Source: Trichoplax adhaerens (taxonomy: Eukaryota; Animalia; Placozoa). From it: a DNA stretch of 64,000 nucleotides. Within the stretch, counting starts at the first letter, position 1. Every line of letters starts with the position of its first letter. The position numbers and the translations under genes were made by a program. Below the pieces are notes generated by a model. It was not told where the DNA came from. It worked only from the letters and a program-made list of their open reading frames with translations, and ran no database searches. This document shows, piece by piece, positions 1 to 64,000 of the stretch. The stretch lies in contig NW_002060961.1 in assembly GCF_000150275.1 (NCBI RefSeq), positions 372,001 to 436,000 of the forward strand. The letters are read 5' to 3'.

Positions 1-1094
1 ATTTATTTGCTTTCAAATACTTAAAAATAATATGACTCAAATCCTATAGTAAGCATCGATGTTGAACATGGAGGTAAAAAACGTCCTATCGATCACTTCA
101 TCAAATAACTGATTTATGTATCCTTTAGGCTATGCTATCGATATTGGCCGTAAGAATGATATAAGCAAGAAAGACTTTAAATTAATATACAGCTAGAAGA
201 GATATTATTGAAAACGAGACCTACCGATTGCTTAGGAAAAGAAAGTTCTAAAGCTAGTCGTCTCCTTGGATACTCTTCTTCCGAACACGCGACTGGTAGC
301 GATACGGTCGCTTAAAGATATGGGTTAACTAATCCCCTTTCCAATAGTCTTAAATATTACTTTCGGTTTATGCTGTAGGTAGGAAATTAATGATTTAGTA
401 TAGATCTTACTAAGAGAATAGCAGCAAGTTACTACAATGGTTAATGCTACATTGGATCCATATAATTATCACACGCTGGCATCGCATAGCTACCGATCTA
501 CACTGTAGAAATGGCGGTAAAAGAGGAAAGCCGGCAAGTAGCAAGGAATAATATGTACTCCCTATTTTGGAGTAATGATTTTAGGATGGCTTATTGCCTC
601 TATGGGTTAGCAAGATGATGCAGAACAGTCTGCAACAGCTTGCTCACAGTGTTAATTTAGTATCGTTTGGAAAGAGAATGGACTACAGTTGTTGACATCT
701 CCAGTCTAACAACGAAATTATCCATATCCAACAACTTGTCGTTGGAAATAGCGCTACCTATCGCCAATTTTAGCCTATCATCATACATACCGTGAGCTAA
801 TGGAGTGCTCACTATATTTATCAGAAAGGGAACGATGTTGAATCACGATAGTTAACCTTAATAATTTTGCGGGAGTCGGAGGGGGTAGCGGTAATAGAAT
901 TATTTACGACCAATTTGACATTCTATTAACCGATTGAATAGCAGTTTCCCACCTAACAGAATGAAAAAAATTTCCACTCACTAGGTGATGCTTGAAAGAG
1001 GCTTTCATAATTGGATGTGGCACACAATGAAATGTTCGTCTTATTTATCAGAAAGAATATTGAATGCATATAATATTTGTGATCACTATGACTA

Positions 1095-1500
1095 CCTTTG
1101 AATTTGCAAATTAAAATATCAATGGTAGGCCAGTCTCACGCTAACTACATAGAGCGTTAGCTTTCTACAAGGTTGCATGAAATGAAGTGTTTGCTACTAT
1201 TGATGAACATTCCATCGTTAGATAGAAGGAAATACTCTTCATCTTCTTGGGAAGTGCAATGGCGTCTATTCCATGGAATAAACTTTGATTTTGCAAATTC
1301 AAATATCAATCGTAGGCCTATCCATAAAATCTGAATGGAGCGCTAGCTTGCTATAAGGCTGCATAACAACAACCTACTAGCACGGGTTGATCTATATTTT
1401 ATCATTCTCTAGATTCAAATACTCTTCATATTCTTGCAAAAGTTAATCATATCTACTCGACAGAATAAGTTTTGATTTTGCAAAATAAAATATCAAGCAT
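1095..1500. repeat. Diverged tandem repeat, ~187-bp unit, about 2-3 copies
   Basis: TTTGCAAA(T/A)T(A/C)AAATATCAA recurs at ~1103, ~1290 and ~1478; AATACTCTTCAT-TTCTTG recurs at ~1231 and ~1417. Confidence 0.7.
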
Positions 1501-2054
1501 CAAAGTACTATCCAACTCCGCACTGGATCAAGAATAAATATCTTTAGGTGTGCTCTCTCGAAATACTCTTGAATCTACATAATATCTTGCTAAGCTACTT
1601 TGCTGTATCTTCCTAGGATAGTAGTATTGCACATTAACGATGTACTGCATAAATAGATGTACTGTATATCGATAGATATATGTCCAATTAGTTGTACCTT
1701 GACTACGCCTCTTCACATTAATTACATCATGCCGATTTTAATACCCTTGTATAGAGTGAAAGCGCTATGCAAACTTGGTAGCCATTCGAGAAAGTAGAGG
1801 GCAGCGCTTGATCACTTCTATTTTGCCGCTATTTGCACATGATTGAACTAATACAATAGTAAAAGATTAATTTACCACTCGTATATCACGAGTTGGCTTC
1901 CGTTATAAAAGCTTATTTAAACTTGAACCTTCCGATTTCTGCACCTTCTATTGATCTACACCAAGTATGGATCAATTTATTTCATATCCAGTGCTACCTA
2001 TTATTCTAATCGAAAGTGGAAAACTTCCAGATTTGATAGCACTAAGCAAGGTTC

Positions 2055-2730
2055 AGATAGGAGATTTGAATATCTAAATTGCCGATACTGATCCATCGAT
2101 TTCGCTCCAAAATACCAACGTAGCACAGAATTGTAAGCTACTATTTAAAATTTGAACCATTGGATGGTCGCACGTAAGGTTCAAACAGCGATTTCTCGAT
2201 AAAATAAGAGAAAGGGATTAATTACTTCTTTTATTTTATTATCGAGAAGCCCCTAGTTCAAATAGGAAATTTGAACATTCAACTTACTGAAATTGATCCA
2301 TCTTTCTCCTTCTACTGTACGCATATAATGCCATATTCGTAGACGATTATAATCTATTATTTGAAAATTTAAAGATTGGATAGTAGTAGGCAAGATTGAA
2401 ATTGGAAATTTAAACATTCAAGTTGCCGAGATTGATCCATCTTTCTTGTTGTACAATACGCATATAATGCTATATTCGTAGACGATCATAACCTACTGTA
2501 GTACTTGAAAATTTTAATGATTAAATGGTAGTAAATAAGATCCAAATGGGAAATTTGAACGTCAAAGTTGTGGAGATTAATCCATCTTTTTCGTTCTACA
2601 GTACGCATACAATGCTATATTCGTAGACGATCATAATCTAGTATTTAAAAATCTGATAGATTAGATGGCAAATGGTTAAGATTCAAATAGGGGATTTTAA
2701 TTTCTAACTTGCCGATATGGATCAATCCTT
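2055..2730. repeat. Diverged tandem repeat, ~140-bp unit, 3-5 copies
   Basis: GAAATTT-AAC...TGATCCATCTTT...TACGCATA-AATGC-ATATTCGTAGACGAT block at ~2267, ~2405 and ~2550, with more decayed copies at ~2060 and ~2690. Confidence 0.8.
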
Positions 2731-4654
2731 CCGTGATATAGGAGTGTATATTGTTAGAATCTAATAATATATTATTTAAAAAGTTATAGACTAGACCTCA
2801 TTGTACCAGATTTTTGTATCGTTTTAAACTATTTTAAGTGACTTATATGATTGATATTATAGAAGAGGTAAATTGAGCTCATTTATCATCTGATTTTTTA
2901 TCATTTTTCTCTATTTCTTGGTAGACTCTTAACGACAATGTCGTATGAAAGAAGTAAAGTCTATTTGCAGCATTGATAGGCATCAAACAATGATTTGAAA
3001 GATAGTTCATCATTAGATACAGTCTATCTAAAGACTATCAATAACGCACTTTGAATGCTTATATGCAATGAAATGAAATACGTAGGAATCAAACTACAAA
3101 ACTTCTAACAAACTTTGATTCCACTTTCTTTGCGCTCTGGTCGACTTAACGTAACTTTGACACCAAATAAAAAAAATCGGGGAAACAACCAATCAACAAT
3201 TTATTAAGAAAGCGTGAGAGAGACAGATCAAACAACCTTCCAAATACTTAATGCTACGTATTATAATCGCTTATAAGTGAAGGAAAAAAACAACTACTGA
3301 ACTGAAACTGTCAACAACCTATCAACCTAACAAAAAGAAGAACGTTTTAACTTACAATAGTTCAACTCCGAAGGCCTTTCAAATTCAACAAGATATTCAA
3401 AAGAATCTTTCACTCTCTACTTTCAATTTTCTGATTGGAATCTCAATCCAAGAAATCCGAATTTTATAAAGATTATATAATCGCCTGATTGCATTATCAT
3501 TTATAGGCTTCGCAGAGCCCTCAATAATCATAGTATTTAAAACTAAACATTTATTAACCAATCACTCTTACGATCCATTTTAGAGAGCTACTTTGCGTCA
3601 CTTAAGAAAACAAAAACTATCCAAAGTTCAGATATAATTTACCTTATGATTCCCTTACAAAACACTATAAAACCAACAAACTAACCATAAAATGCAGTAC
3701 ATCAAGCTCCACTTCTAACATAATTCTTAATCATTAATACATTATGAAAGTCTAATAAATTAATCTGTAGTCGTTTAAAGATCAAAATTTAGTCATAAAA
3801 ATAACAAGTCTAACTAATTAACCATCTTAGTTTCTATTTCCTCAATTAAACTTTCCTAATGTAACTTTCATGTCAGTCATAAAATTCCCCATAAAATTCC
3901 TAAGTTTCAAATTCACAACAAAAAGTTCCAATTTCAAAAAATCAACTCTTACAACATTTTCCAAAAATTATATCGGATACAGATCCAACCAGTTCCAGAA
4001 TCTAAATCCCAAAACCGAATTTTATAAAGATCACATAATCGTCAATCAAAAAATTTTATATGACAACTATGACTACTTTTCTGACATTAGTATTGAGGGT
4101 TAATGTTCTAGCATAAAGTTGTACGGTAACTGTACGATTATAACCTACATTGTAGTACTTGACTGTCCTGTTATAAATCCCTTTTCTCTATGGATAGGGC
4201 TTTGTTGCTAAGTCAAATTCATTTAAAATCCCAAAAGACTATCAAGCGCCCTTTCTTTAGATTAGGCGATTGCTCTTAGGTTGTTTGTATAGTAATCTAT
4301 ACAATACCTTGTAAAGTAGTCAAGAAGAAAAGATGGCAACATGATGATTTGGCAGGGTAAAACTTAAAGATACTATCACTTTCTAGTTATTTTCTATAGT
4401 AAAGAAATAATAGTTACATACTAAAAAGCTATAAAGGACTCTGCTTTTTGTCCTTTACCATATATATTCTCATTTATTCTTTAATATATCCAGATTGTCA
4501 AGCGAACTTTCAATGTTGCCCTTGAGATATTTCAATCTGCTTGGTATCATATTTAATTAATAGTATATCCATTCAATTTAAGAATGAATTAATAGATTAA
4601 ATACAAACACTTTGCTATAGTTAGTTACTTCTCATTATGATGCAAGTTATGATA

Positions 4655-5040
4655 ATTCAATTTGAGTACCAATTAATATTTTAATGTCCTATAATAGCTA
4701 ATCAATTCAATATCATGATTGTCTTTCAAAATAGCTATGTTCTATTCATTAAAAGCTAGAAATTGGATCGTTTAACTACGGTTAATCTATTTAGGTCATA
4801 TTATTGATTGAATGCCCTATACTTGTTAAACAGTATATAATATCAATTCGATTTGAGTACCAATTAGCATTTTAGTATCCTATAATAGCTAATCAATTCA
4901 ATATCATGTTTCTCTTTCAGAATAGCCCTATTTTATTCAATAAAAGCTAGAAATTTTATCGTTTTAGATATAGAAATTGAATCTTTTAACTACGATTAAT
5001 CTATTGGATCATATTATTGATTAGATTGCCCTATACTTGA
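4655..5040. repeat. Tandem duplication, ~193-bp unit, 2 copies
   Basis: ATTTGAGTACCAATTA...CCTATAATAGCTAATCAATTCAATATCATG...AAAAGCTAGAAATT...TGCCCTATACTTG at ~4660 and ~4851. Confidence 0.85.
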
Positions 5041-5619
5041 TGAACTCATATTTAAAAAATAATGGCTACTATGGTCGATGCTCTAAAATCATGATCAGTT
5101 TCATCGATAAAATCACATAGAAATTTATTTTTTCAATAAACTGATATAAAAATATACCATCTCTTTCCAGTACAATTTTTTATAGGCTATTATTATAGCT
5201 TTCACTGATGAATGACTCCACAATACTGCTAGCGGTCGCTAAAGATGATTCTAGTAGAACTGTTCCAATAGTCTTTTACCTTGCTTTAGGTACTGCAGCA
5301 ATCTTTTATAATGTAATGTAGAGTACACATATCTAAACTTGGCTACGAGATTAGTAAGGGGGTAGCAACCAATTACTGGATTGATTATCAATACGTTGGA
5401 CGGAAAACTACCCTACTGCAATCGAGTAGAATAAGGGAGTATAGGTACTCTAATATGGCATCGTTAAGCATAGATTCTATACTAATTTCCAAATTGTCTC
5501 TAAATCGATATTTATGGGTGAAAATGAAACGAATATCTGGTCTAGATTGTGCCGCCTTTAATCGCCAAGTAAGAAACAACACTAACCTGTTTTAAAGTAC
5601 TTAGCAGGTTTATACAAGA

Positions 5620-6045
5620 TAGTAGGCAAGAACTTGCTTGAGTGTTAGTATCACATAAATTGCCAATTTGAAGGACATTCTATAATTGCCTATATAATGA
5701 AATGCTCATCATAATCATTAGAAAAGAAAATATGTCGAATTACTATGGCTAATGTTCATTTTTTGAAATGAAAGGAATCACTGGCCCAATTTACTGTATG
5801 TATATCAGATTAACCGAATTGAATAGTAGATTCCTGTATGGGAGTAAGCAAAAACTTGCTTAGAGCGTTGGTATAACACCAAGTGCCAGTTTGAAGGACG
5901 CTTTATAATTGCATATGCAATAAGATGCTTATCATATTCATTGGTCTAATTACTATGGCTAACGTTCATTTTTTGTAGCTAAAGGATTATCATGGGCCCA
6001 GCTTACAGTATATCATGTTAACCGAATTGAATGGCATATTCCTAT
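5620..6045. repeat. Tandem duplication, ~222-bp unit, 2 copies
   Basis: AACTTGCTT...TTTGAAGGAC...AATTACTATGGCTAA-GTTCATTTTTT...TTAACCGAATTGAAT at ~5630 and ~5853. Confidence 0.8.
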
Positions 6046-7219
6046 TCGTCAGCATAAAAGAATCTTATCAAATGGTTGATACAGTGGAAATTGAGTGTAC
6101 TTGATAGATATTTCATAATTAGATACCCTGATATCCATTCCGAAGTGATATTCTTCAGAAAGGGAATAACGCCTGCTAAATATAATTAACTTTGATTTGA
6201 AATAGCGTTAGTGGTCCAGCCTATATCCTATTACTCGAATTTTTCGGATAAATTCTTATGGCGTAGTGTGATAGAACCGTAAATATTGATTTGAAAAATA
6301 TTTCGTAATTAGTTGCAATGAGATATTACATATACGCTTACAACACAGCACGCCATTATCATTTTCGAAGGAATGATGGTATTCATTTCTAGATACATTA
6401 TGGGCAAATTACAGTCCTAGTCACTTTAAGTAATGCCTTTTCTAAATGATTATACCTTTTATCTTTTAATTATGCTCCAATATATCAGAATGATAAACAG
6501 AAGTTGTGACATACCATAGAATTTAATTTAAGGTATACCATCTGTTTCATGTAATATTAAATGGTATTATTAATCGATAAGAATTGAAAATGAAATAAGT
6601 TATTGTACATGCCCAACGATAACTGCTTCTTGCAACAATCAATCAATTCTATGAAATTTAAATTGAATTATAGGTTAGTATTTTAACAATACACGATATA
6701 CAATCAATATCATGTTTATAAATATCATTTACAATATTCGTTTATACTCCTTACAGATCAGAAATAAAGTGATCGGTATATACCAATTCAGTTATTTAAC
6801 CATTAATTCATTAGAGGTAGCTATCAGATAATAATTTACACATTTCCGAACTACTATTGAATAAATGATTATTACGATGGTGGAAAGTTATCAAACTAAT
6901 GCGGATTACAGAATGCGAAAACGTTTTTACTTTAAAGGGATTATTTTATCAATCTACAGAATAGATGATTATTGCTATAATACAAGAGAGTTTGATGATA
7001 TTACAACGGTACAACAAATTATATTGTGGATAAAATTATGTAAGAAATTAATACTTTCAATTTAGGCAGAAATATAAATCCAGGTAAAACTTTCTATAGC
7101 TGTAGTATCTGCAACTAAATAGTAATAACGATAAGTATGGAAAGGTTCTTTTCAGATACTATTGCAATACTGATGGAGAATAACTGTACTGTATATAATA
7201 GTTGATCTATTTTTTATCC

Positions 7220-8335
7220 TTATGGGGTGCTTGAAGTTATAATGGAAACTCTCTCCTCGTGGATAGACGATAAAGAGTAGCCAAAGGGCCATAAAGCAAC
7301 TTTTCCTAATTTAAAATGTTGAAATGACAATGGTATGCATAGAATAGTTGCAAAAAATATTACACCTAGGAGGAAATGCTCGACAGCGAATAAAATCCCA
7401 AAGGGTAGCCAAATTAAGTTGCCGCAAAATAATAGACAATTCTAGGAGGACAATCAATGCAAGGGAGATATTTTTAAAATCAAGAATGGTATATTAAATC
7501 TTCTGGCGTGCATCTTAGCATTAAAAATACAGAAGAGATAAACTTTAAGCCGCTTACTACTAATATCAGTCAATCCATTTTTATAGCTACGTTATTGAGT
7601 TTGAAATGCTATCGTTACGATATGGTGCATCTATTTTAGCGTAGCATCCAACGATAGGGTTGACTATTTTCGATGAGTGCTGCAACTAATTTATCCTATA
7701 GGTGTAATATATATATATATATATATATATATCGCAGCTATAATCCAAGATTTTTTAGCAAGGATTATTATACAAATGCAGTAGCAGTAACATCATAAAG
7801 ACTAACCCCGTCATCTTCCATGGTAAATGGATTTCTGTGAACGATATCCTTGCCAAATGGTAATAGCGTCAACATAGACATCTACATATGAAAGAATTGA
7901 ATGCTATCAATTATTCTCGTTGAAAACGGCTACTAAAGTACTTGTATTGTACTAGCGATTCTACCTTATATTGGAATGCGCGTACAAGTGCTTACGAAAA
8001 GTAAATCTCCTTTTATTAATCTGAATGATATAAAGTAGTAGGGAGCGAAATATTCTAATGGAACTATACCTTTATATCGATTAAATACCACTAACTGGTT
8101 AATCTAGTATGATAACTTTATGAACCTTGAAAATATGTAGAGAATTTTACCTTATGTATAAAACTGTAGGCAAACATACCTTAAAACAAACAAGTCCACA
8201 TGGAATACCGATAATTGTAATGGAGAATAAAAGGCCAAAAAGCAACCATTGAAAAGAGATGAGAAAGCCACCAAAAATTAGCCAAAGAATATTACCACAC
8301 CACTTATTAATAATAGAAAATTGTTCAATGCTCAT
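7220..8335 (-). CDS. Stand-alone YccF-family (inner membrane component, two-repeat) protein, 150 aa, 3 exons (8335-8180, 7881-7807, 7441-7220)
   Basis: Spliced product: MSIEQF...GNILWLIFGGFLISFQWLLFGLLFSITIIGIPCGLVCFK|MSMLTLLPFGKDIV...DDG|NCLLFCGNLIWLPFGILFAVEHFLLGVIFFATILCIPLSFQHFKLGKVALWPFG...STP*. Two copies of the YccF signature N-x-(L/I)-W...TI(I/L)xIP...K...PFG; GT-AG phase-0 introns keep the frame. Confidence 0.88.
7707..7732. repeat. (AT)n microsatellite in YccF intron 2
   Basis: Direct run of about 13 AT units. Confidence 0.95.
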
Positions 8336-8382
8336 TAGTACTCGTAATAGAATCTGCCAAGTCTATTAACGTATACTGTAAT

Positions 8383-9190
8383 CTATCGACTAATTAACAA
8401 ATCATTGGAAGTCAATTAAACATTTCGCTTGTTCTGAGTAATTTTACTTCTTCGATCTTGTTGCGCGTTAATTAATAAGGGTCAATTAACGTAACCAATC
8501 TAAAGTGCAGTATACTGCTGTATTAGAGAAATTGAGGAACTCCCATCTTTCATCTACTACTGATAATAACGTTAATTAATCGCTAATATAAACTAAGATG
8601 AAAGAAAATAAAATGCTCATGGACGTGATTTGCAATAGCCAGTTTAGTAGTGTGATATTAAGTGGCAATAGCATTTAGAATGAATTATCATCCAATTTCA
8701 ATTCTCTATCCATCTCTTTGAAAGTTAGTAAAGTGCTGCGTGCGAATGAGAGTTTGAATGATACTACAGTATTAATTGATGTTCTACTCAGTCCACAGTC
8801 CTATCTTACCAACTGACAAATAAAGATTATTCATCCATTAATTATATAAATATTGAAGGATGAAAAATCGATCAATAACTGTTGTAAAGCTAAGGTGATG
8901 CATTTTTCTCCAGTTTATTAACGTGGTGCTTATCGATTCATTAACAAATCAGTAGAAGTCAATTAAATATCCTATTTTTCTTGAGTGATTTCACTTCTTG
9001 TAATTTATAGTATCTCTTATAAAAGTACAGCATAGGGATTGATCTCTTTCACTTAGTATTGATTCCATGGTTGATAGCACTGTCGTTAATCAATGCCCTA
9101 TTTAAGCGACTAGTTTTATATAACGAAAAAGAAGATATGCGATTTACGCGTGCAATAGCTACTTTAGCAGAGTAATATGAAGTAGTGTTA
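8383..9190. repeat. Diverged ~550-bp duplication immediately upstream of the YccF gene
   Basis: TATCGA...ATTAACAAATCA...GAAGTCAATTAAA...ACTTCTT at 8383 and 8931; TGCAATAGC...TTTAG at ~8631 and ~9151. Confidence 0.65.
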
Positions 9191-9681
9191 GTATGGACGA
9201 TGTTATCTAATGTAAATCGTCTAACAAGCAGAGATCGTAGTATTATTATTTTACAGTGACTATAGGCTATGGATTCAGTTCAAGATGATTAAGTTAGTAA
9301 CGATGACAGATTAAGAATCATTTCTAGCTTACATCGACGGCATCGCGAGAATCGTAATCGTAGGTAATATCAGTTCGAGTAACATAAGCGCCATTTTCTT
9401 GCCTCTGATACATGATGGAAGAGAAAATAGATTGCTGGATACAGTCTATCTAGGTTACGCAGCTAAGATTATGCCTGGCTAGGCCTAGATCGGGAAAAAT
9501 TGTCAATTTGAATGTTAGCGATGAAATGGTCACCAGACGTAAATAATAATACTAATAAATTACGTCTCATTGTAATTAGGTGAAATATAACTAATCCAGT
9601 TGTACGGACTTGGATGCAATCACTCATTGCAACCTAATCCTCACCGAAGTATCAATTTTCTAAATAACCAAACTATGCAAT

Positions 9682-10238
9682 GCAATTCTACTCTTCTTCT
9701 TCCTTATTAATGTACACATTATTATCGAGTAGAATGGATAGAATCGTATAAAATTGTACTTTTTTCACCACGTCGTCATGGCGATCGGTTGTATGCAATC
9801 AACCACTACAGTAGAGTATTTGTTGGCCATGTAGGCCACATTTCCCTCATCGGGTTGAAATAAAGCAATTCTACTCTTCTTCTTCCTTATTAAAGTACAC
9901 ATTATTATCCAGTAGAATGGATAGAATCGTATAAAATTGTACTGTACTTTTTTCACCATGTCGTCATGGCGATCGGTTGTATGGCATCAACCACTACAGT
10001 AGAGTATTTGTTGGCCATGTAGGCCACATTTCCCTCATCGGGTTGAAATATAGCAATTCTACTCTTCTTCTTCCTTATTAAAGTACACATTATTATCCAG
10101 TAGAATGGATAGAATCGTATAAAATTGTGCTTTTTCACCATGTCGTCATGGCGATCGGTTGTATGGCATCAACCACTACAGTAGAGTATTTGGCGGCCAT
10201 GTAGGCCACATTTCCCTCATCGGGTTGAAATAAAGCAT
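9682..10238. repeat. Young tandem repeat, 3 units of 183/188/182 bp
   Basis: Unit starts GCAATTCTACTCTTC at 9682, 9865 and 10053; near-identical copies yield the twin ORFs 9765-9959 and 9953-10141. Confidence 0.95.
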
Positions 10239-10899
10239 TGACTAGGTTACCGACATTGCATTCCATATCTCTAAGATGGCTATGACAAGATATTGCTGAA
10301 ATTTTACCTGTTTACTGCCTCCAAACAACATTGTGCAAGTCTCTCCAGATCCTTTTAGGCGGGTAATGATGATTTTAGATGTCCTGTCAAGATGACATTG
10401 GTGATGATTTTTACCCCTAGTCACTATCATGGCGTTGCAGTGTTTACCTTAATATTGTAGCTCATGTTTGGGTATCTTCCCTATCGGGGTGGAGAGGACT
10501 TTGAAGAGGTTCTTCTAGGTTTTAAAAATACAAACGTAGTGTATACCCAAGTATTTTAGCTCATGTTTGGGTAGCTATACTATTAGAGTACGGATGATGT
10601 CATCGCTTTAACCATCCAAATAGAATTGCAGTGTTTCCCTTAGTCTTTAAGCTCATGTTTGGGTAGTTGCATACTCTGAGTATGGATTTTCTTTATTTTT
10701 GCATAGTGTTGAAAGTATTACTACCGAAACATGACTTCAGATAGTAGTATAATCACTATATGGCTGGAAAGTAAATTGAAACGTCCATCCGCATGCAAGT
10801 ATGTTCCACATAAATAATGGCGTTGAAAATGTCTGTGGGCCTTGGCGTTATGGTACATCAACAGAAGAATTCTTCTTGTACATCAATGGAAGAGTTCTT

Positions 10900-12930
10900 G
10901 TATAGCAGTTTATAGCAGTAGATTGGTATTTTAGATATCTAATAGACAATATTATTTTTTGCACAGCACTATACATATAATATGGGGAATCGTATATTGA
11001 TGTTAAAATTTGTATAGTAGTTTATGGCAGTAGATTGGTATTTTATGCATATAACATACAATATTATTTTTGCACAGCACTGTGCTGTACATAGAATAGC
11101 AGGGGAATCGAATATTAATGTTAAAGTTTGTATAGTAGTTTATGGTAGTAGATTGATATTTTATAGGTGTAATGTACAATATTAATTTGCGCAATACTGA
11201 TCTAGGGGAGTCGTATATTGATGTTAAAATTTATATAGCAGTTTATGGCGCTAGATTGATATTTTATATATCTAATATACTGTACGATATTATTTTTGCA
11301 CAGTACTATACACATAATATAGGGGAATCGTATATTGACGTAAAAACTGGTATAGCAGTTTATGGCAGTAGATTGGTATTATATACATATAATATACAAT
11401 TTTATTTTTACACAGCACTATGTACATATAATATAGGGGAATCTTATATTGATATTAAAATTTGTATAGTAGTTTATTGTAGTAGATTGATATTTTATAC
11501 GTGTAATATACAATATTAATTTGCACAATACTGATCGAGGGGAGTCGTATCTTGATGTTAAAATTTGTACAGCAGTTTATGGCAGTAGATCGATATTTTA
11601 GACATGTAGTATGCAATTTTATTTTTGCACAGCACTATACATACAATATAGGGGAATCGTCTATTGATGTTAAAATTTGTATAGCAGTTTATGGCAGTAG
11701 ATTGGTATTTTATATATGTAATATACAATTTTATTTTTGCACAGCACTATACCGTACATATAATATAGGGGAATCGTCTATTGATGTTAAAATTTGTATA
11801 GCAGTTTATGGTAGTAGATTGGTATATTATATATGTAACATACAATATACACTGATCTAGAGGAATCGTATATTGATGCTGATCCCGTATTTCATACGTA
11901 TGATACGTACATGGGAATCGTCTATTGATGTTAAAATTTGTATAGCAGTTCATGGCAGTAGATCGATATTTTAGACATGTAGTATGCAATTTTATTTTTG
12001 CACAGCACTATACATACAATATAGGGGAATCGTCTATTGATGTTAAAATTTTTATAGCAGTGTATGGTAGTAGATTGGTATTTTATATATGTAGCATACA
12101 ATATACACTGATCTAGAGGAATCGTATATTGATGCTGATCCCGTATTTCACACGTATGATACGTCTATGAGAATCGTCTATTGATGTTAAAATTTATATA
12201 GCAGTTTATGGCAGTAGATCGATATTTTGTACATGTAATATACAACTTTATTTTTACACAGCACTATACTGTACATATAATATAGGGGAATCGTCTATTG
12301 ATGTTAAAATTTGTAGGGGAGTCGTCTACATTAAAATTGGTATAGCAGTTTATGGCAGTAGATCGATATTTTGTACATGTAATATACAACTTTATTTTTA
12401 CACAGCACTATACTGTACATATAATATAGGGGAATCGTCTATTGATGTTAAAATTTGTAGGGGAGTCGTCTACATTAAAATTGGTATAGCAGTTTATGGC
12501 AGTAGATCGATATTTTGTACATGTAATATACAACTTTATTTTTACACAGCACTATACTGTACATATAATATAGGGGAATCGTCTATTGATGTTAAAATTT
12601 GTAGGGGAGTCGTCTACATTAAAATTGGTATAGCAGTTTATGGCAGTAGATCGATATTTTGTACATGTAATATACAACTTTATTTTTACACAGCACTATA
12701 CTGTACATATAATATAGGGGAATCGTCTATTGATGCTAAAATTTGTAGGGGAGTCGTCTACATTAAAATTGGTATAGCAGTTTATGCCAGTCGATGCGTG
12801 GGTATGTAATCGATATTATTAATTGGGACAGCACTGATCTAGGGGAGTCGTCTATTGATCTCGTATTTCATCTATAGAATATAGGGAAGTCGTCTATTAA
12901 TATTAAAATTTGTATAGCAGTTGATGGTAC
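10900..12930. repeat. Minisatellite array: ~110-125-bp units plus four near-perfect 144-bp units (~12197-12786)
   Basis: GGGGAATCGT(A/C)TATTGATGTTAAAATTTGTATAGCAGTTTATGGCAGTAGAT repeated about 16 times; GATATTTTGT at 12221, 12365, 12509 and 12653 (period 144). Confidence 0.95.
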
Positions 12931-13531
12931 AAGCAGGGACTACTAGAAGAGAGAAAAATGGAGTCCTTGTCCCTCTAGTCGTTAGCACTTTCATGATGAC
13001 TGTCGGAAGCCATGATGAAAGTCATGTCTAGATGGGTTGGTGTTGATACAGTAGGTTGACAGTCTAGAATCTGACTAGGTTCTGGTAAGTCATCGTTGTT
13101 GTCTAATGGTCATAATAGGTTGGTGTCCATACAGTAGTCTAAATACATAGTACCTGACTAGACTACTCAAAAGTGATCGTCCAGTATAGAAAATTGCGTC
13201 AGAATACAACACTCCTCATCCATGACTGACTAGGTTGGTGTTCATACACTAGTCTTATGGCATAGAATCTGACTGGACTACTTGCAAATGCTGGTATGGT
13301 CTTGATAGGAAAAGGCACTTTTCCCCCCCCTTTCCTATAGTGTTGGATTGGATGACGCCCAATAACAATGATTTACTATCATCAAGTCTGACCTGATTGC
13401 GTAGTAGGATAGCTAGTATCGCCCATTCCTCTATAGCTATAGCCACGGTAGGACGGCCTACGTTGCCAACAAATGTTGGATGACCAGGCGATTCTACCAG
13501 GAGGAAGAAGAAATAGGAGAAAATTTCAATC

Positions 13532-16880
<3,349 letters not shown>

Positions 16881-17806
16881 ACTCAATAATAAAGTGATTA
16901 TAAAATTAAGTATTCGACTGATGGATCGCACGATTATCTTATTTAAATGATTTAAAAGTCGCCTAATAGGCCATTACTATTAACAACTGATAACTTAAAA
17001 GAACAAGGTATTAAACGTCAAGCTACACTTTACTATTACAATACAGTACGTCGTCTAAATTGAAAAGAAAGAACATTCATTCTACCGTACGTTTGTGATA
17101 TTATAGCATGCAAATAGGATGCCATGAGTGACAACTTACTGCTACCATAATATTCTAATATTTAGTGCAAACCAAATATTGAAATATTAGTTAATTATAT
17201 TACTGGAATGAATTTGTAGATGTTTCGGCTGTGTCGTAGGCATAAATAGCATATTAATGCGCCAACAACTACTTTCATGCCGTAGACTGCAATTATACAA
17301 GAATTAAGGCAAAATTCTTCGGTAGAAGATTAAAAATGACTCTATTAGAAAAGTTGGGCAGAAAATGAATACGCGTGTATCGGACTAAGTTTAATGATAT
17401 ACATGCAAAGAAGTACTTAACTAATACAGTAGGATCATTACTTGATACGATCACCACGAAGATCTATTGATGTATTATGTATAATTTATCATCAAAGATC
17501 TAATAATAAAATTACCAACACTCGGACGTTATAGCTCGATCAATGACATACTTAATGACTGAAACAGTTAAATTAGAACGCTAAACTAAACATCACGAAT
17601 GCAGCACTAAAGAGTTGACTAACTTAATGAATAACATTAATAAGATGTACATATGATTACAAGACTATTCCATGCATATCAAAAATGATCAGAACACAAT
17701 AGATTAATAATGTTCCACTTTACATTTGCCAATTACGTGCCATCTACAAATCGCATATCTACATTTATTATACCAACATGCATAATAGATATTATCTGTT
17801 TTCGCA

Positions 17807-25117
<7,311 letters not shown>

Positions 25118-25189
25118 CAATACAATACGACTGCACTGACGAACGGTGAACTGGCGGCTAAAATAGTGAAAATAATGCTTACTAATAAT

Positions 25190-26250
25190 ACAGTACGGTA
25201 ATATACTGTATTGCAATGATTGGGAGCGAACTGTGTACAGTACTATAGGCAAATTTACTTTTGGGACTGTATAGTACAGTACAATGTACAGTACAGTAGT
25301 TCAGTGCTGTACTGTACACTGTACACTGTCTACACGTGACTGGACTTTTTATTGTGTCTCGCCGAAAACAACTTAGGTACAGTGTACAGTGCATTGTACT
25401 GAGCTAAACTCAGTGAATAGTACTGTGATGGCTTCATGAAAATTTTGGGATTGATTTTACCTACAGTACTGAACTATACATGTGTACACTGTACAGTACA
25501 TTATACTGAGCCATACTCAGTGAATAGTACTGTGATGGCTTCATGAAAATTTTGGGATTGATTTTACCTGTACAGTACTGTACTCTACCGTGTACAGTAC
25601 ATTATACTGAACCATACTGTACTGTACTGTACTGTGATGGCTTAATGAAAATCCTTTCGATTGATTTTACCGACAGTGCGCAGTACATTGTACTGAGCCA
25701 TTCTCAGTCAATAGTACTGTACACTGTACACTGTAAAGTACTGTGATGGCTTCATGAAAATCCTTTTGATTGATTTTACCTACAGTACAGTGTACAGTAC
25801 ATTGTACTGAGCCATACTCAGTCAATTGTACTGTACTACAGTATGATGGTTTAGTGAAAATCCTTTTGATTGATTTTACCTACAGTACTGTACTGTACAC
25901 TGCACAGTACTGTACTCTACAGTGCACAGTATATTGTACTGAGCCGTACTCAGTGAATAGTACTGTACTGTGATGGCTTCATGAAAATCCTTTTGATTGA
26001 TTTTACCTACAGTGTATAGTGTACAGTACATTGTACTGAGCCATACTGTACTCAGTCAATAGTACTGTGATGGCGCAATGAAAATCCTTTCGATTGATTA
26101 ATTTTACCTACTGTACAGTACTGTACTATTCTACATACTGCTTGTATACTGTATGAGTGTACTGTACGTACGTACAATGCAGTACTGTACTGTACAGTAC
26201 AGTGTACAGTACATCGATTTTACCGCAAAAAAAAAATGATACTGTACTAG
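25190..26250. repeat. Tandem array of 7 ~100-125-bp units with TACAG/TACTG filler, 5' of ISWI
   Basis: Conserved core TGATGG...TGAAAAT...GATTGATTTTACC at ~25423, 25530, 25633, 25741, 25843, 25968 and 26065, mostly paired with an ACTGAGCCATACTCAGT mini-hairpin. Confidence 0.9.
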
Positions 26251-28204
26251 TGTAGTGTGTCACATATTGTGTATACGCGCAATTTCTCTCTCTTTGACTT
26301 TTGAAAGGCTGTAAAAGGCCCTGTTCTCTTAATCCAAGTGAGTTATCGATGTCGTGCTACTCTCTGATTCTCTGTGTTTCTTCTGATATGATTTCCAATC
26401 ATTCTACTTTCTCTCTATAAATAAACTGGCTTTCTCTGTATTATTTGTATGAGTATTGACTCACGTATTCCATACAAAACATGACATACTCTACTGTACA
26501 AGTGTACAGTACAGTACAGTACAGTAGAGTTCAGCCCGCTCCACATGGCAGTACTGTAATCCCCTTGCTAATGTAAAACTAGTGATACTGGAAGTATTAT
26601 CCAGTAATATCTACTAACTTTTACTGCAAGGAGGGAGAAGTTTCTCATAACGAGACTACTTATGCAGATCACTAGGAAAATTCTGACGTTACAGCAACCG
26701 CTGCATTGAAAAATAATACGTCACTATAGAAATGAAAAATTGCAACTGAGCAGATGACTAGACATCTTTTGTTCTGAAATCAATACTGTACGCTGTATAT
26801 AAAGTAGAGTACAGAACTGCAAAAAGGAGAAAAACAATTGTTAATAAATAAAAGGACTTGTAAAAAAAGTCCCTGATGGTACAGTACTGTACAGCTTAGT
26901 ATCGCAATCTTTCCAGTACTCTTTCCAAGGTCGTACAGTACTGTAATAACAGGGACAACTAGAAGAAAACCTTTCTACAACTGTCCATGACTGTACTCAA
27001 CCAAGTCCCTATTCGCAGTCACAGATGTAAAAGTAAAAGCAAACCTACAAATCTATAATGTACATTGTACAATAGACTACGTACAGTATAGCAGCTAGAA
27101 TTATATAGCACAGATAGAAGCCAGAAAATTGTACAGTCATCGATTAAAAAACGACTTCTAAATTTTGATACTACAGCCTGGACAGTACGCGTCCGCATGT
27201 TACGTATGAGCACCGTACTAGAATACAGTATATTGTACAGTATAGCGTATTATGCTGTCGTTTGCAACTTTGTATTATCAATTTATCACTCGCTCATGAT
27301 TCCATATGGAACGCAACCCATACGGCTTCACTATACCCTACTGTACATGCACAATATTGAAGAGTAAAATAATGGGTTATCAATACACTTTACACTACAA
27401 AAAAACTGAAGCTAAAATCACGTCATTAAAAGTGTCCTATCCAGCCGAGCCGGTGAGCATTGCCATTGCTAATACACACATAATTGGTTAATTATACTCG
27501 TATTATTGGTACCAATTCGATTTTATTACATTTGCTGGTACTTTACTTAAATATAATAGTTTCAGATAAACAAATTTATACATCACTATTACTTTGATAA
27601 AAACTAACATGTACAATAAATAATAATATAATTATCATATTACGGTTGTATCGAATAATGATAGTAGTAGTGCAGTAAAGATAAACAGTAAAACAGATGA
27701 TATCACAAATAGACAAGGTAGAACATGATGCCCTATGTCAAAAAAATTTCTTCACTTTTTTATCATATAGTATAAAATTTCAGACGTATTGCTGTAAAGC
27801 TGAGCGACAGTAACCCTTTGAGAATTCGAATCCTATATCGATTGTATTATCGGTGCAATTTGATGACTGAAATAGATACGTTAAAAACCCTTCATGTAAT
27901 TGGTGTCTTTACAAAATTACAAATAAAGTTCGGAAATCCAATCTCAAAGCCCTTCTTGCAGTACTTAACAGGACTTTCGATTAGAATAGGACGTATTTCT
28001 TGGCAATATATCGAGTAAATATCTAGCATAAATGTCATTTTATACATCTGCAACTCATTACCACTTACAATGATCACGATTAGACACCAATATTTCTCTA
28101 CCAACTTACGATAGGGTAACAATAACAATACTGACTGACTCATCAAATTATTAATATAGGATAACATTAATTTCCAGATAAAAGAACTAGATTAAATCGG
28201 AAAT

Positions 28205-31200
28205 CTACATTACATACTGACTTAGATGATCTTGAGATAATAACGGATCGTCATCCTGTCCTAGGTGATCACTAGCTATGTTGGTGGATGGTAAAGAGCT
28301 AACATTATTCATAGAAAAATTTGTATCTTGCATAATCGGTGACTGATTTGGCTTATGTGTCACCGAGGCCGGAGACTTGTTCGGTATAGGTGAAGCACCG
28401 ATTTGATAAGACTGAGCTGGCCTTGGCGATAGAGATATATGAGGAGGTGAGGCCATCATAACATTAGAATGATATGACTGGTTTCTAGGAGATAGCGCTG
28501 ATTGTGCACCATGAGCTTGTTGATTGGCCATTGTAGGTGACATCACTTGTTGTTGCTGAGTTGGCGTTATACCTGCGCCACTTCGAATTTGATGATTTTG
28601 AGGCGATACAACAGAAGCATTAGGCATTGATTGAGTCGGAGACATCACCTTTCCTTGGTGATTTTGCAGTCCCCTTGGGGATAATACATTGCCTTGAGGT
28701 GATACCATAGACGACGCAGGCAATGATTGAGCAGGAGACAAAACTCTCTGAGGCAGAGGATGCATATTTCTCGGAGACATAACTGGCGATTGTTGTTGAG
28801 ATACACCGGCTTGCGATGTATGAGGAGAAATAACTCTATCTTGAAAATTTCTAGGTGGTATAATGATACTTCTTTGATTCACGTTCGGTGGTGCCTGAGG
28901 CACTGAAGGTGTTGATAACACTCCTTGTTGAGATGCTGATAAATTTCTTGAGGACACCGCTGGATTTTGCCCTATAAGTCCTTGTGAAGACGAAATAACC
29001 TGTTGCTGTGAAGATACCACATTACGTGACTGAAAACTGTTACGCTGCTGGGCAATTCCAGCCGGCGGTCCATGGGTTGACTGAGTTGGTGACATGACTC
29101 TTTGCTGTGGAGTCATAGTATTTAGTGATGTCTTATTAACGTTTTGATGCAATGGGCCTTTTACAACGCGTTGCTGAGACATTCGTGGGTTTTGACCCAT
29201 AACTGGCTGCGTCATAAATCTTTGTGATTGTTGCACACCAGATGGTTGCTGTTGCATAACCGAACCTGATTTTATTTGATTATTACCGTTAATAGGATTC
29301 GATGAAATCATTTGCGTCGGATGTGACGCTTGCAATTGCTGCTGCGGCATCTGCACCTGTCGAATTTGGTTATGTTGAAGACCTTGAGGCCGTGATTGTT
29401 GTTGCAGCGGTTGTTGAAATTGTTGTGCTGCCATTTGACGTTGTGGTGGTTGCATTTGATGCGACTGTTGCTGCTGCTGTTGTTGTTGTTGAAAATGTTG
29501 CCTATTTGGCTGATTATTCAAGCGTTGCATTGTTGGGTTAGCTTGGCCAGGATATATTTGCTGCTTATTCATTTGTTGTTGCAGTTGCACTTGCTTATTG
29601 GGAAGGAATTGATTTGATGGATCTTGAGCAGATTTCACATAGTTTCCAGTCATACTATTTGTTGGGTTCTGATTAACATTATTAGGTACAGAATGTTGAT
29701 AGTTATTTTGTAACATCTGTAGCATTTTCTGTTTTTGTTCTGTCATAACTTTAGGCGCTTTTGAAGGATCCATATGTTGTACGGCAAGGTCATTGTTTCG
29801 ATTTAAATTTCTATTAATGTCCGGTCGTACAGGATTTCGATAAGGTTGATAATTATTTTCTGAAGATGTAAACGTTTGTCGCCCAACAGCAGGATTATTA
29901 CCCAGAGATGATGGTGACTGTGAGATCAACGATGGTGATGCGTTTCGTAATTGCCCTCTACCCATACCAATTTGCATTGTATGAGGATTACGTCCTTGTT
30001 TTAATGCGTCCTTAGAGCCGATGTTGTTAGGTGGTCCACGAGAAGGACCACCCTGCATCGAATTATATGCAACTTGACTTCTAACAGTTTGTTGAATAGG
30101 CTCTTGGGAGACAAATTGGTTATTGTATGCAGGAGTACTAGTTTGCATTACAGCCATTCGCCTTCTTGTCCATTGATCACGTTGCATCTGCTGCATACGT
30201 AATTTTTGTTTAATACTTGAACAGAATGGAACTGGACAATGGTTATCGTTACAAGTTTTTGCATGATAGCAACAAAGTGCTATGAGCTGCTTGCAAACAT
30301 GACAACCAGAGTTTTTCGTTTTACAGTTCTTACTATGCTGAACTATCCACTTCATTTTATTACAACTTTTTACATCGCATCCAGGGCAAGTACAAGCATG
30401 CTGCAATGACCAGACACATCGTTGTATTGATAGGCGTCGTGATTCTTGTGGATTTCGAGATTTATCATCACCATTACATTCATTCCCTAAATCTAAGCCC
30501 AATTTCTCCATTTTGTGTTCATGTCCAAATTTATCATAACAGGATAAACATAAATCAAAGTCCTAAAAAATTCAGGATAGAAATTATTACAGACATATTA
30601 TCATAATACTGATGCAACGATATACTTACATCACATATCGAACAATGGTATCTTGTTTCAACGTGATTACTACAATTGTTACACGTGTATACGAATCTGT
30701 CTTGCCCTTGATTATGCAATTCTACTAGCATTGCTATTGTCGAGTACTTTGCTCGCCTTAATGAGGAAAATTCAAAGTGCTTTTCACGAGCTAACGTTAA
30801 AAATGCATCACGACCATCCATTAAATCACAAGACATGACTAAGTCTGGATCTTTTATATCTGGTACTTCTTTCGCCTCTTCCACAGAGTATAATCGGATG
30901 ACAAAGAATACCTAAAGATGTTAAACATAATGAAATAGGGTTATGTTTCTTCAGTTATGAAAACAGTGAGAATAGCACTGATAATAAAGAACCTCTTTAT
31001 GTTTTTCCATAGTTGCAAATAGCCGCTGCGTAAGATCCGTTCCAGCATATGGATTCTTTTTATTTTTTCGTGTATTATTTGTCTTACTTTTGCTATTTTT
31101 CTTCATTTTCCCCTTCTTTGCCGTTTTTTTCGTACCATTAGAACCCTAAAACAATGAATCACGAAAGCATGATCAATACTTGATCTAATCTATCTAATAT

Positions 31201-34200
31201 CGAGCTTTCTGAATAATCCAAGCCACAGCTAACGCTGTTGTCTACCTGTCCAGCAGCTTCAGCCGCCGCACTCGCCTTTCTCTCCTGCTCTTCTTGATCT
31301 ATTTCCTTAATATTCTCTTCTAGAACATTTGGCCAGAAATCGCCCTCGAAATATGCCAACTGATTAGCACTGGTAATGTTTTCTTCCTGTGACATTCTAT
31401 GGATATCCTATAAGTCAATAATCGATAGAAATTGATATTTATAATTATACGCTAAAAAGATTGTCTCGCAACTTAAACTAACCTTGTAATCAACAACTAC
31501 ACTCTCTTTCTTGGCCTTATCAAGCATCCTTTTGTACCACTCTTGCAGGCGCTTAGGTTTGGGTATCTTTTGCTCAGGTGGATGACAGTGAAAGATATAG
31601 TCATCACCTTCGCTTGGAGGACAAGCCCAAATATGTGCCATTGTATAACTAAATATGATAATAGAATAAGGAACCCTAAGAGCCTGCAAAATTTAATAAC
31701 AATATCGAAGTTTAAACGCACCCAATTTTCTTAACAAATTCGAGATAACCAATGAGAATCTCATGATATACATCAGTTCGAAGATTGCTAGGCTTGAAAA
31801 AATGTACGCTGTCCAGATATGATACATATACTCGTCTGCAATGGACATAGAATATGGAAACGTTATCAGTTTCTTTAGTAATTATGATACAATGAAAAAG
31901 CCATATAAAACCGATGTTAATACAGTTGTACTACGAATGTTCATAATACATGAAAGATATCGCATCATCATTTAAAACATCTTACCTTTTGTTAGGGGGT
32001 GAGCAATCTGTTCCATATTCCTGAACATGCATACCAAAGAAGCATACATCTGTTCCGTCAATTTCTTCAAAAACGAATAGGGCTTTAGCACGATATGGGA
32101 ATGACTCTGGAAATTGATCTTGAAATCTGTAAGAAATTAATACAATCTCTTAAATTCAAATGTATGAGGCAAAGACAACTCCAAAAGACATACTTACTTT
32201 GTCCTCATTCCCTGCTTCACCTCTACAGTTTTTTCAACATTCGATACCATCCGCACGGTAACATTACCGGCACCCTTGCCTTTTAAGAAATTATTGACTC
32301 TCTTTTCTATGTGATCACTTAAATTCGAATCTGGAAGTTCTACAAGAGATATTATATCTTCAGACCAATGTTACTTAAATAGTCTACGTACAGTTTAGTA
32401 CTTACTGTTAGCTGAATATTTACTATCTCTTTTCCTTGATCCAGAAGTTTTCAAACAATGACTACATATGTACCTATCGTTAAATATTAAAACACAACTG
32501 CTCAAAAGGAGATCAATCTTTCCGACGAATTTTATCTTTTAACTTACCCATTAGATGATAGTTGATCATAGTGAAGGACACAAATGGAATGAAACTTTCG
32601 TCCACAGTCTATGCAAGCTGTCCAGCTGAAATCGTATCAAGGTGCACCTTAAAACACTTTCTGTTATGATTAGCTAAAAGTCAAGGAACTTACGGTTCAG
32701 GTTCTAAGTGATCATTTGTTTTCTTTTTAAAGTATTTCTTCGGTATAGCACTATCAAGATATCCCATACTGTTAATTAGTACATGTATACACAGTGACAA
32801 ATAATAGGGTAAATATGTATATTCTGTATTACAAACTTTTTATTTACCTCTGAGGGATGATCGGGTCATCTCCTATTCTAACATTCTCACCTTCGATTTC
32901 ACTATAACACTTTTCACAGAAATGGTATCTACATTTACGATTAGAAATCACGTTATAACATACACGTAGATAGTGTGATAATTGTAATAGTCTAATTTTA
33001 ACATTACGATACCTGTCTTGATAAGTCCAATAAACTTTGTCTCTTGGGATAGTACACAGTTGTTTTCCATAACAACACAATACTTGAGGGTTGAAAACAT
33101 ACTGTAAAATAGTTATGGCATCTTAATATGTTATCTCATAACGACGTAAATTCAACATGCTTTCGAATTATGCTGTATATCATTATTAATGATGTAAAGG
33201 AAAGTACCTTTTTCCCGCAACAGTAATGAAAACCTCTCATGACAGGGGTAATTTCTTTTTCAAATAGCTCAGCAAGCTTTAACGTAAAATAGAGATATAT
33301 TGAATCAGATAATTGTATTGCTTGCTACCAATATGACAAGTAATAAATGTTACCTTAGTGCACTGCTTGTGGACTCTCGTATTTTTCTTGTTGTATAACC
33401 AGGCATTTTCAAACATCAACCACATATCATCACAAAACTAATCCAAACAAAGTTATTATCAAAAACTTTTTTTAATACTTAATAGAGACAGTAGAGATAA
33501 ACTGAGCACTTACTCCCCATGGGCTTTTGTACATTCCTTGATGCAGACGGCGACTAATTGTAGATAAATCCATAGGATGCTTTATGATATCAAAATAATC
33601 CTTTCAAAAGATAAATGCGATCGTTATAAAGAATCAAGCATATAGCTTGATAAATATTACTTCAACATATTTTCATTCTAGTGCATACTGGAATATTCAA
33701 TACTTTCGGATCAACCGGCTCTCTGAAAGGCTCAGCATCAGCGGAGCTAGATAACTTCTGTAATACTGCCATCAAGGGTTGATGCAACTCCTCTTTGCTG
33801 AACACTGCAATGGTAATGATGAGTTAATAATGTACTACCACATATTTATTCCTTTATAGTTACAAATCCAAGTAGTTAATAAAGCAGTACTTTTCTTTTC
33901 GGAAACAGATTTCCGTGAATTCGACATTTCATCGCAAGGGGAAGATACCCTAGAAGAATTGTTGGACGCCGAAGGATCACCACCACGAGCCTATTTATAC
34001 GAGCGCAAATACCGATGCGAATCATGTGTGATTAAATAGCCTGTTTCACCTTGTTAATACACCATACACAACTTTGCAAAGATAATTAGTTTATTGAGAA
34101 TGTCTACCTTCGTGTTCGGTAAGGCTGGATTTAAATTTTGAATCAATTGTTTCGATATCGGTTTATCGTTGTTTGCTAAAGGCACTTGAGAATTTTCCCG

Positions 34201-37200
34201 ATTGGGCAAAAAATTTACTCCTTCTTTCGCTTCAAAAATAATATCAACGACTACTTTAATGCTATAAACTTCATATCAATACACTAGTAAAAATAGTTAC
34301 CTAAACGAGTTTTACGTTTTTCTTCCAATTCCTTCTTTATCTTGTAGATTTTCACGGCTAACATTTGATAATACTCTTCCTATATTTTTAAAGTTTGTTC
34401 AATTACTTAATGAGCAGCGTATAATTGAATACTTTTAATCTCACGCTACTTGGAAATAAACTACGGCTACCAGCCAAAACAACAATCCATTACCTTGCTA
34501 TTAGCCTTTTGATACATATCACGCTCTACGTCATGTGCATACGTAATCAGCCGCACTTTGCGCTCGTCTTTAATCATAATTGCTGGAGGTGGAAGGATAG
34601 CTCCAATCCTAGTTAGAGTGACCAGAGTTTGTTATCTTACAGTCCAAAATAATACTAATCAATGTGACATTAACCTCAAACAAACAGGGACTACTTACAG
34701 TTTTTGCGCCATATGTTTTCTTAAACTGTTATGTATTTCGTCCCTCCATGATCTCGCATGATTATTAATGCTTAAAAATACGGAGTCAAATTTATTAATT
34801 GTAGCACAGGAAGATGAATATTATTTTAGGAATTAAAATAATAACTTGTACGCAAACTACTTCGTAATAATTGATTACCCAGACTTGGCGTCTACTGTCG
34901 CTGATATGAAACCTGCGGTACGATTTCCATTAGCTATATAAAATGATTTGCATGCGTAGCTTAATAACAAATAATAATTCAAGAAGCATCAGCAATTCAA
35001 AATAAAAAATACTTACCCAACATTGTTGATGTTATGCCGTTTCTAATAGCTAGAGAGAATATTAAAAATGTTCGTTAACATATTACTAATATTATACATT
35101 GAACCATATCTATCTTTAGGTAATACATACAGGCATTTGCAAATTGCATCATATCAGGGCGCAGCTGCGGCTTCCGGTTAGTAATCAAATCTATAGTATT
35201 GAAGATGCATAAAAATAATTAAAAAATTGATGAAGAAACCAGTAATACAATTGCATAGCAGAAGGCTATTCTCACGTTGATTTGGTCCCTTCAATATTCC
35301 GCATATTGGACAATCAGTACGAGAACAATTCTTCCAATGTGAAATTATCTGGCGTGAGGACGCACAATATAATACTACAAGATATTGAATAGATCAGAAT
35401 ACTTAAATCAAGCGCTTACTTAATTTTTAAATAATTCATAAAGTAGTAAAATAGACAAGCGAACAAGTATACGCAAATTCACATATCTATTATATAATCC
35501 TTGCATGGCTATTTTTACGGTGGAAAAAATTGACAGTAAAGATTTGTTAGTAGGGTTTTTATTTATACCTGGGCAGGATTTACCCTCCTGACAATTTGAC
35601 ATATGGGCCAAAACTCCTTTCATGGAGGTACAATGAGGTATTTCGCATTCTTTACTAGTTTCATTGCGGCTGTCTTTTCGTTGGCATTTATGAGCGTGGA
35701 GTAGAAGAATTAATTGCTGCTGGAGTAATTTACATTTATCCGGATCGTGAACGGTGATATTTGGCTGAAAAGGATTAACGGTATGATTTAAAATGTCATT
35801 GCACAAGGATTTAATATATTTGATTACACGATATAGGCTGAGAAATGAAATGCTTATTATAAACAAATACGAGTAATATTACTTTACAAATAGAAGGGTC
35901 AACAACATAAAATAGTACAGGATCGAAACTTTACGGTATCTGCAGTTAATAGAGTAGTTATACCAAATTTATCGCACATGCTATTAAATGAAAATGTGCC
36001 ATTAATTACCAATGGAGTGTCTTTTAAATCTGTAGGGCATACTGAATTTCCAGGGTTAATCGCATGACCATTGCTTAACTTTTCTTGATTAGAAGAAATG
36101 GGAGATCTACCGGAAGACTAAATGTAGAAAGAATAAACAAGATGCGGCGGCATTAATCAAGACAGCACAAGTGCTATAGAATCATCGAGATTTATTGTAT
36201 AAGCACTTCTGGATAAAAAGATCAATACATCTTCAGTTTCACATTTTAGGACAATTATACCGAAGAAAGATCGCGCGATACAGTAGCATTAAATATAACT
36301 CTTTCAATTTAATTAATTTATACAACTGATTAATTCATCATCTTATCTTAATACACAGTGTAAAGATGATATCATATACGAACCATGAAAAAGGATTTAT
36401 CATAACTATCAGGCTCGCTTTTGACTATTGGCATAGCAGCAGACGGACCCAGCCTCTGCTCATTGCCAACATGTGGGCCATTGATATTGGCTGTGCCGTT
36501 GCTAAAATTATTAATGTCGTTTGCAAACGACATCATGGGCGTAGCCATACCAGCCACAGGTGGCGTCACTTGATTACTTGATGGTGTCGATGGTGCTGAA
36601 GTCGGTGCATCATTGTTATTGCCGCTAATATTATTTCGGTTATTGGTATTATCATCATTATTGTAAAGTTGGCCACTTCCGATGCTATCGCTAGAACCTG
36701 ATGATGCTATGCCATTGGTCTCCGATATATTAGCTTTGCCTGTCGGCTGTAGAATATCATCCGGTAATTCATCCTCAAGATCATATAAACTAGATAGCTC
36801 TACTTCTATCAAAGTCAAGAAAATGATACAACATAAAAATGTTGCTATTGCAAAGTGTTATTTTGCAAGGTAGAAATGCTTGTCCAGAACCGTACAACAT
36901 TGAAAAAGCAATCAATGAAAAATCTATCCATGTTTTAATTGACTGCGAAACAACATCGTTGCAAGTCAAGCCAATTTATTACATGTACTATTCGGTTAAT
37001 AGAACCTCTTTAGCTATAGACTGGACTTACCATACATAAAGTAGCAAATTACTATCAGTATAGAAGAAATATTTTTAGTTTTATAATTGAACTGTTGATC
37101 ATACAGACGATTGATCAACAAAAGATGATAGCCTGTTTGAAAATAGAGCGGAGCCATGTTGGAAATCTGAATTGAAACCGAATATTCAGGTATGCTCTTG

Positions 37201-38222
37201 TTTTACTCTGAGTCATGTACTTCAGTAAGAATACAACGGATTTTAGTGTCTGGTAATGTAAGACGTGAAAGTGTACCTATTCCTAAGAATGGCTGACAGG
37301 TTGGTAAGAAAAGCCTTGAGCTTTCTCGAATTTTGGCTCGTACCATCACGACCTTATAAAGGTAACAGCGATGGTAGAGTAGAGACTATGATAGAAGTCA
37401 AAATTGGAAAAGGTTTCTCTTGACATCAACTAGTTCTATATAGTGTAATACGGTCAAGATCGCAGTGACTCAAAAGATGATTTTGAATACAATACATGGA
37501 ACTAGAGCTGATGATCGTAATGTAGGCACTATATTAATGCAAGGCTTATCAAGCGATCAGGTGTTGCTATCATTCAAAATTGAGAGGCAAATTTCATCAT
37601 CCAGTTACTCACTCCTGACTGTGTACAAGCGTACAAGGCAAATGTGAAAATGCTTTGATAGAGTAGAGTACGATACGCATTCGTATGCACACTCTACTGA
37701 CTACAGTGCAGTGTAGCACTATGTCACTCAGTACTAAAACGTAGTGTAGTGTGTGCATCGGTAAGGCGGAGTTTTATGCTCTTGTACTGCAGTACTGTAT
37801 CTCGACTACAGTGTCAAGTCCAATAGTACTGTAGTAAGGCAAGTCTACAGTACTGTGGACAGTAAAGTAGGACGACCAGGATACTGTACAATGTTCTATA
37901 CAGTGTCCAAGTCAGTCTATTGGCCTATGGTGTTTGATAGCCAATGATGATGATCCGAGAGCATCAGTATTGTCCATCATCTACAGTACAATTACTGTGC
38001 CTACAGTGGGATACTGTACACTGTACGGGAAAATGTCGGAAAAAATTGAACCTTCAAATCTCAATCGGCGGTATCGATTTTCTTCCTTAGTAAGCAGTTT
38101 ATTTATTATTCAAACTTACGGGTACTTTCCACGGGAGATACAACAGATGAAGGCGGCGATAACCGGGGTTTCTTGATTGGTGGAGCGATGTCCTCAAACT
38201 GTGTGTCGGTTTTCTGACTCAT
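28205..38222 (-). CDS. CREBBP: CBP/p300 histone acetyltransferase (single-copy-type ortholog of CREBBP/EP300)
   Basis: N-terminal PPIKKPRLS and [16 protein letters not shown]; TAZ1 ([13 protein letters not shown]); KIX ([17 protein letters not shown]...[21 protein letters not shown]); bromodomain ([26 protein letters not shown]); RING/PHD; HAT ([25 protein letters not shown]); ZZ; TAZ2; Q-rich tail in a ~2.36-kb last exon. ATG at 38222-38220. Confidence 0.97.
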
Positions 38223-41200
38223 TGTTAATGTAGAGAAAACACTGGAGTCGTAAGCGACAACACATACATCTGCAAATGAGGGGGAAAAAAAAAAAACCAC
38301 TTACTAAAACAGCATGAAAAATGAACAAATCATCACATCCACACAATATCCAACAATAAACAACTATAGCAACATAACGAGTACAGTAGAAGGTAAAAGG
38401 TAGCTTCCAATAGCACCACAGCTAAATTGTAATTCCATTTTTACTTTTTATAACATTGTAAATGGATTGATTGCTTTTTTTACTATTATTGGACTTTTTT
38501 CTACATCTGTTTATCGCTGTCACGCATAGTGTGCATGTATCCATTTCCAGCTGTACAAGACACATGACTGTCATACACTGTACAATAAAGAGTTTCTATC
38601 TTCAGATAAACAGTCCAGGACGTCTAGTCTAATCACTGTACAATCCTACCATGATGCTACACTATACAGTCAATTTACTTTCTGATCCAGTCCAGCAGTG
38701 GTTACCGTACTGTAGCCTATACTGTGTTGTGTCAAGTGAAAATTGTAGTAGACAAGCTATAACAATTAGTGTATGAACTCAACATAGTATACAAGCTGTA
38801 GAGGTCTTGTGATGAACATGTTGAGTCACTACCCTGCAGTCAGCCAAATGATGGTATTGGTTATCAAGTCAACGGTCATGTTAGTGCTCAATCTGTCTAG
38901 TGACAGCGATACAGTATAGAGTTTTGTATGCAAAGGAGGAGAGCATCGTCAAACAACAAACACGAAATGAGAGAAAAAAGAATTTAATCGAGTATTGACG
39001 ATGACTGGATAGTCATGCAATGGCTAGTAAAATACAGCAGGCTTCCTATTGGTATCAACATGTCAACGAATCCTACAGGGAATCAAAATACACCAATTTC
39101 AATAGTAAAAAAAATTTCCACTTTTACCATGACGGTAGCGCACCAACAGCAAAGAAATAGGATAGTAAGCGATATCACGTCGCTCACAAGAATATTTTCT
39201 ACAATTAAAAAACAATTATCCAGGTAGCCGCGATCCAATGACTTTTCTTTGCAGATATTTCGTCGATGTTTACAACTTGTACAAAGCAAGTGATAGCGAT
39301 GTTTTATCAAATGAAAGAATTTTGTACACTTTCCTAGTCCTAATTCTTACTTTGCGAAAATCCTAAAATAATACAGTACTACAGTATAGGACTGTGTCCC
39401 TAAGTGACTCGACTTGGTGCTCTATTGACAAAGATAGTCGCTGACCGCAGTACAGTGAGTCTACAGTGTACAGTATGTCCACTACAGTATTTTCATTGTT
39501 GCTGCCAGGGTCGGGTACGGTACAGTACAGTACAATACAGTACACTGTACTGTAGATTGAATCCTAGTACTGTACGGTACAGTACAACTTCTTGGTTTTT
39601 GTGAACGGTCAGTCAGTGGTGCGTATCGAATTGTATCCCTTCCATTTTCTCTATAGTAAACGCTGTTAAAATTGAAATTTCTTGACCCATTTTGTTGATC
39701 AAGATTTGAACATTTGTGTGTCATGTCGATGGTTCAAGTCGATTTAGTTTTAGCACAGTAAAGAAGTTGAGGTCTTGATGGTTGTATTTAGCTAACTTGG
39801 TTTTAGTTTTATTGAACCTCAATGGTTATAAAGGAGGGTTCCTATTGCAAGAAATTTCCATTTTAACAGCTTTTACTATGGAGAAAATGGAAGGGATCTC
39901 ATTTTCATGCCCATCAGTTTAGAGAGTATACAGTACAGTAGACATTAGGGCTTTTTCTTCTTTCTTTTATCCCACTGCGCTGCGGTGTACTGTACTGTAC
40001 TGTAGACGGTAAAAGAAAATGCTAGTGTTGCAAATTACTCTACAGTACAGTACGTGTTGTACAATGTACTGTACAGAGCAGCCGACCCTCCGAATTATTA
40101 TCACTACGGCACTGCCCCCGCACACTATACTGTACAGTACTGTACAGTACGGTACAATAGAAATCAATCAAAGATTTTTCTTCTTTTATGTACTGTACTG
40201 TACAGTGTACAGTACACTATTTCTATTTCTTCATGTCTTTGGCTAACAATCAACATGAACTACCAGAACTATTCTTGTCAGTTGTCACTGTAGCAGTCTT
40301 TTGTACTGTGCACTGTACACTGTACAGTATCGTACTGTAATTGTAAAAAGAAATTGGAGAGGTTTTCTCTCGCCTACTGGATATTCTTTTCTTTTACCTT
40401 TGTAGGTAAAATGAAAGACAAAAAATGGCAAAGCTCATTCAGTGACGGACTACTTAGAAAAAGAGCGACAATAAGTAGCCTTTCAGTACAAAATAATGTA
40501 GAAGCTCATCCATTTTCCGATCGTCTGCTCTACCATACTGCATCAAAGCGAATCTACAGGCTGTCTTGGGATGTCCATTGGGGACAGTATAGCGTACCGT
40601 TGTAGAGATGCGATGCAGCTGAAACAACTAGTAAAATAATCGTCCAGCCTAATTGGACATACGTGAACTATCATTTCCCGACCGTACCCTGTCTTTCTTG
40701 ATTGTCCTTGGTTCTAGTTACAGTATCTTGCTACGGTATATTGTACTGTAAGTCGACAGTATAGGATACAGTACGTGAGTACTGTACAGTACTGTACTGT
40801 ACAGTCGATTATCGTTCAAATGAGCCATGTTACTGTTGGATACTTTCGGTAGGGAATATTCACATTTTGCGGGGGACTAAAAGGGCCACTTTACGTCCGT
40901 CTCCCTTAACACCGTAACTGAAAGTGTATCCAGTGAAAACTGTGATACCAGGCACGACAACTTGATGTACTGTACTGTTATTGTGCGTGGGTTGACGATT
41001 TTGGACGAATATTGACTTTCTTCTGTCTTTCAACAAGTCCAAGACGTCTTGAGTAAAGGTAAAAAAAGAAAACCTAGCTATGATTCGATGAAGATGTCAA
41101 GACTTGCTTGTCCAGTACAATGTACTGTACGTCCATTCGTGTTCCAGTGCATTACTATGGATTGCTAAATACTGTACAGTACACTGTAAGGGAAGTTGCG

Positions 41201-41460
41201 GTGAATCACTACACGACCTACAGTACAGTACAATACTGTAAGACCGTGTACTGTACACTGTACAGTACAGTACAGGATATCAATCATGGCGTCCTGTAAA
41301 TATTCTACAGTACTCGAAGAAGGCAAAAAGGAAGTGCAACGGACCGACTCCTGACAGACGTGAAAAGGTCTAGTCAAAAATACAAATCATACAGTACGGT
41401 AGAATTGGCAGAAATGACGTGCAGTTTTTTAGGACACTAAGTACAGTACTATACAGTATT
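37680..41460. repeat. TACAG/TACTG pentamer and TACAGTACTGTA palindrome clusters around the CBP 5' end
   Basis: Dense clusters at ~37680-38030, 39370-39590, 39930-40340, 40740-40810 and 41110-41460. Confidence 0.85.
39635..39897. mobile_element. MITE-like element, 263 bp, with 50-bp terminal inverted repeats
   Basis: 39635-39684 ATCCCTTCCATTTTCTCTATAGTAAACGCTGTTAAAATTGAAATTTCTTG matches the reverse complement of 39848-39897 at 47/50; no clear target-site duplication. Confidence 0.65.
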
Positions 41461-42579
41461 AGCAGAGAGAGTCCCTACTATGGGATGAAAATGCCTTTGG
41501 TTTTTTAAGGGTTAATCCCAGGCCCTCATTACTGACAGATTGACTGCCATGCAGACACTGCCACTTACTTTCGGATAGAAAACTCTCTTCCGCTTTCGTT
41601 GCAAAACACGGCAGTGCACACCATGATACAGTAGAATATCATGGACTGCAACGACACCAATACAATGCAACCACGAAAAGCTAAGAACATGCATACTGTC
41701 ATTATTATTCTTGCTAAACTTACAGGAACAAATTCAAGTAGTCGAGTATATTCGAGGCAAAGTGGCTGTAGCTCTTTCAAAGTGTTGCGCCGATAGAGAA
41801 AGGTTGCCTACTTCCACCACTACTGTCTGTATTGCTAAGTAATTCCGGTACTAGCACGCTTTTGGTGACTTGCCCAAACCATTCTATTTCCTAGGCGATG
41901 ATGCCGTCTGCCTGTGCCAATCGGTATGGACTTGTTTCGCTAAAAAACGTGGTCTTGACTCCCAAGTAGTTAGAGATCCAGTGTAGCAGATGCATGTAAT
42001 CGCGATAGTACTCTATCGAGCATGAATGGATCAATACAGCAATAGTGTACAGCTTCCTTCTTATTCACTTTGAAATTCGAAGACAGTTCTTCTTGCCCAA
42101 TCCGAAATCTAAAACATTATTTTTTTAAAATCCAATCTACAGCAGATGATGCCAATCAAATAATTGTTTACAATAAAAACAATGATTCTACGATTGTATT
42201 GAATATTGTATCCGATAGGAAATCAATTTTCTCAATAGGTATGAGTGTATCAGGGAATGGATGGTAGGTAGAAATTCACCCCGTTATATCAAGGCTAAAC
42301 ATCAGCAATAAAGGTTAACATTGGTTCAGCCAATCGATATTATGCTATCTTTGCTACTTCTCGTTTAAAATGAAACTCAGTGGATTTACTGTAATATTGG
42401 TCGGAATCCATTTATTGTTGATGTTGTAATCAGATATCTGTTTGGAGTGTTCTACGTAGATATTTGATAAATCAACTTCCAATTGAATTCTTCTGACCGT
42501 GACTGTTGAATGGGGGAGACTATGGGGCTAGTATAACTTCACATGATGGATAAAAATTATCCTCAACATTGAATAGGCT

Positions 42580-43185
42580 AGTAGTCATACTGTAGACTAC
42601 TGTAGTCTTCACTGCCAATGGGTAACAATAAACTTTTCACAAACAAGTACCAAAGCCATCGCGGACTTGATTATTCTAGTAATCTTAACTGTTGAACGAG
42701 AAAGGAAATGTACTGTATATTGATAGTATTAAGACGATTTGATAGGCTAGACTTCGTACACTGCTTTTCACTATCAATTGGTTAGAGCAAACCTTTCACA
42801 AGGAAGAATAAAAAGCCATCAATGACTTGATTCTGGTAATCTTGATTGTTGAACGAGAGGGTGAAATGCAGTTTGTAGTAGGATACAGATTGAATATTAT
42901 ATGAATACTACCGATACAATATAATAGGCAACGCCTCATATACTATACCAGTTTTCACTGTCAATTGGTAAGAGCAAACCTTGAAATAGAAGAAGGAAAA
43001 AGCCATCATTAAGAACTTGATTGCAATACTGACTGTTAAAGCGGAAAGGAATAGGATTAGTGGGAGAATATAGATTGAATATTCATACTATCGATAGGAT
43101 TCAACAGACTATTATTCGTATACTAGTCTGCACGGTCGATTAGTAAGAGCAAGCATTTCAATAGAAGAATGAAAAGTCCATCATG
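42580..43185. repeat. Diverged tandem repeat, ~160-190-bp unit, about 4 copies
   Basis: TTCACT-(C/T)CAAT-GGT...AAAC-TT...AAAGCCATC...ACTTGATT...(C/T)TGTT-AA recurs at ~42608, 42767, 42954 and, more decayed, ~43130. Confidence 0.7.
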
Positions 43186-43510
43186 TGGTTATTAATCGCA
43201 CTTGCAAAGGAACACATTCATGTTCATGAGGGGCAATCCTATCGAGGGTACTTTTGTTTGAATCAAATCATGCTCTTGATAAACCGTGATCAAATAATGT
43301 TAGCGATTGCTCAGTTTTTATCGCCTGATCACTATAAGCAAAATAGGCATCGTAAGGGACCTCTCCATGTAAAATGATTTCTCAAAAATAAAAAAAAATT
43401 GATCTATAAAAAATCTTTCATATTTAAGGAATCATTTTTTATCGACCAAGTCCCTGGCATTGTACAATCATTTATAGCCTTCCTATAATTTAGCACTTGG
43501 ATATCAAAGC

Positions 43511-43555
43511 CATGGACTACGAGATACACCCAGATCGTATATCTAGTAGTCCATG
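43511..43555. mobile_element. 45-bp hairpin micro-element with near-perfect 7-bp target-site duplication (P-superfamily-like)
   Basis: CATGGACTACGAGATA...TATCTAGTAGTCCATG (15/16 inverted match), flanked by TCAAAGC (43504-43510) and CCAAAGC (43556-43562). Confidence 0.7.
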
Positions 43556-44251
43556 CCAAAGCAATTCTCCTCAATCATAGTAAGGCCTGTAAGGATAGAA
43601 AGGACCGTTCCAATACGGTATATCTTCATCATAAGTCAATAGAAATGATATTAGGTGCAGTGTGTACGGAATAGATGTTTATATTGTCAATATTAATTAC
43701 GTAAGAGTATAATGAATCATTATATCAGAAATATAAATGAATAATACCACCATATGGTATCGATAGCGGATTTTATATGTCTAAAAAGTCAACTCATATA
43801 TACGCGTAGTATAGTCAATAGGCTGTTCTTTCAGTTATAATCTTGTAAGAGTTCAGATAGGCGTAGAATTTTATAATATTAAACTCAAGTTTTTCTACCT
43901 TTTACATCTTGATTACGGTAGCCCTAAACTCGTAATTATTAACACGATAATATGTTAGATGCATGCACGAAACTAGAAAACATCTTTACCTAGCTATAGT
44001 ACCGTGTTGGAATAGGTGTAATTATTATTACAGGGATTTGCTACTGCTTTCGAAACTATCAAGAGTAGTAGAGTAGGAGCTATCAAAATCACAATATGCA
44101 GAATTAACGGACAAATTCTTTTCAATTTAAAATGTACAAATTGTCGATCGAGCCATAAATAGCGCAATTACACTTAATGTTAAACCGATCAAAGCTTATA
44201 AAGAAACAGAATTAATTGCCATCTAAATACAATAAAATCTATCCGTCCAAG

Positions 44252-47200
44252 ATGAATCTTCTAATGCTTTTTAGTTATGTCATCGTCAATTGGATGCTTA
44301 CGGTTACAACAGCAAGAACGCAAGGTAAAATGATAACCAAATTGATTATTAATAATAATGTCTCATTTATCCGTCAATGATTATTTCAATCCTTATCCAT
44401 GGATAATTAAACAGAATTAAAAGTAATAATAATTAATATAATTATAGTTTTGTGTTATAACATCTTTAATAAGATCAAGTAACGTACTGTAATGAGGTAA
44501 TGCAAAATACAAAATTTTATCTTTTGATTTTGATATTTTTCATATTTTCCAATTTGCTCCAACGACGATTGGGTATATTCACAGATGTAATAATTACGCC
44601 GCCAAGATATGTAAATGTGTTTTATGAAGAACAATCACCATTAGCTATTAGTCCTAATATCGAGCTGACATCATCATCGTCTCAGTCAGCTAATACTTCT
44701 GATAATCAAGTACAAATATCGAATGCCACAATAACATTACAATCTACATTAAAGAATATAACTCAAAATGACTGTTATTGCAATTCCAATATTTATGGCA
44801 CATGCGGTGTTGACAGTGCAACCATTACCGATATCCTCGATAATTCAACTATAGAAGGAAGTATTCAAAAAGAATCTGGTTATTACTCATTTAATGGCAA
44901 GGGTAGACTAAAATATCAGCAAAGTTTACGCCTTTATAATCTACCTAATAACTTGATCGTCTCCATTTGCTTTCGAATTCAATCTAATACCCGTGCATGG
45001 TTAATAACTACTGTTGCATCAGATGACAACCTTCTCGTGTACGGATTATATCTGTACGCTGATCTCAATCGTATTCTATTTCGCTATCGATCATCACAAA
45101 ATAGCTATTATTCATTCACTTTTAATAATGTCTTACTTGCACATGACGACTGGCATAATCTGGTCTTAGATATTAGCTATCCAACAGTAACATTAAATGT
45201 ACACGGTGAGACAACCTATACGAAATCTTACACTCTAACCCAATATATGATTAATAAGGAGAGTATAATTTATAGTGGCTGTCAATCGGGTAGCAATTTT
45301 GATCAATGTCTTTATGGAGATATAGCCAAAGTCATGATGCGAACAGGCGTATTAGATCTAGCTAAAGTTTCTTTTCCATTGGATATTAATTCTAATAAAC
45401 GACCAGATGCTCAAGGTATTATCAACTTTGATGGCACTGCATCTAGCGCTATGCTAGTCGATCGCCAAGTAACTCCATATCGATTTACAAATTATATGAC
45501 CCTATCCCTTAAAATCAAACAGGAATTGGGTAATGATGGCGCAATCATCTCTCGCAATTCCGCTCCAGGTGATCAAATAGATTACACACTTTTATCTCTA
45601 GGAAGTCAGGATATCATTGAATTCTGGTACCGAAGTACGCAAGGTTTCAATTTTAATCAGAAATCAATACTAAAGTACAATTTAACTGAGAAAAACTATG
45701 CAATCGACGACGGAAAATGGCATAATTTGACGTTACATATTCAATATCCTAATTCAACATTATATATCGACACTATCGTTATTCAACAGCAAATGCAACT
45801 TCCAGTCTTAACTAATAGTCAAAACGAAAACTACAACTTACTTTTTGGACAGTATTCGAGTGAAGTAAGTAATTTCTATCCATTCAAAGGATCACTAAGT
45901 CAAATTATAATTCGTCCTGAATATATCACATTAAATCAGATATTATGCTTACAAGCCGGATGTCTTGGATGTAAATGTGCTGGTCAGTGCACATTCAAAT
46001 GCCAGCATCAATTTATTTGTAAAGCAAATATATATCGATATCGATCTTGTGGTATATTAAAACAAGGGCTGGATATTGGTCAAGCTATACAGCAAACAGC
46101 TGAAAATTTACAACAAGATGTAGATAATAGTATTATTTTCAATGGTACCGAGGCATATATCGTCTCAAATGCTAGCCAACCTTTGATTCTAGATAATCAA
46201 TTAACCATTAGCACATGGCTATGGCAACCGATGATTAATAATACAAATCATCGATATATTTTAACAAAGTCTACAAATGATCAAATAATTTTTGGCCTAA
46301 GCCTCGTAAGCAATGATACTGTAATTTTATCTTTTCGTCAGCAGAATGTATCATTCAGCCTTCAGCAAAGAATAGATAACGAACGTTGGCATCAACTAAC
46401 TATATCAATCTCTGAAGGCTCTGCAACATTATATATTGATCATGATCTTATAGGTAAAGTGCTATAGTATCTATATGAGTTAAAAAAATACTAATCGTGT
46501 GGATCTTATACCAATTAGAAGGATAGTGTATATTATCCCCTTCATCTTTATTAAGAATTATTAATAGGACAGAATTTATATAAGTACATATATTGAATGA
46601 TTACCCAGTATAAGCAAGTTGACAATGTCTCTATCATGTAGCTTGATCATTTTTCTTAGGTATCTTCATAATACAATAGTCTATCATCTATTAGTACCTC
46701 AAAATAATTCATTTTGACTTGGAATATTAGAAAATGATAGCTGGTAATTTGTTGATGTTGAATATTAATATTCGTTTTTTACCTTTCAATTCATCCAAAT
46801 TACAGATAGTCAGTCTATACTTGACAATATTACTGATGATGGTAATGGTGTACTCGTTGCTGGAGCTTTATGGAATAGTCCCAATGCAATGGTAGGGTAT
46901 TATACCGGACGTCTGAAAGCTTTAGCATTCGGCAATAAAGCGTCAACAGGTGTTGCAATCCAATGTTTAAAGACGTGCGGACAACAATTACTTGTAATTG
47001 ATCCACCAATAAATACGAACAACACAATTATGGCATCCTATGATCAACAAATGGCTAAACTAACTTTACAAGGAGATAATATACTGCAAAATTATGCAGA
47101 TATCATACGTAGAATCTATTATTCTAATAGTTACGAGTCACCAAATCCAATTTCCGCCATGACAGCAGAAATTTTACTGTATCCAGATGAATTAACGCAA

Positions 47201-50200
47201 TTCAATTTGACAAGTTCAACTACATTTACTATCAAACCAGTTAATAATCTAGCACCAATTATAGATTTATCTGGGCCTGATATTAATTCTTATGATTATA
47301 CCACAAATTTTATCGAAACACAACCACCAGTACCTGTTGCATCGTCAGTTGCACGCATATTTACAAGGAATCGATTATTTACAACGATGACCACTTTGAT
47401 AGTGCAACTTATTAACTTTCCAGACGGCAATCATGATCAATTGCTATTTCAATCACGTCCTAATATTTCTATTGCAGCAAGTGATTTAACGGTTGATATT
47501 AGTAACGATTTTCATAATATTAATATCAGTGGACCTTCTACTTTGATCGATTATCAAAATCATCTCCTCCAAATTTATTATAACAACACTAGAGATGAAC
47601 CAACATGTCGATCACGTCAAATTGATTTCTACGCTACGATTAACGATCAGCGCAGCTATATCACTTCTGCAAAGGTCTATGTTTACGGCTATAATGATAA
47701 TAAACCGGTCTTTAACCAAACAAATTACTTAGCCTCCATGGTAGAAAATTCACCACCAGGTATATTTGTTGTACAAGTCGGAGCAACAGATATTGATGCT
47801 TGTCGCGGCAATACTATCAGTTATGCAATTGTTCAAGGCAATGAAAAAGGCAAATTCACTATTGATGCTGTTACGGGTTTAGTGACAACAACCCAATCAT
47901 TTGACTATGAACAACAGTCATCCTATAATTTAAATATTTCAGCTATAAATTACGATGAGCAAAAGGTATTGCAAGGCTTTACTACTCTATCCATTTCGAT
48001 CTTAAATATAAACGATAACGGATTTGTGATCAGATTAAATGGGATTCAAGATCCAAGCAATTCTCCATTTAATATTACAGGTAAAGAATAGTTTTTCTCT
48101 ATTTGATTGATATGACTTTATGCTGACATTAATAAGATAATACTAAACTACTGTAAGCCATAATAGCATAAGATCAGGAGTCATATGCTGGTAGCCAGAG
48201 AAGCCTTCCTATGCCTATTTTGTTACATTTCATTTTGTATCTTAGTCTTTTGATGCTATCAAATAGATTTGTAGTTGAAATTCTTAGAATGTACTATCGC
48301 TATAATAAGTTTAGTGACGACAAAGTAACAACTAGAATATGCCATTTATGCATAGATTATTTATTTTACCATTTTCATAATGTTTACTCACGAGAGAAAA
48401 ATTAAAAGATTTCTACTATAATTTTTAAAATGCTCTCTTTCCAGGATATAATGCTTCTTTGGACTATCTTGTCATATTCAATGATTCTAAACCTGCACAA
48501 GGTGTAGCTGTTGTTGGATCACAATTGGAAATCACTGATGGAGATAGCATTAATCCGTATATTACTTCGATGGATATCATTCTAACTAACATTGATAATT
48601 TCGATAATGAATTTCTATTTCTCAATTTATCCTTACTGGAACAATTTGGAATTCAAATCCAGCTCATTAATAATCGGTTAGATCGCCAAAAGTCTATCTT
48701 ACTAAGAGGCAATGCAAGTCATGTAGCTTATCCTCAAATCTTAAGAACTGTAATGTAAGTTATCCTTATATTTTTATAATCGGCTTGTACTATAATTAAA
48801 GCAACACATGGTAATCTTTTCTAAAAAATATTACCTGACTACTACAAGCAGAACTCATAATATTTATTTGATCTATACAAGCATATTTCATATTGAGGAA
48901 TTTAGATTCCACCTTAAAGTCATCATAACAGATTATATTGACTATTTTTAACCGTTAATTTCTTGTCATAGAACTATTTATTTTATAGTTTAATTTCAGA
49001 TTGACACTAAATGTATTTATTAATATCGATCCAGGTATTATTCCAATGCCACACAACTCAGTGGAGATGACAGAACGATTGAGTTTTTCGCTAGCGATGG
49101 TCAATTTCAGTCTCCGATTTCGCAAACTTATATCAGAATCATCCATAATGATAAATTTCGCCCTCAGATGATTCTGACCCAAAATAATTTCGTATTTACT
49201 GAAAATTCCAAACCTCTTGCTATTGCTTCAACCTTACGTATAACCGATAGAGATTATCCTTATTATAACTTGACTTCTGCATCTGCGTTTCTTGTCAATC
49301 CAGCGGCATCTTGTCTGACCAATTCTATGCTACAACTTTCCTGTCGCAATTCTACGAATATCAAGAGGTATTATTTCATATTGAATTTCTCGAGCTTATT
49401 TGTAGACATTAATATACATTACAGAATACGGAAAAATCTAATTTAAATAATAATTAATTATTTGCTCTATGTCTGCTCTTCTATAGCTGCAACGAAAGCT
49501 GTGGTCAGTATCTACAAGTTGATTCCCAAATAGCTTCTGAACTAAGCTTAAATTATAGTTATGTTGATAATATGCTCTCTCTATCTGGTAATAAATCACC
49601 GTTAACCTATGAAGCTATTTTGAGAACATTAACTTATACTAGTATCGCTATTGAACCTAGCGGTATTGACCGCCAAGTGCAGATTATTGTTCGAGATGAA
49701 GCTTTTACTAGCCTTCCAATATCGATTAATATTAAGATACGCTTAATTAACGACAATTCTCCCGTAGTGCGGTTAAACGGATTTCAAAGTCAGTCTAGTG
49801 TGAATATATCGGGTAGGATTTAAATCGACTTATAAGATTGCATAGCATTAATTTAGCATTAATCACTTACTAATCAATGCTGTAATTTTCATGGACTATT
49901 CTACTTTAGGCTTTCGATCTGATCGAGATTACTTGACTTATTACCATGATGTCTATAATGGAACTGCCATTGTTAACCCTAGTATAATTGGCCTTATCGG
50001 TACCAATGCTACAATTTCTGATTTAGATAGCCAATATCAAGTACGAAATTATATTGTTAATACTACCATCAAATTAATGGAAATTGAAAATATCGGGAAA
50101 GAGCGTTTAATCACAAGTAACAGTATTCCAAGCGGTTTTACTTTGAGTTATCCGCCAAATACCAATTATAACCAATTTCATATTAGTGTCAATGGTAATG

Positions 50201-53200
50201 GTAGCCACAGCGAATATTTGCAAATTTTTCAACTTTTCCGGTAAGTTATTTCGTTACGAGAGAAGTAGAGTATATTAATGATTCTATAGCATACACGGGA
50301 TCATAGTTCCACATGAGTAGATTGATTAAAATGCGCATCGGTAGCTGTCGATCAATAATTTATAAATTTATTTGCTAAGTCGATACCACAAATATTGCAC
50401 CAAGTGGATATCTAACGTAAGCCTAGATAAAAGTAATATCATTTTATTATAACAGAGATTTTATTATCGCATTTACAAGAGTGTTATTTGATAATTTTAT
50501 AGTATTAATAGGCATTTATAAGTGATATTTACACTTGTGATTCAAATTGAAAATAACATAGCTTTCAAGTTTATGAGTTATTAAACTCTAAAGTATGCAA
50601 CGTACTTAAAATCTTGATTAGATTAATATTGTTTTCCTACTTAAGCGTAGAAGCGCCATTAATGTCTCTGCTGTTAATGCTTGTATATATAATAGGTATC
50701 AAGCAATAGCTGCTAATCCTCTTGCAGGGTTTCAACGAACTATTTCATTTACTGTTAATGATGGTCGGCAGGAATCCTTACCTTCATTTACGTATATCCG
50801 ACTAATTCATTACGATAAACTAAGGCCTACCATAACGTTGACTAAAGCTCGATGGACGTATACACAGAATGACCAACCTTTACCTATTGCAGAAGGTATT
50901 ATTATCGCTGATCTTGACCAGCCCGAATTTCTACTGGAGGAAGCTGTTGTTGAATTGGTTCATCCTCTATCACATTGTAGCCATCCTCTCGCTATTGAAT
51001 ATGGTTGCCGGAAGCAATTTGATAATCAAATTGGACGACATTGCGATGGCTTAAGCGTTAACGCTCAAATTGGATTATGCATTCTTAGTTGTGGTCAGTA
51101 TTTATCTATAAATTCAACTCACGTAAAAAATTTACCTTCGTCTTCATCTTCTATAAAAATTATCAACGAAACACCAACTCGACTACTTATCAAGGGAAAC
51201 GGAACATCTATAGAATATCAACAAATATTATCAACACTAACGTTTACCGACTATTCTAGTGAATTGAAAACATCAAGTAGAAAGATTCAGATCTCTCTTC
51301 GTGATACAGTTGCGTTTAATACACCGACTAGCATCACTGTTGATGTTGTTAATAATGATAATCATCGGCCCTATGTACGTTGTAATCGCCGTACATTTTC
51401 TTTACTGCCAACTGCATCACGAGCCCTTGCAGTTGGTCAACTTGGGCCTATGGCTATTATTAATCCATCTCAACAGTTAATATCAGAAATTACCATTACT
51501 TTAACCAATATAGCAGGCCTTGATCAAGAGGATATTTCTATTATAACGCCTGGCAATGTGAATGTAACCCATTCAAGGAGAATAGTTTATAACATCACAG
51601 GCCAAACTACAACGTATGATCAAATTATTAAAACTTTAACCTATACGAATGATCAAGCGAATTTGCAGGCTGGTTGTCGTATAATTACTGCAACTTTAGC
51701 GGATCAACTTGGGAACACTGGTATTCCTCTTGATATTTTTATATCGATAATTCCTTATCCAACTAGTTTATTAGCGATTGCGTTCAATCATAGTACTGAT
51801 TTAAACTATTTTCCGTTTAAATTCAATCGCATGTATTTCGTATTGCAGACCGGACTACGTATAGTTAATACGGTAGCCAATGCATCGATTGAATCGATCC
51901 CTATTGCAGGAATTACGATCAAATTAAGTGGGTCATCGCTTACTAATCATGATTACATTCGTCTTGATCAAGGCTTAATTAGGCGATTTGGTTTAACATT
52001 ATCCGAATCAAGTAAGTGTAATAAAATTCTGTAAAATTGCTCTAGTTCTTGGATTCAATTAAAGTAAAATATCTTAGATATGCTATTGCTAAGTTAAGTG
52101 ATTCTATTGAGTACACAATTGCGGTGTACCATAGATTCGATAAGATCAGTTATAGGAATGAGATCTATAAATTTGATATAAGCTATCATTAACAACTAAA
52201 ATAGCTGCCTTACGATTTTATTATTCGCATTTTAATTTTTGAATATCGCACCGGAATCAGTTCTATAAATTTTATATAGGTTATCATTCAGAATTAAATT
52301 TCCGTCCTATGATTTTATTATTCGCATTCCAATTCTTGACTAGTGTACCGAAATCAGATCAGTATTATTAATGTTCACTTTCGATTTACAGGTGATACCT
52401 ATCACATAAATATTACTGGTATTGCAATAGCTAGGGACTATCAACTTGTCTTGCAATCACTTTATTATGTCAATAATGCTACTATCAATGTCCCACCGGA
52501 ATATCGTTATATCAATATGGCATTGCAGAATATTAACGGTAGCATCCAGGAAGCACAAGTGATCAATATCTTTGTCCATCCGATTCATTTCTATTTAACT
52601 TGCCCTGAATCAATAACCTTCATTATTCAAGTCACACCGCTACCATTTTATCCACTTCGACTCGTTCGCTTTCGTTCCGAATTAGGCGACCATGATATCT
52701 TAACGAATGCAACAGTCGAATTACAGGCTTATCCTAATACTGGCGGTAGATTAATTTATAACGGAAATGATTCCACTGGATTGGAGATTATGCAAGAGGG
52801 TTCATTTACCTACTACCGAGTAAGTTATAATTAGTTTCTCTATCCTAATTTAAGTAAAAGTAAAATAGAGTAGTGTATTATATAGATCTTGAAGTTTTCA
52901 ATTCGTTGGCGAGTAATGGATAATTTTATCGATTTCATAAAGTCTCTAATTATTTCATATAATATTTTCTTCAAGAATATTCTATCGCAGGTGATGTATA
53001 GCAATAATTGGCCTTTATCTTCTTTAACTGAGCAAAATTTAACCTTTACTTTATCAAAAAAATTCCAAACACATTCATGCACTATACCTATGAAAATTAC
53101 CCGACCTTACTCCCCCTACGTTGATTTAAATGGTCCTTCAAAAATTGGAAACCATTTTGCAATGACGACTAATTATCCTAATGCTAGCACATTATCAATT

Positions 53201-56200
53201 AAAATAGCCGCATCAGATGCAATTATTGATGATCAACCACAGCTCGATATCAATCAATTTGAAATTAAAATACAAATTACCAAGCCGCTGACCAACGGAA
53301 GGCTAGGAATAACCTTATGTTCAGGAAATATCACAGATGGTTGTCAAATTGGGTAAATTATAGAAATTGCTGTGATTCTTATTGCAATACATTCGCTCCA
53401 AGTCTAATAGTCTACAAATTGGTAGAGAATTCTTTTTTATACCTATTTAATTTTATGTTTTCCTTTCCTTGCTATTTCATAGCCACGTTGGTTATACTGT
53501 AGCAATCTTCTATAAATGGTGTTAATTATTCCTTTAAGATATTAATTTCCGTCAAGATACGTAGTTCTATCAGTCATTTTGGTATTCATCAATTAAAATG
53601 GATACTAAAAGTGCTGTATTAAATATCAATTCCGCCACGATAAATGACATTATTTCCAAGATTGTCTATTAGTTTTTTATTCCGTTAAAGTACCGAAGAG
53701 GATTATATCATAAATTTCATCCATCGTTTTTTATGATAATATAAAGTTGCTTTACATATCGATCTAATTACAATTAGTTACGTTACCTTGAAGATTATGG
53801 TTTTCATTTTTAGTACTGCTTAATAGCATATCAAGATTTTTTAACATTAATGGTGCGACCATTGAGAGCTTAACTGATCTTAAGTTAGAACTCCATTGTG
53901 AAAATAATCTATTTCTCTTTTTTTAGAGAATTTACCAATAATAGTCTATGGTGCCAATGTGGCACTACTTTTGAGGGTGCCTCCATTACAGTGGATTCAA
54001 GTTCTGATGGAAGGGTCTTATATTTACGTCAAAACGTATCAAAGCCCTTCAACAATGATACTTTTGCTTTACTTCTTCGTGATTATGTCGTTTTCATGAC
54101 CGGTCTAATGGCGCCTGCAAGTAACTTCACTACAGCGCAAATAACTTTCTCGATTGTCTATAACGGGAACACCAGTATACCAAGTACTGCAAGCATTACT
54201 TTCTTGACTGCTTCCTTAAATCCAACAGTTTGCCTAGATTCAATACAGGTACAGCTATCTTTTAAATACATTGCTAGCCTAAAAGCTGATATAATTGCAT
54301 CTGTAGTTGTAGTTTTCCATTGCAATAAAGCGTTAGTGGACGATCAATTGCCGTAGCTGCAGAGTATTTTAGAATACGGTATTATTCTGGAAGTGATTTT
54401 CATATGGCTGGAGCCTGGATGTATTATCTTTTCTTTTTATGATTTAAAATTTGTTCTTGGATGAGAAGCCAATCAGTGCATAATTTTTTTGATCGAAAAA
54501 TATTATTGTAACTGCTGCAAGGATTTCGATCTTACATACTTATATCCAACTTTAAACACTACAAAAGGAGGTTAACTTCCATAGTGTGTCTTCTTGTAGT
54601 CTCGAATTTTTCTTAGGCTGATAAATTAACATTGAAGTCTTTTACTTTCTGGATATTAGAATTGTAATTACAAGGTAGAAATTGGCGAGAAAACAACGTG
54701 TGTTAACGTTATTCCTCCTACAATTCAACTCCATTATAACTACTTGATATCCAATATCACGGCTTCATTGCAATACGTCGATCCTGATCAAATATTAGCG
54801 ATAAATAACACGGATGGATTTGTCATTCAACAAGTTAGTTTATAAGCCTTAAGGAGTATCAAAAAACTTCGTATTAGAAATATTATTTTCTACTGTTAAT
54901 TCTATAACGTGCTTTATCCAATTTTAATTCGCTTAAGACAGTTAAGTATTTGAGTAAAAACTGAGTTTCGTTTCGTAATCTCATTTCCGTAAAATTATTA
55001 TTTTTCTTCCAGCCTAGCAACAATACCTTAATCATCACTAGTAATGATGTGGCAACATCACCTGATCGCTTTCTGCTTCCACTACGAAATTTGCAATATT
55101 GTTATTTAAAGATAGGAAATATTATTGCCAATCAAGCCGATGTATCTAATAAGTAAGTTTAAGATAGGCCTCGAACCCAAATGAAATATTGGTTACTGTG
55201 ATTTCGTATGGTTTATCGTAATAGCGTCCTATCTTAGATTATTACGAGTTTATCATATACTACTAAAAGAGAATCTAGGATTTCCCTTAGTAATATGCAC
55301 TTATGTCTCTATAGATGTATAATTAATGGCTAGAATATTCTTTTACTTAATTTTGTGCAGTGCTTATGTTACATCCCTCAATTACATATGGAATTTCTCT
55401 AGTTTTTTTGCTTCCTGTGCGAAAAATTAGTCAAAATTTTAATATAGCTCTCGCAACAGTTCTTCATTTCATAAGGCTTACTTACATTGAAGCACGAAAG
55501 TAGAATAAATAGATTAGCGCCGTATCTTAGATTATTATCATGTACTACTAGAAGAAAATATAGGATTCCTCTAAGTAATCTGTAGTTATGCTTCTATGGA
55601 TGTATAATTGAGAATAGCTACTAGCTATTCTGCTATTCAATGTTATTCAATACTTATGTTATATTCCTCAATTGCACGAGGAATTTCTTCAGTTTATTGC
55701 TTTCTATGTAGAAATTGAGAAAAATAGTCAAAATTTTAGTATAGTTTTTGCAACGGTTCTCCATTTTATAACGGTTACATTAATGGATGGAAGTAGAATA
55801 AATAGAAAACATGAGCTAGGATATATATATATATATATATGTATATATAATATACTCGTATCACAGTAATTACGAGTAGAAGATTGTTTAGGCACGCAGA
55901 AATTATTTCTCATCTTCCATAGCTTAATATATGAAATGGTAAAGAAGCTTGATCCCCTAAATTAATGTTATGGATATCATTACCTTGATGGGCATTAACT
56001 AATTATTTTTTGGATCATAATGTTGCGGTAATTATAGCATTTAATACGATTTTATTTACTTGTAATTGCTACTAGATTTGTAGATATTACTGCGACGGGT
56101 AGCAATGGCATAACAAGTAACACTGTACAAAGTGAAATTACAGTTAAGTTATCATGCATTAGCCAGAATATTATCCAAATCGAAAATTATCAACAGCTGA

Positions 56201-58113
56201 AGAATGCCGGCCGCTGCCAAGAAGTACAAGAGTTAGATATTAATTGTCTAGGAAATCAGCAAAGCTGTGATATAGATTCTCTCAAGCCGTTAGAGAATAT
56301 TACCGTAAGTAGAGACTTATACTATCTCTATTTTATTATTTGTTTAATAAGGAGTGACAAAACGTGCTGAGGTATTCCAAGCCTGCTTCATTATAATAAT
56401 CTGCTGTTTATTGTACCGTATTACTCTATTTTATGCTGATTTGCAAATAGAAACTATTTTTTATAATTTAATGGCAGTTAAATTTCATGGCTTCACTAGG
56501 TTATTCGGGAAGTTTTACGTATTCGCGGTTTGCCAATCGTCGATTTAGCTGGCTTAGAAAATATATTGCAACTTGGTGGCATTGAAATTAATGACAATTC
56601 ACAATTAATTAGTCTTGTTGCTTTAGCAGCTAATGCGCCAAATAATACCTCCGTTTTCGTTAACGACATTGCTAGTAGAGCTATTATTCGCTATAATAAT
56701 CAATTAATCGATATTTCTATCCTACGTCGAGCTAAGGCTGTTTCAGGTATTGAAATTAATAACATTGTACCTATTATGATTAATATTTTCGTTATTAAGT
56801 ATGAAATACGTCACATATTGATTTTTGACCTTTTCTAGTGGATTTACAATAGAAAATTGTCTAGTATGAGTAGATAGATCTAAATGATAGCTAGAATTTG
56901 TAAATGTTGTAATGATATTTCGCAGGGAATCTACACCTGGAAGGAAACGAAAATCTATATAATATATCTGCTTTATCCGGAATTCAGGAAGTCGGAGGAA
57001 ATTTATACATTGGCAATTTATTCATTTCTAATTTAGACATTTTTCAGAATTTAAAATCAATTCGAGGGTCCTTGTATCTCTTTCAAAATCAAGTAGGTTA
57101 TTAATAAGTAACAGGATCAGACAAATATAATTTATCGTCATACTTTAATAGACGATAACTAGTTACAGTTTAGTGAGAAGTATCCAGTTAGCTTGAATTT
57201 TCAGTAACGGTATAATTTAGATTTTACTGACAACGTAGCTGTAGGCCATGATAAATTAAAATGTAGCTGATCTAATTGTATATGCTATAGCTGGAGTATT
57301 ATTTAATTTAAATTTATTCTTATGTAAGCATTATCAACCTTATTACACTAAACTGCAAGTCTTGATGTTACAAATACATCTGCAGAGTAGATAAATCTTA
57401 AAAGGAATCTAACTATAGAGTCAATTGAACTGTAAAATATCGACAAACTTAAAGCATGTTAAATTCAGCTAAGACAGCGTGGTATTATTCATGAAGTAAT
57501 AGCTTATGTTAAGGCTGTTTTGATAGGATATTATAGCTCTAAATATTTATCGGACATAACTAATTAGCATGTTTGAGGTTGTGTTTAATCGTCATGCTTT
57601 TTACCTGCCATTCTTTTGATTTTTGTCAGAATTTAGTCAACGTCAATGGCTTGAGAAATGTACGAAGTATAGGAGGCATCGTATTTGTTATGCTAAATAA
57701 TTTATTACAGAATCTAGATGGAATAGCCAATTTAACAACTATAGGTCAAAGGGTTTATATTCAGCTTAACAATAATCTGTGCTTTGTTGGGAAAGAATTA
57801 GTTGACGATCTTAATTTTTGGCAGGTAATATTAATTTCTTATAAAGAAAAACAATATTTAATTCTAACTTTCGTTAACTTAATTTTTTTCATCTTTCTCT
57901 CAATCTCATTCTTATGAACGTGTAATATTTTATGATGTGCTTAATACGGATCAGACAATACAACCCGCCGATGCTGCAAAATTAAATTTCGTTGCATATA
58001 ATGGAGATTGCCCTAGTTACAGGAATTGCACGAATTACGGGAATCCATGCGCTGTCTCTATCAGCTCGCTATGCCAAAACGCAAATCAAAGTTATTCCTG
58101 TAACAATAACTAA
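44252..58113 (+). CDS. Giant secreted calsyntenin-like protein (~2,750 aa, ~18 exons): signal peptide, 3 LamG/TSPN domains, tandem cadherin-like repeats, one canonical cadherin repeat, receptor L-domain LRRs, Cys-rich end
   Basis: Exon 1 44252-44324 MNLLMLFSYVIVNWMLTVTTARTQ; LamG motifs HDDWHNL, DDGKWHNL, DNERWHQL; cadherin NDNKPVF..ENSP..ATDID..FDYEQ..NINDN; L-domain repeats such as VNGLRNVRSIGGIVFVMLNNLLQNLDGIANLTTIG; stop at 58111-58113, AATAAA at ~58196. Internal exon edges are approximate. Confidence 0.85.
55230..55805. repeat. Intronic tandem duplication (~293-bp unit, 2 copies), followed by an (AT)n run at ~55821-55850
   Basis: TCTTAGATTATT...GATGTATAATT...CTTATGTTA...TAGTCAAAATTTTA...GTAGAATAAATAGA starting at ~55232 and ~55525. 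Confidence 0.8.
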
Positions 58114-58748
58114 CAGATTATTACATTGCATTTATAAAGTTGATGGTGATGCTTCATAATATTTCAAGCTGCTGACCTTATATTTCTTTGTTTTAAATAA
58201 ATCAATATTAGGCAAAAAGACTTAAAAAAGTAACCGTAAATATTTTAAGCTTACAGTACCAGAAACCTAACATTAGCTGATTGAAGTTACTGTAAAAGCT
58301 ATTGATAAGAGATAATGTAACATAATAACAAGTAAATGGAAAATATTTATATAAGAGTAATTTCATATTAATTAGCTAAAATTGTTTTTAAGTAACCTAC
58401 TTCATACTTCAGTGATTTTAATTCAAAGAGTAAAATGATTTCAGAAAATTCTTTCTTATTGTATAATGTACTAATCATGAACGAATATGGCATTACAATA
58501 TCATGTTCATGTAAATGATTGTAATAAGTTATGTTTATTAATAATTTTCATCATTATCTAAGTCATGTTACAGTTGCAAGTTTTGCAAAATATTGAGATA
58601 ATATACGCATACACGTACGTATATCAATAATTTAGGCTATTAAAATTGACTAATAATTAATACACATTAAAACTATTTTTTGGCTAAGCATTTCAATATT
58701 TAATTATTTAGATTTATACAATATTGACCGGCATATTTATAGCAAATA

Positions 58749-60880
58749 TTATTCATTATCTCCTCGATCTTCATTTGTAGTCTCGATAGGGGGGATATCT
58801 GCGTGTCCGCTAATGCGCGATGCTAGGCTACGCTTCTTTCTCGGCTGATATTAATACAAATAATAAATAAAATTAACACTCAATAAAAGCTCTTGAAGGT
58901 AATCCGGCTATAGAAGACTGACCTTCTTTGGCTTCTTTACACTATTATGGATTAATTCGATATGTCTCTTTAATGATGACTAATAAACAGATCATTAATG
59001 ATTAGTATGATACTACAGGCATAGTGGTATTTGTAGGTCACGATATTGCAAAATTCTTACGATATTATTATTTACTATATAATACCAAGGATAATTAGAG
59101 ACTTGCCTTGTAAGGAAATTGTTCTTCACATATTGTACATGAAAATAGTCGATGCTGTTGGTGATGGGATCGAATATGAGAAATCATATTATTTCGCTAG
59201 GTGGTTATCAAACACATGCAGTATATTAGTCAGGGATGGTGGTAGATTTCAATTTACGACATGACACAGTAATCGTAAGGACAATAATTTACCCGAGTAA
59301 ACTGACGATTACATATCGGACAAGGGAATAATATTCTTTCTGCATGATGTATTTTAAGATGTTCTTTCAACTGTTAATTAGATTATACACAAGATTATAT
59401 ATTATATCTGTGGTGAGACGGAATCGATATGTTGCATCACAGTGGATATCTACAAATACTGTTAAAAACTTCCTTACCAGTCTATTACTGGAAAGCAATT
59501 TGCCACACTCTTTGCATTTAAGTTCTAGTGATGAATAATTAAGGTAAAATATGTCAACATTTACTTTATTATTGCCATCGCCTTTACTATTTGTAAGGTG
59601 TACAGCACATAACACTCTGCATATACACGTACATCTTTAATTGTTTACGTTTTTGCTACTCACCTTTAGACTTATGGGTGCTAGCTATGTGTTTCCTTAG
59701 TAATAAATATGTCTCACATACTACAGAGCAGTCTTGGTATGTGCAAGGGTATCCTGGTAATGTCATGAAAATTAGTTATTCAGCAAAGATTTTATTCGTG
59801 TGTTTAGACCAAATGAGAAATTTAAGTTGCCATCGACTTTAAAAAAATATATATACATATATACGTGTATATATAAGCAGTATGAGAAAGTATCTGTCTA
59901 GATTACCTTGATGAACTTTTTCATGTCTAATTAATTTGCTTTTGGTTGAAAAAGTTTTGTTACAGTCTTTATGTTTACATGTGAAGCCGTTATGACGATT
60001 AAGCTGCTCGAGGTTTTCTTCGGTTTGAAATGACTATAATTTGATTGATTATATAATTACGTTATTGCTTACAAAAGTACAGTAGAGTATAGTACATAGG
60101 ATAGATTATTAAGTGATTGTAGCAACTTTGGTATACGCATACGTATGCAAGAAAGATTAAAAGTGAAAGACTGAGAGTATTACCTTGCAGTTACTTTTCT
60201 GATGACGTATAAGATTTGATCGGTACATAAAAACTTTACCACAGGAGCATACTGATGCTGGTCGTAACGTTTGATGTAGAATTGCATGGCGCTGTAAGTG
60301 ATATTGCCTAGTAAATGTCTTACCGCAGCCTTTAAATGTGCAGGAATATGGTCTCTGAATAGTAACAACATAAGAAAATTTACAGTTAATATTAATTCTA
60401 AGCAAATTACCATTTGTTGTTCTAAAATTCTGCATTAACCTATCGTCAAGTATTCTAGGTCAATACACTTTCCTAATGGAACCCATACAAGAATATACAT
60501 AGATAGAGATATTGAATATACACCTTCTTTACGCCACTCATGCACTTACTGTATAGTGAATTAGATATAATCAAAATGGCATCGATACGTTTGTTACAGA
60601 ATTTATAAGTTAGTTTTACTATAGTCAACTCTTCCCCATGTAGATTACAGTCTACACGTAGGTTATGAATGAATACGTTAAGATGATAATCGCAAGCAAC
60701 ATTTCAATATTGATATCTAACATTAACAAGCAGCATAGATAATTTACAGCCACAAATAAGAACTAGAATCATTACAACGGTTGATAGACTGACCTCGCCA
60801 CTATGGATAATTGAATGTTGAGTAAGATGAGCTAATTTTTGAAATGATTTTTGGCATCCATCATAGCTGCATGTATACAT
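58749..60880 (-). CDS. GTF3A: Transcription factor IIIA (5S rRNA gene/RNA-binding C2H2 zinc-finger protein), 9 exons
   Basis: Fingers YTCSYDGC..HSIIH, YSCTFKGC..HAILH, FTCKHKDC..KLIRHEKVHQG-YPCTYQDC, LKCKEC, FPCPIC..SHIRSHH, FSCTIC; diagnostic C-terminal PRKKRSLASRISG (vertebrate KRSLASRLTG, recalled). Start codon at 60880 is inferred. Confidence 0.88.
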
Positions 60881-61427
60881 GTTGATAAAAAAATAAATAA
60901 TAATGCTCGAATGGACTCCAGCTCGCTTGCTACCATCTTAATGAAGCGTTGTCATGGTCAAATCATCTGGAATAGGATGCTTCATGCAAGTTAACCAATA
61001 CTGTCGCTCTTGCTGTAAGATTTTTCCTATATCTAAAAATTTTTCGATCAATGCCGCAGCTCGGAGCATTAATTATCGGCTGATCTTGCAAAGCAGCTCC
61101 ACGAAGTGTCGGTAGGTTGTACTATAACCGTACTGTAGAGTACTGTAGTTACTATGGATTCCATGCCAGCGGATCTATTTCGTAGGGTGGTCAATAATTG
61201 AGGAGCCATAGACGACATTATTTTTGCTAATAATTTATAGTTGGTGCTGTAGTTTATCCTATACTATACTCAGTCAGTATATCATAGTAGTATACGGCAT
61301 CTCGCTACTGAAAATTGTGCGTAAAAATAATGTCACTACAGGTGTAAAACCGGTGTCCCTCCCCGAGGCGGATCAAATCAACGTCATCCTTATTGCGCAT
61401 GACTGCAGAAATGATCGTACGTTACTC

Positions 61428-61488
61428 GTATCCTAGTAACTGGATCGGGTGCACAAAGGCTAAATCGTTGATAGTGTTGCTACGCAAC
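61428..61488. promoter_or_regulatory. Two candidate RFX X-boxes upstream of SPATA4 in the GTF3A/SPATA4 divergent interval
   Basis: GTATCCTAGTAAC (61428-61440; reverse complement GTTACTAGGATAC) and GTTGCTACGCAAC (61476-61488), ~130-190 bp before the ATG of a ciliary gene. Confidence 0.55.
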
Positions 61489-61621
61489 TTAGTTCTGCTA
61501 GAAGCAGAGAGAGATTTGACTATTTTATTTACAGTAGGACTGTTCGTCAAGATTACTGTGGTAGAGTTATAAAACTCAAAAAGTTACTGTAAGTTATCAT
61601 CAAAAGGACTGAAACGATATC

Positions 61622-63274
61622 ATGAGCGGTTTGGCGAGAGAAGTGATTAAGTGGTTACAAAGTTTGGATCTATCGGTGTCTGTAAAGTATCCAAAAAGGT
61701 ATCAAGATAACAATTTTGACTATTTTAGTAGCGTTGACAGCTATTACATGCAATATACGCACTATTATTGCTGTAAATCTCGAATAAATCGCTATTATGA
61801 TATTAGTATGAAGAAGGAAAGAGAGATAGTTGGTGAAAACGAATAGATATGATGAAAGCTATTTATTTCCATATTGAATACCAACTCAATCTTTTACTGT
61901 ACTTCATTAGGGATTTCGCAAATGGATTCTTGGTTGCTGAGATCTTTTCTTGGTACTTCCCACAAGAGATACATATGCATTCTTATTATAATGCTCCATC
62001 CCTACCTAAAAAAATTGGAAATTGGTCTCAATTAGAAAGGGTAAATCGATTTTCATCTGTCCGAACTACGATACGAACTGATAAGAATGATATCACATAG
62101 CGTTAATTATGTTCTAGTTCAACGTTAGAGTAAACAAAATTAGATATTTGGTTTAGAAAATTACGCTAATGAATCCTTAATCTTGATCCTTTTAGTTATT
62201 TAAAAAGCATGGGATTGACATTCCTAAAGTATTAATAGATGGTACAATGCATAGTAAACCTGGTGCTGCCATATTGTTGGTGGAAAGAGTATATACAATT
62301 TTAACGAACAGAGCGTAAGTATTATATTTAGCTGTAATTACTAACTTAGATTATTTGATCTATCCGTATGCTGACTGCTATCTAAAACATGAAATGTTTT
62401 TTATGAAAGTGTTAAAAGAACCCCTGTAAAGCATGAGCTTGACTTTTCTGACAATGGTTATCAATCTGAATTACCACCACATGCAAGATCAACAGCGTCT
62501 CAAGTAAGATATCGTATCCGATTATGGTTATTGTATTAGATATCTTGACTACTTAATTCCGTTATTGATTTTCTAGCTCAATTTTAAATTTTTTAATACT
62601 ATATTTTATTTCTAACTTTAGGCTTTAAAAAATAATTTGGCAATTACGGAATTTGACACTGACCCAGATCAAATTTTTCGAATGCAGAAGGTAATGCACG
62701 TGCTGCGTACGGTCAAAGTTTAGCGAATAAGTTTAATGTTAATTTAATTATTATTTTATAAAATTATATCTATAGGCCCAATCAATTCTGAATAATCATA
62801 TTGAAAACAGAAGGAAGGAAAGAGAGGAGAATCCAGGTTTGGGATCATTACTTATATTGCTTTCAATGTTTTCTCTTTTTAATGGAATTGACTTTTACGA
62901 TATTGTATTATCACAGAGCGCTTTGGCATTCGACCTTCAATTGGACAGCTAACTCCTCGTAAACTACCCTCTGTAAAGACAAGAAAATCTCAACAGCGTG
63001 ACTCATTAATATACCCTATGGATTCTGCAAATGGTAAAGATCGCATTCAGTTAAAATTTTAAACTTCAAACATGAGCAGATCTTTTATTTTTTTTGATTA
63101 AGTGTATGTGCTATTTAACATATTGTAATTATTATTATCATTTACACAGGTGATGAAAGGCATTCTAATGATACAGTCGAAAGTGGCCAAGTTCATTTTA
63201 CAGAAATACAAGTGAAACAACTGAATAGAAATGAGCAAAATGCTCTTCGTCAATCGTTATACGCTGCTTCTTAG
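61622..63274 (+). CDS. SPATA4: SPATA4-like calponin-homology (CH_2) ciliary protein, ~8 exons
   Basis: MSGLAREVIKWLQSLDLSVSVKYPKR|DFANGFLVAEIFSWYFPQEIHMHSYYNAPSLPKKIGNWSQLER; later ELPPHARSTAS; last exon ...VHFTEIQVKQL...YAAS* with stop at 63272-63274. Confidence 0.88.
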
Positions 63275-64000
63275 AATGATTAGAAGCGTGAAATATATTG
63301 GAGAGGTATTAATGACCTCATCTGAGAGACAAATAACAAAGAATGAAGAATTGTATTGCTTATTTCTATTGTCTTACAATTAAGAATTTTAAACATTTAA
63401 TGTAAATCTATAACAGCTAAAAGCAAAGATACTGTTTATCCATTTTGTGATGCAGTGACAATTGTAAATACACAATTTTTAGCATTTTACAGTTACTTCT
63501 TTTGATCTACCATTGATGAAAGTTATCTATTTAGCATATGCTTGTGTAAATGTAGCCTCATTTTTGTAGTATTTAGTCTCGGAAAGCATCTTTTAATCCT
63601 TAACATGTGAGTAGCTCCCTACCCTTTTGCAATTATTATTCAAATCCGTTGTCTTGTCCGTATACACATAGAGAATTATCTTCTAAATTTGAGATGTCGT
63701 TAATTTGTGAGAGTTTTACAAAATTCAGTATGATATGACAAACTGTTTTCATATTTTCTGCTTTGGTAGTAGGGTAGTGATTGTTGTTGTTTTAATTCTA
63801 TAGTAAGGCAGGATCATTTTATACTGTTACTATCATCTCATAGTAATTCTGAACTAGTGTCAGGAATAATAGCCGACAAATATTATGATACGAGAAAGTA
63901 TCTACGATTAGATTTCAGATAGACACGTGTTATTATTATTTAATGTCTATGATATTAGTTCTAAATTTGGAAAGTTACGTCTGTTGACTGAGTAAAATGG

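What the first reader, a model, noticed from the sequence alone, without database searches (positions are those of the whole stretch)
44252..58113. Giant secreted calsyntenin-like mosaic protein ending in a receptor L-domain
Seen: the N-terminus LAISPNIEL...QISNATITL...C...GTCG...TDIL precedes the LamG block, and IQCLKTCGQQLLV...LTLQG...IRRIYYSNSYESPNP follows it. Recalled knowledge: calsyntenins have the same flanks around their single LamG (PNIHL..VQATVEL..C..LCG..ELL and IDCLYTCKEGL..LTLEG..ISYLNS..PTP). Here there are three LamG domains instead of one, no N-terminal cadherin pair, roughly ten further cadherin-like repeats, one internal canonical Ca-binding cadherin repeat, and EGFR/insulin-receptor-type L-domain LRRs at the end, with no transmembrane segment found. 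Inference: an architecture I do not recognise, possibly a secreted adhesion or matrix fibril with a ligand-binding tip, relevant to the origin of a synaptic adhesion family.
Basis: partly seen in the sequence, partly recalled or inferred. Interest (0 to 1): 0.85.

Follow-up and report, generated by a model that had tools for sequence, protein, structure and literature searches.

The report
Giant secreted calsyntenin-related mosaic protein
This is one real, expressed placozoan gene for a secreted protein of about 2,750 residues that reuses the core of the calsyntenin ectodomain (laminin-G domains nested in a beta-sandwich repeat), lengthens it into a rod of about eleven such repeats and ends in an EGFR-type L domain; the architecture is unusual but is assembled from known parts.

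Summary
On the + strand, 44500-58113, 17 GT..AG exons give one open frame of about 2,767 aa (2,752 with the other exon 7 acceptor). It has a signal peptide and no membrane span. Spliced transcript contigs from four runs confirm the E7/E8 junction and all nine later introns; one 10.2-kb contig spans them. Pfam confirms three LamG domains, one canonical cadherin repeat and a Recep_L_domain.

The "cadherin-like repeats" are not Pfam cadherins. They are a ~140-aa beta-sandwich unit (AF2 pLDDT 90) with no solved close relative, abundant in giant bacterial surface proteins.

The calsyntenin link is real but indirect:
- Pfam CLSTN_C does not hit this gene.
- It does hit the homologous bacterial units, at profile positions that reproduce the order LamG, second half-unit, whole unit.
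- In this genome the unit profile finds only this gene and one on contig C1409. That gene has the calsyntenin layout with a transmembrane tail and scores 0.94-0.97 against calsyntenin clusters.

So the organism (probably Trichoplax) has an ordinary calsyntenin, and this gene is a giant secreted relative or side branch. The LamG triple sits in the same surface loop that carries Cys-rich inserts in repeats 4 and 6. Function is inferred: a secreted adhesion or matrix linker. Novelty: new variant of a known kind.

The parts
44500..46453 (+). Exon 1 (651 codons + 1 nt): signal peptide (44500-44565), first half of repeat unit R1 (about 44605-44772), short Cys loop, LamG1 (44830-45390), LamG2 (45391-45960), Cys-rich linker (about 45958-46074), start of LamG3 (46075-46453)
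   Evidence: Open frame and ATG. LamG E-values per slice. N-flank against the unit HMM: iE 2.7e-5; 16.3 bits, reached by 0 of 1000 shuffles. The donor at 46454 is predicted, not seen in reads. Orthologous ORF of 649 aa, 56% identical.
46806..48080 (+). Exon 2: end of LamG3, C..CGQ motif and second half of R1 (46952-47149), whole unit R2 (47213-47638), canonical cadherin repeat (47726-48004), start of R3
   Evidence: Unit HMM: 4e-10 for the R1 second half and 1.7e-33 for R2. Cadherin 77.5 bits. phmmer of 46799-47668 finds 667 proteins. Ortholog P0002 is 66% identical. Splice sites predicted.
47243..47719 (+). R2 as a folded domain: nine-strand beta-sandwich with one short helix. The loop at model residues 70-80 is the insertion site used elsewhere in the protein.
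   Evidence: AF2 with a 23-row alignment: mean pLDDT 90.3, pTM 0.85. Only generic Ig-like matches in PDB.
48445..48754 (+). Exon 3: body of unit R3
   Evidence: Unit HMM 1e-11. Splice sites predicted. The ortholog contig L008 has the matching exon.
49035..49367 (+). Exon 4: end of R3, first half of R4, start of a Cys loop
   Evidence: Unit HMM 5.2e-10. The acceptor at 49035 fits the unit consensus without a gap.
49487..49788 (+). Exon 5: C..SCGQ motif, second half of R4, start of R5
   Evidence: Unit HMM 3.9e-15.
49910..50240 (+). Exon 6: body of R5
   Evidence: Unit HMM 1e-7.
50651..52011 (+). Exon 7 (the acceptor may instead be 50696, 15 codons shorter): end of R5, R6 with a 45-aa Cys-rich loop insert (50793-51308), R7 (51333-51707), start of the degenerate R8
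   Evidence: Unit HMM 9.1e-16 and 7.2e-10. Alignment A1 shows the insert at the same column. The donor at 52012 is confirmed: the loose end in four runs equals 51982-52011.
52392..52819 (+). Exon 8: end of R8, weak R9
   Evidence: Spliced contigs in X5-X8. Unit HMM 2.8e-6.
52976..53352 (+). Exon 9: weak end of R9, first half of R10
   Evidence: Joint 52819/52976 in four runs. Unit HMM 5.5e-5.
53927..54248 (+). Exon 10: degenerate repeat region
   Evidence: Joints 53352/53927 and 54248/54660. Only weak unit matches.
54660..54833 (+). Exon 11: degenerate repeat (R11, first half)
   Evidence: Joints. Weak unit match, iE 0.021.
55013..55152 (+). Exon 12: degenerate repeat (R11, second half)
   Evidence: Joints 54833/55013 and 55152/56076.
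56076..56304 (+). Exon 13: Cys-containing linker and start of the leucine-rich beta-helix region
   Evidence: Joints. No Pfam family above cut-off.
56500..56746 (+). Exon 14: leucine-rich turns, with no family hit of their own
   Evidence: Joints. Pfam gives only LRR_EndoS at E 0.087. PDB gives nothing.
56926..57092 (+). Exon 15: receptor L domain, first part
   Evidence: Recep_L_domain 1.3e-7, 32.1 bits against a cut-off of 21.8. Best PDB matches are EGFR L1 and ErbB2 L2. Joints seen in X5, X6 and X8.
57630..57824 (+). Exon 16: receptor L domain, second part
   Evidence: Recep_L_domain 1.5e-3, 19.1 bits, below the cut-off. ErbB3 at E 0.18. Joint 57092/57630 in X5 and X6.
57955..58113 (+). Exon 17, coding part: 52-aa tail with five Cys, stop at 58111-58113. 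The exon runs on as 3' UTR.
   Evidence: Joint 57824/57955 in four runs; contigs continue past 58249. Phase tracking gives the stop.

Best explanation
One 17-exon gene of a placozoan (probably Trichoplax adhaerens) encodes a secreted glycoprotein of about 2,750 residues built on the calsyntenin ectodomain core.

After the signal peptide comes a ~140-aa beta-sandwich repeat unit whose surface loop carries three LamG domains in tandem. Calsyntenin appears to carry a single LamG in the same place. A second whole unit follows, again as in calsyntenin. The protein then continues, where calsyntenin has its membrane anchor, with one Ca-binding-type cadherin repeat and about nine more units. Two of those units carry Cys-rich inserts in the same loop, and the last four are degenerate. 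The protein ends in a leucine-rich beta-helix that includes an EGFR/insulin-receptor-type L domain, followed by a small Cys-rich tail.

Inferred mechanism: the repeats form an extended spacer, possibly stiffened by Ca2+ at the retained D.D and NDN.P motifs. This spacer holds two binding modules apart, the LamG cluster at one end and the L domain at the other. The protein would thus bridge or organise partners in the extracellular matrix or between cell surfaces.

Shown: the gene structure of the 3' half, transcription, domain identities, the nesting, and the absence of a membrane span. Inferred: secretion, rod shape, Ca2+ binding, both binding functions, and descent from a common ancestor with calsyntenin.
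For: Gene and transcript:
- Exon-by-exon phase tracking is open from the ATG at 44500 to the stop at 58111.
- The E7/E8 junction and nine later introns appear as GT..AG joints in contigs of four runs from three studies. One 10,247-nt contig has 6,202 nt upstream of exon 8. The E7 donor is confirmed.
- Runs on record as RNA hold 62-63% of the sampled words of 44500-52100.

Domains.

The unit:
- phmmer finds 667 proteins, with up to 19 repeats each and a period of about 140 aa.
- The unit HMM maps R1 to R11.
- The AF2 model of R2 has pLDDT 90.3.

Nesting:
- The N-flank matches the first half of the unit (16.3 bits, reached by 0 of 1000 shuffles).
- The C-flank matches the second half (4e-10).
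- The R6 insert lies at the same alignment column, in the low-confidence loop of the model.

Calsyntenin link:
- The bacterial units hit Pfam CLSTN_C: whole proteins at 2e-35 to 2.6e-10, and 16 of 23 single units.
- Mapping puts CLSTN_C positions 9-56 on the second half-unit and about 100-240 on one whole unit.
- The genome-wide profile search finds only this gene and the C1409 gene.
- The C1409 ORF has LamG, a C..CKEG motif, a half unit, a whole unit and a TM segment. It scores CLSTN_C E 0.0028 and 0.94-0.97 against calsyntenin clusters in the Atlas.
- hhalign of the unit profile against the C1409 profile gives E 6.7e-5, probability 64%.

Secretion: hydropathy and the C-terminus.
Against: - Pfam CLSTN_C gives no hit at E 0.1 on any exon or on the window in the six-frame search of the genome. 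R2 alone has no Pfam hit at all.
- No real calsyntenin sequence could be obtained, and none is in PDB by sequence. The link therefore rests on a chain through bacterial repeats, one Pfam profile and one divergent paralogue.
- Direct comparison of this gene with the C1409 gene is weak: BLASTP E 0.032 and hhalign of thin profiles at probability 3.6%.
- Six introns of the 5' half are predicted only, and the exon 7 acceptor is ambiguous.
- The four last repeats and exon 14 have only weak matches.
- Nothing here tests secretion, shape or binding.
Confidence: 0.68

Rival explanations
1. This is an independent mosaic and not calsyntenin kin. The ~140-aa unit is a widespread building block, in bacteria above all, and LamG domains are common. 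Domain shuffling could have produced LamG next to these units twice, so the resemblance of the flanks would reflect the shared unit type only.
For: There is no direct CLSTN_C hit. The closest detectable relatives of the units are bacterial. Direct similarity to the C1409 gene is weak. The number of LamG domains, the lack of N-terminal cadherins and the lack of a TM segment all differ from calsyntenin.
Against: The same uncommon arrangement is seen here, in the C1409 gene and in the layout of the CLSTN_C profile: LamG inside the unit loop, a C...C.G motif right after it, the second half-unit, then one whole unit. In 105 Mb, only these two genes carry the unit.
Confidence: 0.2
2. The protein is held at the cell surface after all, through an unseen alternative 3' exon with a membrane span or lipid anchor, or by tight binding to a membrane partner. 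It would then work as a very long adhesion receptor rather than a matrix component.
For: Its relatives are membrane-bound or wall-bound: calsyntenin, and bacterial surface proteins with MYXO-CTERM sorting signals. The transcript contig runs 1,471 nt beyond 58249, and that part was not examined.
Against: All contigs that cross exon 17 read through the stop at 58111 with no joint before it. The C-terminus is hydrophilic and there is no convincing membrane span.
Confidence: 0.08
3. The repeat region entered the placozoan lineage by transfer from bacteria and was later fused to animal LamG, cadherin and L domains.
For: After the placozoan orthologue, the best hits of a search without a word index are all giant bacterial proteins at 25-34% identity.
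Against: The library is dominated by prokaryotic and metagenomic proteins. The units are interrupted by introns at varied positions and have host-like base composition. Animal calsyntenins carry the same unit according to Pfam, so the unit was probably already present in early animals.
Confidence: 0.04

Closest known systems
Calsyntenins (CLSTN1-3, CASY-1, Cals; Pfam CLSTN_C PF19699)
   Same: Inferred through the CLSTN_C profile layout and the C1409 gene: a LamG/LNS domain sits inside a loop of a ~140-aa beta-sandwich unit. A C...C.G motif and the second half-unit follow directly after the LamG, and then one whole unit. At least one cadherin repeat is present in the same protein.
   Different: [quoted passage not shown] This protein has no N-terminal cadherins, three LamG domains, about nine extra units, one internal cadherin repeat and a C-terminal L domain. 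It has no membrane span and no cytoplasmic tail, and it gives no direct CLSTN_C hit.
The calsyntenin-like gene of the same genome (G000:C1409, about 2477548-2480900, minus strand)
   Same: It is the only other gene in the genome found by the unit profile. It has LamG, a C..C.EG motif, a half unit and a whole unit in the same order. A placozoan orthologue exists in the same samples.
   Different: It is short (the last exon has 473 codons). It has a single LamG, a transmembrane segment and a 37-aa tail. It scores 0.94-0.97 against calsyntenin clusters, against 0.76 for the window gene.
Giant bacterial surface proteins with tandem ~140-aa units (planctomycetes, cyanobacteria, myxobacteria, Anaerolineales; mostly annotated as hypothetical, 'beta strand repeat-containing' or 'tandem-95 repeat protein')
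   Same: The same repeat unit at 22-30% identity over the whole unit, with the conserved motifs P.vDLnG, tDvD, L.L.G, Y..vL, Y.N and P....R. They too are long tandem arrays on extracellular proteins.
   Different: In the sequences examined they have no introns, no nested LamG, no Cys-loop inserts and no L domain. They carry bacterial sorting signals such as MYXO-CTERM.
CSPG4/NG2 and FRAS1/FREM proteins (LamG domains followed by cadherin-like CSPG repeats)
   Same: The overall logic is the same: N-terminal LamG domains, then a long run of cadherin-like beta-sandwich repeats, in a matrix or cell-surface protein.
   Different: No exon hits Pfam Cadherin_3, the CSPG repeat. In those proteins the LamG domains are not nested in a repeat. 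CSPG4 is membrane-anchored.
EGFR and insulin receptor family L domains (Pfam Recep_L_domain)
   Same: Exon 15 passes the Pfam cut-off. Its best solved matches are EGFR L1 and ErbB2 L2.
   Different: No furin-like Cys-rich domain, fibronectin domains or kinase were found. The L domain here is the C-terminal end of a secreted protein, and exons 13-14 extend the leucine-rich region without any family hit.

Membership tests
Calsyntenin | Match to Pfam CLSTN_C (PF19699) above its cut-off of 27 bits | tested here: not met
   No hit at E 0.1 on any exon. There is no hit on the window in the six-frame search of the whole genome, and R2 alone has no hit. The link is only transitive: homologous bacterial units hit the profile.
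Calsyntenin | Two N-terminal cadherin domains (PMC9064300) | tested here: not met
   The signal peptide is followed directly by the first half-unit and LamG1. The only cadherin repeat lies after R2.
Calsyntenin | A single LNS/LamG domain (PMC9064300) | tested here: not met
   Three LamG domains, each detected on its own.
Calsyntenin | Transmembrane region and short cytoplasmic tail that binds kinesin (PMC9064300) | tested here: not met
   No membrane span, and a hydrophilic Cys-rich C-terminus. The stop codon is read in transcripts.
Calsyntenin | LamG flanked by the two halves of one unit and followed by a whole unit (layout derived here from the CLSTN_C profile) | tested here: inconclusive
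   Met in this gene. For calsyntenin itself the layout is inferred only from profile positions and from the C1409 gene, whose pre-LamG half-unit match is weak (iE 0.31). No real calsyntenin sequence or structure was available.
Cadherin superfamily (Pfam Cadherin PF00028) | At least one extracellular cadherin repeat above the cut-off, with Ca-binding motifs | tested here: met
   77.5 bits against a cut-off of 28.8. It aligns to CELSR1, protocadherin and CDH23 repeats. The motifs NDNKP, E.S, TDID, DYE and NINDN are read.
LamG / concanavalin-A-like (Pfam Laminin_G_2, Laminin_G_3) | Profile match above the cut-off | tested here: met
   Whole exon 1: 61.3 and 50.6 bits. Taken singly, LamG2 (26.9 against 22.9) and LamG3 (28.6 against 27.6) pass, and LamG1 (23.0 against 27.6, E 9.7e-5) falls just under.
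Receptor L domain (Pfam PF01030) | Profile match above 21.8 bits | tested here: met
   Exon 15 scores 32.1 bits; exon 16 scores 19.1 bits, under the cut-off. EGFR and ErbB2 are the best solved matches. The joined domain was not scanned, because it spans an intron.
CSPG4 / FRAS1 / FREM | CSPG repeats (Pfam Cadherin_3 PF16184) | tested here: not met
   No Cadherin_3 hit on any exon at E 0.1.
Unnamed ~140-aa tandem unit of bacterial giant surface proteins | Significant full-length match to the unit, in tandem, with the conserved motifs | tested here: met
   R2 1.7e-33, R6 9.1e-16, R4 3.9e-15, R3 1e-11, R7 7.2e-10. phmmer E-values reach 1e-89 against bacterial proteins. The alignments are A1 and A2.

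The most novel reading that the evidence does not exclude
The giant secreted form could be close to the ancestral state. On this reading, calsyntenins are shortened, membrane-anchored derivatives of a long adhesin made of tandem ~140-aa units with LamG domains nested in a loop. That adhesin type would be shared with, or exchanged with, bacteria before animals diversified. Placozoans would then keep both the long and the short form side by side, and the uncharacterised region of calsyntenin between the LNS domain and the membrane would be a remnant of that rod.
Probability: 0.12. Interest if true: 0.75.

Novelty: new variant of a known kind. Interest (0 to 1): 0.55.

Why it matters
Calsyntenins are conserved synaptic and transport adaptor proteins whose ectodomain beyond the cadherin and LNS domains is poorly described. 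This locus suggests three things.

1. The region around and after the LNS domain is made of a defined beta-sandwich unit, with the LNS domain nested in one of its loops.
2. The same unit builds giant bacterial surface proteins.
3. An animal without neurons or synapses has both an ordinary calsyntenin-like membrane protein and a giant secreted relative.

That gives a concrete handle for asking what the calsyntenin ectodomain did before synapses existed. It also adds a candidate matrix or adhesion protein to placozoans, whose extracellular matrix is little understood. The parts themselves are all known kinds, and large mosaic matrix proteins are common in early-branching animals, so the surprise is moderate.

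Tried and rejected
Attempts to bring real calsyntenin sequences into the session all failed:
- The word-index search with exon 1 found only the placozoan orthologue P0001.
- The same search with the C1409 ORF, and with its two-row profile at E up to 10, found only P0154.
- PDB by sequence has no calsyntenin, and no relative of the unit, for exon 1, exon 2 or bacterial P0003. The unit profile matched only designed armadillo repeats through summed weak matches, which I take as spurious.

Other results that led nowhere or were rejected:
- A two-unit AF2 model (R6-R7, 13 rows) was poor (pLDDT 59) and was not used for fold search.
- Fold searches with the good R2 model gave only generic Ig-like sandwiches: Foldseek best E 1e-3 with TM at most 0.51, and VIA Z at most 8.8, which is within the background range the tool states. 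So I do not claim a specifically cadherin fold, nor a new one.
- A close paralogue search in the genome found only the gene itself.
- Pfam found nothing on the upstream exons of the C1409 gene, on the Cys-rich linker between LamG2 and LamG3, or on exons 13, 14 and 17.
- NCBIfam has no model for the unit.
- Literature searches for calsyntenin together with Trichoplax, placozoa or Nematostella found no paper. PMC4263861 is not held.
- Earlier findings of this scan: nothing near the locus, and nothing under the word calsyntenin.
- Bacterial contamination is rejected, because the locus has introns and spliced transcripts. A split into two genes in the 3' half is rejected, because single contigs cross all joints.

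Full report
Source and setting. The window is G000:C1396:372001-436000. The genome has 105.6 Mb in 1,414 contigs and about 33% G+C, and its genes have short GT..AG introns. From my own knowledge, this size and contig number fit the Trichoplax adhaerens assembly.

Gene model. Stop-to-stop open stretches on the + strand between 44.4 and 58.1 kb were linked into 17 exons.

- 3' half, from reads. Contigs from four runs of three studies, two runs on record as RNA-seq, were laid on 52250-58249. They show nine GT..AG joints: 52819/52976, 53352/53927, 54248/54660, 54833/55013, 55152/56076, 56304/56500, 56746/56926, 57092/57630 and 57824/57955.
- One contig of 10,247 nt (X5) and one of 2,727 nt (X6) cross all of these joints.
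- The sequence lying before 52392 in all four runs equals window 51982-52011, which fixes the exon 7 donor at 52012.
- 5' half, predicted. The other six introns were chosen from splice-site strength and frame. They are not seen in reads, because only one read-laying run of 6 kb was allowed.
- Indirect support for the 5' half:
  - Phases tracked exon by exon stay open from the ATG at 44500 through the read-confirmed exons to the stop at 58111-58113.
  - The X5 contig has 6,202 nt upstream of exon 8, against 5,866 nt of predicted coding exons. That leaves about 336 nt for a 5' UTR.
  - Runs on record as RNA hold 62-63% of the sampled words of 44500-52100.
  - A genomic contig from another sample (L008) has orthologous exons 1, 2 and 3 in the same order, 56-66% identical at the protein level.
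- Exon 7 acceptor. It may be 50651 (better splice score) or 50696. The latter removes 15 residues and restores the Y-to-Y/F spacing of nine that R2, R3 and R6 show in the unit helix (my reading). The product is therefore 2,767 or 2,752 aa.

All searches were exon by exon, by reference. Features that cross introns (the complete R1 module, the complete L domain) were therefore not scanned or folded as wholes.

Domains. Exon 1 starts with a signal-peptide-like stretch, the hydropathy maximum of the exon.

- LamG. Pfam finds three LamG domains, 1.6e-16 for the exon. Cut apart they give 9.7e-5, 7.2e-6 and 1.8e-6. A Cys-rich linker without family hit lies between LamG2 and LamG3.
- Cadherin. Exon 2 holds one canonical cadherin repeat (77.5 bits). 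It aligns with CELSR1, protocadherin and cadherin-23 repeats.
- L domain. Exon 15 passes the Recep_L_domain cut-off (32.1 bits), and exon 16 falls just under it (19.1 bits). The best solved sequence matches of exon 15 are EGFR L1 and ErbB2 L2, E 0.016-0.05. Exons 13-14 continue the leucine-rich pattern without any family hit.
- Whole protein. There is no convincing membrane span and the C-terminus is hydrophilic. The exons together carry 66 N-glycosylation sequons and 50 Cys.

What the repeats are. A search without word index (phmmer against 1.84 billion representatives) was run with the 290 residues between LamG3 and the cadherin repeat. It found 667 proteins.

- The best hit is the placozoan orthologue (66% identical).
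- All the others examined are bacterial surface proteins of 1-7 thousand residues: cyanobacteria, planctomycetes, Anaerolineales, and a MYXO-CTERM protein. They match the query up to 19 times with a period of about 140 aa.
- A unit HMM built from them maps the window protein as follows:
  - R1, split between exon 1 and exon 2;
  - R2 (1.7e-33);
  - the cadherin repeat, which itself matches the unit weakly (9e-4);
  - R3 to R7 (1e-7 to 3.9e-15);
  - four degenerate units, R8 to R11.
- AF2 on R2 with a 23-row alignment of single units gives a confident model (pLDDT 90.3, pTM 0.85): a nine-strand sandwich with one short helix.
- PDB searches give only generic Ig-like sandwiches. "Cadherin-like" is thus justified by the shared linker motif (NDN.P), the D.D motif and the weak profile match, not by a specific structural match.
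- No Pfam or NCBIfam model is dedicated to the unit.

Nesting. The orthologue scores 6.5 bits, reached by 25 of 1000 shuffles. The C-flank matches the second half (4e-10). The break lies at unit positions about 72-84. R4 and R6 carry Cys-rich inserts ending in C..SCGQ at that same place, and the R2 model has its only low-confidence loop there. The LamG triple is therefore an insertion in a surface loop of R1, bracketed by Cys motifs.

Calsyntenin link. CLSTN_C gives no hit on any exon, none on the window in the six-frame genome search, and none on R2 alone. Four indirect lines do support the link.

1. The bacterial relatives hit CLSTN_C strongly, 2e-35 to 2.6e-10 per protein. It is the only family that single units match consistently (16 of 23 members of A2).
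2. Mapping the matched stretches onto unit coordinates places CLSTN_C positions 9-56 on the second half-unit and about 100-240 on one whole unit. That is the order found here after LamG3.
3. A profile search of the whole genome with the unit finds only this locus and one gene on contig C1409.
4. The C1409 gene looks like a true calsyntenin:
   - Its last exon encodes LamG, C..CKEG, a half unit, a whole unit, a transmembrane segment and a 37-aa tail.
   - It gets CLSTN_C at E 0.0028, below the cut-off.
   - In the Atlas it scores 0.97, 0.96 and 0.94 against calsyntenin clusters, with about 200 of 256 shared features. The window piece scores only 0.76, a lead at most.
   - hhalign of the unit profile against the C1409 pair gives E 6.7e-5, probability 64%.

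Direct comparison of the two placozoan genes is weak. I conclude that the organism has an ordinary calsyntenin candidate, and that the window gene shares its core module. Common descent is probable but not proven. No real calsyntenin sequence or structure could be obtained.

How it probably works (inference). A signal peptide, no anchor, many glycosylation sites and paired Cys motifs point to a secreted glycoprotein.

- Eleven sandwich units plus one cadherin repeat would make an extended spacer. D.D and NDN.P motifs are retained at the cadherin repeat and several units (R3, R4, R6) and lost in others, so any Ca2+ stiffening would be partial.
- LamG domains in neurexins, laminins and agrin bind proteins or glycans, often with Ca2+ (established knowledge). 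L domains form ligand-binding faces in EGFR and insulin receptor family members (established knowledge).
- The most economical reading is a two-ended linker in the matrix or between cell surfaces. Nothing here tests it.

Comparison and novelty. This is not a calsyntenin by the published definition of two N-terminal cadherins, one LNS domain, a TM region and a cytoplasmic tail (PMC9064300). Four of five features tested are not met. It resembles CSPG4 and FREM proteins in logic but lacks CSPG repeats. Among the 150 best relatives none shares the LamG block, and the L-domain exons gave only two marginal matches (E 0.0015-0.0036). No paper links calsyntenin with placozoans. I rate it a new variant of a known kind, of moderate interest. 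The more general point is that CLSTN_C is built from a unit shared with bacterial giant adhesins, with the LNS domain nested in it. That may be the more useful result, but it needs a check against real calsyntenins.

Noticed in passing
G000:C1409:2477548-2480900, minus strand (L001; L003:5552-8898): Probable calsyntenin orthologue of this genome. The last exon encodes LamG, C..CKEG, a half unit, a whole unit, a TM segment and a 37-aa tail without an obvious acidic or WD kinesin-binding motif. Three or four upstream exons look cadherin-like by eye but have no Pfam hit. Atlas scores are 0.94-0.97 against calsyntenin clusters, and CLSTN_C is below its cut-off (17 bits).
   Followed up: partly
L002, L008, L009 (Logan contigs of SRR30664516 and SRR30664517): Genomic contigs from another sample carry orthologues of both genes, 49-66% identical in protein with the same exon order. 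This presumably reflects a different placozoan lineage. The organism was not identified.
   Followed up: partly
L005, L006, L007 (bacterial loci) against Pfam CLSTN_C: Single bacterial units hit the animal family model CLSTN_C (16 of 23 members of A2) although the placozoan units do not. The bacterial units seem closer to the profile than the placozoan ones are. No dedicated Pfam or NCBIfam model exists for this very widespread unit.
   Followed up: partly
window 50651 / 50696: There are two in-frame acceptors for exon 7, 45 nt apart. The one with the weaker splice score gives the better fit to the repeat consensus. They could also be alternative acceptors.
   Followed up: no
window 52157-52360: Tandem repeat of 97 bp, 2.1 copies, 77% matches, inside intron 7.
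   Followed up: no
window 55275-55462, 57162-57357, 57392-57652: Short low-depth contigs lie inside introns 12 and 15, one of them laid on the minus strand. In X5, loose ends at 52947 and 54876 carry sequence not found on the + strand of the window. These may be retained introns, DNA carry-over, antisense transcripts or chimeric contigs.
   Followed up: no
window 58114 to about 59720: The 10.2-kb transcript contig runs 1,471 nt beyond 58249. This means either a long 3' UTR or a merge with the 3' end of the convergent zinc-finger gene at about 60.1-60.9 kb on the minus strand.
   Followed up: no
window 35423-36857 (minus strand) and 60160-60937 (minus strand): Neighbouring genes as read by eye from translations. 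Upstream there is an exon with a Cys/His pattern like a TAZ zinc finger of CBP/p300, plus a low-complexity Ser/Asn-rich exon. Downstream there are C2H2 zinc-finger exons. Neither was checked with Pfam.
   Followed up: no
window about 38000-41400 and L003:1650-3100: Open stretches rich in the peptide pattern TVQY / CTV / LYS occur in the intergenic region upstream of the gene and also near the C1409 gene. This suggests a dispersed simple or interspersed repeat of this genome.
   Followed up: no
literature, PMC12125631: In C. elegans, calsyntenin CASY-1 transports the insulin receptor isoform DAF-2c, a protein with L domains. This is a curiosity, given that the placozoan relative carries an L domain in cis. 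It is not evidence of anything here.
   Followed up: no
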